Both the position numbers and the translations under genes were made by a program. Of a stretch of 64,000 nt of DNA, positions 1-64,000 are shown one piece after another. Under the pieces are notes generated by a model that saw only the letters and a program-made list of their open reading frames with translations, was not told where the DNA came from and made no database searches. The DNA comes from Candidatus Woesebacteria bacterium (lineage in GTDB: Bacteria; Patescibacteriota; Microgenomatia; UBA8517). How positions within the stretch are numbered: position 1 is the stretch's first letter; each line of letters opens with the position of its first letter. Where the stretch lies: assembly GCA_013374855.1 (NCBI GenBank), contig CP055308.1, positions 337,833 through 401,832 on the forward strand. The letters run 5' to 3'.

Positions 1-833
1 ATGTAAGGGATTTGGTTTAATATTTTGGGCATACCAAACAGAATAATCTTAAGGTGTGAGGTAATATAAGACGGGTTGACTAAGCCTTTTTGGTACCAAG
101 GTTCATCAAATATATTTGGTATTAATGCATATCCTTTGTCTAGAATGGTTCCAAATCTTAAGTAATTATAGATGCTGTTGAAAAGAAAAAATGGTAGTAT
201 TCCTGATAATAATTTTAGAATATTTTTGGTGTTTTTTTCTTTTAGGTTAAAAATAAAAAAGGGAATTGAGATTATTGTGTGAACACGGCTTAGGTAGGCT
301 GATCCAACAAGAACACCTATTAAGAAGGAATTTTTATTCTCTAATAATTTTTCTATAGCAAGGAGAAGAAAAAGGCAGGCAGTGGTTTGGCCCAGATACC
401 AAGAGGAGCCGACAGAGGACATATACCAGATAATGCTTCCTGTTCCTATCATAAGGGAAGATAAAATGGCGAATTTTTGATCCCTCTTTATTTTCAGTGA
501 TATTCTATATATTGAGGTGGCTATTAAACCTCCAATTATGTGGGCTAGGAATTGTTGTTGGAAAAGATCGCCGAGAATTGCTCTAAATGGCAAAAGCAGT
601 ATTGCCGGCATTGGGGGGTGGACAATATAGAATCTTCCGTTATTTGGAATAAGTTCTGAAAACCATGGAGGGTTTTCCTCAATCCAATATTTTCCTTTCA
701 AAAAAGCATCAGCGAGGCGGGAGAAATAATCGTAGGGAGTTTTGCCTGTTGAGGTAAATGTGTAGAGAAGAAAATTGAACAAAAAAATTAGAAATTGAGA
801 AGTGCTTTTATTTTTTATTACCTTTTTGAACAT
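1..833 (-). CDS. Polytopic membrane glycosyltransferase, GT-C fold, PMT/ArnT (GT39-like). Start codon at 833..831; the C-terminus runs off the window edge.
   Basis: The minus-strand frame is continuous from the ATG at 833 to position 1. The protein is hydrophobic and multi-pass, with an HPPMPAILLLP motif resembling the HPPL.K loop of PMT/ArnT-family enzymes. It is divergent from the neighbouring GT gene. The ORF track does not list it because it is truncated by the window edge. Confidence 0.5.
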   Translation of the reverse strand, partial: MFKKVIKNKSTSQFLIFLFNFLLYTFTSTGKTPYDYFSRLADAFLKGKYWIEENPPWFSELIPNNGRFYIVHPPMPAILLLPFRAILGDLFQQQFLAHIIGGLIATSIYRISLKIKRDQKFAILSSLMIGTGSIIWYMSSVGSSWYLGQTTACLFLLLAIEKLLENKNSFLIGVLVGSAYLSRVHTIISIPFFIFNLKEKNTKNILKLLSGILPFFLFNSIYNYLRFGTILDKGYALIPNIFDEPWYQKGLVNPSYITSHLKIILFGMPKILNQIPY

Positions 834-891
834 ATTTTATGATATATCTTTTTTGGTTTATTTTGTTTTATAATAGCTTGATTTTTTTAGA

Positions 892-3321
892 ATGAAAAAG
901 GCTTTTTTTAAGTACAGATTGTTAATTTTATTTTTTTCTGCTTTATTTTTAAGATTAGTTCTTTCTTTTTTTGGAACTTATGAGGGAGATTTTTATACTT
1001 TTATTGGCTGGAGTTTTCGTTTGGTATCAAGACCGTTGCCTGATTTTTACAAAGAATGGTCTGATTATTTGCCTGGATATCTTTACATACTTTATATTCT
1101 TGGTCGGATAAGACAAACTTTTGCTTTTATTCCAAATGAGATTCTTTATAAGTTTCCTGCTATTTTTTCTGATTTACTTGCTGGTTTGTTGGTTTATAAG
1201 ATAGTTGCGGGTTTAAAGAATAAAACGATTGCTTTTTGGGTTTCTATTGCCTATCTTTTTAATCCTGCTGTTTTTGCTAACTCTACTCTTTGGGGGCAGG
1301 TAGACTCACTAACTGTTCTTTTTCCTTTGCTTTCACTTTATTTTTTTAACATTTCTTTGCCATTTTCTTCATTTTTTCTTGCTTTTGGTGCTTTAGTTAA
1401 AGTACAAGCAGCCTTAGCTTTTATTCCTATTATAATTTTGTTTTGGAGAAAAGGATTGGGTTTTTACAAGCTTGTTAATTATGGCACTATTTCTGTTCTT
1501 ACGATAACTATTCTATTCTTGCCGTTTTTACCTTTTGGCAAGGATCTGGTGGATTTGCCGTCCTTTATCTTAGAAAGGATTGGTGCAACACTTGGGCAGT
1601 ATCCCTATCTTTCGGTGAACGCTTTTAATTTTTGGGGCTTATCTGGTTTTTGGGAGCAGTATTCTGATTATTTTCCAAACATTTTTCCAATTTTCATTTT
1701 ATTATTTGTTTCTTTTCTTCCTTATTTTAGAGCAAGAAACAAGGAAGGTCTGGAATATGTTGTTTTATCTTTGGTTTTTGCTGTATCTTTTCTTTTTTTT
1801 CCAAGAATGCATGAGCGTCATATGCTTCCTCTTTTTGCTCCCCTTGCTATATCTTGTGCTTTTTACCCCTTACTGTGGATAGTTTATTCCTTTTATTCCT
1901 TTTTTTATTTACTTAACCTTCGTTACGCTTTTGTTTGGCTGACAGAAGAAAGAAAAGAGATATTTACCAAACTTGAGATTAATTTGATTATTGTTCTTCT
2001 TCTTGTCCTTTTTGTTTTTTGGCTTTGGGTTGTTTGGCAGGACAAGAGAGATAACTTTTTTAAGAATATTGCTAAGTATTTCGGAAGATTTAGGAAAAAT
2101 TTTTCTGAAGACTATAAATTTCCCAAGTTTAATATAAATTCTAAAAGGGCTAAGTTTTTTTTGATTTTGATCTTAGTTTTTGCCTTTTTCTCACGGGTTT
2201 ATCAGTTGGGAAGACCTCAGCGAGAGTATTTTGATGAGGTCTATCATGCTTTTACAGCTCGGCTTATGCTTAAAGGCGATCCTAAAGCATGGGAGTGGTG
2301 GAATCCACATCCGGAGGGTTTTGCCTATGAGTGGAGCCACCCCCCTTTAGCAAAGCTGGGGATGCAACTAGGTATGCTTGTTTTTGGAGAAAACGCCTTT
2401 GGCTGGAGGCTTCCAGCTGCTTTGCTTGGCACGTTGTCGGTTCTGTTGGTTTATCTTTTGGCAAAAGAAATTTTTAAAGATTATCTTGTTGGTTTATTTT
2501 CAGCTTTGGTGTTCTCTCTTGATGGGCTTTTTTTGGTGGCGAGCAGGATTGGGATGAATGATATTTATGTTCTGTTTTTTTCTTTGCTTTCTATATATCT
2601 TTTTATTAAAGATAAATATTTCTTTTCTGCTTTGGCTTTGGGTCTTGCGTTTTCTTCTAAGTGGAGTGCTTTATGGGTTTTACCTATTCTTGTTTCTTCA
2701 TTCTTTGTCTTCAAAAAGAGGGTGGCTCTTCCTTATCTTTGGTTTTTGGTTCTACCACCTCTTGTCTATGTTTCAAGTTATACTCAAATGTTTTTGACTG
2801 GACATTCTTTTGATATTTTTTGGGGAGTGCAAAAACAAATGTGGTGGTATCATACAGGACTAGAGGCAACTCATCCTTACACCTCACCTTGGTGGAGCTG
2901 GCCGTTTTTGTTACGACCTGTTTGGCTTTACACGAATTCTTTTCCTGACGGAAAAGTGGCAAATATTTACTTTTTAGGCAATCCTGTTGTTTTTTGGTTT
3001 GGTGTTTTAGCTGTGTTTTATTCTCTTTATCTTTCATGGAAAAATAGATTTAAAAAACTTGCTTGGGTTATTTTTTCTTATTTTGTTTTCTTTGTTCCAT
3101 GGGCAGTTGCTCCTCGCATTATGTTTTTGTATCATTATCTTCCTAGCGTTCCTTTTATGAGTATGGTTTTGGGTTTTGTTTTAAGAAGAGATTTTGATAA
3201 GGCTTTGATATTTTTTACAATTGCCGCTTTTGTCTTTGCTTATTTTTACCCCCATCTTACAGGTATTCCCATAACAAAAGCTCTCGATATTTCTTACTAC
3301 TGGTTTGATAGCTGGCGTTAG
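892..3321 (+). CDS. Two-domain polytopic membrane glycosyltransferase. The C-terminal half is a protein O-mannosyltransferase-like (GT39/PMT) domain; the N-terminal half is a second GT-C-like membrane domain.
   Basis: The 809-aa product has many TM helices. Its C-terminal half carries the PMT hallmarks YFDEVYHAFTA and HPPLAKLGMQLGMLVFGENAFGWRLP, matching the FDEVH / HPPL-K loop-1 motifs of GT39 enzymes. Confidence 0.7.
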   Translation: MKKAFFKYRLLILFFSALFLRLVLSFFGTYEGDFYTFIGWSFRLVSRPLPDFYKEWSDYLPGYLYILYILGRIRQTFAFIPNEILYKFPAIFSDLLAGLLVYKIVAGLKNKTIAFWVSIAYLFNPAVFANSTLWGQVDSLTVLFPLLSLYFFNISLPFSSFFLAFGALVKVQAALAFIPIIILFWRKGLGFYKLVNYGTISVLTITILFLPFLPFGKDLVDLPSFILERIGATLGQYPYLSVNAFNFWGLSGFWEQYSDYFPNIFPIFILLFVSFLPYFRARNKEGLEYVVLSLVFAVSFLFFPRMHERHMLPLFAPLAISCAFYPLLWIVYSFYSFFYLLNLRYAFVWLTEERKEIFTKLEINLIIVLLLVLFVFWLWVVWQDKRDNFFKNIAKYFGRFRKNFSEDYKFPKFNINSKRAKFFLILILVFAFFSRVYQLGRPQREYFDEVYHAFTARLMLKGDPKAWEWWNPHPEGFAYEWSHPPLAKLGMQLGMLVFGENAFGWRLPAALLGTLSVLLVYLLAKEIFKDYLVGLFSALVFSLDGLFLVASRIGMNDIYVLFFSLLSIYLFIKDKYFFSALALGLAFSSKWSALWVLPILVSSFFVFKKRVALPYLWFLVLPPLVYVSSYTQMFLTGHSFDIFWGVQKQMWWYHTGLEATHPYTSPWWSWPFLLRPVWLYTNSFPDGKVANIYFLGNPVVFWFGVLAVFYSLYLSWKNRFKKLAWVIFSYFVFFVPWAVAPRIMFLYHYLPSVPFMSMVLGFVLRRDFDKALIFFTIAAFVFAYFYPHLTGIPITKALDISYYWFDSWR

Positions 3322-3324
3322 TGC

Positions 3325-5190
3325 TTACAGAATTAGGGCAAGAGATATTATTATTAATAGAATACTTATCGTCATTCCCATCATTGTTGGTGTGGAGATA
3401 CCAGCATCTGGTAGAGGTTCATCTTCAGGGGTTGGAGTAGGTATAAAAGTTGGTCTTGGTGTAGAGGTTGCTGTGGATCTTGGTCTGGGTGTAGGTGTTT
3501 CTTCCTCAGGTGTAGGTGTTGGTGAAGGTCTGGGTGTAGGTGTTTCTTCCTCAGGTGTAGGTGTTGGTGAAGGTGTTGCCTGTTCCAAATCGAAGTACAG
3601 CGGTGTACATGCATCCTCCGATGTCTCACATGGGAAAAACTTTATTTCCGTTCCTGTCCAAAACACTTCGGAATTGTTTACTAATATTCCATGATCCCAT
3701 TGGTAGAAACCGCAGATGTTATTTATTATGGAAAATGTTGCTGTTTTGGTTTCTCCCGGTCCTAATGTAATTGTTTCCTGACTAGTGAAATATGGAGGAT
3801 TGTTTCCGTAAGAAACCAGAGTTTGCGAGTCGGTACAAGTTTTTATGTTTTTTTCTTTGTAGTAGTTACAGCTTAAAGCACCAGCGCCTTTTTCGGTTGC
3901 CAATCTTTCCTGCCCTCCTGATGGATCATGTGGTGGTACGGCTGGGTTGTCAAAGCAGTGATTTGCATTCCAAAAGATTTTTCCGTTGTGGACTATTGCT
4001 CTCCTTCTATATTCCTTTCCACCCCGCCATATGCTTGTATAATACCAATTTCCTACTATGTATCCATCTACCTGCCCTTGGATATCCCCTTCGCCCGGGA
4101 GAGAGGATAATTCTGCAGGTCCTTTCCATGTGGTATCGCTATCCCATTTTGGGGCTCCATTTTCTATTGGTATCTGTCTTGAATAACCATTGTTATTACG
4201 CCAAAAAACTTGGCCAATGTGAGGCTGGTTTTGGTTAAATGTGACGTATTGATGTAAACTCTGGAATCTACCGTTGCCGGGATATTTACTTATGTCTATC
4301 TCTTCCCATCTGAACTTATTTCCTTCCCAAGGCACGTCTGGTGTGTTTATAGGCATTACTCTTCTATAAGCTTTTGTTATATTGTTTGTTTCTCTCCATA
4401 TTTCTTCATAGATTGTGGAGTTAAATTCGAATATTGCTTCGGCTATTACGTCTCCTGTGCCAGGGTAGTTGCTTGTATTAATCTCTTTCCATTCACTCCA
4501 CTTTATATCAACTTGTTCATCCCCTCTCGAGGTACTATCAACAATAATACCACTCCTTTTGTAGTTTTTATTTCCTATCCACATTGATTCCCAAATTGTT
4601 CTTGTCTTTTCAACCCTAAAGCTTGATCCTGCACTTGGCACCCCATTGGCAGGCAGTTCTATGTTTTGCGGGCCACTCCATTCTGATTGTACTCCCTCGT
4701 AAAAAATCTGAGTAAACTTTCGATAAGCCTCTTCCAAGTTTCCACCACCTTGTGTTCGGATAAATTCATTTATATCCTCCGGATAGTAGAGGTCTGTACA
4801 TTTTCCTACAGGTAATCCAATGGTGTACATCTTATAGGGGAAGGCTAGTAGTCTCAGTGTTAAGTTTTGATTCGTTTTGTTTGTAATAGTGTATTTTTGT
4901 GTTAGCACTCCACCTGTTACTGGTCTTGCATCTGTTTGCCCGCCAGGCTTAAAGTAAGTATGAGACTCATAATTTCCCGGTCCTGTGTCAACAACAGTAA
5001 CCTTTAGTTTTTGGCTTTCAAGTATTGTGCCTGATGGTGCTGCTTCACTTTTTTCTGGTGTTGTAGGGGCAACAGGCTTTTGCCTTAGTTTGTACAATCT
5101 GATAGATATAAAAATTCCCAACCCAGAAAGGATTAACAACAGAAAACTTAATATTATTAGTTTAATTTTCTTTTTTTTCGTGTTTTCCAT
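3325..5190 (-). CDS. Large cell-surface protein with an N-terminal signal-anchor TM, a Pro/Thr-rich tandem-repeat linker, and a C-terminal sorting signal LPDAGISTPT followed by a TM.
   Basis: The 621-aa product begins MENTKKKKIKLIILSFLLLILSGLGIF. Its C-terminus reads ...TPSPTPTPEEETPTPRPSPTPTPEEETPTPRP...EPLPDAGISTPTMMGMTISILLIIISLALIL. It is the last gene of the minus-strand operon. Confidence 0.7.
   Translation of the reverse strand: MENTKKKKIKLIILSFLLLILSGLGIFISIRLYKLRQKPVAPTTPEKSEAAPSGTILESQKLKVTVVDTGPGNYESHTYFKPGGQTDARPVTGGVLTQKYTITNKTNQNLTLRLLAFPYKMYTIGLPVGKCTDLYYPEDINEFIRTQGGGNLEEAYRKFTQIFYEGVQSEWSGPQNIELPANGVPSAGSSFRVEKTRTIWESMWIGNKNYKRSGIIVDSTSRGDEQVDIKWSEWKEINTSNYPGTGDVIAEAIFEFNSTIYEEIWRETNNITKAYRRVMPINTPDVPWEGNKFRWEEIDISKYPGNGRFQSLHQYVTFNQNQPHIGQVFWRNNNGYSRQIPIENGAPKWDSDTTWKGPAELSSLPGEGDIQGQVDGYIVGNWYYTSIWRGGKEYRRRAIVHNGKIFWNANHCFDNPAVPPHDPSGGQERLATEKGAGALSCNYYKEKNIKTCTDSQTLVSYGNNPPYFTSQETITLGPGETKTATFSIINNICGFYQWDHGILVNNSEVFWTGTEIKFFPCETSEDACTPLYFDLEQATPSPTPTPEEETPTPRPSPTPTPEEETPTPRPRSTATSTPRPTFIPTPTPEDEPLPDAGISTPTMMGMTISILLIIISLALIL
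3482..3571. repeat. Perfect 45-bp tandem duplication (two copies) inside the PT-rich linker coding region; each copy encodes a 15-aa PT-rich unit.
   Basis: The unit ggtctgggtgtaggtgtttcttcctcaggtgtaggtgttggtgaa is seen twice back to back, with a degenerate third copy upstream. Confidence 0.8.
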
Positions 5191-5197
5191 TTTTTAA

Positions 5198-6394
5198 TTA
5201 ATTAATGTCTCCTATCCACCCTATGCCCTCGTGGTAGATAGCCGCTTTTACAGTAAAGTTGACCACACCTTCTGGTATTTTGTATTGATAATAAATTTCC
5301 TTCTCTTCTGGATTATCTGTTGGTTTTTCTTTTGAGGCATCGACTTCTACAGGATTTTCGTTATTGACTTTAAACTTTGCCTTTTTAAACATGTTTGGGT
5401 TTTTTGACTTTCCTGTTATTGTAAAGTAAACTGTATCACCCGGTTTCAGTTTTGATAAGGTTTCACTATTAAGTAATCTCCAATTATTATTTTCCATTTG
5501 ATAGGCTTTTACATCCAGACATTCGACACTACTATCTTGCTTCTCGCTTGATATTGTTCTTACAACACAGGCAGGCATAGGAACTGATATTGGTTGCCCT
5601 TCCTTTTGAAAGTATGCTGTTATAGAAAGGTTTGAGACTACCTTGCCTGTTAGCTCGTCTTTGACGAACAGTTCCTCGTAACGTAGTGTTCTTTTACCTT
5701 CAGTTCTGGGTTCTTTATTTGGGTCCTCAAAAATTAAAAGATGGCTTCCTGGCGGACATATGTCTTGAGCTGTTGTTATGTCTCCTCCATCTTTTACACA
5801 AACAGGTTTTGGGTTGTTTTCAGGTGGAGGATCGTATAGGTTATCCATGTTGTATACTGCATACATAAAATAGTTTGCAGGTTCTTTAGATGTAGAAGTT
5901 ATGGTGATAGTTTCACCGGGTTTTAATGTTTTCTTGTTGACGTTAGCACTTTGACAGAGATCTGGCCTTTGTGGTGAGGGTGTTGTTTGTGGTGTATTGG
6001 GCTTTCCACGGCAACATCCCTGACACATACCCTTTTTCTTGCATGTACCGTCATCGTTGCATAGTCTGTCTATTATTTCATCACATTTGTCTGTAGCTGC
6101 CTTTTCTCTTATGTTTTGAGATTGTTGGCTAAGATAAACCCCGGTTCCTAATCCTCCGATCATAAGAAGCAATCCAAGTATTGTAGCTATTATTTTTCTT
6201 TTTCTTGTAGATTTTTTCTTGCTAGTAGTGAATGAAATAGTGTTTGGAACTTGATAATTATCTGTACTTGGATTTTGGGGTGCGTTTGGGTTTTCCTTAT
6301 CTTGCAAAGGTGGTATATCAACAAGTGGATCATTATTGACGGGAGCTTGTGGGCTATTATTAACATTTAAATGATTTACTTTATTTTGATCCAT
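5198..6394 (-). CDS. Membrane-anchored Cys-rich surface protein with the TM-QQSQNIREKAA N-module and CARDB/Ig-like beta-sandwich repeats. It has no C-terminal sorting signal.
   Basis: The 398-aa product has a basic patch KKKSTRKRK, then the TM IIATILGLLLMIGGLGTGVY, then LSQQSQNIREKAATDKC. A Cys-cluster follows, and LKPGETITIT / LKPGDTVYFTIT beta-sandwich signatures are present. Confidence 0.7.
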   Translation of the reverse strand: MDQNKVNHLNVNNSPQAPVNNDPLVDIPPLQDKENPNAPQNPSTDNYQVPNTISFTTSKKKSTRKRKIIATILGLLLMIGGLGTGVYLSQQSQNIREKAATDKCDEIIDRLCNDDGTCKKKGMCQGCCRGKPNTPQTTPSPQRPDLCQSANVNKKTLKPGETITITSTSKEPANYFMYAVYNMDNLYDPPPENNPKPVCVKDGGDITTAQDICPPGSHLLIFEDPNKEPRTEGKRTLRYEELFVKDELTGKVVSNLSITAYFQKEGQPISVPMPACVVRTISSEKQDSSVECLDVKAYQMENNNWRLLNSETLSKLKPGDTVYFTITGKSKNPNMFKKAKFKVNNENPVEVDASKEKPTDNPEEKEIYYQYKIPEGVVNFTVKAAIYHEGIGWIGDIN

Positions 6395-6441
6395 ATATTT
6401 ATATTCCTACTTAATTTTTATTTTTGCAAGAGCTCTTTTGC

Positions 6442-7311
6442 TCAAAACACTATTGAAAAAAACGAGATTAGTATTAGCAGAATTCCTGTTGTTATACCTA
6501 AAAATGTGGGTGTGCTAACACCGGATTCTGGCTGTGGAAGGGGAGATGGTGTGGGTGTTTTTATGTTTATTTGTGTTTGGCTTGTTGGAAAGGGAGTGGT
6601 TGTTTTCTCTGGTTCTGTTGTATTTACCGGAGTTTTGTTACTTGGGGTGGGTGTTGTGGGCGTTTCTGTAGGTTGACTTGATTCTACTTTGTAATTTCCT
6701 GTGCTTGATGGTGTAAGGAGAATATCTTCTCCTGTTGTTTTGTTGGTTGCTTTTGTAGTAGTGGGCTCAAATACTAGAGTGATTGATCCTGGGTTATAGC
6801 CTTTGAAAGTAATAGTGGCAAGAATTTCTTCACCCGATGTCTTATATCCGGTGGTTGAGCTGTTTAGCCCACCAATACGGATTTCTGCTAAACCATCTGA
6901 AGCATCGTAGGTCTTTATTGGAAAGTTCCAACCCCCGTTAACTAAAAGGTTAGAATTAATTTGGATATTTTCTGCTTTTATTGGAGGTTCAGGGGAACTG
7001 TATTGATATGTTAGATTTATTGTAAGGGCTGATATGTAATTACCCGCAGTATCAATGAGTATATTTACATCGAAATTTTCATCCTTTTTGATAGTTTTAG
7101 TCTCTGGTGAAAGAAATACTCTCACTGTGCCTGTTGGCGTGGCGGCTTTTTCTCTTATTTCTTGATTCTTTTTGACCAAAATTATACCTATCGCTGTTCC
7201 GACCACAAGCGAAAGTATACCGAGAGTTATTAGTGCTATTTTTCCTCTTTTTCTGTTTTTTCTTTGGGTGATTATCTTATCTTCTTCCATCGTAAATTTA
7301 TTTGCCAACAA
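6442..7311 (-). CDS. Cohesin-like domain surface protein (scaffoldin-like) with an N-terminal TM-KNQEIREKAA module and a C-terminal PT-rich linker plus PQPESGVSTPT-TM sorting signal.
   Basis: The 289-aa product has a central ~130-aa segment FDVNILIDTAGNYISALTINLTYQY...GLAEIRIGG...SGEEILATITFKGYNPGSITLVF with a cohesin-type beta-sandwich pattern. The cohesin domain is approximately at 6744..7140. Confidence 0.55.
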   Translation of the reverse strand: MLANKFTMEEDKIITQRKNRKRGKIALITLGILSLVVGTAIGIILVKKNQEIREKAATPTGTVRVFLSPETKTIKKDENFDVNILIDTAGNYISALTINLTYQYSSPEPPIKAENIQINSNLLVNGGWNFPIKTYDASDGLAEIRIGGLNSSTTGYKTSGEEILATITFKGYNPGSITLVFEPTTTKATNKTTGEDILLTPSSTGNYKVESSQPTETPTTPTPSNKTPVNTTEPEKTTTPFPTSQTQINIKTPTPSPLPQPESGVSTPTFLGITTGILLILISFFSIVF

Positions 7312-7861
7312 TGAAATTCAGTTCTTTTCCGGAGTTATCTATAATTTTAGTTTCTTCACTTACGGCTATATTTTCCTTTTCAAATTCTTTACCAATATCT
7401 ATTGTTGCTAAAATCACTTCTTGATTGTTTCCAATTGTTAGTTTTTCTCCAATTATTACCCCTCCTAACTTGAAAATAGTTTTGTTTTCTTTGATCTCTA
7501 CATTTTTGATAGGAAATATGAAGCCATTTTTTGCAAGTTCGCTTTGGATTGATTGGTTGGTTAGGTTATATAAAGGTTCATCTAATATTACCTCCATAGT
7601 GAAAGCTCTAATATACTCTTCTTTTTCTCTAATGTTTTCGATAGAAATTATTATTTTTGTTTTTTCGGTCATTTTTGTCCTAAGTTTTAGTGGGGGTTCT
7701 TCTTGCGGAGGTGTATATATTTCTTCAATTTGTGTGTTAATGTTTTGCTCTTTTGGATACTCTTTTGATAAATATTTTGCTATGACACCAAACAAAGCAA
7801 CTATAAATATGGCCAGAGAAAAAGCAAGTGTTATATTCAAAGTTTTATTTCTGTTTTCCAT
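7298..7861 (-). CDS. Hypothetical N-terminally membrane-anchored protein in the surface operon.
   Basis: The 187-aa product has the N-terminal TM LNITLAFSLAIFIVALFGVIA. It is tightly packed between the dockerin and cohesin genes, with a 14-nt overlap with the downstream gene. Confidence 0.45.
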   Translation of the reverse strand: MENRNKTLNITLAFSLAIFIVALFGVIAKYLSKEYPKEQNINTQIEEIYTPPQEEPPLKLRTKMTEKTKIIISIENIREKEEYIRAFTMEVILDEPLYNLTNQSIQSELAKNGFIFPIKNVEIKENKTIFKLGGVIIGEKLTIGNNQEVILATIDIGKEFEKENIAVSEETKIIDNSGKELNFIVGK

Positions 7862-7866
7862 TTGTG

Positions 7867-9411
7867 TTAGTCTCCTTTAATGATAAATGATGACCAGTTT
7901 AAAGCAACAAGTGCTAAATCATCAATTGTGATATAACCATCTTTAGTTATGTCAGCCCCAATCATATTTTTATCTGATGCATTTACTTTTATTTTGAAGT
8001 CTGTATAGTATTTCAGTACGAGAGATATATCCTCTATGCTTATAATGTTGTCGTTGTTAGCATCTCCTGCTTTTAGTTCATCTTTGATGTCTGTGCTTTT
8101 GTCTATTATTGTATTGTTATTGCTTATTTGTACGTTGGCGAATTTTTTTCTAAGATGAGATACTCCTTTTATGTAAAGATTATAAGTACCGGCGGGGATA
8201 TTGTTTCCTTGTTCATCAGTTGAGAAATTAATTGTCCAGATTCCGTTTTCATCAACAGAAACGGGTGCTTGCCCGATCTTGTGAGTTTTCTCTTCGTTTG
8301 TAAGGGTGATGTAAGTATCTAATTGAGAGGGAATGTTTGATTTAATTTTTGTTGTAATCCCTTGTTGTCTGAAGAGAATTTTTATGTTTTCTGTGGGACT
8401 GCTTTTTGGGGAAACTGCTATTATCAGAGCATAATCATTAAAGTCGCATTCTGCTTTTTTAGCATAATCCCCCCAGCATTGTTGGGAGATAATTATTCCT
8501 CCCGAGCTTTGTGTCGTCTTGATTAAAGATGATACATCCTTTTCTTTGCACTTATTGTTTTCTGGTTTTATCCATCCTTCGAAGGGGTAAGGCCCACTAT
8601 CACTGCCAACGTCTTCTCCATAAATACAAAGTTTATCCCCGTTTTTGACTTGGACCCCCGTTACTATTACTTGATCCGTTTTTGTGTCTTTTGTGTCTAT
8701 CAATTTGTCATATTCGGTTAAACTGCAAGTTTGGCTGTTTTTCTTTAGGGCAATTTTGGGTGGGGTAGATTCTAAAAAGCTGGCAAAGGAAAGCAGGACT
8801 TCTCCATCGTTTTTTATGTCTAAAACTGTTGGATTTGGATTTTTATCGCAAGAGTTTTCACCTCCACCGCCTGATGATGTAGTACAAGTACATTTTGGTT
8901 TTCCATCGCTACCGCTTTGGTTTAAGGCAATGCATTTCTTACCACTTCCACAAGAATCTCCAGGATTTTTCCCTTGACATTTTGCAGCCGAAGCACTGCT
9001 GCATCCTGCTTGTGTTCCTCCACCACCTCCACCCCCGCCGCTACCTTGAGCCTGGATACATTTTCCATCTTGATATAAAGGTTTATCAGTGGGACAACAT
9101 GTTGTCAGACGTCCGCTTGTGGACATTATGCAATATATTGCTTCTGGTAAAGATTTGGGTAAATTGCAATCAGTGGCTGGGCAATAAGGATAGTCGCAGG
9201 CCGAGTGTTTGATGCATCTTTCTTGATTGCACATGTAACCTTTGGGGCAGCCAGCTCCAATTCCACAAAGACCTCTGTTGCCAGAATCACAGATCATCTC
9301 TGCCTTTTCTCTTATGTCTTGAGATTGTTGTGTTAGGACTATTCCAGATGTTGCTCCAATGAGCAGTAGGAGGGTGAAGAGGATTTTAATTATCTCTTTT
9401 TTTGTAATCAT
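7867..9411 (-). CDS. Cys-rich surface protein with the TM-QQSQDIREKA N-module, a poly-Gly run, a prealbumin-like beta domain and a C-terminal dockerin domain.
   Basis: The 514-aa product ends with two Ca-binding dockerin repeats, GDANNDNIISIEDISLVLKYY and ADITKDGYITIDDLALVALNW. It contains GGGGGGGG and many Cys. Its start overlaps the stop of the upstream gene by 1 nt. Confidence 0.7.
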   Translation of the reverse strand: MITKKEIIKILFTLLLLIGATSGIVLTQQSQDIREKAEMICDSGNRGLCGIGAGCPKGYMCNQERCIKHSACDYPYCPATDCNLPKSLPEAIYCIMSTSGRLTTCCPTDKPLYQDGKCIQAQGSGGGGGGGGTQAGCSSASAAKCQGKNPGDSCGSGKKCIALNQSGSDGKPKCTCTTSSGGGGENSCDKNPNPTVLDIKNDGEVLLSFASFLESTPPKIALKKNSQTCSLTEYDKLIDTKDTKTDQVIVTGVQVKNGDKLCIYGEDVGSDSGPYPFEGWIKPENNKCKEKDVSSLIKTTQSSGGIIISQQCWGDYAKKAECDFNDYALIIAVSPKSSPTENIKILFRQQGITTKIKSNIPSQLDTYITLTNEEKTHKIGQAPVSVDENGIWTINFSTDEQGNNIPAGTYNLYIKGVSHLRKKFANVQISNNNTIIDKSTDIKDELKAGDANNDNIISIEDISLVLKYYTDFKIKVNASDKNMIGADITKDGYITIDDLALVALNWSSFIIKGD

Positions 9412-10733
9412 TAGTTTGTAAAAAGCAGAACGCCACTTGCTGTAAACAATAGTAAACCGGCAAAAAGCAAAATTAAAGTAGGTGTTTTAACACCGGATTC
9501 GGGTTGGGCAGGGGTAGCTGATGGGCTTGCTATTTTTGGGGTAGGAGTGAAAGCAAGTGGTGTTGGTGTTAGACTTGCCGAAGGTGTGCTTTCAAAAGCA
9601 GGCTCATCTGTTTCTGCAGCTTTGATTGTAAAGTTTCTCACAATGTTTCTTAAGATTCCGTTTTCGTCACGATAGGTGATTGTTATTTTGTGCTCCCCTG
9701 GAGACAGATTTTTGGGAGGGGACCATCTCCAAGTACCGTCGGATGATGCTCTTATGGTATCGGAAATCGGGCTTTCGGATTCTACCTTAATTGTTATTTG
9801 TTCTTGGGGAGGAGCTTTTCCAAAAAATTCTGGTTTGGTTGTGTAAATTGTTTCTCCGTCTTCTATGCTTTCAAGAGATACCGTTTTGTTTGTAGTTGTG
9901 TTTTTTTCATTTTCTTCAATGTCAAACCTTGGTTTCTTGGTTTTTTCTTCTGGTGTTTCAATTTCTGAGCTTGGCAGAGAAGCTTCTTGGTTTGTTGTTG
10001 TAGATGTTATGTTTGTAAAGTCGTGGTTTTCTCCCAATATCATTGGTGGGAGAGTTAAACCTGTTGCTAAATAAGCTTCTGCGGTTGATATTCCTTGGGG
10101 TCCTGCTTGAGCAATGATGGAGACTTTGAGGTTGGAAACTGATTGGAGATAATTACTTAAATTGCTGTCTAGAAGAGAGTTAATATTTATTATCCAATTG
10201 CCATTTCCTGATGTTGTAGTTGATAGAACTTGCGCTCCCTCTATGTTTAGGATTACAAGAATGTTTGTTGCTTCAGTTCCTGAAGCAGTGATGACTTTAC
10301 CTCCTATTCTTATATTGTCTGATGACGCATTGTTGAGTGGTGGTGCTGTCTTAACTTCCCATGCTTTTTGATTGTTGTCATACGTCTTGTCGTCTGAGAT
10401 TATTTTGAAAAAGTAATTTTTGTTTGGGGAAAGTCCTGAGATAGTTGATGAGTGTACAAAGCTTTTGCCTTCTATTTCATCTAGTGCTGTTTGGTTTAGA
10501 TTGTTTTCACTTTCTCCCCATATAACAAAACCTGTTGTTCTTTGAGAAGTTGTCCATATTACAGAAAAAGATGAACTTGTTATGTTTGTAATTTTTACAT
10601 CTTGAGGAGGATAATTTCCTTCAGCGCCAAGCCTAAATATTTGCCTTTGTTTGACAAGAATTACAGCTATGGGTAAACTTGTTATAAGCAGGAATAACCC
10701 GATTATTGTTGGTATTCTTATTTTGTCCATCAT
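9411..10733 (-). CDS. Fibronectin type III domain surface protein with the variant N-module TM-VKQRQIFRLGAEG and the C-terminal sorting signal AQPESGVKTPT followed by a TM.
   Basis: The 440-aa product has an FN3 signature PPQDVKITNITSSSFSVIWTT...GFVIWGE...ISGLSPNKNYFFKI, located at about 10358..10610. The C-terminus reads ...PAQPESGVKTPTLILLFAGLLLFTASGVLLFTN. Confidence 0.7.
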   Translation of the reverse strand: MMDKIRIPTIIGLFLLITSLPIAVILVKQRQIFRLGAEGNYPPQDVKITNITSSSFSVIWTTSQRTTGFVIWGESENNLNQTALDEIEGKSFVHSSTISGLSPNKNYFFKIISDDKTYDNNQKAWEVKTAPPLNNASSDNIRIGGKVITASGTEATNILVILNIEGAQVLSTTTSGNGNWIININSLLDSNLSNYLQSVSNLKVSIIAQAGPQGISTAEAYLATGLTLPPMILGENHDFTNITSTTTNQEASLPSSEIETPEEKTKKPRFDIEENEKNTTTNKTVSLESIEDGETIYTTKPEFFGKAPPQEQITIKVESESPISDTIRASSDGTWRWSPPKNLSPGEHKITITYRDENGILRNIVRNFTIKAAETDEPAFESTPSASLTPTPLAFTPTPKIASPSATPAQPESGVKTPTLILLFAGLLLFTASGVLLFTN

Positions 10734-11092
10734 TACTCCTCATCGATTTCATATTCACCTGTAATTTCATTCCTTTCAACAGGCTCTATTGTAGGCGAGG
10801 GGGTTTCCGTTTTTGGTGTAGGAGTGTTTTGTATGCTAACTTCTTTTGGGGTGGGGTTTGGTGTTTTAATTATTGTTTCCTTGAAACCGCCTTCTTCAAA
10901 GTGTTTTTTATTCTTTATTTTTTCTATTACTTCAAGTCCTACGTTTGGATCAACAGGTTGTATAATTTCTGGAGGAACAACAACAGGCAGAGGTTTTTTG
11001 AAAGTTTGGTAGATGCTATAAAATACCCAGCTTACCACAGTTATTGAGGTAAGGATTAGTGTAAAAACTGAATTTGGTAATTTTTTCGCCAT
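10733..11092 (-). CDS. Small Pro-rich membrane-anchored protein, in the PilP-like position downstream of pilO.
   Basis: The 119-aa product has an N-terminal TM and a PT-rich tail. Its start overlaps the pilO stop by 1 nt (TAATG), consistent with translational coupling. Confidence 0.4.
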   Translation of the reverse strand: MAKKLPNSVFTLILTSITVVSWVFYSIYQTFKKPLPVVVPPEIIQPVDPNVGLEVIEKIKNKKHFEEGGFKETIIKTPNPTPKEVSIQNTPTPKTETPSPTIEPVERNEITGEYEIDEE

Positions 11093-11820
11093 TATTGTTC
11101 TTTATCTATCATTTCCATATCTTCTTTTTTAGTGTTTTCTTGATTCTTTTTAATTTCTTTTTCTTTGCTTTCCATAAAGTATAATGCCTTTGCGTTTATG
11201 TTAAGGTTTAATGTCTCGCTATTAGAATCATCCTCGCTGTCTTTTTCTGGTTGCAGATTAAACTGATCGAATATTAGTATTCTTAAGAGGTTTTCGTAAG
11301 TTTGAATGGTTTTTATTAGATTTTCATATCGTCCTTTTATTGAAATACTTGTTTCAAAGTAGCTTGAATTTTCTGGTATTTTTGTTCTATCTACACCTAC
11401 ATTGGAATTGCCTGCCAAGATGATGTTTTTTGTGGATATTGATCTTATTTCAACTTCAGATTCATTTGAGGCAGCTTCGATTTGTCTTATTACTATCTCA
11501 GGGTCTGGTTTTGATGGCAAAGATGTGTCAAGCAAGGAAAGGCTACTTTCTTCTTGCGATAGTATTTGTTGTGCTTTTTGAAGATTTTTTATTTTTATAT
11601 CCATCTTTGACAAAGTCTCTTTTTTGGCTTTTATTTCTTTATTTATTTCTATTATGGTGTTGGCTGTTGGTTTCAAGGCAAAAACAGAAAAAATTACTAT
11701 TGCCAAGGATGTGAGTATTAATTCAACAAAGTTTCTAACATTTTCCTTTTCTTTGTAATAATTGTAGTTTTTCCAGAATAGGTTTTTGTATTGATTGTAC
11801 GTATTTCTCCAGCTTCTCAT
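11092..11820 (-). CDS. pilO: Type IV pilus assembly protein PilO-like.
   Basis: The 242-aa product has a short cytoplasmic N-terminus, one TM (LILTSLAIVIFSVFAL), a coiled-coil and a C-terminal domain (ISIKGRYENLIKTIQTYENLLRILIF) typical of PilO. It lies immediately downstream of pilN. Confidence 0.6.
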   Translation of the reverse strand: MRSWRNTYNQYKNLFWKNYNYYKEKENVRNFVELILTSLAIVIFSVFALKPTANTIIEINKEIKAKKETLSKMDIKIKNLQKAQQILSQEESSLSLLDTSLPSKPDPEIVIRQIEAASNESEVEIRSISTKNIILAGNSNVGVDRTKIPENSSYFETSISIKGRYENLIKTIQTYENLLRILIFDQFNLQPEKDSEDDSNSETLNLNINAKALYFMESKEKEIKKNQENTKKEDMEMIDKEQ

Positions 11821-11828
11821 ACTTTATT

Positions 11829-12419
11829 TTAATTTTCAGTTTTTTTCACTGGTATAGACAAACTGAATTTTAGTAGTTGACTATTTTCCTCGTCTGGTCC
11901 TATCTGTGACAGAGCGGTATTTTTGAATTCTTCTTGTGATTGAAGGTTAACAAGAATTTGAGCTATAGAATTTTCATCCTTTGCTATGCCAGAAATAGTA
12001 ATTTTTTCTTCGTTTAAGGCAATTGATGACAAAATTATTGTTGGAGGGATTTGACTTGTTAGTTTGCTTATGACCTCGGAAGGAATAATTTTGTTTGATG
12101 AAACCTCGCTTATGATAGAGGTTTTCTTTTGCACTTCTCTAATTCTGTTTTCGGTCTCTTTCATTGCTTTTATTTGTGCTTCTTTTTGTCTTATTTCTTC
12201 TGATAGGTCGGTGTTTTTAGCATCAAGCCAGAATCTAGACATGAAAGCGGAGATGACGAAAAGTTCAACTATTATTACCAGAGTTCTAAAAGTTGATAAG
12301 AACCAAACCAAGACTCTGCCTGCAGTTGTTTCTGAGAACTTGTCTTGAGGCAATAAATTTATTTGTTTTTCTTTCTTGCTTTTAAGGGCAGACATCAAAG
12401 AAATAATATCACAAAGCAA
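11829..12419 (-). CDS. pilN: Type IV pilus assembly protein PilN-like.
   Basis: The 196-aa product has the conserved N-terminal INLLP motif (the PilM-binding motif) followed by a TM, a coiled-coil and a periplasmic domain. Confidence 0.7.
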   Translation of the reverse strand: MLCDIISLMSALKSKKEKQINLLPQDKFSETTAGRVLVWFLSTFRTLVIIVELFVISAFMSRFWLDAKNTDLSEEIRQKEAQIKAMKETENRIREVQKKTSIISEVSSNKIIPSEVISKLTSQIPPTIILSSIALNEEKITISGIAKDENSIAQILVNLQSQEEFKNTALSQIGPDEENSQLLKFSLSIPVKKTEN

Positions 12420-12434
12420 TTAGTACTGGAAGTA

Positions 12435-12695
12435 TTATTTTTTGTTCTTTTTATTTTTTACAAGGGGTGTGATTTTTGAGATTTTGCTTTTAATTCTTGA
12501 AGCTTTGTTTTTGTGAATTGCTTTCTTTTTTGCTGCCTTGTCTATTTCTGATATTAGTTTTTTTAAGATTTCTGGATTTTTATCTTTTTTGAACTTTCTC
12601 ATTAAGATATCGATTTTTTTGAAGATCAATAAGTTTTTTGCCCGTTTTCTTAACGAACTTCGGAGGGCTCTCTTGGCTGTCTTTGTTACTGGCAT
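12435..12695 (-). CDS. rpsT: 30S ribosomal protein S20.
   Basis: The product reads TKTAKRALRSSLRKRAKN...AIHKNKASRIKSKISK, matching the bS20 signature. It sits 15 nt upstream of pilN on the same strand. Confidence 0.75.
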   Translation of the reverse strand: MPVTKTAKRALRSSLRKRAKNLLIFKKIDILMRKFKKDKNPEILKKLISEIDKAAKKKAIHKNKASRIKSKISKITPLVKNKKNKK

Positions 12696-12758
12696 ATATT
12701 GTATTTTTTTAAATTACTTTGTGAAGTATAATTCAGTTAAGTTTCATTTTCAACTACT

Positions 12759-14480
12759 ATGTTTGAGAAAATATTGGGAAAAAGCAAAAAATTTTTTTCC
12801 TCGCAGCAGACTTCGATTTTGTCGGCGGCATTTGTAATTATGGTTATGGTTATTTTTTCAAGAATTTTAGGCCTTGTAAGACAAAGAGTTCTTGCCCACT
12901 TCTTTAATGTAAATGAGCTTTCTTTGTTTTTTGCAGCATTTAGGCTTCCTGATACTTTGTTTGAGGTCTTGATTTTTGGCTCATTTTCTTCTGCTTTTGT
13001 TCCTGTTTTTGCACGGCTTGCGAAAAAAAATATTATAAAAGCTTGGGGTCTTGCCTCAAGTGTAATGAACGTTGGGCTCATTGTTTTTTTTGTTTTGGTT
13101 TTGGGATTTCTTTTTTTGGCTTCTCGTTTTTACTCCATTTTTGCACCAGGATTCACAACAGAAGATCAGGAGAAAATTGTTTATTTGAGCAGGTTTCTTT
13201 TTTTAGCACAAGGAATATTTGTTGCAAGTTATGTCTTAACGGGGGTTCTCGAGTCTCTCAAAAGGTTTTTGATACCTGCGCTTGCCCCTGTCTTTTACAA
13301 TTTGGGAATTATCTTGGGAACAATAGTTTTCTATTCTCGCTTTCATCTTTTGGCGCCTGTTTTGGGAGTAATTGTAGGAGCTGTTCTTCATTTTTTGATT
13401 CAATATCCTCTCGCGCATAATTTGGGTTTTCGTTTTAGTTTTCGCGTAAACGAAAAAGAAAGTTTGAAGAAAGTGGCAAAGCTTGCTTTTCCAAGGATTA
13501 TAGAGGTCTCTTTTTTGCAGGTTTCCAAAGTGGCAGAGCTCTTCTTTTCTTCTTTGATATCTTCTGCTTCCTATGCCTATTATACTTTTGCCAATACTCT
13601 GCAACTTTTGCCTGTTGGACTTATTGGGTTGTCCATTTCCAAGGCGGCTCTTCCGAGTTTCTCAGAAAAAGCTGATTCAAGGAAGGAGTTTGCTGATTTA
13701 TTTTGGAAAACTTTCAATGAGATGGTTTTTCTTATTTTGCCAATTTCTGCTTCACTTTTTGTATTAAGAATTCCTTTGGTAAGGCTTGTTTATGGCACTG
13801 ATATTTTTGATTGGGAGGCAACTGTGCAAACAGGTCTTGTTCTTTCTGCCTTTGCGGTAAGTATTACCTTTCAGGCGGTCAACTCTTTGATGTCGAGGGC
13901 TTTTTATGCCTTGCACGACACAAGAACTCCTGTTTTGGTTTCGGTTTTTTCTTTGATTGTTGTTGTGGTTTTGGACTTTGTATTTATAAGGGTCTTGGGT
14001 TTACCGATTTGGGGTTTGGCAGCCGCGTTTTCTTTGGCTAGTTTTTTGCAGTTTTTACTTCTTTTTTTTCTTATAAACAGGGAGTTTGGGGGGGGTTTTT
14101 TATTTGTTAACTTTTATCTTCTCTTTAAGAAATCTGTTGCTGTTTTGTTGTCTTCCTTCTTAATGTTTTTTATGTTGAAGTTTTTTGACAGAAGTGTGTG
14201 GGTGAAAGAACTTTCTTTTTTGGGGAAAACAAGTATTGCTGAGAAAATTTCTTTTGAAAGTTTTGTTTTGGATACTCGGTATACCTTTAATCTTTTGGTT
14301 CTGACAATTCTGGTCTTTCTTGTTGGATTTTTGTCATATATTGCATTTTCCTTGATTCTTGGGAACAGGGAAATTTACTCGTTTTATAGATTAATAAAGT
14401 CAAGATTGTTGCTTCAGTTTGATAGATTGAAGAGAGTTGAGATTAAGGAGGAAAGTGTTAATATTCCACCGGATCAATGA
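12759..14480 (+). CDS. murJ: Lipid II flippase MurJ (MviN family) with a C-terminal extension.
   Basis: The product carries SRILGLVRQRVLAHFF...AAFRLPDTLFEVLIFGSFSSAFVPVF and about 14 TM helices across 573 aa. Confidence 0.8.
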   Translation: MFEKILGKSKKFFSSQQTSILSAAFVIMVMVIFSRILGLVRQRVLAHFFNVNELSLFFAAFRLPDTLFEVLIFGSFSSAFVPVFARLAKKNIIKAWGLASSVMNVGLIVFFVLVLGFLFLASRFYSIFAPGFTTEDQEKIVYLSRFLFLAQGIFVASYVLTGVLESLKRFLIPALAPVFYNLGIILGTIVFYSRFHLLAPVLGVIVGAVLHFLIQYPLAHNLGFRFSFRVNEKESLKKVAKLAFPRIIEVSFLQVSKVAELFFSSLISSASYAYYTFANTLQLLPVGLIGLSISKAALPSFSEKADSRKEFADLFWKTFNEMVFLILPISASLFVLRIPLVRLVYGTDIFDWEATVQTGLVLSAFAVSITFQAVNSLMSRAFYALHDTRTPVLVSVFSLIVVVVLDFVFIRVLGLPIWGLAAAFSLASFLQFLLLFFLINREFGGGFLFVNFYLLFKKSVAVLLSSFLMFFMLKFFDRSVWVKELSFLGKTSIAEKISFESFVLDTRYTFNLLVLTILVFLVGFLSYIAFSLILGNREIYSFYRLIKSRLLLQFDRLKRVEIKEESVNIPPDQ

Positions 14481-14662
14481 GCAATTTAGAGGTAGTTCTA
14501 TCTATGTGAATGAAATTTGGAGATCATTCTAAAGTTGAAAATTAAGATTTTTTAGAGTTTTAACTTATGACTTATAATATAATTTAATTTTTACTTTTGA
14601 GTTGATATTCCACTTTCTAGAATTTTTAAGTTGTGGTTTTATTCTTTGAATTCTATGGGGTC

Positions 14663-14699
14663 TTGACAAGTTTTAGCACTCATATTATTATTCTGCTAA
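14663..14699 (+). promoter_or_regulatory. Sigma-70-like promoter (TTGACA...TATTAT) overlapping a CIRCE-like HrcA operator (TTAGCACTC-N9-TTCTGCTAA), upstream of hrcA.
   Basis: TTGACA is at about 14663-14668. The left CIRCE half TTAGCACTC is a perfect match; the right half matches GAGTGCTAA at 6 of 9 positions. An AAGGAGG RBS precedes the ATG at 14714. Confidence 0.6.
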
Positions 14700-14713
14700 A
14701 GGAGGATTTGTAT

Positions 14714-15439
14714 ATGTCTGATGTGCTAACTGCAAGACAAACTCAAATTCTTAAGGCTTTGATTGATGAGTATATAGAAACGGCAGAGCCTGTTGGGTCG
14801 GAGGTTCTTGAAAAGAAATACAACCTTGACGTATCCTCAGCCACAATAAGAAATGAAATGGCTGATCTTACTAAGATGGGCTATCTTAGACAGCCTCATA
14901 CTTCGGCTGGTAGAATGCCTACTTCGAAGGCAATGAAATTTTATATAAGCCAGCTTATGGAGGAAAAGAAAATGAGCTTAGCTGATGAAATTAAAGTTAA
15001 GGAAAAGGTGAGTGAAGTAAAAGATAATATAGATGAACTTATGGATGAAATGGTCCACAGTTTGGCTGAGAAGACATCATCTCTTTCTGTTGGGGTGGTT
15101 GATGATGGTAGAAACTGGGTTGCTGGTTTGCCCTACATTTTTAATAATCCTGAATTCAGAGATTTAAACTTGTGTGCAGGTGTTTTTTCATTTCTTGACG
15201 AAGAAGAGAGGCTTCTTGATTTGTTTTTCCAAAGGTTTCTTGGCAGTTCGCCAGTTGAAGTTTTATTTGGAGATGAGCTTGGTTTTCCTTATCTTGAGCC
15301 TATTGGAATAGTGGCTACTCACTTTAATATAAAAGGGCAAAGAGGCGCCTTGGGTGTTATAGGTCCAATGCGTCTGAGTTATCCTTATGTTGTACCACTT
15401 CTTCGTTATTATGGTAGTGTTGTAGAGGAGGTAGTTTGA
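14714..15439 (+). CDS. hrcA: Heat-inducible transcription repressor HrcA. The start was moved to the internal ATG that follows the RBS.
   Basis: The product reads MSDVLTARQTQILKALIDEYIETAEPVGSEVL. It heads an operon with grpE and dnaK. Confidence 0.85.
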   Translation: MSDVLTARQTQILKALIDEYIETAEPVGSEVLEKKYNLDVSSATIRNEMADLTKMGYLRQPHTSAGRMPTSKAMKFYISQLMEEKKMSLADEIKVKEKVSEVKDNIDELMDEMVHSLAEKTSSLSVGVVDDGRNWVAGLPYIFNNPEFRDLNLCAGVFSFLDEEERLLDLFFQRFLGSSPVEVLFGDELGFPYLEPIGIVATHFNIKGQRGALGVIGPMRLSYPYVVPLLRYYGSVVEEVV

Positions 15440-15888
15440 TGTCTATGAAAAAAATGAAAGGTAAAAAAGAAAAAGACGAGATTCAGGAGCTGCGTGGTCA
15501 ATTGGCTCGTGCGCTGGCTGATTATGATAATTTGCAGAAAAGGACAGAAAAGGAAAAACAAGAGTGGACAAAATTTGCCAATAAAGATTTGGTGTCAAAA
15601 TTTTTGCCGATTTATGATATGATTTTATCTGCGCAAAAGCATTTGGGTGATCCTGGTATTGCGATTGTTGTTTCTAATTTTGAAAATATATTGGCAGAGG
15701 AGGGAATAGAAATTATCCGCCCGAAAGTAGGCGAAAAATTTGACGAAGGTCTCCATGAAGCCTTAGATGTAGATGAAACAGATGATCCGTCAAAAGCAGG
15801 TAAAATATCATCTCTGGTTCTACCTGGTTTTAAGTTCAAAGATGGTATGATAATAAGACATGCTAAAGTTAATGTTTTTAGGAGTTAA
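15436..15888 (+). CDS. grpE: Nucleotide exchange factor GrpE.
   Basis: The product shows GrpE family similarity (LADYDNLQKRTEKE...KFKDGMIIRHAKV). Its start overlaps the hrcA stop. Confidence 0.85.
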   Translation: MMSMKKMKGKKEKDEIQELRGQLARALADYDNLQKRTEKEKQEWTKFANKDLVSKFLPIYDMILSAQKHLGDPGIAIVVSNFENILAEEGIEIIRPKVGEKFDEGLHEALDVDETDDPSKAGKISSLVLPGFKFKDGMIIRHAKVNVFRS

Positions 15889-15897
15889 AATAAAAAT

Positions 15898-17790
15898 ATG
15901 AGCAAAATAGTTGGAATAGATTTAGGAACAACAAATTCTGTAGTTGCTGTAATGGAAGCAGGCCGGCCTAAGGTCATACCTGCTTCTGATACCGGGCGCA
16001 ACATAACTCCTTCTGTGGTTGAGCCTGTTAAAAATTTGGTTGGAGATGTTGCAAAAAGGCAAATGATTTTAAACCCCAAGAATACGATTTATTCTATCAA
16101 GAGACTGATAGGACGTAGGATTGATGACGCTGAAGTCAAGAGAACAAAGGAAATGGTTCCTTATGAGATAGTGGCAGGCAAAGATGGTTCTGCGTGTGTG
16201 GAGGTAGAAGGTAAAGTTTATACTCCTCAGGAAATTTCGGCTCGTATTTTGATGAAGCTTAAGAAAGATGCGGAGGATTATTTGGGAGAAAAGGTGGAAG
16301 CGGCAGTGATTACAGTTCCCGCTTATTTTGACGATTCTCAAAGGCAGGCGACAAAACAAGCGGGAGAGATAGCCGGGCTTAAGGTAGAGCGTATTATAAA
16401 TGAGCCAACTGCCGCGTCATTGGCTTATGGATTGGATAAGAAAAATGCCCAGAAGATTGCAGTCTATGACTTAGGTGGTGGTACTTTCGATATTTCCATT
16501 TTGGAACTTGGCGAAGGTGTCTTTGAGGTGAAGGCGACAAATGGAGATACTCATCTTGGAGGAGATGATTTTGATGAGGCGATAGTTAACTACATTTGCG
16601 ATGAGTTCAAGAAAGAATATGCGGTTGACTTAAAAACTGACAGGCAAGCACTTCAGAGGATAAGAGATGCTGCTGAGAAAGCAAAAATTGAGCTTTCTGC
16701 GGCAGCTGAAGTTGAAATAAATCAGCCTTATATAACTCAGAAAGACGGTCAACCACTTCATCTTACAATGAAGTTAACGAGAGCAAAACTTGAAAGCTTG
16801 GTTGATGAGCTTATTCAAAAAACCATAAAGCCCGTGGAGGCTTGTCTAAAGGACGCCAAGCTTGACCCGTATGATATTGATGAGGTTATTCTGGTTGGTG
16901 GAATGACTAGGATGCCAAAGGTGGTAGAAACGGTTAAGAATTTCTTTGGCAAAGAGCCGAATAAGTCTGTTAATCCGGATGAGGTTGTGGCAGTTGGTGC
17001 CGCAATTCAGGCAGGGGTTCTTGGGGGCGAAGTCAAAGACATACTTCTTCTTGATGTTACACCGCTTACTTTGGCAATTGAGACATTGGGTAATGTAGCA
17101 ACGCCCATGATTCCAAGGAATACAACCATTCCGACTTCTAAGACGGAAATCTTTTCAACAGCTGCTGATAATCAAACACAGGTTGAGATACATGTTGTAC
17201 AGGGAGAGCGTCCGATGGCCTCAGATAATAAAAGTTTGGGGAGGTTTATTCTTGATGGTATTCCTCCGGCGCCTCGCGGTGTTCCACAGATAGAGGTTAC
17301 TTTTGATATAGACGCCTCTGGAATTTTAAAGGTTACAGCTAAGGATAAAGCAACAGGGAAAAGTCAAAATATAACAATAAGCGGGGCAATAGGGCTTTCT
17401 GAAGATGAGGTAAAAAGGATGCAGGAGGAAGCCGAAAAGCATAGGGCAGAAGATGAGAAGAAGGCAGAAAGGGTAAAAGCAAGGAATAATGCTGATGCAA
17501 TGATAGCCACTGCCGAGAAGGCGCTAAAGGACGCAGGGGATAAAGTGGCTGACGATGTTAAGAAAAATGTAGAGGAGAAGATAAAGGCGCTGAAGGATAT
17601 CTTGGAGACAGCAGAGAAAGATGAGCTTGAGGCAAAGACGAAAGAGCTTTCAGAAGTACTCTCAAGTATTGGGCAAGCTATGTATGGGCAAAATGCTCAG
17701 GCTCAAGATAGTACTGGAGACAAGACTGACCAAAAAGAAGATAAAAAAGGTGGTGATGGCAAAGTAGAAGAGGGAGAAGTGGTTGAGTGA
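15898..17790 (+). CDS. dnaK: Chaperone DnaK (Hsp70).
   Basis: The product reads [15 protein letters not shown]...DLGGGTFD...[14 protein letters not shown] and is Hsp70 along its full length. Confidence 0.95.
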
Positions 17791-17806
17791 TTTTAGAACT
17801 TGCAAT

Positions 17807-18115
17807 TCACTTTCTTGAAGAAGCAGGTTGATTTCCTTCAAGTATTCTTGCAACAACCTTCCCTATTTCTTGGGGAGTGTACCCTGCTTCAAGCATTCTT
17901 CTTGCAACCTCTTCTGCTCTTTGTTGAAGAGTGGGTTTCGGTTTCCCCTTTTTCCCTTTATTGCCCTCAATTGGTGGCTCGCCACTGATCATGTTCGCAG
18001 CGTCAATTCCAGCTTGGACTATTTCCTCTTTCTCTCCGAGGACAGCGGCAATTACAGCCCCTCTAAATTGAGGTAAATGACCCGCCCTTCGATCTATTTC
18101 TAATCTTATACTCAT
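17807..18115 (-). CDS. Hypothetical small Lys-rich protein, possibly with a helix-hairpin-helix. Its reality is uncertain.
   Basis: A 102-aa ORF lies in the dnaK-clpB spacer. It is slightly GC-richer than its neighbours, has no clear SD, and no confident family assignment. Confidence 0.3.
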   Translation of the reverse strand: MSIRLEIDRRAGHLPQFRGAVIAAVLGEKEEIVQAGIDAANMISGEPPIEGNKGKKGKPKPTLQQRAEEVARRMLEAGYTPQEIGKVVARILEGNQPASSRK

Positions 18116-18181
18116 CTTGGTTCTATTGTCGTATTATAGTTTTTTTGTTTTTAATTTCAACTATCTGTCAGATGTCAATTT

Positions 18182-18210
18182 GTACCTTTAAGGGAGCCTC
18201 CCTTAAAGGT
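18182..18210. promoter_or_regulatory. Perfect 14-bp inverted repeat with a 1-nt spacer (TACCTTTAAGGGAG c CTCCCTTAAAGGTA). It may be an operator or a bidirectional hairpin.
   Basis: The palindrome was read directly from the sequence. It lies immediately upstream of the CIRCE element of clpB and about 70 nt upstream of the minus-strand small ORF. Confidence 0.5.
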
Positions 18211-18216
18211 ATCATA

Positions 18217-18243
18217 TTTAGCAGTCAACTTGACCAAGTGCTA
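18217..18243 (+). promoter_or_regulatory. CIRCE (HrcA operator) TTAGCAGTC-N9-AAGTGCTAA upstream of clpB-dnaJ, embedding a TTGACC -35-like hexamer.
   Basis: Each half matches the consensus TTAGCACTC-N9-GAGTGCTAA at 8 of 9 positions. It lies about 45 nt upstream of the clpB start. Confidence 0.65.
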
Positions 18244-18286
18244 AATGTGATGTAATATCAGTTTTGTATTAGAATAAATAAAGTCT

Positions 18287-20437
18287 ATGGATGAGAGTTT
18301 GCAAAATCTGTTTAAAGCTCCTGATCCAAAGGAGGCGTTGGAGAAATACACTCTGAATCTGACAGAGGAGGCTCGTCGTGGCAAACTTGACCCTGTTATT
18401 GGCCGCGATGCTGAAATAAGAAGAGTGATGCAAATTTTATCGCGGAGGATAAAAAACAATCCTGTTTTGATAGGTGACCCGGGTGTTGGAAAAACAGCAA
18501 TTGTGGAAGGGTTGGCTTTAAGAATTGCAGCAGGCGAGGTCCCGGAGACTTTAAGGGGAAGAGAGCTTTTAGTCTTGGATTTTGCACTTCTTGTTGCGGG
18601 CACAAAGTTCAGAGGCGAATTTGAGGAAAGATTAAAGGCGGTTATCAAAGGAATTGAGGAAGGAGAAGGAAAGTATATTGTTTTTATTGATGAGCTTCAT
18701 ATATTGGTTGGTGGTGGACAGGCAGAAGGTGCCGTTGATGCGGCAAATATTTTAAAGCCTTCTCTTGCGCGGGGGACATTGCGCTTGATTGGCGCAACAA
18801 CAATTGAGGAATATAGAAAATATGTTGAAAAAGATGCGGCACTTGCCCGGCGTTTTCAGACAGTCTTGGTTGAAGAGCCTACAGTTGAAGACACAATTGC
18901 AATTTTACGGGGAATTAAAGATAAATACGAACTTCACCATGGAATAAGAATAACAGATGATGCGTTAATTGCTGCCGCTACCCTTTCGGATCGTTATATC
19001 ACTAACAGATTTCTACCGGATAAGGCGATAGATTTGATGGATGAGGCAGCGGCCTCAATAAGAATAGAAACAGAAAGTATGCCCTCCGAGCTTGATCTAA
19101 TGAAGCGTGAGTTGACGCGACTTGAGATAGAAAAAACTGCGCTAAAAAGGGAAAAGACAAGAGAAACACAAGAAAAACTCTCCTTTATTGAGGAGAAAAT
19201 TAGGAAGTTAAAAGAAGATATCAGCTTGTTTGAGGAAAGGTGGAGGAAGCAGAAGGAAATAATTGAAAAAATAAGGGCAACTCGTCTTGAAGTTGATAGG
19301 TTGAGGCTTGAGCTTGAGAAGGCTGAAAGAGAGGTTAATTTGGAGAAGGCGGCAGAGATTAAGTATGGGAAACTCCCTGTTCTTGAGGAAAAGCTAAAAG
19401 AGTTGCAGAAGGATTGGGATTTGATTCCTGAAAGCGAGCGAGTATTGCGCGAGGAAGTTGGTGAGGAGGATATAGCAAGGGTTGTCTCCAAAGCCACAGG
19501 TATTCCGGTGGGCAGGCTTCTTTCGGGAGAAAACGAGAAGCTAAAGAATCTTGAAGAAAGGTTGAAAGAAAGGGTTATCGGACAAGACGAAGCACTACGG
19601 CTTGTTGCAAATGCAATAAGAAGGTCACGCCTTAATTTAAGAGAGGGTAAGCGCCCTATTGGATCGTTTCTTTTTCTTGGGCCAACGGGTGTTGGTAAAA
19701 CTGAGACAGCTCGTGCTTTGGCTGATGCTGTATTTGACAGTGAGGATGCGATTGTAAGAATTGACATGAGTGAGTACCAAGAAGCGCATACTGTATCTCG
19801 CCTTGTGGGAGCGCCACCCGGGTATGTTGGGTTTGAAGAAGGCGGGCAGTTGACAGAAGCTGTAAAAAGACACCCCTATTCTTTAGTTCTCTTTGATGAA
19901 GTGGAAAAGGCTCATCCGCAAATTTTTAATATATTTTTGCAAATATTGGATGATGGGAGGTTAACCGATGGTAAGGGGGTAACTGTTGATTTTAAAAATA
20001 CGATTATCATAATGACTTCGAACTTGGGTAGCGAGCTTATTAGCCAGTCTTCTGTTAAAAGATGGGATGAAACGAAAAAACAAGTAGAAGCTCTTCTTTT
20101 GAAGTTTTTCCGGCCGGAGTTTTTGAATAGGATTGATCAGGTTGTTGTTTTTAAGCCTTTGGATAGAAGTATTATGGAGAAGATTGCTCAAAAAGAGCTT
20201 GGCAAGATAGGAGAAATACTCTCTAAGCGAGGGATTGATCTTGTTTATGGAAACGAGGCAATTTCCTATTTTGCCAATAAGGGTTATGACCCAGTTTTTG
20301 GGGCGCGCCCATTGAAACGGCTTTTGGAGGAAGAGATTTTGAATGAGGTGGCGATGTTTGAGATAGAAGGTAAACTCAAGAAAGGGAGTCAGTTAAAGCT
20401 TGTGGTAAAAGATGACAAGATATCTATCGTATTATGA
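18287..20437 (+). CDS. clpB: AAA+ disaggregase ClpB, a form lacking the N-terminal domain.
   Basis: The product has two AAA modules ([15 protein letters not shown]; [15 protein letters not shown]) and a middle coiled-coil M-domain. It is 716 aa and begins directly at the NBD1 linker. Confidence 0.9.
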
Positions 20438-21297
20438 ATGAAAAATCTGATTATTATGATATCTTAGGAGTTGGCAGAAATGCCTCGGCAGAGGAGATAA
20501 AAAAAGCTTATCGGAGGCTTGCTTTGGAATGGCATCCAGACAGACATAAAGATGATAAAGAGGTTGCTGAAAAGAAATTCAAGGAAATAAACGAGGCTTA
20601 TCAAGTCTTATCAGATCCTGAAAAGAGGGCAGCTTACGATCAGTTTGGTCATTCTGCTTTCTCACCGGGTGGGGCTGGGTTTTCTGGTTCCCCTTTTTCT
20701 CAATCCGGCCGCTGGGGTCCCTTTACTTATACTTATACTACCTCTGGCGGCTCTCCCTTTGAAGGTTTTGATTTTGGTGATCCATTTGATATTTTTGAAC
20801 AGTTTTTTGGGGGATCGCCTTTTGCAAGAACAAGAAGAGTTCCTCGCTATTCTATTACCCTTGATTTTATGGAAGCAGTTGAGGGTTGCGAGAAGGAAAT
20901 TGTAGTTGAAGGGAAAAAAAGGAGGGTAAAAATTCCAGCTGGTATTGATGAAGGATCACGCATTAATTTTGGCGACTTTATGCTTTCTGTGAATATCCGT
21001 CCACACCCAATTTTCGAGCGTGACGGAGCGGATGTTTATGTAAGAGTGAATATTCCCTACTCCTTGGCTGTTTTAGGTGGCGAAGTTGAGGTTCCAACCT
21101 TGGATGGGAGTGTTAAAGTGAGGGTAAGGGAAGGTACTAAGGCAGGCACACTGATGCGTCTTCGTGGCAGGGGCGTTAAGAGGTTGCGCGGTGCTGGTAG
21201 GGGCGATTTTTATGTAAAGTTTGATATTCTGGTGCCAGATAAGATAAAAGGTAATCAAAAGGCAGCGGTTCAGGCACTTAGAAAAGTAGGGCTTTAA
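20434..21297 (+). CDS. dnaJ: DnaJ-like co-chaperone (J domain, G/F region and C-terminal substrate domains) with no CxxCxGxG zinc finger; CbpA/type II-like.
   Basis: The product reads [32 protein letters not shown] and has a G/F-rich stretch. No Cys-rich Zn-finger repeats are present. Its start overlaps the clpB stop (ATGA). Confidence 0.8.
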
Positions 21298-22571
21298 ATT
21301 GCAAGAGCAATAGAGATTACCAAGAGCAGAATACTTATTCCGGTTCCTATTATGGTTGGGGTTGAACTACCAGCTTCAGGTAGTGATTCTTCCTTTACAA
21401 TTTGTTGTGGTGTAGAAGTAGGAGTTAATGTTTGTGTGATTGCTGTCCTTTCTGTTGGTTGAGGAGTTGGTGCATTAGTGGGTTGATTTGTATAGGTTGG
21501 TCCTAAGGTAGGTGTACTTGTAGGAGTAACTGTGGGAGATGCCGTTGGACTAGGACTTGGACTAGGAGTTGGGGTGAAGAGTAACTCACAAGTTAGTCCG
21601 GTCTGACAAAATCCATCTGGGCCTACATCAAGGCAAGCTCGTCTTGGCAGGCCTTCGCATGGATCTTTTGGAGGTCGTGGGCGTTTTGGAGGTTTTGTAG
21701 GTTGAGGCATTGGTGGAATTGTTGGTTCCGGTACCTCTGTGGGTGTAACCGTAGCGGTGGGTGTAGGCGTTGGGGGAAGTGTGGAAATGGGAGTCTCTGT
21801 GGGTGGCACTGGTGGTTCACAGTTTAGAACTCCAATATGTAGTCTTGTTTGATAAGAACCGCAGGCTTTTCCGCTTGTTGACTGGCTTGTGACAGTGATG
21901 GATTTTGATTCGTTGTGTCCCAATTCAAATGTCTCTCCCTTTGGCGGGTTGTTTGGATCGGGCTCGTCACATACTGGGTAGCCTTCAATAAATTCGCCAC
22001 AAGGGCTGTCGGGGCAGTAGTTTGATTCTGTAATTGTTCTTATTTCTGCCTTTTCATTCTCAAATCCCGGTTTGGCCTCGATAGTGATTGTCCATGTTGA
22101 GGAGTAGGAGGTTATGTTGTTTGTTTGTATTCCGTTGGGAGTACATTGCAATATTTGAGGACATTGAGTCTTTTCCTCCTCGCTGATGTAGACTTTGAAT
22201 TTTGCACAGTCTAGGACTTTGATAACATCCTCTGGTGGAATGAACGCTTTTTCTCTTATTTCTTGTCGTCTTTGGCTTAAGAATACTCCTGCTCCGATTC
22301 CCCCTGCCACTATCAGTAAGATTAAAATTGTGGCGATTATTTTCTTTCTGTACCTTGCCTTACTAGGTGGTTTTATGATGTTAGGCGCGAATGAGGAGGC
22401 AGAGGAGCCTGCGTTGGCCTTAGAAAAACCACTGCTACTTTTGCTACCTGTGTTGTGGGCTGGTATTACTTGTTGTTTTTCTTCCGGAGGCGGAGGAGGT
22501 GGTGGTATATCTGCCGTATCGGCAAAGAATGGGGTGTTATTATTGCTGTTCTCTTGGAGACTTGTTGCCAT
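21294..22571 (-). CDS. Surface protein with a long Pro-rich cytoplasmic tail, the [15 protein letters not shown]-module, Cys-containing beta domains, a PT-rich linker and the sorting signal [10 protein letters not shown] followed by a TM.
   Basis: The 425-aa product has an N-terminal region [35 protein letters not shown] paralogous to the 5198..6394 protein. Its C-terminus reads ...[31 protein letters not shown]. Confidence 0.7.
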
Positions 22572-22664
22572 ATCTTAATAATGAAGCATATCTTCTTTAG
22601 CGTCAAGTTTATGGTCTTGACAGTAACTTGGTAAGCTAGGAGAATTGAAAGTAGTAGGTCCGGA

Positions 22665-25600
22665 ATGAAAAAAATAGTTTTATTTTTGTTCTCTTTTGTT
22701 TTTCTTTTTTCTGCTAGTAGTGTTTTGGCAAGGAGTGTTTCTGTGTTTTCTCTGGAGCCAAGAATAGGTTCCTCTGCTGTTAGACAACCTGTTTCTTTCA
22801 AGGCTCGATACTTTTTTGATGGTGGAGTAAACAATATTTCCGAGCTTGGCATATGGTTTGATGTTACACAACCACTTGTGGGAAGGGTTAATTCTTCTGC
22901 CCATGGTCTTGTAAGAAATCAATCTGGTTCTTGGAGGTATTATGGTACAAGGTATAACGGTGGTGGTGACACCTGTGGGGGGAAATACCTCCAGCCTCGC
23001 CAGTGTTATCGTAATTATGTATGGGACATTGGTGGTTTTGATATTGGTTCCGGCAGTTGGATATATTTTAATCACGACGAGGAAATGCGTGATACGAAGG
23101 ACAAAACTCTAAATACGATAGGTGCCTATAGAGTTAAGTCAGTCAAGGTTATCGATGGTAATACAATGGAGGTCGAGTGGGAGTTTTATTTTGATTCCTT
23201 CTTTAAGGAAAGAGAGCTTGACGCCTATCTTGCTATTAGAACCGGTGACAACATCTCTTTGTCAACAGTCAATCCTCCCTTTTGGCATGCTGCTGGTAGA
23301 TGGAGGGTGAATAAAGGCGGAGGACAAATTTTGTTTGGTGATGACTTCGAATCAGGGTCCTTTTCTGGATGGAGAACTACCAAAAATCCTGGAGGGCAAG
23401 GAGAAGGCAGGGTCACCGCCTTCACGGATATGCATTATCTGGGTAGGCGTTCAGCTTTGTTGGATAATATTGCTTTTGAGAAAGATCTTGGTAACAATGT
23501 TCAAGGCAAACTATCACTTTGGTTTTATGACGATGGAGCATCTAACAATCCGTTTTACCTTGCGATTTCTACTCTTCCTGTTGAAAGGTGGAACGATAGG
23601 GGTGTTCATACGATAGCGGTTGGTTTTAATCCTACCTACTCCCCGCAAAATTATATTTATCGTGCAAGGATAGACAATTTGAATGGGGAGAATCTAGGTG
23701 CAGATTTGGAGTACCAGATGTTTGATACAAAAATAAAAAGAACTGTAGGTTGGCATAAGGTTGTTTTCTGGATTACCGATGTTGGTGCATGGGCGGAGAT
23801 AGATGATTTTGAGAGGGAAATTTTTCCTCATAACTTAATAACTCTTAAGGCGGAGGCAGACAGGACGAAAAACAAGAGAAGATCTCCTTGGGATTGGGAG
23901 ATGACAAGCTTTAGGTATATTAGGCTTCAAGCAGATAGGGGTAAACTGGTTGTAGATAATGTGGTTTTGGAGACTTTGCCACCGATGCCCGATATAAATA
24001 CCTCAGAAGGACTCCAAGACTATATGCTCCACGGGCTTAATAATTACATTGATGCGTATGAGCAGGTTCCTATGTGGGAGAATTTGGACAAGTGGTATAG
24101 CAATGATAATACTAAAGGTACGAGGTATGGTTGGTGGTTTGTCTCAATAAATAATTTAGCCCACGCCCTGTACTTTCGCTGCCGTTTTCTCGATTTACCC
24201 TTTGATTGCAACCAAGCAAATAGAATAGTGTCTTTTTGGTTTGAACATTACGACCGATGGAATCCCACAGCTGAGACACATGCATTTTTATCCTCTCTTC
24301 ACCTTGCCTCTTTTGCTAATAGTGGTTGGGAACATATGACACCTCATCTTCGAGCAGATCTTTACAAGAAAGCTATGTTTTCTTTTTACAATCCTATGCC
24401 GTCAAGCTATGACATTAATAAATCGCATCATATTGGTGACTCTACGGGGGAAGATTATCCATGGGGGCCAACAGCAGGACTTGCTCTTGCCTCTATCCTT
24501 TTTTCAGATCATCCCCACTCTCAGAGATGGCTGGATTTTAGTCGTATGGCGGCTATGAAAACTTTTTCTTACAACAAGGATGAACCCTGTAGTGTCTGTC
24601 CAGGAGGGAAGGTGGGTACGAAGACAATCTATGCCCCCGGTGAACAATTGAAAGATTGCGATCAAGATCCTGATAGGAGGAGTCGTTATGAATCCCAGGA
24701 TTGCCTTTGCCGAGGAGATAGAGCGATATTGCCGGCCAACCATGACCCGGGATACTATTTTGATAACCACAGTCTTCATCCCAATCCTGATTATGCTCTT
24801 GGTTCCCTTTCTGGTCTTACAGCTACTATTCGGTATTTTAAGTTACTTGGCAAAACTCCTCCCATTGAATACTACCACAATATCAAGGAAATTTGGGAGG
24901 TTCATAGGAAGTTTATTGACTTTAGGAGTAATCTTTATAACGGTAAGGAGATATATGCAATAAGAGAAAAAACTTTTTGTGACGGAGGTGTAAATGGTTC
25001 TGAGGATGTCTATTGGCCAGATAGAGGGCCAGATGTTAACCAAATTGGGAATCCTTTTAGAAATGGTTTTAGTGACTGGGGCAAATACCCTGGACTTGGC
25101 TTGAATTTTATAGAGAGCGTTGAATATGCTTTGGGTGCAGACGCTATTAACTACCAAGGCTTTAACCTTAAGGAAAGGCTTTCCAAAAATGCTTATTATA
25201 AGTATTTTGACACGATGGATTATCCTGTTAGCCTGCCTGCTAATTTTTCCGAAACTGGTCTTAATTGTCATTATGCTGCTCCTTTCTGCAATTACTCGCA
25301 ATACGAAGGAGGGATAGGTTATGACGTATTCAGGTTTAATAGGAATGACACGACCATACACCTTTTCAATACTTTCCGCTTTCATTCCTCCCTTCCCCTC
25401 AAAGTCTGTGAAGATAATATATTCAATGAAAAGGTCTGGACTTCTGGTGGTGGCATAAATTGGAATTGTGACAGCAATGTTAAAAAGGTTGGTAATACTT
25501 CTATTGTTATAAATTCTGATAACCCTGTTGATGCAGAGCTTTATTCTCCTTTGATTGAAGTTACGCCAAACAAGGAGTACTCTGTTTCATATTGGGTTAA

Positions 25601-26063
25601 AACACAAAATCTTCAGCCATCTGATTCAAAGGTATATGGAAGGATTATAGTAGCTCAGTATAAAGATGGAGTAAGGGAAATAGATGATGTATCAACTGAC
25701 AAAAGGATAGATACTGGATTTTCTCTAGGAGAGAATGTTTCAGGAACAACTGACTGGATTAAGAAAAGCTATACTTTCAAGACAACAGGTCAAACAAAAT
25801 ACATAAGGTTAAGAGCACCACTTGGTCTTCAAGGAAAAGCAAAAGGCAAAGTGTATTTTGATGACATAGTTGTAAAAGCCAAAGATACAACATCAGACTT
25901 AAACAACGATGGCAAAGTAGATATTTTTGACTACAACATACTAATCTCAAACTTTGGAAAAACAGGCTCTCCTGGATGGATACCAGCAGATATTAACAAA
26001 GATGGCAAAGTGGATATCTTTGACTATAATATTCTTGTAGGGGAGTTTGGAATTTTAGGGTAG
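22665..26063 (+). CDS. Large secreted modular enzyme-like protein: signal peptide, LamG/ConA-like jellyroll, alpha/alpha-toroid (possibly heparinase II/III or alginate-lyase-like) domain, CBM4_9-like module and type-I dockerin.
   Basis: The 1132-aa product starts with the signal peptide MKKIVLFLFSFVFLFSASSVLA|RS. It has an FGDDFESGSFSGWRTT jellyroll signature and a CBM4_9-like segment NIFNEKVWTSGGG...KVYFDDIVV. Its C-terminus carries the duplicated dockerin DLNNDGKVDIFDYNILISNFG...ADINKDGKVDIFDYNILVGEFG. The catalytic family is not resolved. Confidence 0.75.
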   Translation: MKKIVLFLFSFVFLFSASSVLARSVSVFSLEPRIGSSAVRQPVSFKARYFFDGGVNNISELGIWFDVTQPLVGRVNSSAHGLVRNQSGSWRYYGTRYNGGGDTCGGKYLQPRQCYRNYVWDIGGFDIGSGSWIYFNHDEEMRDTKDKTLNTIGAYRVKSVKVIDGNTMEVEWEFYFDSFFKERELDAYLAIRTGDNISLSTVNPPFWHAAGRWRVNKGGGQILFGDDFESGSFSGWRTTKNPGGQGEGRVTAFTDMHYLGRRSALLDNIAFEKDLGNNVQGKLSLWFYDDGASNNPFYLAISTLPVERWNDRGVHTIAVGFNPTYSPQNYIYRARIDNLNGENLGADLEYQMFDTKIKRTVGWHKVVFWITDVGAWAEIDDFEREIFPHNLITLKAEADRTKNKRRSPWDWEMTSFRYIRLQADRGKLVVDNVVLETLPPMPDINTSEGLQDYMLHGLNNYIDAYEQVPMWENLDKWYSNDNTKGTRYGWWFVSINNLAHALYFRCRFLDLPFDCNQANRIVSFWFEHYDRWNPTAETHAFLSSLHLASFANSGWEHMTPHLRADLYKKAMFSFYNPMPSSYDINKSHHIGDSTGEDYPWGPTAGLALASILFSDHPHSQRWLDFSRMAAMKTFSYNKDEPCSVCPGGKVGTKTIYAPGEQLKDCDQDPDRRSRYESQDCLCRGDRAILPANHDPGYYFDNHSLHPNPDYALGSLSGLTATIRYFKLLGKTPPIEYYHNIKEIWEVHRKFIDFRSNLYNGKEIYAIREKTFCDGGVNGSEDVYWPDRGPDVNQIGNPFRNGFSDWGKYPGLGLNFIESVEYALGADAINYQGFNLKERLSKNAYYKYFDTMDYPVSLPANFSETGLNCHYAAPFCNYSQYEGGIGYDVFRFNRNDTTIHLFNTFRFHSSLPLKVCEDNIFNEKVWTSGGGINWNCDSNVKKVGNTSIVINSDNPVDAELYSPLIEVTPNKEYSVSYWVKTQNLQPSDSKVYGRIIVAQYKDGVREIDDVSTDKRIDTGFSLGENVSGTTDWIKKSYTFKTTGQTKYIRLRAPLGLQGKAKGKVYFDDIVVKAKDTTSDLNNDGKVDIFDYNILISNFGKTGSPGWIPADINKDGKVDIFDYNILVGEFGILG
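25393..26052 (+). repeat. Copy 1 of a 660-bp perfect direct repeat (the partner copy is at 46898..47557), encoding the CBM4_9-like plus dockerin cassette.
   Basis: A line-by-line nucleotide comparison over the whole length is identical. The copies are offset by 21505 bp and both are in-frame C-terminal gene segments. Confidence 0.85.
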
Positions 26064-26181
26064 GCTCTTTTATTACTTGACAAGAAAGAAGTGATTAATG
26101 AAAATAAGAGTAATAGAACCAAAATTGGAAAAAAGGGATTGTTTTAACTAGAGTGTCATAGTGATATAAAGGTTAAGTAAT

Positions 26182-27237
26182 ATGTCATTTAAAACAAAAA
26201 GAAAGTTAAGTTTTGATATCCTTGGCAAGAATAAGATTGTTTCTCTTCTTTCTGTAATGCTTCTTGTTCTTGGTCTTGGAGCAGGTATTTTTGCTTTAAA
26301 CAGAAGTCTTGAGATGAGAGTTGGTGCAGGAGGGGGTTCTTTAAAACTTCTTTCTTCTTCAAATATCCCCACACAATCAGGCAGCGAATTTACCGTAGAT
26401 GTTTATTTGGATACAGGGGGTATGCAGGTAACAGCTGCTGACATTAAGGTAAGGTACGACAAAAACTTACTGGAAGGAAAAAGTATAACAAACACTGGTT
26501 TTCTGCCTACAAACCTTGTCAATGGAAATGTAGACAACAACAATGGAATAGCCTCTATAGTAATCGGATCAGAACCAACAAATCCCAAATCAGGTAATGC
26601 TGTTATTGCAAAGATGGTATTAAGACTAAAATCCAATCTTCCCCAATCAGGAACAACTATTTCTCTGGATAGATCAAGCGCTGTTGCTGCTATTGGAATG
26701 GAAGGGAATATAATTTCAACTTACACTGACCTTCTGGTAGCCCCCCCAACCCCTACGCAGGTACCTGCACCCACTTCGTCACCTCGTCCTACTAGCCTAC
26801 CTACCTCAACACCTGTTACACCGGGCCCCACTTCTATTCCATTTAATCCGGTCATAGAGGAAACTGTTCTTGATAAGTTCTTCCTGACTCTTAAAGGATC
26901 TGGTCTTGCTAGTCAAAATGGTGAGAGTGTGACGGTCAAGGTGAGGTATTTGGTTCAAGAGATGCCTAACAAGAAGCTCCTGGATCTTATTAGACCAAAA
27001 ACTTCCTGGAAAGAGCACACAGGTACTTACCCTGTTGTCTCTGAGGCTGGAAAGCAGGTTATTCGCATACCGGCAGATAACGTTCCTGGAATAACATTAA
27101 GAAGTGGTTGGGTAAATGTTTACATAAATGGAAAACAAGCAAAAATTATTTGGGGAGGTGGTGGTTGGGAAAACCCTCCAATGCCACAACCAAAGCCTCC
27201 AAAGAGGCCTTGGTGGAAATTGAGATGGTGGAACTAG
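26182..27237 (+). CDS. Membrane-anchored cohesin-like domain protein with a variant N-module TM-LNRSLEMRVGAGGG, a PT-rich linker and a C-terminal domain.
   Basis: The 351-aa product contains SGSEFTVDVYLDTGGMQVTAADIKVRYDKNLLEG...GNAVIAKMVLRLKS, matching the cohesin type-I pattern (YD..LE, GxxxIAxxxxK). The domain lies at about 26359..26737. The C-terminus ends PPMPQPKPPKRPWWKLRWWN. Confidence 0.6.
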   Translation: MSFKTKRKLSFDILGKNKIVSLLSVMLLVLGLGAGIFALNRSLEMRVGAGGGSLKLLSSSNIPTQSGSEFTVDVYLDTGGMQVTAADIKVRYDKNLLEGKSITNTGFLPTNLVNGNVDNNNGIASIVIGSEPTNPKSGNAVIAKMVLRLKSNLPQSGTTISLDRSSAVAAIGMEGNIISTYTDLLVAPPTPTQVPAPTSSPRPTSLPTSTPVTPGPTSIPFNPVIEETVLDKFFLTLKGSGLASQNGESVTVKVRYLVQEMPNKKLLDLIRPKTSWKEHTGTYPVVSEAGKQVIRIPADNVPGITLRSGWVNVYINGKQAKIIWGGGGWENPPMPQPKPPKRPWWKLRWWN

Positions 27238-27301
27238 AGTAAAGCTGCAGGTTTAGTCTAGGCATCTTTTTGCTTACCTTTGGTTATTGGTTAACCTCTT
27301 G

Positions 27302-27330
27302 TTGACTGTCTCTTTAACTACAGGTAAAAT
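27302..27330 (+). promoter_or_regulatory. Sigma-70-like promoter TTGACT-N17-TAAAAT upstream of nusA-infB.
   Basis: The hexamers and spacing were read from the sequence. It lies about 30 nt upstream of the nusA ATG. Confidence 0.45.
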
Positions 27331-27360
27331 TAGGTGGTCTTTTAAGGGTTACCTTATATT

Positions 27361-28425
27361 ATGATATCAAAAGTAGCTCGGACAGAGTTTTCTCAAGCAA
27401 TTAAGGCCTTGTGTATGGAAAAAGGGCTCGATGCCGCAGTGGTTCTGGAGGCGATAAGACACGCTGTTATTGCCGCATATAGGCGCGATGCCAAAGAAAG
27501 AGGCGAAGAGATAGGTGAAGATGTGGAGATTGATGCAAGAATAGATCCTTCAAACGGCGAGACAAAAGTCTTCATAGATGGCAAGGATGTTACCCCGCCG
27601 GGTTTTGGTAGAATTGCCGCTCAGACCGCGAAACAGGTGATTCACCAGAAGATACGAGAGGCAGAAAAAGATATGGTTATGAATGAGTTTAGAAGTAAAG
27701 TTGGAGGCTTGGTGTCTGGGATAATTTTGAGGTTTGAGGGTAAAGATGCAAGAGTAGATTTAGGTAAGACAGAAGGCATTTTGCCAAGTGGAGAGAGAAT
27801 AGCTACTGAAAGGTTAAATCTGGGAGAAAGGTTTACCTTTCTTCTGAAAGAGATACGAGATGGATCAAGAGGCGAGGAGATAATACTTTCTCGAGCCGAC
27901 CCCAAGTTTGTCTATGCTCTGTTTGCTCGCGAAGTACCAGAAATCTCTTCAGGTAGTGTGGAAATAAAATCAATAGTGCGCGAGCCTGGCTTGAGGACAA
28001 AGATGCTTGTCTATTCCAACCAACATGGTGTTGATCCAGTTGGCTCTTGTGTAGGACAAAAGGGAACAAGAGTTCAATCGGTTATGAGTGAGCTTGGTGG
28101 GGAGAGAGTCGATGTTATTCCTTATAGTGATGACGTAGCGGAAGTTATCAAAAACGCTCTTGCTCCTGCTGAAGGCCTGACTGTTAGATTGGATGAGGAT
28201 AGTAAGACAGCGTATATAAAGGCGTCTGAGGACCAACTCCCTCTTGCTATAGGAAGAGATGGTCAGAATGCTAGACTCGTAGCCAAGCTTACGGGTTGGA
28301 ACATAAAGGTTGAGAAGGGGGAGGAATCTGAAGAGGGCGAAAATGCTTCGGGCGATGGTTCCCGCGAAGACAAAGAATCTGAAGAAGAGAAAAGGGTGGA
28401 AAGTGAAGACGAAGGAAAAAAATAG
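27361..28425 (+). CDS. nusA: Transcription termination/antitermination factor NusA.
   Basis: The product has an N-terminal domain, an S1 domain and two KH domains (PGLRTKMLVYSNQHGVDPVGSCVGQKGTRVQSV...IGRDGQNARLVAKLTGWNI) plus an acidic tail. Confidence 0.9.
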   Translation: MISKVARTEFSQAIKALCMEKGLDAAVVLEAIRHAVIAAYRRDAKERGEEIGEDVEIDARIDPSNGETKVFIDGKDVTPPGFGRIAAQTAKQVIHQKIREAEKDMVMNEFRSKVGGLVSGIILRFEGKDARVDLGKTEGILPSGERIATERLNLGERFTFLLKEIRDGSRGEEIILSRADPKFVYALFAREVPEISSGSVEIKSIVREPGLRTKMLVYSNQHGVDPVGSCVGQKGTRVQSVMSELGGERVDVIPYSDDVAEVIKNALAPAEGLTVRLDEDSKTAYIKASEDQLPLAIGRDGQNARLVAKLTGWNIKVEKGEESEEGENASGDGSREDKESEEEKRVESEDEGKK

Positions 28426-28459
28426 TTTATGAGACTTTCCTTTTTAGTAGACAATTGCT

Positions 28460-29893
28460 ATGAAGACACAAGAAGAAACATTAAAGAGACCACCGGTGGT
28501 TGCCGTTTTGGGCCATGTTGATCACGGAAAAACCTCCCTTCTTGATGCGATAAGAAAGACTAATATCCAAGCAAAAGAAGTGGGGGGAATTACCCAGAGA
28601 ATAGGGGCCTCTGTTGTTAAGACTGATTCAGGAAGAGATGTTGTCTTTATAGACACTCCGGGACACGCTGCGTTTTCTAAGATGCGCTCATGTGGGGTCT
28701 CAGCTTCGGATATTGCCATTTTGGTTGTTGCAGCAGACGACGGTGTAATGCCTCAGACAAAAGAGTCAATTGAATATATAAGGGAAACGAATACTCCTTT
28801 CATAGTTGCTATTACAAAAGTGGATTTACCGTCAGCAAAAGTCGATGTTGTCAAAATGCAACTGTCGAAAGAAGAAATTTTGTTGGAGGGCGAAGGAGGA
28901 GATACTCCCTTTATTCTTGTTTCTTCGAAGACAGGGCAAGGAATAAAAGAGCTGCTTGATGTGATTTTGCTCCTTTGGGATTTGGACGATCGAGGTTTGG
29001 TAAACAATGGTGGGCTTAAAGCAGTAGTTGTAGAGACCAGTCTTACTAAGGCAGGGCCGTCTGTTTCGGTAGTAGTAAAAGAAGGAGTCTTGAGACTGAA
29101 ACAAGAGATTTTTGCAGGGACTGAGAAAGCGAGGGTGAGGGGTTTGATTGATGCTTATGGCAAGCCAGTGAGCGAAGTAAGAGCAGGATACCCAGCCCTG
29201 ATCTTGGGATTTGAGAAGCTCCCCCCTGTAGGTTGCTTGGTTTGTGATAAGATTTTGAGCTCTTCTGTTGTGCAGAATAGTTTGGAAGACAGATATCACC
29301 TTTCTTCTCAGAAGAAGAGCAAGCTAAACGCCATTTTTAAGGCGGAATCTCAAGGGGCGCTTGAGGCAGTTTTGTCAAGTATCCCAGAAGGCGTCTCGGT
29401 AATTGATTTTGGTGTTGGAGAGGTTACAAAGAATGACATCTTGCTTGCAAAGAGCACAGATTCTTTTATTTTTACATTTGGTGTTAAGTTGAGAAGCGAA
29501 GTGGTCAAACTTTCTGAAGCGGAAGGAGTGAAAATTGAGAATTTTGAGATTATTTATAGACTGGTTGAGAGAATCGAGGAAATCTTGTCTAAGAATGAGG
29601 AGAAAATTTTGGGCAAGGCTCAGATTTTGGCAGAGTTTCCTTTTGAAGACAAAAGGGTAGCAGGATGTAAGGTCTTGTTTGGGGAAATTAGCAAAAATGA
29701 TAGGCTCTTGTTAAAGCGAGGAGAAAATGTCTTGGGCGAAGTCAGGGTGCTGTCATTAAAGAAACAGAAAAGTGAGGTTGATAAGGTAACCCAGGGTGAG
29801 GAGTTTGGGATTCTTTTTGTGCCACAGCTTGATTTTAAGGTGCAAGATGTGTTAGTATTGGTCGCCCCTGCCAGTAATTTAGATGGAAAATGA
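28460..29893 (+). CDS. infB: Translation initiation factor IF-2 (a short form with the G domain and C-terminal domains only).
   Basis: The product reads [20 protein letters not shown]...FIDTPGHAAFSKMR...ADDGVMPQTKESI. It is 477 aa. Confidence 0.9.
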   Translation: MKTQEETLKRPPVVAVLGHVDHGKTSLLDAIRKTNIQAKEVGGITQRIGASVVKTDSGRDVVFIDTPGHAAFSKMRSCGVSASDIAILVVAADDGVMPQTKESIEYIRETNTPFIVAITKVDLPSAKVDVVKMQLSKEEILLEGEGGDTPFILVSSKTGQGIKELLDVILLLWDLDDRGLVNNGGLKAVVVETSLTKAGPSVSVVVKEGVLRLKQEIFAGTEKARVRGLIDAYGKPVSEVRAGYPALILGFEKLPPVGCLVCDKILSSSVVQNSLEDRYHLSSQKKSKLNAIFKAESQGALEAVLSSIPEGVSVIDFGVGEVTKNDILLAKSTDSFIFTFGVKLRSEVVKLSEAEGVKIENFEIIYRLVERIEEILSKNEEKILGKAQILAEFPFEDKRVAGCKVLFGEISKNDRLLLKRGENVLGEVRVLSLKKQKSEVDKVTQGEEFGILFVPQLDFKVQDVLVLVAPASNLDGK

Positions 29894-30797
29894 CCTTAGT
29901 GCTTACTTTGATAGAGCAACCTCTGTATTTATAGTTCTTCCTAAAAAACCATATTTTGATCAGGTTGCTGCCGGACTTTCTCTTTATCTTTCATTGTTGG
30001 GGAAAAAAGAGGTTTCTGTTATTTGTCCAAGCCCAATGCTTGTTGAGTTTAATCGTCTGGTGGGGGTGGACAAAGTCGTACAGCATCCTGTAGAAAGAAA
30101 CTTGGTAATCCGTTTTGCTGGGTATAACGCGATGGATATAGAAAAGGTTAATTCCGAGGTAAAAGATGAGGAGCTTTACCTTGTGGTTGTTCCTCAACCA
30201 AACGTTAAGCCTCCTACCAAAGAGCAAGTAAGCCTTTCATACAGTGGGGTGTCTTGTGATTTAATTGTTTTGGTGGGCGGGGCTGATGAATCGCACTTCC
30301 CTATTTTGGCAGATCCAGAGGTGTTGGGGATTCAAAAGATTCATGTGGGCCTTCGTGACATTCGCCAAACTAAAGATAACAACATCCTCTCTTATGTTAG
30401 GAGTTCGTCTTCTGTTTCAGAGTTGGTGGCGGATATTATTCGTGAGCTTGGGCTTGAAGTTGATGTGGACACGGCGTCAAATCTAATAGCAGGGATTGAG
30501 GTTGGTAGTAATCATTATACATCTGAGGGAGTGACCGCTAACACGTTTCAGACGATAGCTGATCTTTTAAGGCTCGGTGGTAGGAGAACGAATTTGTTGT
30601 TTAGATCGACATCTTCTGTGGGGCAGTCTGGCGAGACTCTTCTTGACAAGACGGGCGGTGATAAGTTTTTACGAGGAAATCTTACCCCCGAGAGTGATAT
30701 ACAAGACAAAGGTAAGAGAGAGGCCCCGGAGGCAGATGAAAATCCGCCATCAGACTGGCTCGCCCCCAAGATATTTAAAGGAACATCGGTTAGCTAA
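29883..30797 (+). CDS. NrnA-like DHH/DHHA1-fold protein with degenerate catalytic motifs (likely a pseudoenzyme).
   Basis: The product is colinear with NrnA but the motifs are replaced: DxD becomes KKPYFDQ, the motif-II Asp becomes LVIRFAGYN, DHH becomes KIHVGLRD, GDTG becomes GIEVGSNH, and no GGGH is present. It sits in the canonical nusA-infB-(rbfA)-nrnA-(truB)-rpsO-pnp position. Confidence 0.55.
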   Translation: MENDLSAYFDRATSVFIVLPKKPYFDQVAAGLSLYLSLLGKKEVSVICPSPMLVEFNRLVGVDKVVQHPVERNLVIRFAGYNAMDIEKVNSEVKDEELYLVVVPQPNVKPPTKEQVSLSYSGVSCDLIVLVGGADESHFPILADPEVLGIQKIHVGLRDIRQTKDNNILSYVRSSSSVSELVADIIRELGLEVDVDTASNLIAGIEVGSNHYTSEGVTANTFQTIADLLRLGGRRTNLLFRSTSSVGQSGETLLDKTGGDKFLRGNLTPESDIQDKGKREAPEADENPPSDWLAPKIFKGTSVS

Positions 30798-30808
30798 TTA
30801 ATTACTTA

Positions 30809-30837
30809 TTGAGATGTTTATTTTTTCGTGATAGAAT
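30809..30837 (+). promoter_or_regulatory. Candidate promoter TTGAGA-N17-TAGAAT upstream of rpsO-pnp.
   Basis: The hexamers and spacing were read from the sequence. Confidence 0.35.
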
Positions 30838-30894
30838 TATTGTGTTGAAGTCAAGGTTTACCTCGTAGGAGGTTTACTTTGGCTATCGCAAGTT

Positions 30895-31203
30895 ATGGCG
30901 TTAACACCAGAGGAAAAAAAGAAAGTAATAGAAAGGTTTGCAAGAGAAAAAGGAGACACAGGTTCTCCTGAGGTGCAAATAGCTCTTCTTTCTTCTCAGA
31001 TAGAAAAACTAGTTAGTCACCTCAAAAGTCATCCTAAGGATGTTCATTCAAGGCGCGGCCTTTTGTCTATGATTGCCAAAAGAAGAAGGCTTCTTGTTTA
31101 TCTTAAAAGAAAGGATGAAGCGAGGTATCTCTCCTTGCTTGATAAACTAAAGGCAGAAAAAAAGGATTTAATTGATGAAAACTCTAAAAAGAATTCGAAG
31201 TGA
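30895..31203 (+). CDS. rpsO: 30S ribosomal protein S15.
   Basis: The product reads [51 protein letters not shown]. Confidence 0.9.
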
Positions 31204-33400
31204 GACAGAATTTGGGGGTAAGAAGTTAATTCTTACTTCGGGTGATTTGGCATTTCAGTCGTCAGGTGCCGTAATGGCTCAGTATGGTGAGACTGTAGTG
31301 CTTGCTGCTGTGGTTTTTTCTCCTCTTAGGGAAAAGCTTGGCTATTTTCCACTTTCAGTTGAGTATCAGGAAAGACTTTATGCTGGAGGCAAAATTAAAG
31401 GCAGTCGTTGGGTTAAAAGAGAAGGAAGGCCATCAGATGATGAGATCTTAAGCGGCCGTCTTATAGACAGAAGCATTAGACCACTTTTCCCCAAGGAATT
31501 TTCAGATTACGAGGTTCAGGTTACAGTGACGGTATTGTCCGTCGATCTTGAAAATAGCCCTGATATTGTTGCTGCCATTGCCGCATCTGCTGCTATTGAA
31601 GTTTCGCCAATTCCATGGGCAGGACCCGTGTCAGTTATTCGTCTGGGGCTTAAAGATGGGAAATTTTTGATTAACCCCACAACGTCAGAGCTTGAGTTGT
31701 CAAGTCTTGATTTGGTTGTTTCTACGACGGAAAACTCAGTTGTTATGATAGAAGCTGGGGCAAAGGAAGTTCCTGAAGAAAAGGTGGTCGAAGGTGTAGA
31801 GTTTGCAGTTAAGGAAGGCAAAAAACTTATTGAGTTTATTTCTGATTTTGCTAAAAAAGCAAGAAGCAAAGAAAAAATTAATCTCAGAGTTCTAGATGAC
31901 AAGGCATTTTTAGATAGAGTTGATAAGATAGCTGGCAGGGATATAGAAGAAATGGTAGTCAAGCTTGCTAGGAAAGAGATTAGTTATACCGAGGTTGATC
32001 AATATAAGAATTCCCTTGTTGAAAAGTTTGGGGAGGAAGAAAGACAACACCTGCACGAAGCTTTTGAGAAATTGATGTCCTTGAAATTTAGAAAAATGGT
32101 TTTATCAGGCAAAAGGCCTGATGGGAGGAGAAATGATGAGATAAGGCCACTTTCTGTTGAAGTTTCTGTCTTGCCACGCACTCATGGTTCTGCAATTTTT
32201 CGGCGGGGGCATACACAGGTCTTGTCAATAGCCACACTTGGTGCTCCGTCCTTGGAGCAATTAATCGAGACGGCCGAAGGCGAGGAGACAAAGCGTTATA
32301 TGCACCACTATGTAATGCCTCCTTATTCTTCGGGAGAAACAGGTAGAATTGGTGTTCCCTCAAGAAGAGAGATAGGACACGGTGCTTTGGCAGAAAGAGC
32401 ACTTTTGCCGGTTATCCCTCCTGAAGAGGATTTTCCTTACACGATAAGGGTTGTTTCTGAAGTTTTGTCGTCAAATGGTTCAACATCAATGGCTTCCACT
32501 TGCGGATCTACTCTTGCTCTAATGGATGCGGGTGTTCCTATTAAACGGCCAGTTTCCGGTATTGCTATGGGACTTGTGGTTGAAGATGAGAAAAATTTTG
32601 TTGTTTTGACAGACATTGCGGGAATTGAAGATGGAGCAGGAGATATGGATTTTAAGGTTGCAGGAACAGAAAAAGGTATAACCGCATTGCAGCTTGATGT
32701 TAAGACTTTAAAGCTTGTTCCATCTATTTTGTCCTCTGCTTTGGCTCAGGCAAAAAGGGCTCGTGGACAAATTCTTGAAAAAATGCTTTCTGTGATAGGG
32801 TCACCCCGGAAGGAAATTTCAATTCACGCACCCAAGATTAGGATGATTAAAATTCCACAAGATAAAATAGGCGATCTTATAGGTCCTGGAGGAAGAATGA
32901 TAAGAAATCTTATTGCCGAAACTGGGGCTCAAATTGAAGTAGAGGAGGATGGAACGGTGAATATTAGTAGTACCGATCCTGAGGCTGTAGAGGAAGCTAT
33001 CTTGAAGGTTGAACAATTAACTAAGGAAGCAAAGGTGGGTGAGATTTATGAAGGAACTGTTAAAAGAATAGAGCCATACGGTGCTTTTGTTGAGATTTGG
33101 CCTGGGAAAGATGGTATGGTTCATATTTCTGAGATGAGTAATGATTATGTTAATGACCCTCATGATGTTTTGAAATTGGAAGACAAGATCAAGGTAAGAG
33201 TTAAGGGGATAGATGAGATGGGTAGAATTAGCCTTTCCATGAAACTAGACGAGAAAGGTGAATCGCAAAGAAATGATTTTCCAAGAAAAGGAAACTGGCG
33301 TGAAAGTAGAAGCAAGACTAGAATAAAGAGAAGTTCTGGTGGGCCTCATTTTCCTACAAGCAGGCTCATTGAGGAATTTGAGAAGAAAAAGGGGTATTAA
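31172..33400 (+). CDS. pnp: Polynucleotide phosphorylase (PNPase).
   Basis: The product has two RNase PH domains, a KH domain and an S1 domain ([30 protein letters not shown]). Its start overlaps the rpsO 3' end. Confidence 0.95.
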
Positions 33401-33445
33401 TAACTTCTTTTTTGTTTTATCTCCAGATGCTATTATTGTATTATT

Positions 33446-34552
33446 ATGGCTGCTGTTTCCACAGATGATATTAGTGTTTATTCGCATAAAAATTTGGACG
33501 AGCCTCTTCCTGTTAGAGATGTAGAGCTTTTGAGACTTAAGTCTTTGGTTGATTCTTCCGATTGCCCTGATGAATTGAAAGAAAGAATAAACACAAGGTT
33601 GGGCCAACTTGATAGGTTGGTGAATTCTCCTTCATTTCTTGATGAGTATGACAGAATTTCCCGCTACATCGATTGGGTTATCAAAATCCCTTGGAACAAG
33701 ACCACTGAGGATATTTTAGATTTGGAAAGAGCCAAGAGAGTTTTAGATAGTCATCACTATGGTCTTGAGGAAATAAAAAATAGGATTCTTGAGTATATAT
33801 CGGTGATGAAATTAAAATCAGAAAAAGGCGAAAAAGATGAAGTTCTTAAAGCGCCCACCCTTTTTTTTGTAGGTTTAGTGGGTACAGGAAAAACGACCAT
33901 TGCTCCATCTATTGCCGAGGCTTTAGGAAGAAAGTTTGCTCGTATTCCTTTTGGTGGAATGGGAGACCCCCTTGACCTTCGTGGGCAATCGAGACTTCAT
34001 CTGGAATCAGAACCCGGTAAAATAATAAAAGCTTTAATTTCTGTTCAAAGCAAAAATCCGGTGATTCTACTTGATGAGATAGATCGTGTGACAGAACAGG
34101 GGAGAAGCTCTATTATGGGTGTTTTAGTTGAGCTTTTGGATCCAAAACAGAATTATGCCTTTGTTGACCATTATGTTGATTATCCGGTTGATCTTTCTCA
34201 GGTTCTGTTTATCGCAACTGCAAACAACACACATAATATTGCTACCGCAGTGATGGACAGGCTTGAGCCTATAAGCATGCCATCTTATTCGGATTCAGAG
34301 AAGATCGCTATTGCTGTTAATTATGTATTGCCTGAAAAGTTAAGATCCGCAGGTATACCAGAGGGGGTAATAAATGTGGCAGATGATGTTTGGCCAATTG
34401 TCGTTCGCCCGCTTGGGTATGACGCTGGTATTAGAACTTTGGAAAGAACAATAGATGGCTTAGTGCGTAAAGTAGCTAGACTTCTGGTTGAAGGAAAAAT
34501 TACCTCTATTAGAATAACAAAGGAAAATGCAAAGGAGTTTCTACCTCAATAA
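33446..34552 (+). CDS. Lon-like AAA+ ATPase module with no N-terminal LAN domain and no C-terminal Ser-Lys protease domain.
   Basis: The 368-aa product reads LDSHHYGLEEIKNRILEYISV...FFVGLVGTGKTTIAPSIAEALGRKFARIPFGGMGDPLDLRGQSR...PVILLDEIDRV...LDPKQNYAFVDHYVDYPVDLSQVLFIATANN...MDRLEP, colinear with the LonA ATPase core. It ends about 30 aa after the alpha-helical lid. Confidence 0.7.
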   Translation: MAAVSTDDISVYSHKNLDEPLPVRDVELLRLKSLVDSSDCPDELKERINTRLGQLDRLVNSPSFLDEYDRISRYIDWVIKIPWNKTTEDILDLERAKRVLDSHHYGLEEIKNRILEYISVMKLKSEKGEKDEVLKAPTLFFVGLVGTGKTTIAPSIAEALGRKFARIPFGGMGDPLDLRGQSRLHLESEPGKIIKALISVQSKNPVILLDEIDRVTEQGRSSIMGVLVELLDPKQNYAFVDHYVDYPVDLSQVLFIATANNTHNIATAVMDRLEPISMPSYSDSEKIAIAVNYVLPEKLRSAGIPEGVINVADDVWPIVVRPLGYDAGIRTLERTIDGLVRKVARLLVEGKITSIRITKENAKEFLPQ

Positions 34553-34558
34553 TATGTT

Positions 34559-35200
34559 ATGGATAAAGCTTTGGAATTAAAAGAGTTGAAAAGTAGAGCG
34601 CTTGAAGATAAAAATTTACCCTTAAAGAGCGGTGCAACGAATCTTGTTTTTGGAGTTGGAAACCCAAATGCTGAAATTCTTTTTATTGGAGAAGGTCCTG
34701 GTTATTGGGAAGATGTGAAAGCAGAGCCTTTTGTGGGACCTGCGGGGAAACTTCTAGATAAGCTTTTGGAATTAATAAAAATAAAAAGAAGCGATGTTTT
34801 TATTACTAACGTGGTTATGCATCGTCCCCCAAACAACCGAGACCCATTACCTGAAGAAATAGAAGCTTATAAACCTTATTTAGATGGGATAATAAGAATT
34901 ATTTCACCCCGTGTGATTGTGACACTGGGAAGGTTTTCTATGGCAAAGTTTTTGCCTAATGCCTTGATCAGTCGTGTTCACGGCAAGGATTTTTCTGTTT
35001 ATTTTGATGGTCTTAATATTGTGGTTGTACCAATGTATCATCCTGCTGCTGCTTTAAGAAATGGAGATATTATGATAAAAATAAGGGAAGATTTTTTGGG
35101 TCTGCCAAAAATCTTGGAGAAAGCACGATCGGTAAGGGATAAGGTTTATTTGGAAAAAAATAAAGAGGTTTTTGAACAAAAACAGATGGAACTATTTTAA
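34559..35200 (+). CDS. Uracil-DNA glycosylase, family 4/5-like.
   Basis: The product reads LVFGVGNPNAEILFIGEGPGYWED...GPAGKLLDKLL...VVPMYHPAAALRN. No Fe-S Cys cluster is evident. Confidence 0.7.
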   Translation: MDKALELKELKSRALEDKNLPLKSGATNLVFGVGNPNAEILFIGEGPGYWEDVKAEPFVGPAGKLLDKLLELIKIKRSDVFITNVVMHRPPNNRDPLPEEIEAYKPYLDGIIRIISPRVIVTLGRFSMAKFLPNALISRVHGKDFSVYFDGLNIVVVPMYHPAAALRNGDIMIKIREDFLGLPKILEKARSVRDKVYLEKNKEVFEQKQMELF

Positions 35201-35203
35201 ACT

Positions 35204-36850
35204 ATGGTTAGGTTTATAGCTTTATCTGGAACAACTGATGTTACGGAGAATTTTTATGTTTACGAGACAGAGAGAGATTTGATAGTTGTTGACTGCGGCG
35301 TTGGTTTTCCGGAACCGGATATGTTGGGAGTTGACCTTGTAATTCCTGATTTTTCTTATGTTCGTGATAAGAGAAATAAATTAAGGGGAATAATTATTAC
35401 CCACGGCCATGAGGACCACATTGGAGCGTTGCCATTTCTTATTTCTGAAGTTAGAGCACCTATTTTTTCAACAAAGCTGGTTGCCGGTTTTATTGGTCTT
35501 AAGATGCAGGATTATGGAATATCGAATTTCAGGGTAAATGTTTTTGATCCTGAAAAAGATAGCATCACCCTTGGAGATTTCAAAATATCACCATTTAGGA
35601 CATCTCATTCTATTCCAGACAGCGTTGGCTTTGTTATCGATACTCCTGAAGGGAAAATGGTTCATGCGGCAGATTATAAATTTGATTGGACACCGGTTGA
35701 CGGACGACCCTTTGACATATCAAGACTTTCTTTGCTTTGTTCAAACGGGATTTTAGCTGTCCTTTCTGATTGCCTGGGATCAACATCGCCGGGTTATACC
35801 GAAAGTGAAAAGAATATAGAGGCAAGAATCGGAAGCATAGTTTCGGAGGCAAGGGGTAGAGTATTTTTTACCACCATATCCTCAAATATTTCAAGAATAA
35901 GACAAGCTTTAAATGTAGCTTCTCGGACAAGAAGGAAAGTGGCAATTCTTGGCAAGTCTATTGATTCAAAGGTAAAGGTTGCCAGTCAATTGGGTTATCT
36001 TGATCTGCCGACAAGGTTGGAGAGAAGTGTTAAAGATCTTGAAAGACTGCCGGATGATAAGGTTATGATAATTATTTCAGGGAGTTATGGTCAGCCTGGT
36101 AGTTCCCTTTACCGTTTGGCATTGGGGGAGCATGACCTTTTGAAACTCAAGGAGGGTGATGTTGTAATTTTTTCTTCAGATCCCGCTCCTCCTGGGTCTA
36201 AGGCCAATGTTGACTTTGTTGTTGATAGATTAATTGAAAAAGGAGCTATTGTTCACTATTATGATATTCAGGAAGACTTGCATGTTTCAGGGCACGGAAG
36301 CCAAGAGGATATTAAACTTCTTCTTTCTTTAACCAGACCTAAGTTTGCTATACCCATAGGAGGAACCATTAGGCATATGAGGGCTTTTTCTGATCTTGCT
36401 CAGAGTGTGGGCATAAGTAAGAATTCAGTTTTTGAACTCCACGATGGGGAATCGGTTGAATTTAGAGATGGACGTGCCGTTAAAGGAGCAAAGTTTGAGA
36501 CAAGAAATGTTTTAGTTGATGGTTTGGGAATCGGAGATGTTGGAGAGGTTGTTCTGCGGGATAGAAATGTTCTTGCTCGCGAGGGAGTGGTTATAATTCT
36601 TTTGCAATTTGACGGATCTAAGAAAAAGATTGTAAATCAACCTGAAATTATAAGCAGAGGTTTTGTCTTTGAAAGAAAGCAAAAAGTTTTGTTGGAGAAA
36701 GCCTCTTCTGATTTTTTGTTTTTCTTGAGGAAAAGAATTAATTTAGACAGAAAATCTTTGAAGGATTTGGCAGTTGATTTTTTTGAGCGGTATTTCTTCG
36801 AAAAAACTGGCCGTCGGCCGATGGTGTTGCCCTTGGTGGTAGAAGTTTGA
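35204..36850 (+). CDS. rnj: Ribonuclease J (metallo-beta-lactamase/beta-CASP).
   Basis: The product reads IITHGHEDHIGALPFL, and the beta-CASP and C-terminal domains are conserved. Confidence 0.9.
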   Translation: MVRFIALSGTTDVTENFYVYETERDLIVVDCGVGFPEPDMLGVDLVIPDFSYVRDKRNKLRGIIITHGHEDHIGALPFLISEVRAPIFSTKLVAGFIGLKMQDYGISNFRVNVFDPEKDSITLGDFKISPFRTSHSIPDSVGFVIDTPEGKMVHAADYKFDWTPVDGRPFDISRLSLLCSNGILAVLSDCLGSTSPGYTESEKNIEARIGSIVSEARGRVFFTTISSNISRIRQALNVASRTRRKVAILGKSIDSKVKVASQLGYLDLPTRLERSVKDLERLPDDKVMIIISGSYGQPGSSLYRLALGEHDLLKLKEGDVVIFSSDPAPPGSKANVDFVVDRLIEKGAIVHYYDIQEDLHVSGHGSQEDIKLLLSLTRPKFAIPIGGTIRHMRAFSDLAQSVGISKNSVFELHDGESVEFRDGRAVKGAKFETRNVLVDGLGIGDVGEVVLRDRNVLAREGVVIILLQFDGSKKKIVNQPEIISRGFVFERKQKVLLEKASSDFLFFLRKRINLDRKSLKDLAVDFFERYFFEKTGRRPMVLPLVVEV

Positions 36851-36892
36851 TCTTCATTAAACAACTTTTGTTTTCTTTGGTATATAATTAAC

Positions 36893-39013
36893 TTGCAGAT
36901 GCCAAAAATTAAGAGATTGAAAAGAGCAAAGCAGAAGAAGTCTTTTGAATTTAAGTTAAAGAGAGCAACAGTTTACTCTATCGTTCAGCTTTTAATGTTT
37001 TCTTTTACAGTTCTTTTGATTATTTCTTTCTCTCGTCAGGGTAAGCTGTTGGTGATTGTGAACGATTTGTTGATGAATTATTTTTCTTGGACTTCAGTGT
37101 TTCTCCCATTTATTTTCTTAGTTATGGGGCTTTTATTCTCCCGCTTTAAGACCCCTCTTTCCCAGCCTAATGTAGTGGTAGGTTCTATTCTTTTTTTTAT
37201 TTCAATTATGGGTTTGACTAAAGCGGGGGTTTTAGGTAGGAGTCTTTGGGAGGGAATTGAGCTTTTGTTGACAAAGCCGGGAGCTTTTTTTTCTCTTCTA
37301 ACAGGTTCACTTGTTGGTTTAGTAGTTCTTCTTAACATTCCGTTTGAGGTAGCTTTGTCTTTTGTTTTAGATACTTTTAGAGTCCTAAGGGATTCTCTTT
37401 TTGGATCAAAGATAGGAGTGAAGAAGGGGTTATTAAATAAAAGGGGGAACATAAAAATTGGTGGTTTAGTACCCTCAGTCAATACAACCGCAAGTGCAGA
37501 AACAGTTCAAAGTCAGGGTGGTGCAATGTCTGGTTTGGGTTTAAGTTCCACGTCGGTTATAACAAATCAACCTGGAAGCAATGAACCTTGGAGATATCCT
37601 GACATTTCTATTTTTTCAACTACACAATCCGGTGTTGCTGATAGAGGAGATGTCAATGAAAATGCGGCTATTATAGAAAAAACATTGGATGATTTTGGTA
37701 TATATGCAAAAGTTGTTGAAGTTAATTATGGGCCAGCGGTTACCCAGTATGCCATTCAGGTTGCCTCCGGCACAAAGCTTTCAAAAATTACGGCACTAGA
37801 GCGAGATTTGGCTTTAGCTCTGGCCGCTCCGACAGGTACTATAAGAATCGAAGCACCCATTCCTGGCAAAAGCTTGGTTGGTATAGAACTTCCCAATCGC
37901 AAACCAGAGTTTGTTTCAATACGTCAGATGCTTGAATCTGATGTTATGGCAACAAACCCTTCCAAACTTTTGGTTGCATTAGGTCTTGATGTAACCGGTA
38001 AGCCTGTTGTAGCTGATTTGGGAAAGATGCCTCACGTTTTAATAGCAGGACAGACTGGTGCAGGTAAGTCAGTTTGTCTTAATACTTTTCTGGCATCTCT
38101 TCTTTTCCGATCATCTCCGTCTGAAGTAAAACTTGTGCTTGTAGATCCTAAAAGAGTCGAGATGGTCCACTATACAGGTATTCCTCATCTTTTAACGCCT
38201 GTAATCACTGATTATAACGAGGTTATTAATGTTTTGCGGTGGGTTGTAGACGAAATGGAAGCAAGGTACAAAAAGTTTGCTGAAGTGGGAGCCAGAAATA
38301 TTGATACCTACAACGAGATGTCTGGGTTCCAATCTATGCCATATATAGTAGTAGTGGTTGATGAGCTTGCTGAGATAATGCTTTTTTCACCGGTTGAGGT
38401 AGAAGAAAAAATTACAAGGATTGCCCAGAAGAGTCGTGCTACAGGAATTCATATGGTTCTTGCCACCCAGAGACCTTCGGTTAATGTTATTACCGGGCTT
38501 ATTAAGGCTAATATTCCCTGTCGTATAGCCTTTAAAGTTGCGTCGCAAGTTGACTCACGTGTTATTCTTGATCTACCTGGTGCAGAAAAACTTTTAGGTA
38601 GAGGAGATATGCTTTATTTGCCTCCAGATCAGGCAAAACCAATTCGTATTCAAGGTGCTTTTGTCTCCGATAAAGATATTCTTAATCTTACCTCTTACCT
38701 TAAAAATTTGGGTGTTACCCCTCAGTATGTAGAAGAAGCTACTAAAGCACCGGCAGGTGGAAGCTCAGTTAGTTTTCAGTCAGGGGGTAAGATGGACGAG
38801 AGATTTGCAGAAGCGGTGAGGCTTGTTTGCCAGTATGATAGGGCGTCAACTTCTTTATTACAGAGAAGAATGTCTATTGGTTATTCTAGGGCAGCCAAAA
38901 TTATTGATCAACTAGAAGAGGCGGGAGTGATTAGCTCACCTCAGGATGGTTCTAAAAGAGAAGTTTTAATAAGTGATGCTGAGGATTTTCTCTCATCTTT
39001 TGGTAAAATGTAG
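36893..39013 (+). CDS. ftsK: DNA translocase FtsK/SpoIIIE.
   Basis: The product has N-terminal TM helices, the motor domain VLIAGQTGAGKSVCLN...VVVDELAEIM...ATQRPSV, and a C-terminal gamma winged-helix (LLQRRMSIGYSRAAKIIDQLEEAGVIS). Confidence 0.9.
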   Translation: MQMPKIKRLKRAKQKKSFEFKLKRATVYSIVQLLMFSFTVLLIISFSRQGKLLVIVNDLLMNYFSWTSVFLPFIFLVMGLLFSRFKTPLSQPNVVVGSILFFISIMGLTKAGVLGRSLWEGIELLLTKPGAFFSLLTGSLVGLVVLLNIPFEVALSFVLDTFRVLRDSLFGSKIGVKKGLLNKRGNIKIGGLVPSVNTTASAETVQSQGGAMSGLGLSSTSVITNQPGSNEPWRYPDISIFSTTQSGVADRGDVNENAAIIEKTLDDFGIYAKVVEVNYGPAVTQYAIQVASGTKLSKITALERDLALALAAPTGTIRIEAPIPGKSLVGIELPNRKPEFVSIRQMLESDVMATNPSKLLVALGLDVTGKPVVADLGKMPHVLIAGQTGAGKSVCLNTFLASLLFRSSPSEVKLVLVDPKRVEMVHYTGIPHLLTPVITDYNEVINVLRWVVDEMEARYKKFAEVGARNIDTYNEMSGFQSMPYIVVVVDELAEIMLFSPVEVEEKITRIAQKSRATGIHMVLATQRPSVNVITGLIKANIPCRIAFKVASQVDSRVILDLPGAEKLLGRGDMLYLPPDQAKPIRIQGAFVSDKDILNLTSYLKNLGVTPQYVEEATKAPAGGSSVSFQSGGKMDERFAEAVRLVCQYDRASTSLLQRRMSIGYSRAAKIIDQLEEAGVISSPQDGSKREVLISDAEDFLSSFGKM

Positions 39014-39018
39014 CTTCT

Positions 39019-39654
39019 ATGCAGACAATAGGAAGTTTTCTTAAAAAAGAAAGAATATCTCGTAAAGTTTCTCTTGAGGATTTGGAGAGAAAAACTAGAA
39101 TTAGAAAGGAAATCCTAGAGTTGATAGAAAAGGAAAAATGGGATTCTTTGCCTGAATACCCAGTTGTTTTAGGTTTTGTAAAGAATATTTCCAAGAGTCT
39201 AAAGCTAGAAGTAAATAAAGCTGTTGCGCTTTTAAGAAGAGACTATCCCCCTAAGATAATTTCTTTAAAAAAGCAGGAACCGGTCGTTTCTTTAAAGAAA
39301 GGTTTTATTTGGGGTCCTAAAACAACTTTTATTTTTGTGTCAGTTTTGGTTGGAGTTTTAATATTATCTTACATATTATACCAATTGAGATTATTTTATA
39401 GCCCACCCTATTTGGAAATTTATACTCCAAAAGATGGACAGGTCTTGAATATTAGTGAAGTTGAAGTTACTGGTAAGGCTAATCCTCAAGCTACTGTGGA
39501 AGTGAATGATTTCCCTGTTGAATTATCGAAGGATGGTTATTTTAGATTTGGGTTATCTTTGGAAGAGGGAAATCAGGTCATAACTGTAAGAGCTAAATCA
39601 AGATCAGGAAAAGTTAAGGAAGTTATTCGAAGTGTGATTGTAGAACGAAAATAG
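39019..39654 (+). CDS. RodZ-like protein: an N-terminal XRE-type HTH, a single TM and an extracytoplasmic domain.
   Basis: The product reads FLKKERISRKVSLEDLERKTRIRKEILELIE, has one TM (FIFVSVLVGVLILSYILYQL) and a C-terminal beta-rich domain. Confidence 0.5.
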   Translation: MQTIGSFLKKERISRKVSLEDLERKTRIRKEILELIEKEKWDSLPEYPVVLGFVKNISKSLKLEVNKAVALLRRDYPPKIISLKKQEPVVSLKKGFIWGPKTTFIFVSVLVGVLILSYILYQLRLFYSPPYLEIYTPKDGQVLNISEVEVTGKANPQATVEVNDFPVELSKDGYFRFGLSLEEGNQVITVRAKSRSGKVKEVIRSVIVERK

Positions 39655-39668
39655 GATTTTATTAATTT

Positions 39669-39905
39669 ATGGATACCGCTCAAAAGGTTCTTACATTTGT
39701 GGCAATTTCTCTAACTGTTCTTTTTTTGGTGGTTGGACTGCAAGTTTTTTTGATAATTCTTGATTTAAGAAAAGCAATCAAGCGACTAAATGCAATTCTT
39801 GAAGATGCAATTTTGGGTGGTGGTTTGATAAGACCGGATAAACTTACAGGAGTTTTGGAAATGTTGAGGAAAAGTAAGAAAATAGAGTCACATGGAGAGA
39901 TTTGA
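39669..39905 (+). CDS. Hypothetical small membrane protein.
   Basis: A 78-aa ORF with one TM. It has a weak RBS and fills the rodZ-like to alaS gap. Confidence 0.35.
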   Translation: MDTAQKVLTFVAISLTVLFLVVGLQVFLIILDLRKAIKRLNAILEDAILGGGLIRPDKLTGVLEMLRKSKKIESHGEI

Positions 39906-39908
39906 TTT

Positions 39909-41720
39909 ATGATAACAACTGACGAAATTAGAGAAAAATACTTGAACTTTTTTAAAGAGAAGTCTCATTATGAGATACCAGCTTCTCCTCTTGTGCTTGA
40001 GGGAGATCCTACTACTCTTTTTACTTCTGCTGGAATGCAACCTTTGATACCTTACCTTAAAGGGGAACCTCATCCTAAAGGAAGGAGACTTTGCAATTCT
40101 CAGCCTTCCATCAGGCTTCAGGATATTGATGAGGTGGGTGACAATCGACATACCACCTTTTTTGAAATGCTTGGCAATTGGAGTTTGGGTGATTACTTTA
40201 AGAAGGAACAATTGGCTTGGTTTTGGGAATTTTTAACAGATATTCTTTCTCTCCCAAAGGATAAGCTTTATGTTTCTATCTTTGAAGGATTGAAAGATGA
40301 AAGGGGAAAAGTTGTTGTTCCCAAAGACGAGGAGTCTTACAAAGTCTGGCTTTCTTTGGGGGTGCCAGAAGAGAGAATATTTTTCTATGGATCAGAAAAA
40401 AATTGGTGGAGCAGATCGGGCGAGCCTATCTCTATGCCTGAAGGTGAAATAGGAGGGCCGGATTCTGAAGTATTCTATGATTTTGGTAAGCCGAGGCATG
40501 AAGGGTGTCATCCAAATTGCGATTGTGGCAGGTTTTTGGAAATAGGAAACTCTGTTTTTATGGAGTATGAGAAAAAAAATGGCAAGCTTGTTTTTTTGCC
40601 TGAGAAAAATGTGGATTTTGGTGGAGGGTTGGAGAGGCTTTCGATGGCAGCGAATAACATAGAAGATATTTTCTTGACCGATCCCTATTTAGGTGTAGTG
40701 CGTGCATTGGAGGGAATATCGGGCATAAAATATGATGACAATAATAGAAATAGGAGTTTTAGGGTAATTGCAGATCATCTGCGAGCATCAGTTAATATAT
40801 TATCTGAAGGTATCTATCCTTCAAACAAACTTCATGGATATGTTTTGAGGAGGCTTTTGAGAAGGTCGTTTTTGCATTTTTATTTCCTTTGTGGTTTTTC
40901 GGACTGGAAGTTGGACGAGATTGTCTTAACTTTGGAAAGTAATGAGAAGATAAAGAAGAATATTGAATTTGTTCAGGAATTGATTAAGGAGGAGGAATTG
41001 AAATTCAGAAGAATCTTGGATAGGGGGATAAAAATTATAGAAAAGGCAGTAAGGGATGGTGTAAAGATAGATGGCAAATTTGCTTTTGATCTTTATCAAA
41101 ATGAGGGTTTTCCTTGGGAGCTAACTTTGGAAATATCTCAAGAAAAGGGTTTGAATTTGGTTAGCGATGTTAAAGATCAATTCAAAAAGGAATTTGAGAA
41201 GCATCAAGAAATTTCAAGAAAGGCTTCTGTCGGTGTTTTTAAAGGAGGTTTGGCAGATCATTCATATGAGGTTGTAAAATTACACACTGCTACCCATCTT
41301 TTACACTCGGCATTAAGAAAAGTTTTGGGAGACTCTGTTTCGCAGAAGGGGTCGAATATTACTTCAGAAAGACTGCGATTTGATTTTTCTTTTCCTAGAA
41401 AACTTAGCGATGAAGAAATAAGGAAAGTTGAAACCTTGGTAAATAAAGTAATAACAGATAAGCTTCCTGTTTCTTGGGAAGAGAAGAAATTGGAAGATGC
41501 TATAGAGGAGGGAGCTCTTCATTTTTTTGCAGAAAAGTATGGAGATGTAGTTAAGGTTTACACAGTGGGTGATCCAAAGGGTGGGTATTTTTCTAAGGAG
41601 GTTTGTGGGGGGCCTCATGTAAAAAACACTTCAGAGTTGGGGTATGTTAGAATAATTAAACAAGAGAAGTTGGGGCAGACAGCTGTTCGTATTTATGCTG
41701 TAAATGAAGAAAAAAAGTAG
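39909..41720 (+). CDS. alaS: Alanine--tRNA ligase, a compact form (catalytic, tRNA-recognition and editing HxxxH domains; no C-Ala domain).
   Basis: The product reads DPTTLFTSAGMQPLIPYL...RHTTFFEMLGNWSLGDYFK and HTATHLLHSALRKVLG. It is 603 aa. Confidence 0.9.
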   Translation: MITTDEIREKYLNFFKEKSHYEIPASPLVLEGDPTTLFTSAGMQPLIPYLKGEPHPKGRRLCNSQPSIRLQDIDEVGDNRHTTFFEMLGNWSLGDYFKKEQLAWFWEFLTDILSLPKDKLYVSIFEGLKDERGKVVVPKDEESYKVWLSLGVPEERIFFYGSEKNWWSRSGEPISMPEGEIGGPDSEVFYDFGKPRHEGCHPNCDCGRFLEIGNSVFMEYEKKNGKLVFLPEKNVDFGGGLERLSMAANNIEDIFLTDPYLGVVRALEGISGIKYDDNNRNRSFRVIADHLRASVNILSEGIYPSNKLHGYVLRRLLRRSFLHFYFLCGFSDWKLDEIVLTLESNEKIKKNIEFVQELIKEEELKFRRILDRGIKIIEKAVRDGVKIDGKFAFDLYQNEGFPWELTLEISQEKGLNLVSDVKDQFKKEFEKHQEISRKASVGVFKGGLADHSYEVVKLHTATHLLHSALRKVLGDSVSQKGSNITSERLRFDFSFPRKLSDEEIRKVETLVNKVITDKLPVSWEEKKLEDAIEEGALHFFAEKYGDVVKVYTVGDPKGGYFSKEVCGGPHVKNTSELGYVRIIKQEKLGQTAVRIYAVNEEKK

Positions 41721-43991
41721 ATGGATCTAAAAAGATTTGTGTCTCCCAAAAAGGAAGTTGAAGAGAAGTACTGGTCTGTCGTTATAGAGCCGGATTGGGT
41801 TCAAAGTGGAATCTGGATTGCTCAAGACGGCAAAGTGGAAGTGCTTTCTTTTAGCAAACCTTTGCCATGGAGCGGCGAGGAAAATCTGGTAGATGTAGTT
41901 GATTCTTCCCTTTCGGTTTCTGTTGGTAATTTGGCAGAAGATGATTTGGAAATATCGAAAACTGTTTTTGGGCTTTCGTCGTCTTGGGTAACTCCTGATG
42001 GAGGAATCAAACAAGAATATCAAGACCTAATTAAGAATGTTTGTCAGGAGCTGTCTCTAAAGCCTGTGGGCTTTGTGGTTTTAAGTGAAGCTTTAGCTTT
42101 TTATTTTAAGTCAGAAGAGAAAGTTCCACTTAATGCTATTATTGTTGGTTTGGGAGAGAAAAATGTGTCTGTTTCTCTTTTTATTGAAGGGGTGAACAAG
42201 GGTGAGGTAATAGTCTCTAGAAGTCTCTCGGTAACTGACGATATTGCTGAAGGCCTTTCTCGGTTCTTGCAAGTTTCCTCTTTTCCTCCAAGAATTCTCC
42301 TTTTTAATGGTCGTGAGGGAGAGTTAGAAGATGTGTTGCAAGAGATAACATCAGTTGATTGGTCTGGGTTTGAGGGAATTAGTTTTTTGCATCTTCCCAA
42401 GGTAGAGGTAATTGATCTTGAAGAGAAAATAAAAGCGGTTTCGCTTGCTGGGGGAGTTGAGCTTTTGGGGGCAACTTCTGTGTTAATAAAAGAAGCAGGA
42501 AAAGAAGTTTCTTTTGATGTTGAGAAGGAAATAGGTTTGGCGGAAAGCAAGGAAACTGATGATTCTGGTTATCAGGATGAGAAGTCTTTGCAGGGGGATA
42601 ATTTTTCTTCTGTTGAAGGTGATGTTGGGTTTGTGGTTGATAAAGACATAAAAGAGATTGGAGAGAAGGTGATAGGGAAACAAATTTCTCGGGATGGTTT
42701 TAAGGAAAATTTTAAAGAAATTGATGGTGGTTTTGAAGAAGGTTTTCAGCCAGTTAGAACTGAATTGCCAGGAGGAGATATGTTTGAAAAAAATCTTGGT
42801 AAGAGAGGATTTATATTTCGGAATATTTTTAAAAAACAACTTTCATCTATTTCACTTTTTTCTTATAAAACACCAATCTTGGTTGGTATTGTTACTTTCA
42901 TACTGGTTTTTCTGGGTTTTTTTGTGGCGTGGTGGTTTTTACCGAAAGCTTCGGTTATAGTCTATCTTTCGCCTAAAAAGATAGAAAGTAAACAAGAGGT
43001 TGTTTTTGATGCAACAGCCAAGGATGTTGATTTGAGGGCAAAAACTATTCCTTCCAATTTAATCAAAAGAGAACAATCGGGAGAAAAGACAATACCAACC
43101 TCAGGTACAAAGCTAACGGGCGAGAAAGCAAAGGGTAAGATTGTGATATATCGAACCGGTTCTCAGTTGTCTTTAGATAAGGGAACGAAAGTCCAGAATT
43201 CATCAGGGCTTACCTTTGTTTTGGATGAAGATGTTACAGTTGCAAGCGGAAGCGCATCTTCACCAGCAAAAACAGAAGCTCAAGTAACGGCTGCAGATAT
43301 TGGGTCGGAATATAATCTAGCTTCCGGTGAATCCTTTACCATTGGCAATTATCCCTCGAGTGAGATTGAAGCCAAAAATGAAGAGTCTTTTAGTGGTGGT
43401 TCAAGTAGAGAAATTAGCTCTGTATCCTCTGCCGATTATGATAATGTGCTTTCTGAATTAAAGAAGGAGCTGAGAGACAAGGCAATTTCTGCTATTAAGA
43501 GTTCGCTTTCTTCAGATGATTATTTGATAGAAGAAACTTTAATTGAGAATGAAAAGCAGAAAGTTTATGATCATAAGATAGGTGACGAAGCAACTAGCCT
43601 AAAACTTAGCTTAACAATGGAGTTTTCTGCTTTTTCTTTCAAGAAGTATGATATGTTTGAATTTTCAAAGGAAATCTTGAAGGATCAAATTACTTCTGGA
43701 TATGTGTTAAGGGAAGGACAGTTGTCTTTAGGTTTTGATGTCAAAGAGATTAAAAATGATAAGGCTTTTATCTTGGCTTCATTTTCTGCAAATTTGTTAC
43801 CCGCTATTGACGCTGATCAAATAAAGAAAAAAATTGTGGGAAGAAAAATTAAGTTTGTTGAAGATTATTTAATAAAAGAGTCGGGTTACGAAAAGGTTAA
43901 GATTGATATTGTTCCTGGTATTTTTAACAGATTTGGGTTTCTACCCCATGTCTCAAATAATATAGAAGTTGGATTTGAATCCTCGCGTTAG
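41721..43991 (+). CDS. Fusion protein: an N-terminal cytoplasmic FtsA/PilM-like actin-fold domain, a central TM, and a ~350-aa extracytoplasmic domain of unknown function.
   Basis: The N-terminus (YWSVVIEPDWVQSGIWIAQDGKVEVLSFSKPLPW...KPVGFVVLSEALAFYF...AIIVGLGEKNVSVSLFIEGV) follows the SHS2/actin-like pattern of PilM/FtsA. The TM is TPILVGIVTFILVFLGFFVAWWFL, and a Ser/Lys-rich ectodomain follows. Confidence 0.55.
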   Translation: MDLKRFVSPKKEVEEKYWSVVIEPDWVQSGIWIAQDGKVEVLSFSKPLPWSGEENLVDVVDSSLSVSVGNLAEDDLEISKTVFGLSSSWVTPDGGIKQEYQDLIKNVCQELSLKPVGFVVLSEALAFYFKSEEKVPLNAIIVGLGEKNVSVSLFIEGVNKGEVIVSRSLSVTDDIAEGLSRFLQVSSFPPRILLFNGREGELEDVLQEITSVDWSGFEGISFLHLPKVEVIDLEEKIKAVSLAGGVELLGATSVLIKEAGKEVSFDVEKEIGLAESKETDDSGYQDEKSLQGDNFSSVEGDVGFVVDKDIKEIGEKVIGKQISRDGFKENFKEIDGGFEEGFQPVRTELPGGDMFEKNLGKRGFIFRNIFKKQLSSISLFSYKTPILVGIVTFILVFLGFFVAWWFLPKASVIVYLSPKKIESKQEVVFDATAKDVDLRAKTIPSNLIKREQSGEKTIPTSGTKLTGEKAKGKIVIYRTGSQLSLDKGTKVQNSSGLTFVLDEDVTVASGSASSPAKTEAQVTAADIGSEYNLASGESFTIGNYPSSEIEAKNEESFSGGSSREISSVSSADYDNVLSELKKELRDKAISAIKSSLSSDDYLIEETLIENEKQKVYDHKIGDEATSLKLSLTMEFSAFSFKKYDMFEFSKEILKDQITSGYVLREGQLSLGFDVKEIKNDKAFILASFSANLLPAIDADQIKKKIVGRKIKFVEDYLIKESGYEKVKIDIVPGIFNRFGFLPHVSNNIEVGFESSR

Positions 43992-44033
43992 TCTGATTTT
44001 GAAAAAATATTTGTTTTTGTTTAATATGTTTTT

Positions 44034-44744
44034 GTGATTGATATGAACTTACCCAAGAAAACTTTATTAAGACTTGTTTTTTCTTTTTTGCTTGGTCTAG
44101 TTGGAGTTTTGATATTGGGTTTCACTCTATATCCTATAATTTCTTATGAATTAAATAATAGGAGCAGTCTATCTGGTTTATTATCTCCTGTGGTAGAGGA
44201 GGATGTGGATATCTTTTATGAAAAGGATTACACAAAGGCAAGTAACTGGTTTGTAGGTGGAGCGAAGATAGAGGATTTTTCTTTGCCTAAAGTAGCTTTT
44301 TATAATCTATCTATCCCGAAGCTTAGGATTGAGGATGCAGTTGTTGCAATAGGAGGAGAGGATCTTAATGAGCACCTAATCCAATATCCGGGTACTGCTT
44401 TGCCTGGGCAAGTTGGGAATGCGGTTATATTTGGTCACTCAATTTTACCCCGTTTTTATGATCCTAAAAATTACATTTCTATCTTCTCGCTCTTACCTAC
44501 TCTTGAAAAGGGAGATTCTATTTTTGTTGTTTATGATGGTATCGAATATTTGTATAAGGTTGAGGATATGTTTGAGGTCACCCCAAACGATATTCAAGTC
44601 TTGGAGCAAAATCGTTCTGACTCTTATCTTACGCTTGTAACCTGCACTCCACCTGGAGATCCTCGAAAGCCAAAAAGGCTGATTGTAAGAGCAAAGATAG
44701 TTTCCAATCAAGCGAATAAGCAGACAGAGAATCTTAACATATGA
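44034..44744 (+). CDS. Sortase (transpeptidase) with an N-terminal membrane anchor.
   Basis: The product has the catalytic His (NAVIFGHSI), the TLxTC Cys motif (YLTLVTCTPPG) and a downstream conserved Arg (PKRLIVRA), after an N-terminal TM. Confidence 0.85.
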   Translation: MIDMNLPKKTLLRLVFSFLLGLVGVLILGFTLYPIISYELNNRSSLSGLLSPVVEEDVDIFYEKDYTKASNWFVGGAKIEDFSLPKVAFYNLSIPKLRIEDAVVAIGGEDLNEHLIQYPGTALPGQVGNAVIFGHSILPRFYDPKNYISIFSLLPTLEKGDSIFVVYDGIEYLYKVEDMFEVTPNDIQVLEQNRSDSYLTLVTCTPPGDPRKPKRLIVRAKIVSNQANKQTENLNI

Positions 44745-45121
44745 GGACTTTGGGCATTGATTTTGGTAAATCGAAGGTAGGACTGGCAATTTGCGAAGTA
44801 GACTTGCCTTATCCATTTGGGGTTTTGAAGTTCAGGAATGAAGAGGATTTGTTGGAGAAAATATTAAAGATTGTAGAAGAGGAAAAAATAGAAAGAGTGG
44901 TTGTTGGTGTTTCTGAGGGTAAGATGGGAGAGGAAGCATCCATTTTTGCCGATAAGCTAAAGGAGAGTCTTTCGGTTCCTGTTGTGTTGCAAGATGAGAC
45001 GTTGACGACACATGATGCTAAATATCTTTCTATAGAGGCAGGGATTAGCAGGAAGAAAAGGAAGAAAATGGAAGATGCTTATGCTGCTTGTTTGATTCTG
45101 GAAAAATATTTAAGATCTTGA
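44741..45121 (+). CDS. ruvX: Putative pre-16S rRNA nuclease / Holliday-junction resolvase-like YqgF (RuvX).
   Basis: The product reads MRTLGIDFGKSKVGLAICE...VVVGVSEG...LQDETLTTHDA and belongs to the YqgF/RNase H-like family. Its start overlaps the sortase stop. Confidence 0.85.
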   Translation: MRTLGIDFGKSKVGLAICEVDLPYPFGVLKFRNEEDLLEKILKIVEEEKIERVVVGVSEGKMGEEASIFADKLKESLSVPVVLQDETLTTHDAKYLSIEAGISRKKRKKMEDAYAACLILEKYLRS

Positions 45122-45141
45122 TGGCTGAGTTTTAGTCTTAT

Positions 45142-47565
45142 ATGGGCTTTTCTAAAAGGCTATTGTTAGTTGTCTTTTCTCTGTTATTGGTTTGTTTGTT
45201 CTCTGGCTCAGTTGCCCTAGCTAGGGAGTATCAGGAGATAATATTTAAAGATGATTTCAGAAACCTGTCTTCTTGGAACGCCTCTTTTGAACTTCCGAAC
45301 AGGGCGATGGTAGACGACTCACTGGGCTTTAGAAGTAATACTAGCTTGCTTATTGACTATGTTGAGGCGAAGGGTATTGTTAACTTAACTAAAGATCTTG
45401 GTAGTTCTTATTCCAATGTTTTAACCAGGGTTTTCTTCTACGACGATATGGATAACAGCTTGGGAACAATTGTTACCGTAAGTTCTGATAATAAACAACC
45501 TGGTTCCAACATCCCCTTCCATACAGGTATAGGTGTTATTACCAGTATATCTGATGATTATTATGTGGTGCGTCATAACGCTCTCGCAAACACTTTTGTA
45601 ACAGATATCAAAAGGAGTCGTGGTTGGCATATGTTTGAATTTGTAATTACTGATTTGGGGGTCTATTGCAAAATAGATAATGAGCTTGTGTTTAAGGAAG
45701 AAGGGAAAGATAAATTCTCTCCCCTTGTAAATAAAGATCAGAAAAGTCTAAAGCAGTTAGGAATAGTTTCTACGTGGGGTTTGACGGGTAAGGCTTGGTA
45801 TGACGAGATGTCTGTTATCAAGCCTTTTGATGGTGATTGGAAAAAATACCCCAAAATCTTATCCGCTTATCACTATGATATCTATAAGGATGTGGAATTC
45901 TCTAATCTATTTGATAGACCTTTATCTGATGATAATACGCTTCGTGCTCTTCTTGATACTTCTGCTGCATTTTATATTTATGGAAAATTGGAAAATGACG
46001 CGGATGCTGTGGGCAGAAGTTTGGAATTGTTTGGAAAGGTATTAAATGATGCGCGTTGGCGGAAAAGTGATGACTGGCAATTGGGAATAAAGATGGGCCT
46101 TCTGTTGCAGAACTCTGCGTTTATGTGGGAGGATCTTGACCCTCACGCTAGAGCTAAAGTGGTTGGTCTAGCTTACGATCGGCTGTACGAATATCTTAAC
46201 CCAAGTTATCAGTTCAGAGATCCTAAGAGTGGTTATGTATATGATTCAAAAGCTGAGGAAAACTCTTGGCATGCTTATTTCTTGGCACAGGCAGCTAACT
46301 ATTTGCCTGATTTTCCAGAAAAAGAGAGAATCGAAGAAAAAGCTCGTTGTTTCGCTTTCCATTCCATTACAACAGGGGAATCTAGATGTGGATTGACAAC
46401 GCAGACTGTTTATAAGGATTTCTCGTTGGAAAATCATGGTTTTCCACACCCTGTTTATGCAATAGCGACCATCCATCAGCTTGCAATGGGCGCATTGTCT
46501 TACGAGAGGGTGGGTAAACCGATACCGGGGGAGTTTATGCACAATGTTGTCAATCTCTATGAAAGATTCATTGAGGAACGGTTAGACTTGGGATCGTTTC
46601 ATACTAAGAATTCCCCCAAACCTGATTGGCTAGGAGCGCACAGGTCTTTATTCGTTAGCTCAGTTGGTTTTGAGTATTTGAGAAGGCTGGGGGTTAATCT
46701 GCGTTTTAATACTGAAGATGTTTTCAGAAAAATGAGTATCTTCTACTACGGTGTTCCTTGTGTCTGGATTGTAGATATGCAACAGCAGCAAAAGAATCCA
46801 GAACTGTTTCGTCTGGCTATGTTTTTGAATTCTATTTACGCTGGTGGTTATGCTAGTGCAGTTTCTACTGTGTTTGCCAATGAAGGATATTCTCTCTTTC
46901 CCCTCAAAGTCTGTGAAGATAATATATTCAATGAAAAGGTCTGGACTTCTGGTGGTGGCATAAATTGGAATTGTGACAGCAATGTTAAAAAGGTTGGTAA
47001 TACTTCTATTGTTATAAATTCTGATAACCCTGTTGATGCAGAGCTTTATTCTCCTTTGATTGAAGTTACGCCAAACAAGGAGTACTCTGTTTCATATTGG
47101 GTTAAAACACAAAATCTTCAGCCATCTGATTCAAAGGTATATGGAAGGATTATAGTAGCTCAGTATAAAGATGGAGTAAGGGAAATAGATGATGTATCAA
47201 CTGACAAAAGGATAGATACTGGATTTTCTCTAGGAGAGAATGTTTCAGGAACAACTGACTGGATTAAGAAAAGCTATACTTTCAAGACAACAGGTCAAAC
47301 AAAATACATAAGGTTAAGAGCACCACTTGGTCTTCAAGGAAAAGCAAAAGGCAAAGTGTATTTTGATGACATAGTTGTAAAAGCCAAAGATACAACATCA
47401 GACTTAAACAACGATGGCAAAGTAGATATTTTTGACTACAACATACTAATCTCAAACTTTGGAAAAACAGGCTCTCCTGGATGGATACCAGCAGATATTA
47501 ACAAAGATGGCAAAGTGGATATCTTTGACTATAATATTCTTGTAGGGGAGTTTGGAAGTGATTAG
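45142..47565 (+). CDS. Secreted modular enzyme-like protein, paralogous to 22665..26063: signal peptide, jellyroll, alpha/alpha-toroid-like domain, CBM4_9-like module and dockerin.
   Basis: The 807-aa product starts with the signal peptide MGFSKRLLLVVFSLLLVCLFSGSVALA|RE. Its last ~220 aa are identical to the 22665..26063 protein (nucleotide identity over 46898..47557). Confidence 0.75.
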   Translation: MGFSKRLLLVVFSLLLVCLFSGSVALAREYQEIIFKDDFRNLSSWNASFELPNRAMVDDSLGFRSNTSLLIDYVEAKGIVNLTKDLGSSYSNVLTRVFFYDDMDNSLGTIVTVSSDNKQPGSNIPFHTGIGVITSISDDYYVVRHNALANTFVTDIKRSRGWHMFEFVITDLGVYCKIDNELVFKEEGKDKFSPLVNKDQKSLKQLGIVSTWGLTGKAWYDEMSVIKPFDGDWKKYPKILSAYHYDIYKDVEFSNLFDRPLSDDNTLRALLDTSAAFYIYGKLENDADAVGRSLELFGKVLNDARWRKSDDWQLGIKMGLLLQNSAFMWEDLDPHARAKVVGLAYDRLYEYLNPSYQFRDPKSGYVYDSKAEENSWHAYFLAQAANYLPDFPEKERIEEKARCFAFHSITTGESRCGLTTQTVYKDFSLENHGFPHPVYAIATIHQLAMGALSYERVGKPIPGEFMHNVVNLYERFIEERLDLGSFHTKNSPKPDWLGAHRSLFVSSVGFEYLRRLGVNLRFNTEDVFRKMSIFYYGVPCVWIVDMQQQQKNPELFRLAMFLNSIYAGGYASAVSTVFANEGYSLFPLKVCEDNIFNEKVWTSGGGINWNCDSNVKKVGNTSIVINSDNPVDAELYSPLIEVTPNKEYSVSYWVKTQNLQPSDSKVYGRIIVAQYKDGVREIDDVSTDKRIDTGFSLGENVSGTTDWIKKSYTFKTTGQTKYIRLRAPLGLQGKAKGKVYFDDIVVKAKDTTSDLNNDGKVDIFDYNILISNFGKTGSPGWIPADINKDGKVDIFDYNILVGEFGSD
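46898..47557 (+). repeat. Copy 2 of the 660-bp perfect direct repeat (CBM4_9-like plus dockerin cassette).
   Basis: It is identical to 25393..26052 over its entire length by direct comparison. Confidence 0.85.
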
Positions 47566-47602
47566 CACTTGTTATTTATTAATGTTTGTGCTAACTTGAA
47601 TT

Positions 47603-47803
47603 ATGTTCAAAAACGTTATAGCTCCCATTCAGGCTTGGCTTTTGTCTCAAGGCAGGTGTGTGGGTTGTGGCAAGCCTCTTTCCAAGGGCAAAAGGGAGGG
47701 CCATATCCAGGGAACGGAAAAAGTAACCTGTTCCTGTGGTAGAATCTTTATCTATAACCCCAAAACAAAGTCTTACAGAAGGGCCCTTATAGAAGAAGTT
47801 TAA
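47603..47803 (+). CDS. Hypothetical small Cys4 zinc-ribbon protein.
   Basis: The 66-aa product has CxxC...CxC spacing (CVGCGKPL...VTCSCGRIF). It has no strong SD, and it overlaps an antisense ORF of equal length. Confidence 0.3.
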   Translation: MFKNVIAPIQAWLLSQGRCVGCGKPLSKGKREGHIQGTEKVTCSCGRIFIYNPKTKSYRRALIEEV

Positions 47804-47810
47804 CTTCTCC

Positions 47811-48797
47811 ATGAAGAAGTTTTTTTTCTTTTTATTGATTTTTTTAGTTATTTTTTTCTTTCTCTATCTTTGGTGGGTAAGTCTGGCTAAGCCGGCCTCT
47901 TCTGATCAGGTAAAAAAAAGGTTTGTTATAAAAAAAGGTCTTACTACGGCACAAATTTCTAAAAAGCTAGAGGAAGAGAATATAATTAGAAGTAGTTTTG
48001 CCTTTAAATTTTATGTTCAATTTAGAGGTCTTTCTGATAAGATAAAAGCAGGCGAATATAACCTTTCCCCCTCTGATAATTTGTACGAGATAGTGCATAA
48101 TTTAATTAAGGGCCCGGATCTTATTTGGGTTACTTTGCCTGAAGGATTAAGAATAGAGGAAATGGGCATAAAGTTGGCTAAGGATCTTGAAGTTCAAGAT
48201 AAAAAGGCATTTTATAAGGAATTTTTAAAGGCTTCTGCAGGTAAGGAAGGATATCTTTTTCCTGACACTTACTTATTTTCAAGAGAAACTTTGCCGTCTA
48301 ATATCGTTTCTATTCTTTATGATAATTTTAAGCGCAAAATTTCTCCGTTTGAGGCGGATATATCAAAATCAAACTTGAGTTTAAAGGAGGTTGTTATCCT
48401 GGCTTCAATAATAGAAAGGGAAACGAGAACAGAGGAAGAAAGGCCAATTGTTGCTGGTATTTTGTTGAAACGGCTTAAAGCTGGTTGGCCACTTCAGACT
48501 GATGCAACGGTTCAATATATAGTGGGGTCAAGAAATTGCAAGGAAGAACCATTTGATTGCAAATGGTGGCCTTTATTAGCGAAGTCTGATTTGGGGGTGG
48601 AAAGTAAATTTAATACTTATAAGATAAAAGGTCTGCCCCCCTCACCCATTGCTAATGCGGGGATTTCTTCAATAAAGTCAGTTATTTACCCAAAAGAGAC
48701 TTCTTATTGGTTTTATCTTCATGACAAGGATGGAAAAATCTATTATGCTACTTCTTTGGAAGAACACCAACAGAATATAAATCTTTATTTGAAATAA
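47811..48797 (+). CDS. mltG: Endolytic murein transglycosylase MltG (YceG family).
   Basis: The product has an N-terminal TM and YceG-family signatures (VTLPEGLRIEEMG...GYLFPDTYLF). Confidence 0.85.
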   Translation: MKKFFFFLLIFLVIFFFLYLWWVSLAKPASSDQVKKRFVIKKGLTTAQISKKLEEENIIRSSFAFKFYVQFRGLSDKIKAGEYNLSPSDNLYEIVHNLIKGPDLIWVTLPEGLRIEEMGIKLAKDLEVQDKKAFYKEFLKASAGKEGYLFPDTYLFSRETLPSNIVSILYDNFKRKISPFEADISKSNLSLKEVVILASIIERETRTEEERPIVAGILLKRLKAGWPLQTDATVQYIVGSRNCKEEPFDCKWWPLLAKSDLGVESKFNTYKIKGLPPSPIANAGISSIKSVIYPKETSYWFYLHDKDGKIYYATSLEEHQQNINLYLK

Positions 48798-49048
48798 GCA
48801 GAATTCAAAGTTAAAAGCTAGATTATAGGTATGTTTGTTTTAACTAATAGGAATTATCGATTGTGGCAAAATTTCAACTAACAAATTACAATGGATAAGA
48901 ATTGTTTGATTTAAAAGTTAAAAGTTGTAGCTAAATCAAAAATTTAATGATAGCTTTTGAATTGCTTTTCAAGAATAATTCTTAAATTCATGTAATGTTG
49001 TGATATAATGAACCAATCTTTTGGCTTTTTATAACAGTCTTTTCCCTA

Positions 49049-49076
49049 TTGACAAGATTTAAAATGAATATATAAT
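49049..49076 (+). promoter_or_regulatory. Near-consensus sigma-70 promoter TTGACA-N16-TATAAT upstream of rpoB. A second extended -10 (TGaTATAAT) lies at about 48991-48999.
   Basis: The hexamers were read directly. They sit in a 335-bp AT-rich non-coding spacer between mltG and rpoB. Confidence 0.5.
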
Positions 49077-49155
49077 CGCACCTAGGCGTATTTTTACGCT
49101 TTGTTTTGTTTGCCCAGTTTTTTGGGGCTTTTTGTGTTTAAGTGTCTCTTGCAAG

Positions 49156-52100
49156 ATGAATAAGAAAGACCAATCCAGAATTAATTTGGGGAAGGAATAT
49201 AAGGGATTACCTGAATTAGATTTAGTTTTAGTACAAAAGGAATCTTGGGAGCTTTTCCTGAAAGAAGGTATTTTGAACGAGATAAAAGAGATTTCTCCTA
49301 TTGAGGATTTTACAGGCAAGAATTGGGAGCTTTTTCTTGACAATCCTGTAATAGGTGAGCCTTCTATTACTCCCAAAAAAGCACTTGAAAAGGGTCTTAC
49401 TTATTCTGCTCCTCTTAAAGTTACTGCCACTTTGGTGAACAAAAGAAACGGGAAAAGAGTATCACAGGAAGTTTTTCTTGGAGAAATTCCCCAGATGACC
49501 GAAAGAGGAACCTTTGTAATAAGTGGTGTTGAGAGGGTGATCATAAATCAGCTTGTTAGATCTCCTGGTGTTTATTTTTCTGGTGAGCTTGATCCCTCTG
49601 CAGGTAGGATGCTTTATAAAAGCGAGATAAGACCTCTTTATGGAACGTGGTTAGAATTTGAGGTTTCAAAAAATGATGTAATTTCTGCCAGAATAGATCG
49701 CAGAAGACGTATAAATGCAATCACTTTTTTGAGGCTTTTTGGTGTTGAGTCAAATGACGAGATAAGGAGTCTTTTTAAGGCTGTTGATACTGATAGTCAG
49801 CATAAATATATAGAGAGTACCATTCAGCGTGATTTATCCACAAATAGAGAAGAAGCTCTTCTTGATTTTTACAGGAAGATGAGGCCTGGGGAGCCTGTTG
49901 TTTTGGAGAACGCTCAAAACCTTTTTGTTTCTATGTTTACTGATCCGCGCCGATATAGCTTTGGAGAGGTTGGACGCTATAAAGTTAATAAAAGATTGGC
50001 TCTTAACATTCCAAATGAAAGAGAAAATTTTGTTCTTAAAAAGGAGGATGTAGTGAGTGCTCTTGTCTACCTTATTAATCTTCAGAACGATGAAGGTAGT
50101 GTTGATGATATAGATCATCTGGGAAACAGAAGGTTAAGGCGAGTTGGAGAGCTTGTTGCTGTTAATGCTTTCAGACCGGGGCTTTTGAGGCTAGAGCGGC
50201 TTATTAAAGAAAAGATGAGTTTGATTTCATCTGCTGAAAATCCTACTCCTTCGGTTGTTATTAATTCGAGGCCTTTGGTTTCTTCATTAAATGATTTTTT
50301 TAGGCTTAGCCAGCTTTCAGCTATTCTTGACGATGCTAATCCGTTGAGTGAGATAGAGAATTTGAGAAAGATATCTGTAATGGGTACTGGGGGTATAAAT
50401 AAAGAGAGAGCTTCTTTTTCTGTTCGTGATATAGGTAGTTCTCAATATGGAAGAATAGATCCTGTTAAAACACCAGAGGGACCAAATATTGGTCTTGTTA
50501 CCCACCTTGCTCTTTATGCAAGAGTCAATAATTTTGGCTTTATAGAAGCGCCTTACAGAAAATTGGAGAAAGTGAAAATTGGAGGCAAGATAAAAGTTAA
50601 GTTAACAGATGAGATTGTCTATCTTACAGCAGATGATGAAGAAGATTATCATATTACTCATGCAGGTGTAGAGGTAGATGGGGAAGGGTTTATTATTGAG
50701 AATTGGATACCTTATCGTTATAAAGGTTCTGTTTTAGAAGGTCCTGTTGAAGAGGTTGATCTTATGGACATTACTCCACGTCAGGTTGTTGGTGTGTCCT
50801 CTTCTTTGATACCTTTTCTTTCTCATGATGAGGGAGCTCGTGCTCTGATGGGATCAAACATGCAGTGTCAGGCTGTGCCATTAGTTTTGCCACAAAGCCC
50901 GGTTGTTGGCACAGGGATGGAGGCTATTGTGGCAAAATCTGTTGGTAGATCAACAATCTCAAGATCTGATGGAGTGGTAGATTATGTTGATGCCGAGAGG
51001 ATAGTGATAAAGCTTGATGGCAAGTCCAATATGTCCTTGCACGAGGACGTTGAAGTCTCTGAAGATGGTAAGTATGAGACTTATTATCTTAATAAGTTTC
51101 AAAGAACCGCCAAGTCAACATGTTACAACCAAAGGGTTTTGGTAAAGAAAGGGCAAAGAGTCAGAAAAGGTGATATTTTGGCTGATGGGCCATCAACTGA
51201 AAATGGGGAGCTTGCCTTGGGGAGAAATTTGATTGTTGCTTATGCAATTATAGAGGGTTATGGTTATGAAGACTCTATATTGATTTCGGATAGGCTTGTC
51301 AAAGAGGATTTGTTAACTTCAATTACGGTTGAAGAATACGAAGCTGATCTTGTGGAAACAAAGTTGGGGCCAGAAGAGTTAACCCGTGATATTCCAAATG
51401 TTTCAGAGTCTGACCTTGCCAATTTAGCTGAAGACGGGATAGTTGTTATAGGTGCGGAAGTTGGCCCAGGTGATATTTTGGTTGGGAAAATTGCACCCAA
51501 AGGAGAAAAAGAACTTACATCGGAGGAACGATTGTTGAGAGCTATATTTGGTGAGAAAGCTCGTGAGGTTAGAGATACTTCTTTGCGGATGCCACATGGC
51601 GAAAGGGGTACTGTCATTGGTGTTCAAATATTAGATAGAGAACAAGGAGATGAATTGGGCCCGGGTGTTATTAAGAGAGTTATTGTCAAGGTTGCTCAGA
51701 TGAGAAAAATAGAAGTTGGTGATAAGGTTGCAGGAAGGCATGGTAATAAGGGTGTTATAGCTAAGATTTTCCCTCAGGCTGACATGCCTTTTATGGAAGA
51801 TGGAACACCGGTTGACTTGGTAATTTCTCCTCTTTCTGTTGTTTCCCGTATGAATTTAGGGCAACTTTTGGAGTGTCATTTAGGTCTTTCTCTTGTTAAG
51901 AAAGGTGTTAAAGTGGCGCTGCCTGTTTTTGATAAATTTGATGAAAATTTCCTTATTGAAAATTTGAAGGAATCTGGTTTCTCTCCTTTAGGGAAAGTGA
52001 GGCTTTATAATGGGAGGACAGGAGAACCTTTTCTTGAGGATACAACAGTGGGGATAGGATACATAATTAAACTTACCCATATGGTTGAGGATAAGACTCA

Positions 52101-52527
52101 TGCTCGTTCCACCGGTCCTTATTCTTTAGTTACCCAACAACCACTTGGAGGGAAAGCACAAATGGGAGGACAAAGATTAGGAGAAATGGAGGTTTGGGCG
52201 CTTGAGGCACATAGGGCCGCTTATACTTTACAGGAAATGTTAACTATAAAATCAGATGATATAGTTGGAAGAGCGAAGGCTTTTGAGGCAATAGTTAAAG
52301 GGGTTGATATACCAGAGTCTACAGTTCCTGAAAGCTTTAAGGTTTTGGTGAGAGAACTTAATTCCTTGTGTCTGTCGATTGAGGCAAAAGGAAATGTTTA
52401 TAAAGAGATGGATGAGATTCAAGGGAGTGAAAACTTAATTAAAGAAATAGGCTCTGCTGAGCAGGTTGCTTTGGCAGAAGAGGTCTTAAATCCCGAAGGG
52501 AATATGGAAGTTGAAATGTTGCAATAG
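49156..52527 (+). CDS. rpoB: DNA-directed RNA polymerase subunit beta. The start was moved to the internal ATG (MNKKDQ).
   Basis: The product is RpoB along its full length. Confidence 0.97.
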   Translation: MNKKDQSRINLGKEYKGLPELDLVLVQKESWELFLKEGILNEIKEISPIEDFTGKNWELFLDNPVIGEPSITPKKALEKGLTYSAPLKVTATLVNKRNGKRVSQEVFLGEIPQMTERGTFVISGVERVIINQLVRSPGVYFSGELDPSAGRMLYKSEIRPLYGTWLEFEVSKNDVISARIDRRRRINAITFLRLFGVESNDEIRSLFKAVDTDSQHKYIESTIQRDLSTNREEALLDFYRKMRPGEPVVLENAQNLFVSMFTDPRRYSFGEVGRYKVNKRLALNIPNERENFVLKKEDVVSALVYLINLQNDEGSVDDIDHLGNRRLRRVGELVAVNAFRPGLLRLERLIKEKMSLISSAENPTPSVVINSRPLVSSLNDFFRLSQLSAILDDANPLSEIENLRKISVMGTGGINKERASFSVRDIGSSQYGRIDPVKTPEGPNIGLVTHLALYARVNNFGFIEAPYRKLEKVKIGGKIKVKLTDEIVYLTADDEEDYHITHAGVEVDGEGFIIENWIPYRYKGSVLEGPVEEVDLMDITPRQVVGVSSSLIPFLSHDEGARALMGSNMQCQAVPLVLPQSPVVGTGMEAIVAKSVGRSTISRSDGVVDYVDAERIVIKLDGKSNMSLHEDVEVSEDGKYETYYLNKFQRTAKSTCYNQRVLVKKGQRVRKGDILADGPSTENGELALGRNLIVAYAIIEGYGYEDSILISDRLVKEDLLTSITVEEYEADLVETKLGPEELTRDIPNVSESDLANLAEDGIVVIGAEVGPGDILVGKIAPKGEKELTSEERLLRAIFGEKAREVRDTSLRMPHGERGTVIGVQILDREQGDELGPGVIKRVIVKVAQMRKIEVGDKVAGRHGNKGVIAKIFPQADMPFMEDGTPVDLVISPLSVVSRMNLGQLLECHLGLSLVKKGVKVALPVFDKFDENFLIENLKESGFSPLGKVRLYNGRTGEPFLEDTTVGIGYIIKLTHMVEDKTHARSTGPYSLVTQQPLGGKAQMGGQRLGEMEVWALEAHRAAYTLQEMLTIKSDDIVGRAKAFEAIVKGVDIPESTVPESFKVLVRELNSLCLSIEAKGNVYKEMDEIQGSENLIKEIGSAEQVALAEEVLNPEGNMEVEMLQ

Positions 52528-52533
52528 TGTAAT

Positions 52534-55500
52534 ATGGAACCATTATCTGACATCAAAGATCTTAAGGGTTTTAGCAGTTTAATGATTAGGCTTGCTTCTC
52601 CTGAAGAGATAAGAAAATGGTCTCGTGGTGAGGTAACTAAGCCTGAAACTATTAACTATCGCACACTTAGGCCAGAGAAAGATGGTCTTTTTGATGAAAG
52701 AATTTTTGGACCAACTAAAGATTGGGAGTGTTATTGTGGCAAGTATAAGAGAATTCGTTATAAAGGGGTAGTTTGCGATAAATGCGGAGTTGAGGTCACT
52801 TTATCGAGGGTAAGAAGGGAGAGAATGGGGCACATTAACCTAGCTTGCCCTATTGCCCATGTTTGGTACTTTAAAGGTGCTCCTTCTAAAATTTCTTTAT
52901 TGCTTGACATACCTCCTCGTTCGGTTGAACAAGTGATCTATTTTGCCCGTTATATTGTTATATTGTCTGACGATAAGGGTAAAAAGCAAGCACTTGAGAA
53001 TTTAGAAAAGGCAAGAAAAGAAAGGCTTGAGAAGATTAAAAATGATTATTCTGAGAAGAAGAAAGAGTTGCAAGATTCTGCATCTTCTGAGAAAGAGAAA
53101 ATTGACAAAAAGATAAAGAATAGGGAACAGGCATCTCTTGCCAAGATAGAGATTGATCTTGAATTGAGGAAGAGGGAACAAATACTTACAGAGGAATATA
53201 ATCTTAATGTGGAGAGGACAAATCAGTTGTTTAGTAACCTTTCGCTTATAGTCAAAAATTTGAGGGAGATGTCAATTCTTTCGGAGGAAGAATTGGAGCA
53301 ACTTGCCACTTATGATGCTTCTGATTTCTTTGAAGCAAAAACAGGAGCCGAGGCAATTCTTGTTGCTTTGCAAAAAATAGATCTTGAGAAGTTAGCTTTT
53401 TCTTTGAGGAAAGAACTAGGAGAAACAAAAGAGGATTCGCCTCGATTCTCCAAACTGACCAAACGATTGAAGCTAGTTGATGGGATGAGGATTTCAAAGA
53501 TTGACCCATCGTGGATGATATTAAGAGTAATTCCTGTCTTGCCTCCCGATTTAAGACCAATGGTTCAACTTTCTGGAGGTAGATTTGCTACAAGTGATCT
53601 TAATGATCTTTACAGAAGGGTAATAAACAGAAACAATAGGTTGAAGCATTTGATAAATCTGGGTGCACCTGAAATTATATTGAGAAATGAAAAGAGGATG
53701 TTGCAAGAGGCAGTAGATTCTTTGATTGATGCTTCGCAAAGAAAGGCAACTCGCCGGGGCAAGGGAAGACAACCTTTGAGGTCCCTTTCTGATATGTTAA
53801 AAGGGAAACAGGGTAGGTTTAGGCAAAACTTGCTTGGGAAAAGAGTTGATTACTCTGGAAGGAGTGTTATTGTTGTTGGGCCAGAGCTTAAGTTTTATGA
53901 ATGTGGTTTGCCAAAGGATATGGCGCTTGAAATGTTCAAACCCTTTGTATTAAGGGAAATTATCAAGCGGGGAATAGCTCCTAATGTGCGGAGTGCCAAG
54001 AATCTTTTGGAGAAAAAGCCTCCTGAAGTCTTTGATATTTTGGAAGAAATTACCAAGGATCATCCGGTTCTTTTAAACCGGGCACCTACTCTGCACAAAC
54101 TGAGTATTCTTGCTTTTTATCCTGTCTTAATTGAGGGGAGTGCTATAAGACTTCATCCTGCTGTTTGTAATGGATTCAATGCCGATTTTGACGGAGACCA
54201 AATGGCAGTTCATGTTCCGCTTTCCAAGAAAGCTATTGAGGAGGCTCGTAATTTAATGATGCCACAAAAGAATTTGCTTAAACCAGCTGATGGTTCACCT
54301 ATAGCTACACCCTCAAGAAAGGAGATGGCTTTGGGTATCTATTATTTAACAGTTGTGGATGAAAGAATTCCTAAATATGAGGGTGTTTTTGCTGATAAGG
54401 AAGAGGCATTGACCGCTCTTTCTTTAAGGAAAATAGGGGTAAGGCAGCTTATTTCAGTAAGATTGGAGGGAAAAATAGTGGAGACCACTGCTGGCAGGAT
54501 AATGTTTAACGAGATTCTTCCATCAGGTTTTGAATTTATGAACGAGGCTATTCACTCCGGGATTATTAAGGAGATATTTAATAAAGCCTTTAAAATTTGC
54601 ACCAACGATGAGTTGGTGGAGATGATAGATAATATAAAATCGCTTGGTTTTTATGGAGGTACAATTTCTGGTATTTCTTTTGGAATTTTTGATGCGGTTG
54701 TTTATCCAGACAAGGAAAAAATTATAGGGGAGTGTGAGAAAAAAGTGTCTGCTCTTGAAGAAAGTTATGCACAAGGCCTTCTAACTTTGGAAGAAAAGAA
54801 GAAACTAACCCGTGATTATTGGATAGAGGCAAGCGACTTACTAGCTGATAAGACTTGGGAGTTGATGGATAAGTATAACCCTATCAGAGTTGTTATTGAT
54901 GCAAAAGTTGGTAGGGCTTCCAGAGATCAGGTCAAGCAATTGGCCGCGATGAGGGGATTGGTAGTTGATCCTTTGGGCAGGCCTGTTGAACTTCCTATAA
55001 AGTCTAACTTTAGGGAAGGCCTTTCCATTCTGGAGTATGTTACATCGGGAAGAGGGTCACGTAAAGGGTTAACAGATACAGCTCTCAAGACTGCTGATGC
55101 AGGTTATTTGACAAGAAGACTTGTTGATGTGGCTCATGATGTAATAATAAGATCTGAAGATTGTGGTACAAATGAGGGTATATTAATCAATCTTACTAAT
55201 CTTAAGGTTTCAGATGCCATTTTCAAAATTGCTGGGAGGTTTTCGGCAAAGGATATATTGCACCCTAAAGATTCAAAAGTGATTGTGGCGGCAGGTGAAA
55301 TTATTGATGATGATAAAGCCGAAGAGGTGGTTGAAGCTGGAATTTCTGGTGTAGAGGTTTTTTCTCCTTTGACTTGTGAATTAAAGGCAGGAGTTTGTGC
55401 TAAATGCTATGGATGGGATTTGTCTAACAAAAAGGTGGTTGAATTGGGCACACCTGTTGGAATATTAGCAGCTCAATCGATAGGTGAGCCGGGAACACAA

Positions 55501-56274
55501 CTTACTTTGAGGACAAAGCATTCGGGGGGTATTGTGGGAGTAGACGTAACTCAAGGTCTTCCGAGGGTTGAGGAACTTTTCGAAGCAAGAACACCTAAAG
55601 TTACATCACCATTGAGTGAGATAACAGGAAAGGTGCGTATTAATGAAACTGATGAAGGGTGGAAAGTGGTTGTATTTTCTGTGCAGAAGCAGATAAAGGA
55701 GAAGAGAGAGTATATTATTTCTAAAACATTAGAATTAGCAGTAAGAGATGGCGAGGTTGTTGAAGCCGGTTCTCCTTTGGCTTATGCACCGCTTGATATA
55801 AGAGAAATCCTTTCAGTTAGCGGTTTGAAAAAAACTCAGGAATATATAGTAAGAGAGATACAAAAAGTTTATGAATCACAAGGCATACCTATACATGACA
55901 AGCATTTTGAGGTTATAGTTAGAAAAATGAGCAATAAAGTTAAGATAGTCACAGGAGGTGATACAATTTTCTTCCCCGGCGAGCTTGTTGACAAGTCTAC
56001 TTTTGAGCTAGAAAACGAAAGAATATTGGCATCTGGCGGGGAACCTGCAAGTGCACAACAGGTTATACTTGGAATCACTAGACGTGCTCTATACACAGAG
56101 AGCTGGCTTTCTGCTGCTTCTTTTGAACAAACTACTGATGTGTTAACAGAGGCTTCTCTTTTAGGAAAAGAGGACCCACTTCTTGGGTTAAAGGAGAATG
56201 TAATAATTGGTCGTCTAATACCCGTGACTAAAGAAGCTCTTGGCTTGCCTTCTAATTCTGATCTGGTAAAATAA
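52534..56274 (+). CDS. rpoC: DNA-directed RNA polymerase subunit beta-prime.
   Basis: The product has the Zn-binding CxxC motifs and the catalytic motif NADFDGDQM. Confidence 0.97.
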   Translation: MEPLSDIKDLKGFSSLMIRLASPEEIRKWSRGEVTKPETINYRTLRPEKDGLFDERIFGPTKDWECYCGKYKRIRYKGVVCDKCGVEVTLSRVRRERMGHINLACPIAHVWYFKGAPSKISLLLDIPPRSVEQVIYFARYIVILSDDKGKKQALENLEKARKERLEKIKNDYSEKKKELQDSASSEKEKIDKKIKNREQASLAKIEIDLELRKREQILTEEYNLNVERTNQLFSNLSLIVKNLREMSILSEEELEQLATYDASDFFEAKTGAEAILVALQKIDLEKLAFSLRKELGETKEDSPRFSKLTKRLKLVDGMRISKIDPSWMILRVIPVLPPDLRPMVQLSGGRFATSDLNDLYRRVINRNNRLKHLINLGAPEIILRNEKRMLQEAVDSLIDASQRKATRRGKGRQPLRSLSDMLKGKQGRFRQNLLGKRVDYSGRSVIVVGPELKFYECGLPKDMALEMFKPFVLREIIKRGIAPNVRSAKNLLEKKPPEVFDILEEITKDHPVLLNRAPTLHKLSILAFYPVLIEGSAIRLHPAVCNGFNADFDGDQMAVHVPLSKKAIEEARNLMMPQKNLLKPADGSPIATPSRKEMALGIYYLTVVDERIPKYEGVFADKEEALTALSLRKIGVRQLISVRLEGKIVETTAGRIMFNEILPSGFEFMNEAIHSGIIKEIFNKAFKICTNDELVEMIDNIKSLGFYGGTISGISFGIFDAVVYPDKEKIIGECEKKVSALEESYAQGLLTLEEKKKLTRDYWIEASDLLADKTWELMDKYNPIRVVIDAKVGRASRDQVKQLAAMRGLVVDPLGRPVELPIKSNFREGLSILEYVTSGRGSRKGLTDTALKTADAGYLTRRLVDVAHDVIIRSEDCGTNEGILINLTNLKVSDAIFKIAGRFSAKDILHPKDSKVIVAAGEIIDDDKAEEVVEAGISGVEVFSPLTCELKAGVCAKCYGWDLSNKKVVELGTPVGILAAQSIGEPGTQLTLRTKHSGGIVGVDVTQGLPRVEELFEARTPKVTSPLSEITGKVRINETDEGWKVVVFSVQKQIKEKREYIISKTLELAVRDGEVVEAGSPLAYAPLDIREILSVSGLKKTQEYIVREIQKVYESQGIPIHDKHFEVIVRKMSNKVKIVTGGDTIFFPGELVDKSTFELENERILASGGEPASAQQVILGITRRALYTESWLSAASFEQTTDVLTEASLLGKEDPLLGLKENVIIGRLIPVTKEALGLPSNSDLVK

Positions 56275-56285
56275 CTTGACACACT

Positions 56286-56720
56286 ATGCCTACAATATTT
56301 CAGCTAATCAGGAAAGGTAGAAAGCGGATTGTTAAAAAAACTAAAAAAGCTGCTTTGCGAAAGTGGCTTAATGCAAAAGATAGGACATATAAGGAGTATG
56401 ATTCTCCTTTTAAGCGGGGAGTTGTCTTGCAGGTTAGAACAATGACTCCCAAAAAACCCAATTCTGCCCTTCGCAAGGTTGCTCGTGTTAGACTTTCTAA
56501 TAAACAGGAAGTTACAGCCTATATTCCAGGGGAAGGCCATGAGTTGATAGAGCACGCTGTGGTTTTAGTAAGAGGTGGGAGAGTTAAAGATTTACCGGGT
56601 GTTAAATACCAGATAGTTAGGGGTAAGTATGATGCGACTGGAGTTGTTGGTAGAAAGACATCCCGAAGCCGTTATGGTGCCAAAAAGCCGTCCGGCCAGT
56701 CCCAGAGTGAGAGTAACTAA
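56286..56720 (+). CDS. rpsL: 30S ribosomal protein S12 (with an N-terminal insertion).
   Basis: The product reads [19 protein letters not shown]...[19 protein letters not shown]. Confidence 0.95.
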
Positions 56721-56726
56721 ATAATT

Positions 56727-57203
56727 ATGGCAAGGAGAAGAAGATCGAAACCAAGAGTAATAAAACCTGATCCTGTCTTTAAGAACAGGATGGTAGCAAA
56801 GCTAATAAATGTGGCAATGCGTGATGGAAAGAAAAGCGTGGCAGAGAAGCAAGTCTATCTTGCCTTTGAGATAATAAAGGAGAAAGAAGGTGATCCAATT
56901 TCTATTTTTTCAAAGGCTCTTGAAAACATAAAGCCTTCAATGGAAGTAAGACCCAGAAGGGTTGGGGGAGCCGCCTACCAAGTACCAATGCCGGTAAGAG
57001 GAGTAAGGAAAGAATCTTTGGCTTTAAGATGGCTGGTGGCAGGAGCTCGAGCAAGACCTAATAGGGATTATCGCACCTTTGCTGAAAAATTGGCAGCTGA
57101 AATTATGGATGCTGCAGCAGGTGAGGGATTTGCTGTTAAGAAAAGGCAGGATGTAGAGAGGATGGCAGAAGCAAATCGTGCTTTTGCACACTTCCGTTGG
57201 TAA
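56727..57203 (+). CDS. rpsG: 30S ribosomal protein S7.
   Basis: The product shows uS7 family similarity over its full length. Confidence 0.95.
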   Translation: MARRRRSKPRVIKPDPVFKNRMVAKLINVAMRDGKKSVAEKQVYLAFEIIKEKEGDPISIFSKALENIKPSMEVRPRRVGGAAYQVPMPVRGVRKESLALRWLVAGARARPNRDYRTFAEKLAAEIMDAAAGEGFAVKKRQDVERMAEANRAFAHFRW

Positions 57204-57209
57204 GCTTTT

Positions 57210-59384
57210 ATGTCCCAAGTTCAAGCGACTAAGAAAAAGGCAGCTTTGGTTTTTACGGCCACAAAGGACCGCAATCTTCCTATGGAAAAAATTAGAAACA
57301 TAGGAATTATTGCCCATATTGATGCTGGAAAAACTACAACCACAGAAAGAATTCTTTTTGAGACAGGGAGAACATATCGTTTGGGTTCTGTAGATGAAGG
57401 GACAACCGCTACTGACTGGATGGAACAGGAAAGAGAGAGGGGAATTACAATTGTATCGGCTGCTATTACCACTTTTTGGACTCTCAAAAAACAGACTTCA
57501 GTGGGTGAAGGTCAGTATAGGATTAATATTATTGATACTCCAGGCCATATTGATTTTACCGCGGAAGTTGAGAGATCGCTTCGAGTTTTAGATGGCGCTG
57601 TGATGGTTTTTGATGGTAGAACTGGGGTTGAAAGCCAGTCTGAAACTGTTTGGCATCAGGCTGATAAGTACAATGTACCAAGAATATGTGTTTTGAATAA
57701 ACTTAATTTAATAGGTGCTGATTTTGAAGGCAGCATCAAATCTATTCAGGAGAGACTAGGTGCGAATGCCGCTCCTGTTGTGTATCCGATTGGGATAGAA
57801 CATAGCCTAAGGGGGGTTGTTGATTTGGTGAAAATGAAAGCTTATACCTATTCTTCAATAGAAGATAACAAACTAATCGAAGAGGAGGTTTCTTCTGATT
57901 TGTTGGAAATTTGTCAAAGATACAGAAGCGAACTTTTGGAAAAGGTTGCAGAGTTTGATGATGATGTTTTGGCAAAATATTTAAATGGCGAGGAACTTAA
58001 AGAGGAAGAAATTAAGCGGGCAATTAGAAAAGGAGTAGTAAGCGGTAAGTTTTTCCCCATATTTGGAGGTGATAACCGAACTGCTACTGTTCAACTTCTT
58101 CTTGATGGTGTTGTTGAGTATTTACCATCTCCTGTAGATCTTCCGCCTGTAAAGGGAATTAATCCTAAGACAGGTCAGGAAGAATCAAGGGAATCAAAAT
58201 ATGAAGCTCCATTTTCAGCTTTGGCTTTTAAAGTAATGACCGACCCTCATGTTGGTCGATTGGTTTATCTTAGAGTTTATTCTGGAATTATTAAAACAGG
58301 ACAGCAGGTTCTAAACACAACGAAATCTGTTAATGAGAGAATTGGAAAGCTAGTTCTTCTACATGCTGACCAGAGGGAATTAATAGAAGAAGCTTATGCG
58401 GGAGAAATAGTGGCTGCGGTAGGCCTTAAGGATACAACAACGGGTCATACTTTATGCGATCCTGCAAATCCAATAGTTTTGGAATCTATAAAATTTCCTG
58501 ATCCTGTTATTTCTTTGGCTATAGAACCAGCTACCAAATCTGATCAGGAGAAAATGGGAATTGCTCTTAGCAAGCTTCTAGATGAGGACCCTACTTTTCG
58601 AGTTAAATCCAATCAAGAAACAGGACAAACAATAGTTTCTGGAATGGGTGAACTTCAGCTTGAAATTCTAGTTGACAGAATGAAGAGGGAATTTGGGGTA
58701 GAGGCAAAGATGGGCGCGCCACAGGTTGCTTATAGGGAAACTATTAAAAGGACAGGTAAAGGGGAAGGAAAATATATTAGGCAGACTGGAGGTAGAGGAC
58801 AATATGGACATTGTTTTGTTAGAATCGAGCCTTTGGGTAGAGGCGAGGGGATTAAGTTTGTTTCAGAAATAAAAGGTGGAGCGATTCCAGCAGAATTTAT
58901 CCCAGCGGTCGAAAAAGGTGTAAAAGAGAAGTTAGAGAACGGAATTCTTGCAGGGTATCCGATAACTGATATTGCAGTTTATCTTTATGACGGAACATAT
59001 CACGAGGTTGATTCTTCGGAAATTGCTTTCAAGATAGCAGGTTCTATGGCAGTGGAACAGGCGGCACGTCAGGCCGATCTTGTTCTTCTTGAGCCGATAG
59101 TAAAAGTTGAAGTGGCAACTCCCAAAGAGTTTATGGGTGATATTATAGGTGATTTATCTTCCAAGAGAGCACAAATTCAAGGTACAGAGGAAAAGGGTGG
59201 AATGACCTACATTTATGCTTTTGCTCCGCTGGCAGAACTCTCTGGTTATGTGACAAAGATCAGGTCTATTTCTCAAGGAAGAGCTGTTCCCTATATTGAA
59301 CCAAGTCATTATGAGGAAGTTCCTAAGAATATTGCAGATCAGATAATAGAAAAGGCTGGGAAAGTGGTAATGCCAAGAAGCTAA
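57210..59384 (+). CDS. fusA: Elongation factor G. The true start may instead be the internal Met about 23 codons downstream (MEKIRNIGIIAHIDAGKTTT).
   Basis: The product has the GTPase motifs and EF-G domains II-V. Confidence 0.95.
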   Translation: MSQVQATKKKAALVFTATKDRNLPMEKIRNIGIIAHIDAGKTTTTERILFETGRTYRLGSVDEGTTATDWMEQERERGITIVSAAITTFWTLKKQTSVGEGQYRINIIDTPGHIDFTAEVERSLRVLDGAVMVFDGRTGVESQSETVWHQADKYNVPRICVLNKLNLIGADFEGSIKSIQERLGANAAPVVYPIGIEHSLRGVVDLVKMKAYTYSSIEDNKLIEEEVSSDLLEICQRYRSELLEKVAEFDDDVLAKYLNGEELKEEEIKRAIRKGVVSGKFFPIFGGDNRTATVQLLLDGVVEYLPSPVDLPPVKGINPKTGQEESRESKYEAPFSALAFKVMTDPHVGRLVYLRVYSGIIKTGQQVLNTTKSVNERIGKLVLLHADQRELIEEAYAGEIVAAVGLKDTTTGHTLCDPANPIVLESIKFPDPVISLAIEPATKSDQEKMGIALSKLLDEDPTFRVKSNQETGQTIVSGMGELQLEILVDRMKREFGVEAKMGAPQVAYRETIKRTGKGEGKYIRQTGGRGQYGHCFVRIEPLGRGEGIKFVSEIKGGAIPAEFIPAVEKGVKEKLENGILAGYPITDIAVYLYDGTYHEVDSSEIAFKIAGSMAVEQAARQADLVLLEPIVKVEVATPKEFMGDIIGDLSSKRAQIQGTEEKGGMTYIYAFAPLAELSGYVTKIRSISQGRAVPYIEPSHYEEVPKNIADQIIEKAGKVVMPRS

Positions 59385-59393
59385 CTTTGCCTC

Positions 59394-59423
59394 TTGACAA
59401 ACTATTTTGTCCTTGATTATAAT
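59394..59423 (+). promoter_or_regulatory. Near-consensus sigma-70 promoter TTGACA-N18-TATAAT upstream of tuf.
   Basis: The hexamers were read directly in the fusA-tuf spacer. Confidence 0.5.
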
Positions 59424-59471
59424 CACGCCTAGTATTGAATGGGCCCTTGTGGTCTAAATTTTTTAAAAAAT

Positions 59472-60671
59472 ATGGCAGGAGAAGCAAGACAAAAATTTGA
59501 AAGAACAAAACCCCATGTTAATATTGGTACTATTGGTCATGTAGATCATGGGAAGACTACGTTGACTGCAGCTATTACCACTGTTCTATCAAAACAGCCT
59601 GGTAACAACACAAAGGCTTATAAGTTTGATGAAATAGATAGTGCTCCAGAAGAAAAAGCAAGAGGTGTTACAATAAATATTTCCCATCTTGAGTACGAGA
59701 CAGAAAAGCGGCACTATGCTCACATAGATGCGCCGGGTCATGCTGATTATATCAAGAATATGATTACTGGCGCTGCACAAATGGATGGTGCGATTCTTGT
59801 AATATCAGCAGCTGATGGTCCGATGCCCCAAACCAGAGAGCATGTAATCTTGGCTCGTCAAGTTAATGTTCCAGCTATTGTTGTGTTCTTAAACAAGGTA
59901 GATACAGTAGATGATCCTGAAATTGTCGATCTTGTTGAAGCTGACGTGAGAGAGCTTCTTAAAAAGTATGAATATCCTGGTGACGAAGTGCCTGTAATTA
60001 GAGGATCAGCTCTAAAAGCTCTTGAGGGTGATCCAGAAGCGGAAAAACAAATATTAGAGTTAATGAAAGCTGTCGATGAGTATATTCCTCAGCCTCAAAG
60101 AGATGTTGATAAACCTTTCTTGATGCCTATTGAGGATGTTTTCTCGATTAAAGGGAGAGGTACTGTTGTCACAGGAAGAGTTGAAAGAGGTAAATTAACT
60201 GTAAATGAAGAAGTTGAAATTGTTGGTCTTCGCTCTACTCAAAAAACTGTGGTTACTGGTATTGAGATGTTTAGAAAAACTCTAGATTATGCTGAAGCTG
60301 GTGATAACGTTGGGGTACTTTTGAGAGGAATAGAAAAGGATCAAGTAGAAAGAGGTCAAGTTGTGGCAAAGCCGGGAACAATTACACCACACACTGAATT
60401 TGAAGCGGAAGTTTATATCTTGAGTAAAGAAGAAGGCGGAAGGCATACACCATTCTTTTCCGGATACAAGCCGCAATTTTTCATAAAGACAGCAGACATT
60501 ACAGGAGAAATAACTTTGCCTGAAGGTATAGAAATGGTAATGCCTGGGGATAACGCTAAAATGAGGGTTAAACTTATTCAGCCTGTGGCGATGGAAGAAG
60601 GATTTAGGTTTGCAATTCGCGAAGGTGGAAGTACGGTTGGTGCGGGTGTTATAACCAAAGTTATTGCTTAA
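59472..60671 (+). CDS. tuf: Elongation factor Tu. The start was moved to [17 protein letters not shown].
   Basis: The product reads [15 protein letters not shown] and is EF-Tu along its full length. Confidence 0.97.
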
Positions 60672-60695
60672 TTTGCTCTTTGAGGCACTCTAACT

Positions 60696-61004
60696 ATGGT
60701 AGTAGGAAGCTTAAGAGTTAAGCTTAAAAGCTATGATCATCGGGTTTTGGATGAGGCTTCAGCCAAAATATTGGATGCGGCAATAGTTAGTGGTGCCAAA
60801 ATAAGGGGTCCAATTCCTCTCCCTACAAAAAGAAGTGTTATTTCTGTTGTCAAGTCTCCCTTCACCGATAAGAATGCGCAAGAACATTTTGAAGTACTTG
60901 TTCACAAAAGATTAATTGAAATAGAAAATCCTTCAGATAGAACCATAGACGCTCTTTCTAATCTTGAACTTCCTGCAGGTGTTTCTGTTGAAGTTAAAAT
61001 GTAG
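60696..61004 (+). CDS. rpsJ: 30S ribosomal protein S10.
   Basis: The product shows uS10 similarity (RVKLKSYDHRVLDEA...). Confidence 0.95.
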   Translation: MVVGSLRVKLKSYDHRVLDEASAKILDAAIVSGAKIRGPIPLPTKRSVISVVKSPFTDKNAQEHFEVLVHKRLIEIENPSDRTIDALSNLELPAGVSVEVKM

Positions 61005-61112
61005 TTTTTTATCGTTTACTTTCTTCTTGCCTCTTTTGTTACTCTTTGTTATAATTTATTTATCGTGGATAAAGTTCGTCATTAGCCACGGGTTTTTTAG
61101 GAGGCCAGATGG

Positions 61113-61133
61113 GGCGCCTTCGGCGCCTTTTTT
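61113..61133 (+). terminator. GC-rich hairpin GGCGCC-ttc-GGCGCC followed by a T6 tract, in the rpsJ-rplC spacer; an intrinsic terminator or attenuator candidate.
   Basis: The perfect 6-bp stem, 3-nt loop and trailing TTTTTT were read from the sequence. The element is unusually GC-rich for this genome and lies about 12 nt upstream of the rplC ATG. Confidence 0.45.
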
Positions 61134-61144
61134 GTGTCAAAAAT

Positions 61145-61879
61145 ATGATAAAGACATTGTTTGGAAACAAAGTAAAAATGGATCAAACTTTTATTGATGG
61201 AGTGCGTATTCCCATTACTTGGATATTGCTCTCTAAAGGAGTAGTAACTCAGGTCAAAGATGCTGAAACAGATGGTTACTTTGCTGTTCAATTAGGGTTT
61301 GGGGAGGCTGATGAGAAAAAAATATCTAAATCTATAAGAGGGCACTTGAAAAAAAGTGCTAAGGTTAGTAGTTTGCCTCGTGTTTTAAGAGAAGTAAGGC
61401 TTAAAAAGAGTGCAGAAGTTAAAATTGGTGATGAGATTGACCCTTTTGAGGTTTTCAAGGTTGGTGATGAAGTGGAAGTCTCTGGTGTTTCCAAGGGAAA
61501 GGGATTTGCTGGAGTAGTTAAAAGATGGAAGTTTGCTGGAGGTCCTAAAACCCATGGTCAATCCGACCGCCAAAGGGCACCTGGTTCTATTGGTCAAGGT
61601 ACTACACCGGGGAGGGTCTATAAAGGCAAAAGAATGGCAGGGAGGATGGGGCAAGAAACAGTGACTGTTAAGGGTTTGAAGGTAGTTTTAGTGAAGCCTG
61701 AAGAAAATTTGATTGCGCTATCTGGTCCCGTGCCCGGCAGGCCTGGTAGTTTATTGAAAATTACTAGAGCCAGGTCAGGTAGTCTTAAAGAATTAACTAG
61801 GGAAGTTGAACAGGTGCAAATGCAGCAAGAAGATACGGAAGAGAAAAAGGAGGAACAAAATGAAAATAAAGAAGAATAA
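61145..61879 (+). CDS. rplC: 50S ribosomal protein L3 with an acidic C-terminal extension. The start was moved to the internal ATG.
   Basis: The product shows uL3 similarity (KFAGGPKTHGQSDRQRAPGSIGQGTTPGRV). Confidence 0.95.
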   Translation: MIKTLFGNKVKMDQTFIDGVRIPITWILLSKGVVTQVKDAETDGYFAVQLGFGEADEKKISKSIRGHLKKSAKVSSLPRVLREVRLKKSAEVKIGDEIDPFEVFKVGDEVEVSGVSKGKGFAGVVKRWKFAGGPKTHGQSDRQRAPGSIGQGTTPGRVYKGKRMAGRMGQETVTVKGLKVVLVKPEENLIALSGPVPGRPGSLLKITRARSGSLKELTREVEQVQMQQEDTEEKKEEQNENKEE

Positions 61880-62525
61880 AAATAATATTCAAATTAATAT
61901 TTTCTCTAAGGATGGGGTTAAGAGTGGAAAAATTGTCTTGCCAGAGGATTTTGTTGTTAGTTATTCCCCTATTCTTTTAGGCCAATACCTTCGTGTTTTT
62001 GAGAACAATACCCACTCTAAGGTTCCTGTGAGGAAAACTCGATCGGCAGTTTCCATATCAAAAAGGAAAATTTACAGACAAAAAGGGACAGGCAGAGCCC
62101 GACATGGAGCAAGATCAGCCCCCATTTTTGTAGGCGGTGGTTTGGCGCATGGCCCCAAAGGTTTAAAGAGATTTTTGGCAATTCCATCTTCTTTCAAAAA
62201 GAAGGCGCTTCTTCTTGCGTTGAACTTAAAGGTAAAGGAAAATAAGTTGGTTTCTGTTTCTTCATTTTTTGAATTCAAGAAGATAAAAGAGGTCTTGGAA
62301 TTTATCAAAAAGGTTTCTGAGATTTTAAAGACAAGCACAAATAGAGTATTGTTTGTGACAACTGAAGATTCTTACAAAGAAACTTCTAGGAAATTTTCCA
62401 ATATAGCAGGCCTTGTTGTCAGGAATTATGCTAATATAAACGCTTACGATGTTTTTGTAAGCAATTTAGTTGTTCTAGAGTCGGGTTTATTTGAAAAAAA
62501 TAATAAAGAAAATGCTAAAAATTAA
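61860..62525 (+). CDS. rplD: 50S ribosomal protein L4. The start is at the ATG following the AAGGAGG RBS; the ORF track begins at an upstream TTG.
   Basis: The product shows uL4 similarity (KGTGRARHGARSAPIFVGGGLAHGPK). Confidence 0.9.
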   Translation: MKIKKNKNNIQINIFSKDGVKSGKIVLPEDFVVSYSPILLGQYLRVFENNTHSKVPVRKTRSAVSISKRKIYRQKGTGRARHGARSAPIFVGGGLAHGPKGLKRFLAIPSSFKKKALLLALNLKVKENKLVSVSSFFEFKKIKEVLEFIKKVSEILKTSTNRVLFVTTEDSYKETSRKFSNIAGLVVRNYANINAYDVFVSNLVVLESGLFEKNNKENAKN

Positions 62526-62793
62526 GCCAGTTATTACAGAAAAAAGTGTTGCAGAGGCAAAAAGAGGTAGTTATACCTTTTTTGTTCCAAGGTCTTTTAG
62601 TAAGTTTGATATTAAATCAGCTGTTTCATCCATTTTTGGGGTTAAGGTTAAGGAAGTTAAAACCTTGTCAGTTTCAAAATTGGTAAGGAGGGGTATTGGC
62701 AGGCTTCCAAAGAAAAGAATCTTTCTTAAAAAGGCAATAGTTAAGTTATATCCTAAAGAAAAAATAGATTTGTTTGAGATTAAGGAAAAGTAG
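62512..62793 (+). CDS. rplW: 50S ribosomal protein L23. The start was moved to the internal ATG ([12 protein letters not shown]).
   Basis: The product shows uL23 similarity. Confidence 0.9.
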
Positions 62794-62795
62794 AT

Positions 62796-63545
62796 ATGAA
62801 ACTAAAAGAAATTTTAAAGAAGAGTTCTGGTAGAAATTCTCAAGGGAAGGTGACTGTTAGGCACCAAGGTGGTGGTGTGAAAAGGTTTTTGAGAAGGGTA
62901 GATTTTAGGAGGGACAAAATAGATATACCAGCCACGGTTGAGTCTATAGAATATGATCCTAACAGGAATGCAAATATAGCCCTTGTTTGTTATAAAGATG
63001 GGGAAAGAAGATATATTCTTGCTCCTTTAGGCCTTAAAGTTGGTGATACTGTTATTTCTTCTGATTATGCTTCACTTGAGCCGGGAAACGCACTTCCTTT
63101 AAGTAAAATTCCTGTTGGTACTCAAATTCATAATATTGAGATCAAACCCGGTAAAGGGGGACAAATTGTGCGAGGTGCTGGGCTTTCCGCTTCTGTTTTT
63201 GGTAAAGAAAAAGATTTTGTTTTGGTGAAATTACCGTCGGGTGAGGTGAGGAGGTTTAATGGAGATTGTAGGGCTACCATAGGTCAAGTTGGTAATGAAG
63301 GTTACCGCAATATTGTTTGGGGTAAAGCGGGTCGAATCATAAGACGTGGCATAAGACCTACAGTTCGAGGAACAGCACAGCATCCCGCTTCTCATCCTCA
63401 TGGGGGAGGAGAGGGAAGAAGTGGAGTGGGAATGAAGCACCCTAAGACTCCTTATGGCAAACCTGCTGTGGGTAGAACCAGAAAGAAAAGAAAATATTCT
63501 GATAAGTTGATAGTTAAGCCAAAGAAGGCGGGCAATCATTCTTAA
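62796..63545 (+). CDS. rplB: 50S ribosomal protein L2 (a short form).
   Basis: The product shows uL2 similarity ([19 protein letters not shown]...[13 protein letters not shown]). Confidence 0.95.
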
Positions 63546-63553
63546 TTCAGTTT

Positions 63554-63835
63554 ATGTCAAGAAGTACTAAAAAGGGTCCATATGTAGATAAAAATCTTTT
63601 GAAGAAGATTGCGGCTGGCTTGGGAGACAAAAACAACCCTATCAAGACATGGGCTCGTTCGAGCCAAATACCCCCAGAGTTTGTTGGGAAGTATTTTAAA
63701 GTGCACAATGGTCGAGTTTTTATCGATGTTTTTGTGACTGAGGATATGGTCGGTCATCGGTTGGGGGAATTTGCACCAACAAGAACTTTTCGTGGTCATG
63801 GTCAGATGGTTAAGAGGATTATAGAAAAAACCTAG
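63554..63835 (+). CDS. rpsS: 30S ribosomal protein S19.
   Basis: The product shows uS19 similarity ([14 protein letters not shown]...[32 protein letters not shown]). Confidence 0.95.
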
Positions 63836-63844
63836 AAAGTAATA

Positions 63845-64000
63845 TGGAATTTAAAGCAGAACAAAAATATGCAAAGATTTCACCTACTAAGGTTAGACCT
63901 TTGGTGTTGAGAATTAAACCTATGGAAATAGGAGAAGCATTAGAAATTTTACCACTGGTTCCAAATAGAGGAGCATCTTTTTTAATAAAGGTTATCAAGT
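63845..64000 (+). CDS. rplV: 50S ribosomal protein L22, N-terminal fragment; the gene continues beyond the window.
   Basis: The product reads MEFKAEQKYAKISPTKVRPLVLRIKPMEIGEALEIL and sits at the expected S10-operon position after rpsS. Confidence 0.85.

Follow-up and report, generated by a model that had tools for sequence, protein, structure and literature searches.

A conserved N-terminal transmembrane module ending in Q-[DEN]-IREKA on surface proteins of Woesebacteria and other Microgenomates

The locus and its genes

The window, the whole stretch of Candidatus Woesebacteria DNA analysed here, is 64,000 nucleotides long and contains a cluster of surface-protein genes. A GT39/PMT-type gene adjoins this cluster, in related genomes also, and encodes a protein O-mannosyltransferase-like membrane protein (892..3321, plus strand; Pfam PMT_4TMC E=3.5e-21, PMT E=3.5e-14). 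On the minus strand the genes for PilN (11829-12419; Pfam PilN E=1.6e-12, with an INLLP motif) and PilO (11092-11820; Pfam PilO E=7.9e-9) form a block at 11092..12419 which, judged by synteny, starts an operon running on into an FN3 protein and the family of ORF 5198-6394. The order pilN-pilO-FN3-family5198, flanked by murJ/dnaK and a GT39 gene, is kept in at least 12 genomes.

Six-frame translation of the window gives IREKA four times and nowhere else, always on minus-strand ORFs (6098-6112, 7144-7158, 9301-9315 and 22245-22259), in agreement with the original prediction that four proteins carry Q-[DEN]-IREKA after a signal-anchor helix. Each copy lies 10 residues past an N-terminal hydrophobic helix of about 22 residues, and a basic patch is found ahead of the helix. 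We refer to this arrangement as the class-1 module. The copy at 6098..6205, in ORF 5198-6394, is the locus of the finding. There, residues 64-99 (minus strand) comprise KKSTRKRK, the transmembrane (TM) segment IIATILGLLLMIGGLGTGVYLS and QQSQNIREKA, with a module HMM E value of 7.9e-22. The copy in ORF 6442-7311 (7144..7263, minus strand) comprises RKNRKRGK, IALITLGILSLVVGTAIGIILV and KKNQEIREKA (module HMM E=2.6e-13); this ORF encodes a single-cohesin protein with a C-terminal sorting signal, and its IREKA-type motif is retained in 27 homologs. ORF 7867-9411 encodes a Cys/Gly-rich protein with a weak dockerin match (E=8.8e-4, under the Pfam cut-off) and carries the module at the extreme N-terminus (9301..9411, minus strand) as MITKKEIIK, ILFTLLLLIGATSGIVLT and QQSQDIREKA (module HMM E=9.2e-13). 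The fourth copy, in ORF 21294-22571 (22245..22361, minus strand), comprises KARYRKK, a 22-residue TM segment and the 10-residue motif (module HMM E=1.6e-18). It is preceded by a 70-residue Pro-rich tail homologous to that of ORF 5198 (residues 12-99 against 11-109).

The four proteins had been described as paralogs. They do share the N-terminal module but the term is too loose, since their mutual similarity is restricted to the N-terminal tail and module and, in some, the C-terminal linker and sorting signal. No Pfam or NCBIfam family covers the N-terminal part of any of the four, and the homologs carry no precomputed Pfam domain.

The majority of carriers belong to one membrane-protein family with Ig-like domains, of which ORF 5198-6394 is a member. 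ORF 5198-like proteins have two Ig-like domains, a conserved Pro-rich cytoplasmic tail and no second anchor. A fold search with the ectodomain of ORF 5198 returned generic tandem Ig/FN3-like matches only and gave no functional lead. The tail of this ORF (residues 1-63; 6206..6394, minus strand) is Pro/Asn/Gln-rich, predicted to be disordered (pLDDT <50) and has a conserved DIPP motif; Pro28 and Pro29 are kept in at least 90% of 112 homologs. Predicted cytoplasmic tails of 40-184 residues precede the helix in 132 of 151 carriers. They are acidic with 20% proline, begin with MP in 102 of 134 cases and contain PP[MLIVP]P in 81 of 134, and in many DIPPV(I/V)T stands directly before the basic patch. 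Two of the four window copies, those of ORFs 5198 and 21294, have long tails (63-70 residues).

Sister classes and sortase-type substrates

Degenerate variants of the motif had been proposed for three further proteins. All three are present, in ORFs 9411-10733, 26182-27237 and 3325-5190, but the first and last of these represent separately conserved sister classes. Class 2 is found in the FN3/Big_13 protein ORF 9411-10733 (10623..10733, minus strand; MMDKIR, IPTIIGLFLLITSLPIAVILV and KQRQIFRLGA), the orthologs of which, in at least 12 genomes, retain (R/K)IPTILGL..GV.LV..QIF(R/K)LGA. Class 3 is the N-terminus of ORF 3325-5190 (5068..5190, minus strand; KKKKIK, LIILSFLLLILSGLGIFISI and RLYKLRQKPVA). 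Its conserved form, ...FTAI-RLYQLRQEAVAPTAPE, is seen in small LPXTG-type proteins of other genomes. The degenerate module proper is that of the cohesin protein ORF 26182-27237 (26227..26328, plus strand; KNK, IVSLLSVMLLVLGLGAGIFAL and NRSLEMRVGA), with module HMM E=3.2e-5 and Pfam Cohesin E=1.4e-8.

Putative sorting signals of LPXTG type, each followed by a TM segment, occupy the C-termini of several of these minus-strand ORFs. The motif is LPDAGISTPT in ORF 3325-5190 (3325..3414), QPESGVSTPT in ORF 6442-7311 (6442..6534, where the AlphaFold2 (AF2) model has a helix at residues 260-281), QPESGVKTPT in ORF 9411-10733 (9411..9506) and a 10-residue motif in ORF 21294-22571 (21294..21383). The window signals thus take the form LP[ED][AS]G or QPESG then TM without a basic tail, and the TIGR01167 LPXTG_anchor model gives 11.5 bits, for ORF 21294-22571, against a cut-off of 15.9. 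Homologs of ORF 6442-7311 have PESG, PETG or PDSG, and orthologs of ORF 9411-10733 have PETG, PQTG or PESG, then TM and a basic tail. The enzyme that processes these C-terminal signals is probably the sortase encoded at 44034..44744 (plus strand; Pfam Sortase E=6.8e-26).

In the window and 19 loci from other genomes, all 17 complete LPXTG-like ORFs carry a class 1, 2 or 3 N-terminus, and none of the ORFs with a classical signal or plain anchor has an LPXTG-like C-terminus. Other proteins headed by the module are of cohesin, dockerin and LPXTG type; the passenger of ORF 6442 has a cohesin fold. In the sortase-type carriers the folded domain starts 6-8 residues past the final alanine of the motif and a long spacer is placed C-terminal to it. 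Two dockerin proteins of the window have classical short signal peptides (VLA↓R, ALA↓R). The module is therefore a class of its own and does not represent the default signal of the organism.

Conservation and distribution

The original prediction had proposed a genome-wide motif scan and a profile search. These place the module well beyond four genes, with matches to the module profile in 843 protein clusters at E<=1e-3 and 87 at E<=1e-10. Each matched cluster has one match and it is N-proximal. The consensus is KKKFGGGK-IIATILGLLLLVGGVGAGVxLV-QQQQ[DEN]IREKA. Numbering from the glutamine of Q-[DEN]-IREKA as 0, which places Glu at +4, Lys at +5 and the final Ala at +6, the best conserved residues are G-8 and A+6 (100% each), Q0 (99%), L-5 (98%) and E+4 (97%). 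Conservation ends sharply past A+6; alanine is found at +7 in 44% and there is no conserved position from +8 on. Such an abrupt end after an invariant alanine resembles a processing or boundary site. In a 112-sequence alignment of ORF 5198 homologs, three of the four invariant columns (G85, Q93 and A99) fall in the module. Random occurrence in non-secreted proteins, which had been named as the case against the original prediction, is not what is observed: the module marks exported surface proteins only, across protein families. It is a real, strongly conserved N-terminal unit.

A scan of 185,579 species genomes was made using eight sequences, a 27-sequence alignment being too diverse for this use. 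The strict pattern gave 82 matches, of which 19 were confirmed; the other 63 are close to the chance expectation in 596 Gb, on a rough estimate. The confirmed loci, at least 19, occur in Woesebacteria, Microgenomates or Patescibacteria metagenome-assembled genomes only, and this count is a lower bound since the strict pattern excludes variants such as QDIRERA and QNINEKA.

A word-indexed homolog search with the 47-residue module gave three matches and revealed stand-alone mini-ORFs. These module-only ORFs of 43-49 residues are found in three contigs in the same gene context, following the gene for an LPDAG protein and preceding that for a GT-C protein. Two of them differ by 18 synonymous and five non-synonymous codon changes, and within the TM segment and motif by 17 and one, respectively. 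This pattern shows a 44-residue stand-alone module gene under purifying selection.

A literature search for 'IREKA' returned unrelated words only, and we found no description of the module in the literature on signal peptides or sortase of Patescibacteria/Microgenomates.

Structure and topology

The module has a cytoplasmic basic patch, a 22-residue glycine-rich TM segment (IIATILGLLLLVGGVGAGVxLV) and a 10-residue polar/charged turn outside the membrane. AF2 models of two proteins with unrelated passengers place it in a single helix that ends at EKAA, residues 67-100 in ORF 5198 and 14-50 in the 282-residue form of ORF 6442. In the latter the cohesin fold begins six residues past the helix end. 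In the models Q-[DEN]-IREKA therefore caps, on the outer side, an unbroken helix of about 34 residues, with pLDDT of only 54-61 for the juxtamembrane part in both. A test for a helix-packing interface, seeking one-sided helical periodicity of conservation, was not significant (1645 of 5000 permutations equalled or exceeded the observed value); all positions are conserved in the set used because the sequences were chosen for similarity.

Comparison with known signals and enzymes

Classical signal peptides have an h-region of about 7-15 residues, up to about 20 in Gram-positive bacteria, with small residues at -3 and -1. The module is not at the extreme N-terminus in those 132 carriers where 40-184 residues precede the basic patch, its hydrophobic span is 22 residues, and for a cut after A+6 position -1 would be Ala (100%) but -3 would be Glu (97%). 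An alternative internal site, G/A-x-G↓V, obeys the -3/-1 rule but falls inside the hydrophobic span.

Several specialised signals were considered and rejected. The type IV pilin (class III) signal does not apply, as KKKFGGGK-IIATILG lacks both a Glu at +5 and a Phe or Met following Gly. For a lipoprotein signal (SPase II) cysteine would be expected, but nowhere between -38 and +6 does it rank among the five commonest residues. An RR consensus is missing from the Lys-rich basic patch, which excludes a Tat signal, and the SipW-dependent model (TIGR04088) gave no match at E<=10. The KxYKxGKxW accessory-Sec motif (TIGR03715) is absent, and neither SecA2 nor SecY2 was seen in the window. YSIRK/GXXS (TIGR01168) had already been set aside in the original prediction because the motif follows the hydrophobic segment; the layout of the module bears this out, and NCBIfam gave no YSIRK/GXXS match even at E<=10 and no signal-peptide model match.

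The comparison with YSIRK/GXXS is nonetheless instructive. Both are conserved, lineage-restricted N-terminal classes on a subset of exported proteins, tied strongly to sortase substrates and occurring alongside ordinary signal peptides in the same genome. In contrast, the YSIRK motif precedes the hydrophobic core or coincides with its start, and that of the module follows the core by about 10 residues. The two have no sequence similarity, and the module has a 22-residue span, often a tail of 40-184 residues ahead, and a stand-alone form. YSIRK is thought to direct the site of precursor secretion, with septal secretion of S. aureus protein A (PMC5962339).

KxYKxGKxW/GspB proteins also have unusually long N-terminal regions. 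In GspB a conserved segment just past the signal is needed for transport. Glycines in the hydrophobic core, a feature shared with the module, route GspB export according to Bensing et al. (2007, PMC1913339) as cited in PMC5578698. The cargo in both cases is LPXTG-anchored, putatively so for the module carriers, and probably glycosylated, these carriers having PT-rich linkers and the adjoining GT39 gene, but their glycosylation would be extracytoplasmic (PMT-type), not cytoplasmic.

The C-terminal tripartite signals (LPXTG/sortase, PEP-CTERM/exosortase, GlyGly-CTERM/rhombosortase and MYXO-CTERM/myxosortase; PMC11980579) have the same three parts and topology as the module: an outer signature motif, a TM helix and a cytoplasmic basic cluster. 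They too are taxonomically restricted, with multiple copies per genome attached to passenger domains that are unrelated. The order of the module is, however, mirrored, and it is found together with a C-terminal signal of sortase type in one and the same protein. Since it is N-terminal, cleavage would free the cargo and not form an acyl-enzyme with it.

Type II bitopic anchors (PilN, PilO, DivIC/FtsL and FliL) share a short basic N-terminus, a single TM segment and a helix continuing outside, and the genes for module carriers come immediately after pilN and pilO. The outer helix of the module is, by contrast, only about 2.5 turns long and ends at the invariant alanine. No homology of the module to PilN, PilO or FliL was detected; NCBIfam matches were sub-threshold noise, mostly to FliL N-terminal anchors.

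The original prediction placed a dedicated processing or sorting step at the motif and suggested a rhomboid-type cut. The sharp end of conservation and the association with sortase signals favour the general idea. The rhomboid proposal fares less well. Rhomboids cleave helix-destabilised TM segments, inside the membrane or at its border, with a small P1 and hydrophobic P4 and P2' residues, and most of their substrates are N-out helices. The TM segment is Gly-rich and the would-be P1 residue is Ala, but P4 is Arg (86%), and such a cut is unlikely here because the site is about 10 residues outside the span on an N-in/C-out helix.

Functional considerations

Does the helix stay in the membrane after export, or is the chain cut near the invariant alanine? 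We favour, with a probability of roughly 0.45, a retained export-and-anchoring helix of Woesebacteria/Microgenomates that contacts a partner and is parted from its cargo only in carriers with a sortase signal. Sec would insert the helix N-in/C-out with the basic patch inside and the Cys-rich and beta-sandwich domains outside, and the helix would remain in the membrane in the ORF 5198-like home family and in the module-only mini-proteins. The conserved small residues (A-23, G-19, G-13/-12, G-8 and A+6) and a rigid juxtamembrane turn may create a contact surface for a common membrane partner, candidates being other carriers, the co-operonic PilN/PilO, or sortase. Such contact could bring several surface proteins together at a single site where the envelope is assembled. 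The module would have been shuffled onto other passengers, namely cohesin, dockerin and PT-rich wall proteins. In carriers with a C-terminal sortase signal the helix would most likely be an export leader also, with the chain probably released near the invariant alanine; a dedicated cleavage step for sortase substrates is plausible.

A different proposal, which we regard as unlikely, is that an extracytoplasmic peptidase cuts every carrier just after the invariant alanine (REKA↓A, RLGA↓x, AVA↓P). The alanine would keep a constant distance of about 10 residues from the membrane, the ectodomain would be freed for wall anchoring or secretion, and a tail-TM stub, or a mini-protein mimicking the stub, would be left behind. 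Consistent with this, in all three N-terminal classes, as well as in further exported proteins of these genomes, the alanine is invariant and lies a constant 9-12 residues past the span; conservation ends there, as do both AF2 helices, each of which leads into a flexible link of 3-6 residues. In the sortase-type substrates, as in sortase-anchored cohesin proteins, the functional domain directly adjoins the N-terminus and the spacer is at the C-terminal end. Sortase substrates characterised elsewhere are stripped of their N-terminal signal, and the occurrence of the module or a sister class on 17 of 17 LPXTG-type ORFs is no less compatible with a cleaved leader than with a retained anchor. Other features argue against a simple throw-away leader: the Glu at -3 in 97% of modules, the 22-residue span, the conserved tails, up to 184 residues of which would be discarded, and the 44-residue genes under purifying selection with a 'cargo' of four residues. 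The c-region is moreover long and predicted to be helical, and this and Glu at -3 are poor features for a LepB-type signal peptidase I. Crude regular-expression scans of about 400 kb of conserved neighbourhoods gave no peptidase I (LepB-like) or rhomboid gene and one unlinked S2P-like ORF.

More speculative, and in our view doubtful, is that the module constitutes a new N-terminal sorting signal, read extracytoplasmically and mirroring LPXTG/PEP-CTERM. A putative Microgenomates enzyme or complex would read it and route all sortase substrates and the pilus-operon protein to one envelope site, and the leader (tail-TM-QEIREKA), released or stand-alone, would itself be a functional micro-membrane protein.

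An ordinary Sec signal peptide, cut by SPase I inside the Gly-rich stretch (…GG-V-G-A-G↓V-x-L-V…), is improbable. The n-region would be KKKFGGGK, the h-region IIATILGLLLLV and the c-region GGVGAG, leaving VxLVQQQQDIREKA as the mature N-terminus. This division obeys the n/h/c rule, with a 12-residue h-region, GG at -6/-5, Gly or Ala at -3 in 93% and Gly at -1 in 100%, and many class 2 and class 3 sequences have small-x-small at the same position. Four further hydrophobic residues past the site, however, extend the span to 22 residues, which AF2 places in one helix; position -3 is taken by Pro or Phe in a number of class 2 members; and long conserved cytoplasmic tails lie upstream. Nor would such a cut account for the next 14 residues being better conserved than the rest of the protein.

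CPR bacteria, Microgenomates among them, are uncultured organisms with tiny genomes whose presumed lifestyle is one of attachment to other cells. That lifestyle depends centrally on their surface proteins, most of which lack annotation. The module would provide a handle for cataloguing the surface proteome, from the pilN/pilO-linked protein and the cohesin/dockerin proteins to, apparently, every sortase substrate sampled, and for finding the handling machinery by phylogenetic profiling. It may also form the basis of export or display tags in heterologous study. If it is a processing signal it would be an N-terminal counterpart to the known C-terminal sorting signals; if a retained interaction helix, it would suggest that the envelope is assembled at a defined site with a link to the type IV pilus platform.

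Nucleotide sequence and codon usage

Conservation at the nucleotide level had been claimed, with identical codons ATA-AGA-GAA-AAG-GC in all four copies and a shared string at 6101-6122, 7146-7167, 9304-9325 and 22246-22267. This is not borne out, and we see nothing beyond codon bias and shared descent. Only ATA-AGA-GAA is common to the four copies; the Ala codons are GCA, GCC, GCA and GCG, and the Lys codon is AAG in one half of the copies and AAA in the other, so that the exact 12-mer cttttctcttat occurs only twice, at 6101 and 9304. A looser 20-nt consensus, GCYTTTTCTCTTATNTCTTG, matches the four module sites only in the window, and dinucleotide-preserving shuffles of the window gave zero matches. 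Whole-module DNA identity among the four copies averages only 66%. Beyond the motif there is one shared tract of 31 nt (ORFs 5198 and 7867) and one of 20 nt (ORFs 6442 and 21294), with no others. In 19 other genomes the same peptide is encoded using ATT/ATA/ATC, AGA/AGG/CGN, AAA/AAG and GCN. Synonymous codons thus differ freely among genomes, and what is constrained is the protein and not its nucleotide sequence.

These data bear on the view that the module has no special function and is a generic membrane anchor inherited through recent gene duplication, its shared codons reflecting codon bias. ATA, AGA and GAA are indeed the favoured codons of these A-rich surface genes (0.51, 0.68 and 0.79, respectively) and account for most of the DNA identity, and the short identical tracts are confined to two gene pairs. 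Yet the module is the best-conserved part of proteins otherwise 25-40% identical, the 843 clusters that carry it were already collapsed at 50% identity, and it is found on unrelated passenger folds and retained despite plentiful synonymous change. This view is largely refuted and we consider it very improbable.

A nucleotide-level element (recombination handle, regulatory site or RNA structure) might be read into the identical 20-31 nt tracts and the four consensus matches against zero in shuffles, but it is rejected with near certainty given the low DNA identity within the window, the 18 synonymous sites separating two mini-ORFs, and the codon variation at Ile, Arg, Lys, Ala, Gln and Asp in the 19 other genomes.

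The motif and its coding DNA

Six-frame translation of the AT-rich window (GC 0.33-0.44) reveals four copies of IREKA, at 6098-6112, 7144-7158, 9301-9315 and 22245-22259. All are in long minus-strand ORFs (5198-6394, 6442-7311, 7867-9411 and 21294-22571), 10 residues past a hydrophobic helix of about 22 residues with a Lys/Arg patch ahead of it. A 20-nucleotide consensus matches the same four sites and has no match in shuffled sequence. The original prediction of a motif shared by these ORFs is therefore correct at the protein level, and the motif is non-random. The basic patch, transmembrane (TM) helix and Q-[DEN]-IREKA together are termed the module; positions are numbered from the Gln before [DEN]-IREKA (0), the final Ala being +6 and TM positions negative.

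The accompanying claim of conservation down to the nucleotide level was overstated. ATA-AGA-GAA is common to all four copies, these being favoured codons of the A-rich surface genes (0.51, 0.68, 0.79), but the 12-mer cttttctcttat occurs twice in the window, not four times, the Lys codon varies (AAG, AAA, AAG, AAA) as does that for Ala (GCA, GCC, GCA, GCG), and the mean DNA identity over the module is only 66%. The only standout shared tracts are 31 nucleotides in ORFs 5198-6394 and 7867-9411 (97%) and 20 nucleotides in ORFs 6442-7311 and 21294-22571. In 19 other genomes the heptapeptide is encoded with ATT, ATA or ATC, with AGA, AGG or CGN, with AAA or AAG, and with all four Ala codons. Given this synonymous variation and the codon bias in the window, the peptide is the level at which selection acts. 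Nor are the four carriers paralogs over their full length, as had been proposed; BLASTP finds them similar only in the N-terminal tail and module and, for some, in a C-terminal linker and sorting signal.

Extent and consensus of the module

A profile of 44 positions, compared with 1.84 billion representative proteins pre-collapsed at 50% identity, gave 843 matches at E≤1e-3 and 87 at E≤1e-10, one per protein, so the module reaches well beyond the four window genes. The consensus was taken from the top 151 matches, aligned on the motif. The basic patch consists of K-32 and K-31 (71% each), F-30, G-28, G/K-27 and K/R-26 (95%). The TM segment starts with I-A-T-I-L-G at -24 to -19 (77-93%), followed by L-15 (97%), the small residues G-13 (91%), G-12 (93%), G/A-10, A-9 and G-8 (100%), and ends with L-5 (98%) and V/T-4. 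The outer segment reads Q-Q-Q/N, Q0 (99%), D/E/N, I+2 (87%), R+3 (86%), E+4 (97%), K+5 (81%), A+6 (100%) and A+7 (44%). Conservation then stops sharply, with no conserved position past +7 in these 151 sequences, which continue as Cys-, Gly- and Pro-rich sequence.

A strict pattern run against 185,579 species genomes identified 19 confirmed loci, all in Woesebacteria, Microgenomates or Patescibacteria MAGs; some are titled 'uncultured Gammaproteobacteria' yet display the same CPR synteny. The EF-Tu encoded in the window belongs to a 90%-identity cluster with 'Candidatus Woesebacteria bacterium' and 'Patescibacteria group bacterium' as its named members. Pfam and NCBIfam have no model for the module, even when matches up to E≤10 are admitted. 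In function it most resembles two conserved types of signal peptide on Gram-positive sortase substrates, the YSIRK/GXXS signals (PMC5962339) and the long accessory-Sec signals, with glycines, of serine-rich glycoproteins (Bensing 2007, cited in PMC5578698). The topology of the module mirrors that of tripartite C-terminal sorting signals. Since it lacks the defining sequence features of all three, and no description was found in the searchable literature, we class the module, from its sequence, as a putative lineage-specific N-terminal signal or anchor class previously undescribed in that literature. That it represents a truly new sorting system is unlikely, with about one chance in four.

The ORF 5198-6394 family

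Most of the top profile matches are homologs of ORF 5198-6394, sharing the C-terminus ...EFYDEYTIPxGVTSFTIxAQIHHxTLGWF. In an alignment of 112 family members three of the four invariant columns (G85, Q93 and A99) fall inside the module. The AF2 model (pLDDT 75.9) has residues 1-63 disordered, then a single predicted helix, 67-100, that covers the basic patch, TM segment and QQSQNIREKAA and ends at the motif. A Cys-rich link and two beta-sandwich domains (pLDDT above 90) follow, for which a fold search gave generic Ig/FN3-like matches only. The topology signals place the basic patch inside and the disulfide-type Cys-rich and beta-sandwich domains outside.

Upstream of the module 132 of the 151 carriers have 40-184 residues (median 78). 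The tails are acidic and 20% Pro, with abundant Thr, Ser, Asn, Asp and Gln and hardly any Arg, His, Tyr, Trp or Cys. They start with MP in 102 of 134 cases, 81 of 134 contain PP[MLIVP]P, and many have DIPPV(I/V)T directly ahead of the basic patch. ORF 21294-22571 has the tail, as well as the module, in common with ORF 5198-6394. The extension is a real, conserved cytoplasmic tail, and its short motifs look like docking motifs for a putative cytoplasmic partner. In the window the tails lie at 6206-6394 and 22362-22571; like those of database homologs P0025-P0169 they are disordered, with an MPDQNN-like start, a PPPP run and DIPPV(I/V)T by the membrane.

Other carriers, sister classes and sortase signals

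The module is also found on unrelated passenger domains. In ORF 6442-7311 (AF2 pLDDT 80.2) a helix, 14-50, ends at EKAA and precedes a beta-sandwich (56-202), a disordered PT linker and a C-terminal TM helix; in the PDB it matches cohesins best (E=2.7e-10, TM-score 0.76). Its 27 homologs, with identity down to 35%, retain L-5, Q0, I+2, K+5, A+6 and small residues at -12 and -8, whilst R+3 is variable. ORF 7867-9411 joins the module to a Cys/Gly-rich chain with a weak dockerin match, ORF 21294-22571 to a PT-rich chain ending in LPEAG then TM, and further database carriers end in PETG or PDSG then TM.

Two proteins encoded in the window have a single cohesin each, 6442-7311 (by fold) and 26182-27237 (by Pfam). 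Dockerin and CBM-like domains occur in two large secreted proteins (22665-26063 and 45142-47565), and 7867-9411 adds the weak dockerin. This set suggests a cellulosome-like surface docking system in a CPR genome. At their 3′ ends (25384-26052 and 46889-47557), the genes for the two large dockerin proteins share a 670-nucleotide stretch, 99.6% identical, that encodes the CBM-like and dockerin parts, a sign of recent duplication or gene conversion. Minus-strand ORF 7298-7861, located between the cohesin and dockerin carriers, encodes a small bitopic protein with a plain N-terminal anchor lacking the motif; some 85 residues into this protein ...ENIREKEE... occurs, perhaps by chance or as a remnant.

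Variants of the motif regarded as degenerate are indeed present in further surface proteins, but are themselves conserved classes. Class 2, represented by the FN3/Big_13 protein 9411-10733, retains (R/K)IPTILGL...GV.LV..QIF(R/K)LGA across orthologs, and class 3, the small LPXTG-type proteins akin to 3325-5190, retains ...FTAI-RLYQLRQEAVAPTAPE. Common to all classes, including the IREKA carriers (class 1), are 20-23 hydrophobic residues, 9-12 polar residues rich in Gln, Arg and Asn, and a terminal Ala. Of the complete ORFs with an LPXTG-like C-terminus, from the window and the 19 loci, all 17 begin with one of these three N-termini. Motif and C-terminal signal are both absent from plain anchors (PilO, LCP-like, sortase, MltG-like) and from two dockerin proteins whose signals are classical (VLA|R, ALA|R). 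The window C-terminal signals (minus strand; 3325-3414, 6442-6534, 9411-9506 and 21294-21383) comprise LP[DE]AG or QPESG, x2-TPT and a hydrophobic helix; they are atypical, with no basic tail, and their TIGR01167 score of 11.5 bits is below the cut-off (15.9). At 44034-44744 the window encodes a sortase, an enzyme reported as near-ubiquitous in Microgenomates (PMC6744442). Just upstream, outside any obvious prophage context, ORF 41721-43991 encodes a 756-residue protein with a Baseplate_J-like domain (Pfam E=6.6e-8).

Stand-alone module genes

Mini-ORFs of 43-49 residues encode nothing but the module, for example MYLKHLKKKLLTAIGIILLLGGIAAGLYLVQQGQEIREKAATQK, with the plan basic patch, TM, QEIREKAATQK. 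They occur on metagenome contigs (L022:606-740, L023:436-570) and among the database homologs (P0001-P0003, P0021, P0023). In three contigs the mini-ORF is flanked by a surface-protein gene and, downstream, by a long ORF; in the two for which DNA was read the upstream protein ends LPDAG then TM and the downstream protein is GT-C glycosyltransferase-like. Comparison of two copies gave 18 synonymous and 5 non-synonymous codon changes, of which 17 and 1, respectively, fall in the TM and motif part; the module, here with a 'cargo' of four residues, is thus under purifying selection.

Retention or cleavage

We infer that the module is a lineage-specific export-and-anchoring helix, for which a sorting or processing role is plausible. 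In the 5198 family and mini-proteins it would most simply be kept as a type II anchor, given a conserved cytoplasmic tail and the lack of any other anchor. In sortase substrates 6-8 residues separate the Ala from the folded domain, and the long PT spacer lies at the C-terminal side. Wall-anchored proteins whose N-terminal signal is removed are arranged in this way, so these substrates are likely to be released near the invariant Ala. A LepB-type cut at A+6 is disfavoured by the Glu at -3, a helical c-region of 10 residues and a hydrophobic span of 22 residues. Cleavage at an internal G/A-x-G|V site would satisfy the -3/-1 rule, but within the hydrophobic span. The rhomboid-type cleavage of the original prediction is unlikely, as both site position and N-in orientation of the helix are unfavourable. 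A crude motif scan of the neighbourhoods found no candidate peptidase syntenic with module loci. The small-residue positions and rigid outer turn of the helix could dock to a common membrane partner; such binding is hypothetical, given that a test for one-face conservation was not significant and the outer part of the helix has low pLDDT.

Gene neighbourhood

The surface-protein genes form a minus-strand run at 3.3-12.4 kb (3325-5190, 5198-6394, 6442-7311, 7298-7861, 7867-9411 and 9411-10733), with pilO (11092-11820) and pilN (11829-12419) ahead on the same strand. A GT39/PMT-like glycosyltransferase gene (892-3321) lies on one flank, MurJ and hrcA-grpE-dnaK on the other. At least 12 Microgenomates genomes have dnaJ-dnaK-grpE-hrcA-murJ on one strand and, on the other, pilN-pilO-FN3/Big_13 protein-5198 family-[small LPXTG proteins], then the GT39 gene, the order being represented by window 9411-12419 and loci L003, L005-L010, L015-L017 and L020. 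The module is thereby linked in an operon to pilN and pilO; PilN keeps its INLLP motif, and no pilM is adjacent to pilN-pilO. The extra window genes (7867, 7298, 6442) are inserted between the FN3 and 5198-family genes.

A single base, at 9411, is shared by the stop codon of the FN3 gene (9411-10733) and the start codon of ORF 7867-9411, suggestive of translational coupling among these surface-protein genes. Strand-wide G/C disparity is known for some Microgenomates genomes (PMC7143001). GC skew in 2-kb bins over 1-64000 is positive, approximately +0.1 to +0.3, even across minus-strand genes, in all but bin 4001-6000 (-0.05).

Follow-up and report, generated by a model that had tools for sequence, protein, structure and literature searches.

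The locus between infB and rpsO raises the question of what maintains a gene of nanoRNase descent once nearly all of its catalytic residues are gone, and what its product might do. In the window, that is, the whole 64-kb stretch of DNA that was analysed, an intact ORF at 29883-30797 (+) has infB on one side and rpsO on the other, with nusA upstream and pnp downstream. Beyond pnp, the conserved cluster runs on with a Lon-like AAA+ gene, a UDG gene and RNase J. A protein identical to the product of this ORF is present on an 802-kb public contig. Genes for nanoRNases of the NrnA' clade are found next to infB, rbfA and nusA, and MSMEG_2630 shares a transcript with infB and rbfA (PMC4081065), which agrees with a preliminary description that had placed the ORF at the canonical NrnA position. 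Judging from its sequence, the ORF probably encodes a Microgenomatia-type ortholog of the infB-linked NrnA' nanoRNases that has been turned from an enzyme into a non-catalytic adaptor or regulator.

The relationship to NrnA-type DHH proteins is real, yet hidden from single-sequence tools. With the 304-aa protein alone, a Pfam search gave no match at E<=1, PF01368 (DHH) included, and the best phmmer match in the PDB had E=0.066. A profile of 29 sequences (A1) reached E=8.7e-5 against the PDB, and a profile of 111 sequences (A2) matched TM1595 at E=3.8e-20, MSMEG_2630 (4ls9) at 5e-18 and Rv2837c at 1e-15, with DHH enzymes as the exclusive matches down to about 1e-3. A Foldseek search with the predicted structure led to the same proteins. 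All 47 of the 47 top matches were DHH-family enzymes at probability 1.0, the best being TM1595 (E=7e-11, rmsd 2.6 A over 236 columns), and MSMEG_2630 and Rv2837c followed at 1.6e-9 and 5e-9. Additionally, 50 of the 111 family members match Pfam PF01368, the best at E 1.1e-14. The DHH/NrnA homology proposed from the sequence is thus upheld by the A2 match to TM1595 and by Foldseek. The first part of the core is modelled with an AF2 pLDDT of 76-83 over residues 1-10 and >93 from residue 11 onwards.

The active site has nevertheless been largely dismantled. Motif registers were taken from profile alignments to PDB chains (4py9, TM1595 and S. aureus NrnA), and in these registers the protein keeps one of the eight canonical catalytic or metal-binding residues, D26, the second Asp of motif I. 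This residue persists in 109/111 members, S/T/N/Y predominate at position 24, and the upstream His of motif I (H..PDxD) is replaced by P20. Glycine replaces three aspartates, those of motifs II, III and IV. Across the 111 members, column 132 at motif II contains G in 95, D in 7 and N in 5, and column 156 at motif III contains D in 42, G in 39, S in 15 and N in 9, with both His columns of the triad largely non-His. The motif IV sequence GxxTDTGxF reads G204-I-E-V-G208-S-N-H-Y212, and column 208 is A in 53 members and G in 26. The preliminary description had considered every catalytic motif to be substituted. This holds for seven of the eight residues but not for D26, and the alignment with DHH motifs that it had suggested as a check likewise finds the Asp of motifs II, III and IV gone and one catalytic-site Asp intact. 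Two of its registers also need correction. The DHH triad is lost, but the true match is G156-L157-R158 rather than H154-V155-G156, a shift of two residues, and the GDTG Asp is lost in V207-G208-S209-N210, one residue away from the GSNH proposed.

For active relatives, the consequences of changing two of these sites are known. The D80N D156N substitutions abolish the activity of B. subtilis NrnA (PMC9757072), and TM1595 D80N D154N carries the label "inactive" in PDB titles; the window protein possesses Gly at both sites. None of motifs I, II, III and IV of active DHH phosphoesterases is present in full. With the ligands absent, and with D80N D156N as a precedent, the protein is predicted to have lost the Mn2+-dependent hydrolytic activity on dinucleotides, nanoRNA or pAp.

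The architecture has changed as well. [quoted passage not shown] The absence of a C-terminal GGGH had been recognized previously, but the loss extends to the entire domain. Nor is the protein colinear with NrnA, as had been thought, since a 55-aa insertion occupies residues 70-124 and the whole of DHHA1 is missing. AF2 places strands of the insert at 71-78, 86-94, 97-104 and 116-123 with pLDDT >90, and the insert region is found in 291/291 family sequences. Mean-field DCA of 291 sequences recovered the core contacts and the hairpin contacts of the insert. The linker varies from 10 to 127 aa across the family (median 47) and is P/Q/E/S-rich, being Pro/Gln-rich in the window protein. It ends in a peptide with a near-invariant stretch of about 15 aa, in which P289, W292, P295, K296 and K299 are invariant in A1. 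Of the full-length family proteins, 248/255 carry this tail motif, which occurs once per locus in a six-frame translation of 960 kb of window and loci. The same scan, in which a shared docking hub was sought, found the motif on no other protein, and the tail peptide had no match among PDB sequences. When the alignment was deepened, the AF2 pLDDT of the tail increased from <50 to 71-80. The tail-domain DCA pairs F298-K152, K299-N73 and I297-N3 rank at background or chance level with 291 sequences. A sortase or secretion signal was ruled out for the tail, which is without a hydrophobic segment or signal peptide. The three features most telling on function had gone unmentioned in the preliminary description: the missing DHHA1 domain, the beta insert and the tethered motif at the C-terminus. 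The positions of these features and of the neighbouring genes are collected in Table 1.

Table 1. Positions in the window of the DHH-like gene, its domains and vestigial motifs, and the adjacent genes.
Feature	Position	Strand	Basis
nusA, first in the conserved cluster	27361..28425	+	Pfam NusA_N, KH_5; synteny
infB (short IF2, 477 aa), upstream, its 3' end overlapped by the ORF	28460..29893	+	Pfam GTP_EFTU, IF-2
Overlap of infB end and ORF start, 11 nt (ATG 29883, infB TGA 29891-29893), sequence GATGGAAAATGA	29883..29893	+	sequence
DHH-only, catalytically degenerate NrnA'-like protein; complete ORF, 304 aa + stop	29883..30797	+	ORF list; profile; Foldseek
DHH core part 1 (residues 1-69): strand 1, motif I region, strand 2	29883..30089	+	A2 positions 7-74 = TM1595 residues 6-73
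Vestigial motif I, Y24-F25-D26 for D-x-D	29952..29960	+	alignments to 4py9, TM1595
Family-specific beta insert, ~55 aa (residues 70-124)	30090..30254	+	unaligned between TM1595 residues 73 and 78, MSMEG_2630 residues 79 and 103
DHH core part 2 (residues 125-238): motif II, III and IV regions	30255..30596	+	A2 positions 130-248 = TM1595 residues 78-192; AF2 pLDDT mostly >90
G132 at the motif II Asp site (TM1595 D80, B. subtilis NrnA D80)	30276..30278	+	A2 alignment
G156-L157-R158 at the DHH triad (motif III)	30348..30356	+	alignments to TM1595, S. aureus NrnA
G208 at the motif IV Asp site (TM1595 D154, B. subtilis NrnA D156)	30504..30506	+	profile alignments
Disordered hypervariable linker (residues 239-285) where DHHA1 would be	30597..30737	+	AF2 pLDDT 30-57
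Conserved C-terminal peptide (residues 286-304) ENPPSDWLAPKIFKGTSVS	30738..30794	+	family motif PPxDW(L/F)xPK(I/V)(Y/F)KG(T/S)xx at the C-terminus
rpsO (S15), downstream, linkage to the DHH-like gene looser	30895..31203	+	Pfam Ribosomal_S15
pnp (PNPase)	31172..33400	+	Pfam RNase_PH x2, KH, S1; synteny

The linkage to infB is a property of the family as a whole. In all 88 of the 88 fetched loci, which belong to Woesebacteria, Microgenomates and related Patescibacteria according to the record labels, infB lies directly upstream of the family gene and both nusA and infB are adjacent. The median distance between the infB stop and the start of the family gene is 5 nt, with an overlap in 20/70 loci and a spacing of <=30 nt in 53/70. 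By comparison, the family stop is separated from the rpsO start by a median of 114 nt and by up to 2 kb. The 11-nt overlap in the window suggests translational coupling to infB. A frameshift fusion with infB or a mis-called start was ruled out; the MENxF N-terminus is conserved and the start is ATG in 73/74 loci. The adjacency to infB is a sign of co-expression, not of physical contact. An Rfam scan of the window found no S15 leader or other RNA element, and promoter and terminator scans gave scores at background level. The rbfA gene is absent at this locus and in the window. As the preliminary description had noted, both rbfA and truB are missing from the locus, and neither Pfam family had a match among the suitably sized ORFs of the 64-kb window.

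The loss of catalytic residues and of a whole domain could be taken as the mark of a functionless relic or pseudogene decaying in the course of genome reduction, an option that the preliminary description had also put forward, and the host lineage does have a reduced genome from which many ribosome-biogenesis genes have been lost (PMC12641178). The family data refute this explanation. A word-index search gave 796 matches, and representative clusters numbered 3631 at E<1e-3, 1257 at E<1e-10 and 519 at E<1e-30, more than 500 of the last having intact ORFs. The 88/88 loci, which diverge to as low as about 30% identity, all carry an unbroken ORF, and dN/dS is about 0.058-0.076 for the closest pairs with unsaturated synonymous changes. 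The family is under strong purifying selection. Moreover, it has gained new conserved features and conserves its tight coupling to infB, neither of which fits a decaying gene. With essential catalytic residues lost under purifying selection, the protein is a pseudoenzyme in the operational sense. Of the two options, it is therefore the pseudoenzyme kept for a structural or regulatory role that stands, on the strength of the lost residues and DHHA1, the intact ORFs, the low dN/dS and the gained insert and tail. The question of whether orthologs are also degenerate, raised in the same description, has a graded answer. Gly stands at the motif II site in 95/111 members, and distant same-locus orthologs keep up to 5/8 canonical residues and still match Pfam DHH. 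In these orthologs DHHA1 is already gone and the tail is present, which indicates that catalysis became dispensable after the change in architecture.

Two further explanations would leave the old active site with a task. In one of them, the protein has remained an enzyme, or a nucleotide binder competent for hydrolysis, by means of a remodelled site composed of D26, H138, H154, R158 and E206 and with the insert or tail in place of DHHA1. The near-universal retention of D26 in 109/111 members is consistent with such a site, as is the Woesebacteria-level alignment (A1), in which H138, H154 and G156 never vary and R158 and E206 hardly do. In addition, DCA couples Y24 and Q27 with H138, which places these residues together at the former active site. 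The wider same-locus family, however, varies at these positions, with D/E/H/S in column 138, N/H/S in column 154 and R/Q/H/K/N in column 158. The Asp of motifs II and IV are Gly or Ala, when Asn at those two sites alone kills NrnA (PMC9757072), and the substrate-binding RxRxR and GGGH sequences sit in DHHA1 (PMC5593865), which is absent here. A remodelled enzyme is accordingly quite improbable. It is also unlikely that the protein senses, without hydrolysing it, a small phosphorylated ligand such as a dinucleotide, pAp or a c-di-AMP breakdown product and relays the status of RNA turnover to IF2 or the ribosome. Its ancestor was a dinucleotide- and pAp-binding enzyme, and the Gly-rich ex-catalytic loops may, along with conserved Ser, Thr and Arg, hold phosphate via backbone amides. 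Against this, substrate binding by NrnA requires metals and DHHA1 (PMC9757072; PMC5593865), both of which are missing here, and the ligand-site residues conserved family-wide are limited to D26, D196 and N200.

The preferred reading is conversion into a non-catalytic adaptor or regulator. Of the enzyme, the N-terminal DHH fold alone is left; the DHHA1 substrate-binding domain is gone, and the four-stranded beta insert, the disordered linker and the near-invariant C-terminal peptide are additions. The DHH-derived globular module would then serve as a binding platform and the tethered peptide as a short linear docking motif, which could either latch onto its own domain or capture a partner. The machinery encoded by the surrounding genes points to putative partners, with IF2 and 30S initiation or late maturation the likeliest and PNPase/RNase J RNA decay second. 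A binding platform, a docking peptide and a putative partner in the neighbouring machinery would together make the protein an adaptor or regulator and not a phosphodiesterase. In a more specific version, to which we give only a low probability, a nanoRNase gave rise to a translation or ribosome-maturation factor peculiar to CPR, which in Microgenomatia took the slot of RbfA and part of its job, and perhaps part of that of other lost 30S factors. It would be made together with IF2, its WLxPKIYKG peptide would dock on IF2 or a 30S pocket, and it would gate the entry of 30S subunits to initiation. If so, it would be the first bacterial DHH pseudoenzyme recruited to the translation apparatus.

These possibilities matter because the complement of ribosome-biogenesis factors in CPR/Patescibacteria is about half the usual one, with rbfA, era and der reported as missing from Microgenomatia (PMC12641178). 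The family is large, strongly conserved and currently unannotated, and it appears to have arisen from an RNA-processing enzyme that ceased to be catalytic and acquired a docking peptide. With these two changes and its linkage to infB, the family is a concrete candidate for a factor, specific to the lineage, that replaces or supplements others in ribosome maturation or initiation in CPR. Additionally, the partly eroded active sites across the family offer a natural series for studying the conversion of an enzyme into a scaffold.

Among known systems, the window protein shares with the NrnA' enzymes M. smegmatis MSMEG_2630 and M. tuberculosis Rv2837c/CnpB both the DHH fold and the site downstream of infB in the nusA-infB cluster. 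In contrast to these enzymes, it is without DHHA1 and GGGH, retains 1/8 catalytic residues, and possesses the 55-aa insert, the linker and the C-terminal peptide; its locus, moreover, is without rbfA between infB and the DHH-like gene. The best match by both profile and structure is the DHH/DHHA1 pApA phosphodiesterase TM1595 of Thermotoga maritima, whose DHH core aligns colinearly with that of the window protein. As an active Mn2+ enzyme, TM1595 has DHHA1 as well as the complete set of four motifs. In most bacteria the gene next downstream of infB is that of RbfA, a small KH-like protein. Here its place is taken by the DHH-like gene, and the class is one for which loss of rbfA has been reported (PMC12641178). 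The window protein and RbfA have no sequence or fold relationship, and functional replacement of one by the other is purely hypothetical. A parallel for the fate of the enzyme comes from DHH proteins that were inactivated yet kept at a conserved locus, which are inferred to be structural parts of archaeal replication complexes and of which Cdc45 is the eukaryotic ortholog (PMC3307487). Cdc45 and the archaeal RecJ homologs (arCOG00428, arCOG00432, RecJdbh) belong to the RecJ clade and not to the NrnA clade (COG0618), act in DNA replication (CMG complex), are archaeal or eukaryotic, mostly keep DHHA1-like elements and possess no tethered C-terminal peptide of the window type. Like the window protein, they have lost catalysis and kept the ancestral locus. 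Within the DHH superfamily, the pseudoenzyme route known from RecJ/Cdc45 would with the present family also reach the NrnA branch in bacteria.

The protein encoded directly after infB (the window protein) is the product of an uninterrupted ORF and has no match in Pfam, even at E ≤ 1. Searches with this single sequence retrieved NCBIfam PRK14538, a fusion of a GdpP-like DHH protein with L9 (E = 7e-4), and a Deinococcus RecJ-like/NrnA structure (E = 0.066). These are hints only, so the similarity to NrnA noted in the preliminary description is weak at that level. A database search identified 796 relatives, the best 120 of which are full-length, share 40–69% identity, contain no Pfam domain and belong to Woesebacteria or Patescibacteria wherever a name is given. 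A profile of 29 family sequences (A1) matched only DHH-family structures in the PDB (best E = 8.7e-5), and when 1.84 billion cluster representatives were searched exhaustively with a profile, 3631 clusters matched at E < 1e-3, 1257 at 1e-10 and 519 at 1e-30. The 111-sequence profile (A2), made by adding distant representatives, matched the Thermotoga maritima phosphodiesterase TM1595 (E = 3.8e-20), Mycobacterium smegmatis NrnA' (MSMEG_2630; 5e-18), Staphylococcus aureus NrnA (2e-17), Rv2837c (1e-15), Bacteroides fragilis Nrn (1e-14), Bacillus subtilis NrnA (3e-10) and a cyclic-di-AMP phosphodiesterase (9n0l; 2e-8). At the profile level, the match to DHH enzymes is unambiguous. AlphaFold2 modeled residues 1–238 with confidence (pLDDT mostly >85), and the 47 best Foldseek matches in the PDB were without exception DHH/DHHA1 phosphoesterases or family II pyrophosphatases, with TM1595 in first place (7e-11, rmsd 2.6 Å over 236 columns). 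Judged by profile and predicted fold, the window protein is a genuine DHH-fold homolog, as originally proposed.

DHH enzymes possess four motifs with one conserved Asp each and the DHH triad, which jointly bind two metal ions. Based on profile alignments, the canonical H..P-D-x-D of motif I corresponds to P20..P23-Y24-F25-D26 of the window protein, the motif II Asp (D80 in TM1595) to G132, the D-H-H of motif III to G156-L157-R158, and the motif IV Asp (D154 in TM1595) to G208. Only one of the eight canonical residues survives, D26, which is kept in 109 of the 111 family members. The preliminary description considered every motif substituted. While seven metal-site residues are indeed lost, the DxD is not fully substituted. 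Moreover, reading DHH as HVG placed the register two residues off, and reading GDTG as GSNH placed it one residue off. Despite these errors, the note was right to conclude that the protein no longer has the canonical metal site. Both the motif II and motif IV Asp positions are Gly, and RNase cleavage could not be detected for a B. subtilis NrnA double mutant with Asn at these two positions (PMC9757072). The equivalent TM1595 mutant is called inactive in PDB entry titles.

Substrate binding by NrnA also requires the C-terminal DHHA1 domain, which carries GGGH and RxRxR elements (PMC5593865). Alignments of the window protein stop by about residue 215 of the NrnA chains (320–343 residues), and Pfam DHHA1 matches none of the 111 members (Pfam DHH matches 50), confirming the reported absence of GGGH. 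In place of DHHA1, the family possesses a linker in which Pro, Gln, Glu and Ser are abundant and whose length is 10–127 aa (median 47); residues 239–285 of the window protein are predicted to be disordered. The supposed colinearity with NrnA holds for two aligned blocks but not for the residues between them, 70–124, which lack a counterpart in every NrnA structure and replace 4 residues in TM1595 and about 24 in MSMEG_2630. AlphaFold predicts four long beta strands in this insert (71–78, 86–94, 97–104 and 116–123; pLDDT >90), and direct-coupling analysis recovers its hairpin contacts K88-V103, S91-Y99 and V93-L98. The insert region was found in all 291 family sequences examined. The alanyl-tRNA synthetase in the window is only 603 aa, with Pfam matches to the catalytic (tRNA-synt_2c) and editing (tRNA_SAD) domains and none to C-Ala/DHHA1. 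In the window, both usual carriers of the DHHA1 fold thus lack it.

The window protein ends in a near-invariant peptide, PPxDW(L/F)xPK(I/V)(Y/F)KG(T/S)xx; A1 shows no variation at P289, W292, P295, K296 or K299 within it. Together with the insert and the loss of DHHA1, this peptide forms an architecture that the preliminary description overlooked. Of 255 full-length family proteins, 248 carry the motif, and most of the other seven have degenerate forms. When the window and related loci (960 kb) were translated in six frames, the motif occurred exactly once per locus and nowhere else. Replacing a shallow alignment by a deep one raises the pLDDT of the peptide from <50 to 71–80, a hint that the tail docks on the folded domain; tail-domain couplings were no better than background. 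In one subclade, 13–16 extra residues (e.g., ...KGSSVPQPIQSDSFSENKG) follow the motif, which is then not at the extreme C-terminus (loci L015, L018, L021, L022, L030, L032–L034, L045, L047, L048, L053 and L055).

Features of the window discussed in the text
Feature	Position	Strand	Remark
Cohesin/dockerin gene	22665-26063	+	
Cohesin/dockerin gene	26182-27237	+	
nusA	27361-28425		Pfam
infB, short	28460-29893	+	Pfam
Window protein	29883-30797	+	304 aa
rpsO	30895-31203		Pfam
pnp	31172-33400		Pfam; longest ORF, TTG start
Lon-like AAA+	33446-34552	+	368 aa
alaS	39909-41720	+	603 aa
Baseplate_J-like	41721-43991	+	756 aa
Sortase	44034-44744		
Cohesin/dockerin gene	45142-47565	+	

The order nusA-infB-family gene-rpsO-pnp was found without exception in the 80 GTDB species genomes retrieved through a pattern search and in eight further contigs, with pnp usually followed by genes for a Lon-like AAA+ protein, UDG and RNase J. 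In the window, the gene, which starts with ATG, shares 11 nt with the end of infB, stop codon included (GATGGAAAATGA). The family gene begins a median of 5 nt after the infB stop (overlap in 20 and ≤30 nt in 53 of 70 loci), whereas rpsO follows the family stop at a median of 114 nt and at up to 2 kb, so it is to infB that the gene is tightly linked. The encoded IF2 is itself short, with 477 aa (461–523 in relatives) from the G domain to the C-terminal domains and without the usual N-terminal extension. The longest pnp ORF has its first 32 nt in common with the end of rpsO (31172-31203); the real start is probably a later codon, because tblastn matches in relatives begin after rpsO. Almost all related loci have the gene for the Lon-like protein immediately after pnp. 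An AAA domain and a Lon lid were detected in this protein, but no Lon protease domain; it may represent a further enzyme of the cluster that is truncated or degenerate.

The canonical NrnA position ascribed to the gene is supported by the NrnA' clade of nanoRNases, whose neighbors are infB, rbfA and nusA and which is co-transcribed with infB and rbfA (PMC4081065). As previously noted, rbfA and truB are missing; neither lies between infB and rpsO, and no ORF of suitable size in the 64-kb window matches their Pfam families. The absence of rbfA is probably genome-wide rather than local, since a survey of >30,000 bacterial genomes reports rbfA, era and der as lost in Microgenomatia, WWE3 and Dojkabacteria (PMC12641178).

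Elsewhere in the window, a 351-aa cohesin-domain protein with an N-terminal hydrophobic segment adjoins a 1132-aa protein ending in a type I dockerin, and a second dockerin protein (807 aa) lies near the sortase gene. Such a set of genes resembles a cohesin-dockerin system for surface assembly, here in an ultrasmall bacterium. The protein encoded between alaS and the sortase gene has a weak Baseplate_J-like domain (E = 6.6e-8), which is odd outside a phage context. GC skew is positive in all 2-kb bins but one (4001-6000), cumulative skew climbs almost steadily over 1-64000, and nearly all genes from 12.7 kb on are on the + strand, consistent with the leading strand of one replichore. No tRNA or Rfam family was detected in the 64 kb.

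The family gene is under strong purifying selection, with Nei-Gojobori dN/dS of 0.058–0.076 in the most similar pairs among those with dS below saturation. Orthologs at the same locus are also degenerate, to a graded extent. Some distant ones retain H..x-D, the motif II Asp and D-x-H, or five of the eight residues, and still match Pfam DHH, yet already lack DHHA1 and carry the tail. This suggests that DHHA1 was lost and the tail gained first, and that the residual metal site decayed afterwards, as expected if catalysis is no longer the selected function.

Based on this evidence, it seems fairly likely that the window protein is a non-enzymatic adaptor or regulator. It has a DHH-only fold that has lost the metal site and substrate-binding domain and gained the insert, linker and tail motif, and its gene abuts or overlaps infB and is under purifying selection. 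In this reading, the folded module and the tethered short linear motif would bind one or more partners. The partner would most plausibly be IF2 or the 30S subunit, favored because the genetic linkage is tightest, or else the downstream-encoded decay enzymes PNPase or RNase J. A narrower role is rather doubtful, namely that the protein, as a factor for initiation or 30S maturation peculiar to CPR bacteria, fills the RbfA gap. It is unlikely that the protein senses a ligand without hydrolyzing it. A remodeled catalytic site could be built from D26 and subgroup-specific His and Arg residues, but these lack family-wide conservation, which weakens this already quite improbable explanation. The preliminary description allowed for a pseudoenzyme or a relic. 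Metal-site loss under purifying selection points to a retained pseudoenzyme, while a functionless relic is contradicted by the number of clusters matched at E < 1e-30, the conserved gene order and the low dN/dS, and is extremely improbable.

The closest relatives of the window protein are the NrnA' nanoRNases and TM1595. In contrast to active DHH enzymes, it has none of the four catalytic motifs intact and no DHHA1, and should therefore be called DHH-derived rather than NrnA. The family is annotated as hypothetical protein or, rarely, via COG transfer, as nanoRNase, and no paper was found tying DHH or NrnA proteins to CPR bacteria. The closest functional analogy is to the inactivated RecJ-branch DHH proteins (Cdc45 and archaeal arCOG00428, arCOG00432 and RecJdbh), which are kept at a conserved locus and have been interpreted as structural parts of replication complexes (PMC3307487). 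What appears to be new here is a putative DHH pseudoenzyme that is bacterial, of the NrnA branch and DHHA1-less, with a tethered C-terminal motif.

Follow-up and report, generated by a model that had tools for sequence, protein, structure and literature searches.

Genomic context and domain content of a short Lon-type gene

The gene studied here lies in a 64-kb stretch of DNA, which we call the window, and encodes a stand-alone LonA-type AAA+ ATPase in a context of housekeeping genes (Table 1). Upstream, exactly 45 nt separate it from pnp, whose ORF ends at position 33400, and the earlier note had rightly concluded that this leaves no room for a LAN domain. The next gene downstream was also read correctly as an unrelated uracil-DNA glycosylase; it is an intact ORF of the UDG superfamily that begins 6 nt after the stop codon. 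A promoter and terminator scan returned no terminator-like site between pnp, the gene, udg and rnj, with counts not above the shuffled expectation. Given this result and the tight spacing, the genes from rpsO through pnp, the ATPase gene, udg and rnj to ftsK are probably co-transcribed in this genome. CIRCE sites (HrcA operators) were found in the window upstream of hrcA and of clpB. None was present upstream of the gene in the window or in the intergenic regions between groES and the gene in relatives, so that heat-shock control of the gene by HrcA is unsupported. A role as an anti-phage defence AAA+ protein was likewise set aside, since the PADLOC matches were weak and partial (best DolB, 28 bits) and the context is one of housekeeping genes.

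Table 1. Coordinates of the ATPase gene, its predicted parts and neighbouring genes in the window.
Feature	Position	Strand	Details
clpB	18287-20437		same window
rpsO	30895-31203	+	upstream of the gene
pnp	31172-33400	+	ORF as listed; Pfam RNase_PH/KH/S1; 45 nt ahead of the gene
LonA-type AAA+ ATPase gene	33446-34552	+	368 aa, ATG start, TAA stop; from the ORF list
N-terminal tail, residues 1-24	33446-33517	+	predicted disordered; pLDDT <50 at residues 1-16
Pre-AAA helical bundle, residues 25-103	33518-33754	+	LonA NTD-3H bundle equivalent; aligns to LonA ~245-320
Walker A, GLVGTGKTT	33872-33898	+	K149 and T150 each 50/50
Pore loop 1, LRGQSRLHLESEPG	33977-34018	+	from alignment to B. subtilis Lon
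Walker B, VILLDEID (D210, E211), then R in this gene	34061-34084	+	50/50 invariant
Pore loop 2 region, RVTEQGRSSIM	34085-34117	+	LonA aromatic and RGDP motif missing
Sensor-1, Asn260	34223-34225	+	LonA N473; 50/50
Trans-acting arginine finger, Arg272	34259-34261	+	LonA R484; 50/50
Lid (alpha) subdomain, residues 280-368	34283-34549	+	Pfam Lon_lid 302-351
Sensor-2, Arg330	34433-34435	+	within lid; 50/50
udg	34559-35200	+	intact UDG-superfamily protein; PF03167, 1.8e-30; 6-nt gap after the gene's stop
rnj (RNase J)	35204-36850	+	Pfam; 3-nt gap after udg
ftsK	36893-39013	+	Pfam; 42-nt gap after rnj

The domain content of the protein was read from profile searches, alignment to solved structures and a predicted model. 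Pfam matched AAA (residues 140-275) and Lon_lid (302-351) and nothing else, and neither of the HMMs that the earlier note had proposed as checks, Lon_C and LON_substr_bdg, matched the protein; ahead of the three-helix bundle there are only about 24 residues, which are disordered. The NCBIfam model TIGR00763 'lon' aligned over model positions 258-569 of 795 with 315 bits, which falls under its cutoff of 608, a shortfall explained by the lack of both model ends in the protein. In the PDB, the Lons of B. subtilis, M. taiwanensis, human and E. coli were matched over residues ~25-366 (E 1e-69 to 1e-73), and identity to LonA was 37-45% across ~340 residues. The matched LonA span, ~245-580 in the alignment to these structures, ends at the protease linker, and the C-terminus of the protein (...NAKEFLPQ) falls at the position of the LonA ATPase-protease linker; the ORF stops where the protease domain should begin, as had been noted from the sequence. 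The AlphaFold2 monomer model (pLDDT 87.8) resembled the LonA and LONP1 ATPase modules in Foldseek with TM 0.77-0.83, and the isolated Lon AAA+ domain 6n2i with a TMt of 0.90. Four helices form the pre-AAA bundle in this model (26-36, 42-56, 64-80 and 93-103). The N-terminal tail is gapped in most of 120 homologues, and most orthologues, at 348 aa, are without it. In the protein, no LonB-type insertion separates Walker A (143-151) from Walker B (206-213). [quoted passage not shown] Together with tblastn, they bear out the first reading of the gene as a Lon-type AAA+ core without a protease or an N-terminal LAN domain.

In Lon proteases, by definition, the A domain precedes a P domain with a Ser-Lys dyad on the same chain (PMC9569914). 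Judged from its sequence, the 368-aa protein is outside this class (MEROPS S16; LonA): it has no protease domain, no LAN region and no pore-loop tyrosine, and it scores below the TIGR00763 cutoff.

A conserved family and not a degraded Lon

The earlier note had suggested that the gene might be a degraded Lon, that is, a recent truncation or pseudogene whose protease part had been deleted or frameshifted. The sole point on the side of this explanation is that the ORF stops at a domain boundary. We searched for the lost parts by tblastn. With seven full-length Lons as queries (E<=10), no remnant of an N domain or protease domain was found in any frame of the window, the 3' flank included; the only matches were this ORF and weak generic AAA matches in clpB. 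With N domains and C domains taken individually from 12-13 full-length Lons as queries, no Lon protease or LAN sequence was found in 669,061 bases comprising the window and 54 related Patescibacteria loci. A sole match with E=0.064 at 57798-58007 was treated as noise; it lies inside a 724-aa ORF that, sited among conserved translation genes, looks by position like EF-G. The intact udg that starts 6 nt past the stop likewise speaks against a deleted or frameshifted remainder. Longer relatives gave the same picture. They contained no Pfam domain beyond AAA and Lon_lid, their extra N- or C-terminal sequence was low-complexity and rich in Q/P/S/T/N with no domain, and the C-terminal 196 residues of one Dojkabacteria protein (P0156) did not align to the Lon protease domain.

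The same short architecture recurred among relatives, where the earlier note had proposed to look for it. All 120 close homologues (69-90% identity) are 332-386 aa long and contain AAA and Lon_lid only. The architecture was found in 46 species-representative Patescibacteria genomes of GTDB and in more than 100 protein clusters, with hosts among the Woese-, Shapiro-, Ames-, Levy-, Davies-, Roizman- and Pacebacteria and others. One orthologue (P0009) maps to 197,423-198,571 of AP024680.1 (785,860 bp), and the loci L032 and L041 come from contigs of 650 kb and 486 kb. ORFs in the 46 genomes are about 341-472 aa long (a further-upstream start codon makes one of them longer as called), and they stop 0-8 codons past the lid; in 34 LonA controls, 190-250 further residues follow the lid. 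The C-termini of family members, at 0-8 residues past the lid, often read [FY][LIV]P[QS][YW]. The short forms split from the 34 full-length LonA sequences in 50/50 neighbour-joining bootstraps, and mean identity was 52% within the family vs 39% to LonA. Nonsynonymous divergence (pN 0.13-0.22) was far below synonymous divergence (pS 0.77-0.83, saturated at about 0.8); because synonymous sites were saturated even against the closest locus compared, dN/dS is limited to the statement that pN << pS.

An identical boundary in 46 species genomes and over 100 protein clusters, the monophyly of the clade, the invariant catalytic residues described below and a pN far under pS leave a degraded Lon next to no chance, and we regard that explanation as already refuted by these conservation data. 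The short-form family is old, strongly conserved in the ultra-small Patescibacteria (CPR) and monophyletic, and it is not a broken Lon. The earlier note had also allowed for a known widespread family. Widespread it is, in genome databases, yet no paper describing it was found; our full-text searches turned up no account of a Lon lacking its protease, whether in CPR/Patescibacteria or outside them.

An intact ATPase site with rebuilt pore loops

We counted residues column by column in 50 family members and the 34 LonA controls. The Walker A and Walker B motifs that had been read from the sequence, GLVGTGKTT and ILLDEIDR, were located at 33872-33898 and, as VILLDEID(R), at 34061-34084. The Walker A signature is GL[VAQ]G.GKT[TS] in the family vs GPPGVGKTS in LonA. 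With the lysine and threonine of Walker A, Walker B, sensor-1, the arginine finger and sensor-2 all invariant (Table 1), the predicted catalytic set of an HCLR-clade AAA+ ATPase is complete in the family; the roles of these residues are those described for LonA (PMC7239648). The pre-sensor-1 beta-hairpin segment LDPxQN...DHY is conserved as well. Two aromatic residues of the three-helix bundle, equivalent to Y294 and W297 of Y. pestis Lon, are kept in 47/50 (Y74) and 43/50 (W77) members. In LonA, the PS1-beta-hairpin, the NTD-3H aromatics and the equivalent of D245 couple the nucleotide state to movement of the pore loops (PMC7239648), and all three are retained in the family.

The pore loops themselves are a different matter. 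In LonA, a tyrosine followed by Ile/Val in pore loop 1 grips the substrate (PMC7239648). These positions hold Y in 34/34 and V/I in 34/34 of the LonA controls. In the protein studied here, H185 aligns with LonA Tyr398, L186 with Ile399, and E187 and E189 with Gly400 and Met402. Across the family the Tyr398 position is H in 10, F in 10, S in 8 and Y in 5 of 50 members, with R, L, K, E and others in the remainder; the Ile399 position is P in 28/50, the Gly400 position E/D in 43/50 and the Met402 position E in 48/50. The consensus has accordingly moved from RRTY[VI]GA[ML]PG in LonA to S[RK]xxx[DE][AS]EPG. In pore loop 2, position 219 is F/Y/W in 32/34 LonA controls vs A/G/S in 43/50 family members. 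Both pore loops are thus rebuilt: the Tyr-Ile/Val 'pincer' and the aromatic of pore loop 2 are gone, and two acidic residues have become fixed. Because the Tyr398 position is F/Y in 15/50 and His in 10/50, some members may still grip polypeptide. The pI is 5.9 for the short-form protein vs 7.6 for LonA modules.

These counts bear on two further explanations. The first is a split Lon, in which the ATPase would dock on a separate peptidase, either a Lon_C-like ring or another self-compartmentalised protease, and supply it with substrates. Two-component AAA+ proteases of this kind exist, ClpX docking on ClpP and HslU on HslV, and the precedent, the intact motor and a conserved C-terminus ([FY][LIV]P[QS], often with a terminal Y/W) that could serve as a docking tail all fit such an arrangement. 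However, no Lon_C-like sequence was present in 669 kb of flanks, no IGF-type loop was evident, and the pore loops lack the hydrophobic and aromatic residues used in threading. Nor was a protease-like gene seen among the conserved neighbours, which, judged by eye from sequence and not by HMM, are rpe-like, LOG, PfkB, RpiB, metallophosphoesterase and NUDIX genes. We consider a split Lon quite improbable. The second is a non-threading nucleotide switch, a ring whose binding and hydrolysis of ATP would serve to clamp, let go of or scaffold a partner, with no translocation of a polymer through the pore. The unconstrained Tyr398 position beside fixed acidic residues and the absence of an aromatic from pore loop 2 are in keeping with this, but the retention of the PS1-beta-hairpin, Y74, W77 and D245 suggests that movement of the pore loops is still tied to the ATPase cycle, and we think a switch of this kind unlikely.

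Conserved gene neighbourhood

The usual block in orthologous loci is rpsO, pnp, the gene, an optional udg, rnj and ftsK. Among 51 such loci, pnp was directly upstream in 27 and inside the block in 32, rnj was downstream in 31 and directly adjoining in 15, and ftsK was downstream in 22. The gene may therefore be an accessory to RNA decay, an ATPase that would work with PNPase and/or RNase J and remodel RNPs or regulate the nucleases, much as DEAD-box helicases do in degradosomes. Besides the synteny with pnp and rnj, five loci from which pnp is absent (L016, L018, L025, L030 and L058) still have the gene with udg-rnj, and the tight spacing without a terminator points the same way. On the other side, the entire block from infB to ftsK is conserved, and the adjacency may therefore reflect an ancestral gene order without any functional link. 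In 8 loci the gene stands divergent from groES-groEL, away from both pnp and rnj. The two fixed acidic residues of pore loop 1 and the lower pI moreover argue against passage of nucleic acid through the pore. On balance an RNA-decay role is doubtful.

The adjacency to groES-groEL in these 8 loci is in itself a hint of proteostasis. As a counter-point to a protein remodeller, the conserved proximity to pnp and rnj could instead indicate a part in RNA metabolism.

A proposed protease-free remodeller

The explanation we favour, at a probability of roughly 55%, is that the protein is a functional LonA derivative, a ring-forming, ATP-hydrolysing remodeller with no proteolysis of its own. A LonA ancestor would have lost its N-terminal substrate-binding domain and C-terminal Ser-Lys protease domain, kept the three-helix bundle, the AAA+ alpha/beta subdomain and the lid, and been passed on vertically in Patescibacteria. 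The invariant trans-acting arginine finger makes assembly into a ring most likely, and the invariance of every catalytic residue does the same for ATP hydrolysis. Against ring assembly, work on E. coli Lon fragments reportedly found that the LonA AAA+ part on its own forms oligomers poorly when the protease ring is missing. Alone, the protein would be unable to degrade proteins. We infer by analogy that it acts as an ATP-dependent remodeller of proteins or complexes, a chaperone-like relic of the Lon motor, and would not be a canonical threading unfoldase feeding a proteolytic chamber. Of the alternative offered in the earlier note, a repurposed standalone unfoldase, the words 'repurposed' and 'standalone' are supported; the word 'unfoldase' is not proven, the substrate-gripping residues of LonA having been replaced.

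Relation to known systems

Lon is the textbook AAA+ protease, with motor and peptidase fused in one chain. With LonA (E. coli/Y. pestis, B. subtilis, M. taiwanensis and LONP1), the family shares its fold, the three-helix bundle, the HCLR AAA+ domain with LDPxQN/PS1-beta-hairpin, the Lon lid, and the positions of Walker A/B, sensor-1, arginine finger and sensor-2. Unlike LonA, it lacks both the LAN/coiled-coil N region and the S16 protease domain; its Walker A reads GLxGxGKT, its pore loop 1 is rebuilt, its pore loop 2 has neither aromatic nor RGDP, and it is more acidic. LonB, LonBA and LonC all have a protease domain, and LonB has a membrane anchor between Walker A and B, while the family has neither. 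ClpX, HslU and the D2 ring of ClpB belong to the same HCLR clade and are unfoldases or disaggregases without a fused peptidase. They have aromatic pore loops and docking elements or N/M domains, whereas the family has no recognisable docking loops and no conserved pore aromatic. PDB 6n2i (338 residues) has nearly identical boundaries, but it was engineered in the laboratory from a full-length protease, and the short-form protein is the product of a natural gene with altered pore loops, conserved across a radiation. LonC from Meiothermus taiwanensis is described as a Lon-like protease without ATP-powered unfolding (PMC3391209). LonC is likewise a natural Lon derivative that has abandoned one of two activities, and it is the mirror image of the family: LonC kept the protease with a degenerate ATPase, and the family has an intact ATPase and no protease.

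A radiation that keeps the Lon motor under strong purifying selection offers a natural way into the chaperone-like activity of Lon, whose independence of the protease has long been debated, and it separates the parts of the motor needed for ATP turnover from those needed for threading. Rep et al. in 1996 reportedly found that a yeast Pim1 S-to-A mutant supports complex assembly. That mutant would show a Lon ATPase to be useful without proteolysis, in a full-length protein that kept its N domain and its protease ring as scaffold. A stronger proposal is that the protease-less motor is the sole Lon homologue in much of Patescibacteria and performs an essential, proteolysis-independent job, possibly as an ATP-driven partner of PNPase/RNase J, whose genes usually flank it, with an acidic, non-aromatic pore. 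We hold this proposal only as a tentative and rather unlikely one; if true, the family would be a natural experiment on such a job of the Lon ATPase. IMG, NCBI and UniRef list members of the family as 'ATP-dependent Lon protease' or 'Lon protease', a systematic mis-annotation by which metabolic reconstructions would mistakenly assign Lon proteolysis to Patescibacteria.

A conserved Lon ATPase module without flanking domains

Pfam assigned AAA (residues 140-275) and Lon_lid (302-351), and no other domain, to the 368-aa product of the protease-less Lon-type ATPase gene, in which the Walker A and B motifs read by the earlier note are both present. In phmmer comparisons with PDB sequences, residues ~25-366 aligned to ~245-580 of LonA from B. 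subtilis, M. taiwanensis, E. coli, Y. pestis and human (E 1e-69 to 1e-73), stopping at the ATPase-protease linker. An AlphaFold2 model calculated from a 24-sequence alignment of the short family (Patescibacteria homologues limited to the LonA three-helix bundle, AAA+ subdomain and lid) was confident (pLDDT 87.8, pTM 0.81), and Foldseek matched it to LonA/LONP1 ATPase modules with TM 0.77-0.83 and to the isolated Lon AAA+ domain 6n2i with a target-normalised TM of 0.90. By this last match, the natural protein has approximately the boundaries of the laboratory 'A-domain' construct. The Lon protease family is defined by a P domain that follows the A domain (PMC9569914); the product has no P domain and scored 315 bits, below the cutoff of 608, with the NCBIfam endopeptidase La model (positions 258-569 of 795 covered), and we rejected its classification as a Lon protease.

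Features in the window
Feature	Position	Strand	Detail
Protease-less Lon-type ATPase gene	33446-34552	+	ATG to TAA, 368 aa
Walker A GLVGTGKTT	33872-33898	+	from sequence
Walker B VILLDEID	34061-34084	+	from sequence
Conserved C-terminus of the gene	34526-34549
hrcA	14633-15439
CIRCE-like site, start of hrcA	14673-14699		3 mismatches
CIRCE-like site, just upstream of clpB	18218-18244		2 mismatches
clpB, double-AAA chaperone	18287-20437	+	716 aa
ORF just upstream of nusA	26182-27237	+	351 aa, Cohesin
ORF between infB and rpsO	29883-30797	+	304 aa
Rejected Lon-domain match	57798-58007		E=0.064

The earlier note had asked whether the gene is a degraded Lon or a repurposed standalone unfoldase. Searching the 64-kb window with seven full-length Lons (tblastn, E<=10), we found no N-domain or protease-domain match in any frame, the 3' flank of the gene included; only the gene itself and, weakly, the AAA domains of clpB were matched. 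A second search took the N and C domains of 12-13 Lons as queries and covered 669,061 bases (the window and 54 related Patescibacteria loci); it gave nothing at E<=0.1 except a single match inside a 724-aa ORF, EF-G-like by position, which was taken as noise.

An initial homology search yielded 120 clusters sharing 69-90% identity, every one 332-386 aa long (72 of them exactly 348 aa) with AAA and Lon_lid only, and with Woesebacteria or 'Patescibacteria group' as the named sources. Among 1.84 billion cluster representatives, further protease-less forms were found at 41-59% identity, one from Candidatus Dojkabacteria. The orthologs that the earlier note proposed to look for were found in 46 Patescibacteria genomes in a scan that took a single genome for each GTDB species, under labels including Woese-, Shapiro-, Ames-, Levy-, Davies-, Roizman-, Pace-, Nomura- and Saccharibacteria. 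Their ORFs span ~341-472 aa, one being longer because it was called from a start codon further upstream, and all 46 stop 0-8 codons past the lid; extra length in the longer members consists of Q/P/S/T/N-rich low-complexity tails, not domains. The 34 matches outside Patescibacteria were full-length LonA, with 190-250 extra residues beyond the ATPase module. Many of the species-representative MAGs among loci L009-L052 bear the names 'uncultured Gammaproteobacteria' or 'Pseudomonadales', and L036 even 'Candidatus Methanoperedens', in their record titles; their gene content is clearly that of Patescibacteria (short Lon family, shared synteny), and the labels are probably taxonomic errors from bulk MAG submissions.

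Fifty short proteins separated from 34 LonA modules in 50/50 neighbour-joining bootstraps (337 well-occupied columns), and mean identity was 52% within the short family (minimum 38%) against 39% to LonA. Judged from this split, the loss of the flanking domains from the ancestral LonA ATPase module is old and occurred once. In comparisons with orthologues of 69-80% amino-acid identity, pN was 0.13-0.22 and pS was saturated at 0.77-0.83. Since no remnants were found, the family is conserved and pN is low against saturated pS, the possibility that the gene is a decayed lon is refuted.

A retained nucleotide engine and a replaced pore

We compared 50 short-family members with 34 LonA controls. The Walker residues, sensor-1, arginine finger and sensor-2, with roles as for Y. 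pestis Lon (PMC7239648), are invariant. Also retained are the three-helix-bundle aromatics Y74 and W77 (LonA Y294 and W297), D245 (LonA E458) and the LDPxQN...DHY pre-sensor-1 hairpin. The nucleotide engine of the short family is under full constraint.

Residues kept and changed in the short family
Position	LonA	Short family
K149/T150, Walker A		kept 50/50
D210/E211, Walker B		kept 50/50
N260, sensor-1	N473	kept 50/50
R272, trans arginine finger	R484	kept 50/50
R330, sensor-2	R542	kept 50/50
Walker A motif	GPPGVGKTS, P-P 34/34	GL[VAQ]G.GKT[TS]
R395	R	S 42/50
Y398	Y 34/34	H10 F10 S8 Y5 R3 L3 K3 E3 and others
I399	V/I 34/34	P 28/50
G400	G	E/D 43/50
M402	M/L	E 48/50
Pore-loop-2 aromatic	F/Y/W 32/34	A/G/S 43/50

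The pore-loop-2 RGDP motif is absent from the short family. Within the clade of the query, His occupies the Tyr position in 115/121 sequences and both Glu are present in 121/121; at a mean pI of 5.9, the short family is also more acidic than the LonA modules (7.6). The substrate-contacting surface has been swapped for a different motif, itself conserved. C-termini are conserved as well (N-x-[KR]-x-[FY]-[LIV]-P-[QS]; for example L011, L016, L020, L029, L050 and the window), with a terminal Tyr or Trp following in many lineages (LPQY, IPQW, LPSY, VPAW) and LPQ ending the query clade; these residues may serve as a docking tail or be no more than what is left of the Lon inter-domain linker.

Because an invariant trans arginine finger makes sense only in an oligomer, the economical reading is that subunits would assemble into a ring that hydrolyses ATP. 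Canonical threading for degradation is unlikely, since no peptidase chamber lies behind the pore and the LonA pincer residues are replaced. A nucleotide switch that threads nothing is a doubtful reading of the same protein. We favour, by analogy, an ATP-dependent remodeller in which the Lon motor is put to chaperone-like work.

Gene neighbourhood

Among 51 loci, pnp directly precedes the gene on the same strand in 27 and is part of the block in 32, and RNase J lies downstream in 31, with nothing in between in 15; the usual gene order is infB-orf304-rpsO-pnp-[gene]-(udg)-rnj-ftsK-HTH_25. In the window, the spacings along pnp-[gene]-udg-rnj-ftsK are 45, 6, 3 and 42 nt; pnp ends at 33400, exactly the distance the earlier note gave, and the next gene is, as it said, a uracil-DNA glycosylase, an intact UDG-superfamily gene beginning just past the stop codon. 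No terminator-like site was found between pnp and rnj in the window, in a scan that as a whole was not above chance. In five loci sugar-phosphate genes replace pnp upstream while udg-rnj remain downstream, and in eight (Roizmanbacteria and relatives) the gene adjoins a divergent groES-groEL; no CIRCE operator lies upstream of the gene in the window or in relatives.

Synteny with pnp and rnj would suit a protein accessory to RNA decay by PNPase/RNase J, a role we consider improbable, weakened as it is by the acidic pore and by the groESL context in other lineages. A split Lon, whose ATPase works with a peptidase encoded elsewhere in the genome, is rather improbable: judged by eye from the sequences, no protease-like gene stands among the conserved neighbours. 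The remodeller remains our preferred reading.

Relation to known systems

LonC is the mirror image, keeping the protease without ATP-powered unfolding (PMC3391209). PADLOC gave weak generic AAA matches only and no defence-system assignment, we found no description of the protease-less architecture in full-text literature, and database labels vary ('ATP-dependent Lon protease', 'Lon protease', 'AAA family ATPase' or 'hypothetical protein'). The short family, genuine and conserved, is an uncharacterised variant of a familiar machine. That both flanking domains were lost across a whole radiation and the pore rebuilt would be somewhat surprising to Lon specialists, and the family, whose function we infer here, offers a natural way of testing what Lon does independently of its protease.

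Lons in which two or three tandem Lon-type AAA+ modules precede a single Lon_C account for about 25 of the best 150 cluster representatives (P0121-P0128, P0130, P0132-P0138 and others), none of them in the window; examples are P0122 (1113 aa, Candidatus Dependentiae, MFC1854773.1), P0121 (1233 aa) and P0124 (1675 aa). In P0153 (1218 aa) there are three modules but no Lon_C. Extra modules in several have degenerate Walker B or pore loops. We know of no description of multi-AAA Lons.

Other features of the window

Two CIRCE-like HrcA operators (consensus TTAGCACTC-N9-GAGTGCTAA; 0.04 expected by chance) define an HrcA regulon, hrcA-grpE-dnaK / clpB-dnaJ, in the source genome. ClpB carries AAA, AAA_lid_9, AAA_2 and ClpB_D2-small with no Clp_N match; it appears to be without its usual N-terminal domain, and its middle domain may also be shortened. 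The infB-rpsO interval, usually occupied by rbfA/truB, holds an ORF with no Pfam match that keeps this position in 23/51 Patescibacteria loci and is a conserved uncharacterised member of the nusA-infB-rpsO-pnp block. The ORF upstream of nusA has a Cohesin domain (PF00963, 1.4e-08), unexpected amid housekeeping genes. Nearly all long ORFs from ~14.6 kb onward are on the + strand, and GC skew is positive (mostly 0.15-0.34) in every 2-kb window of 1-64000 but 4001-6000 (-0.05); this may be the same phenomenon as the unusual nucleotide disparity between the two strands of a complete Microgenomates genome reported in PMC7143001.
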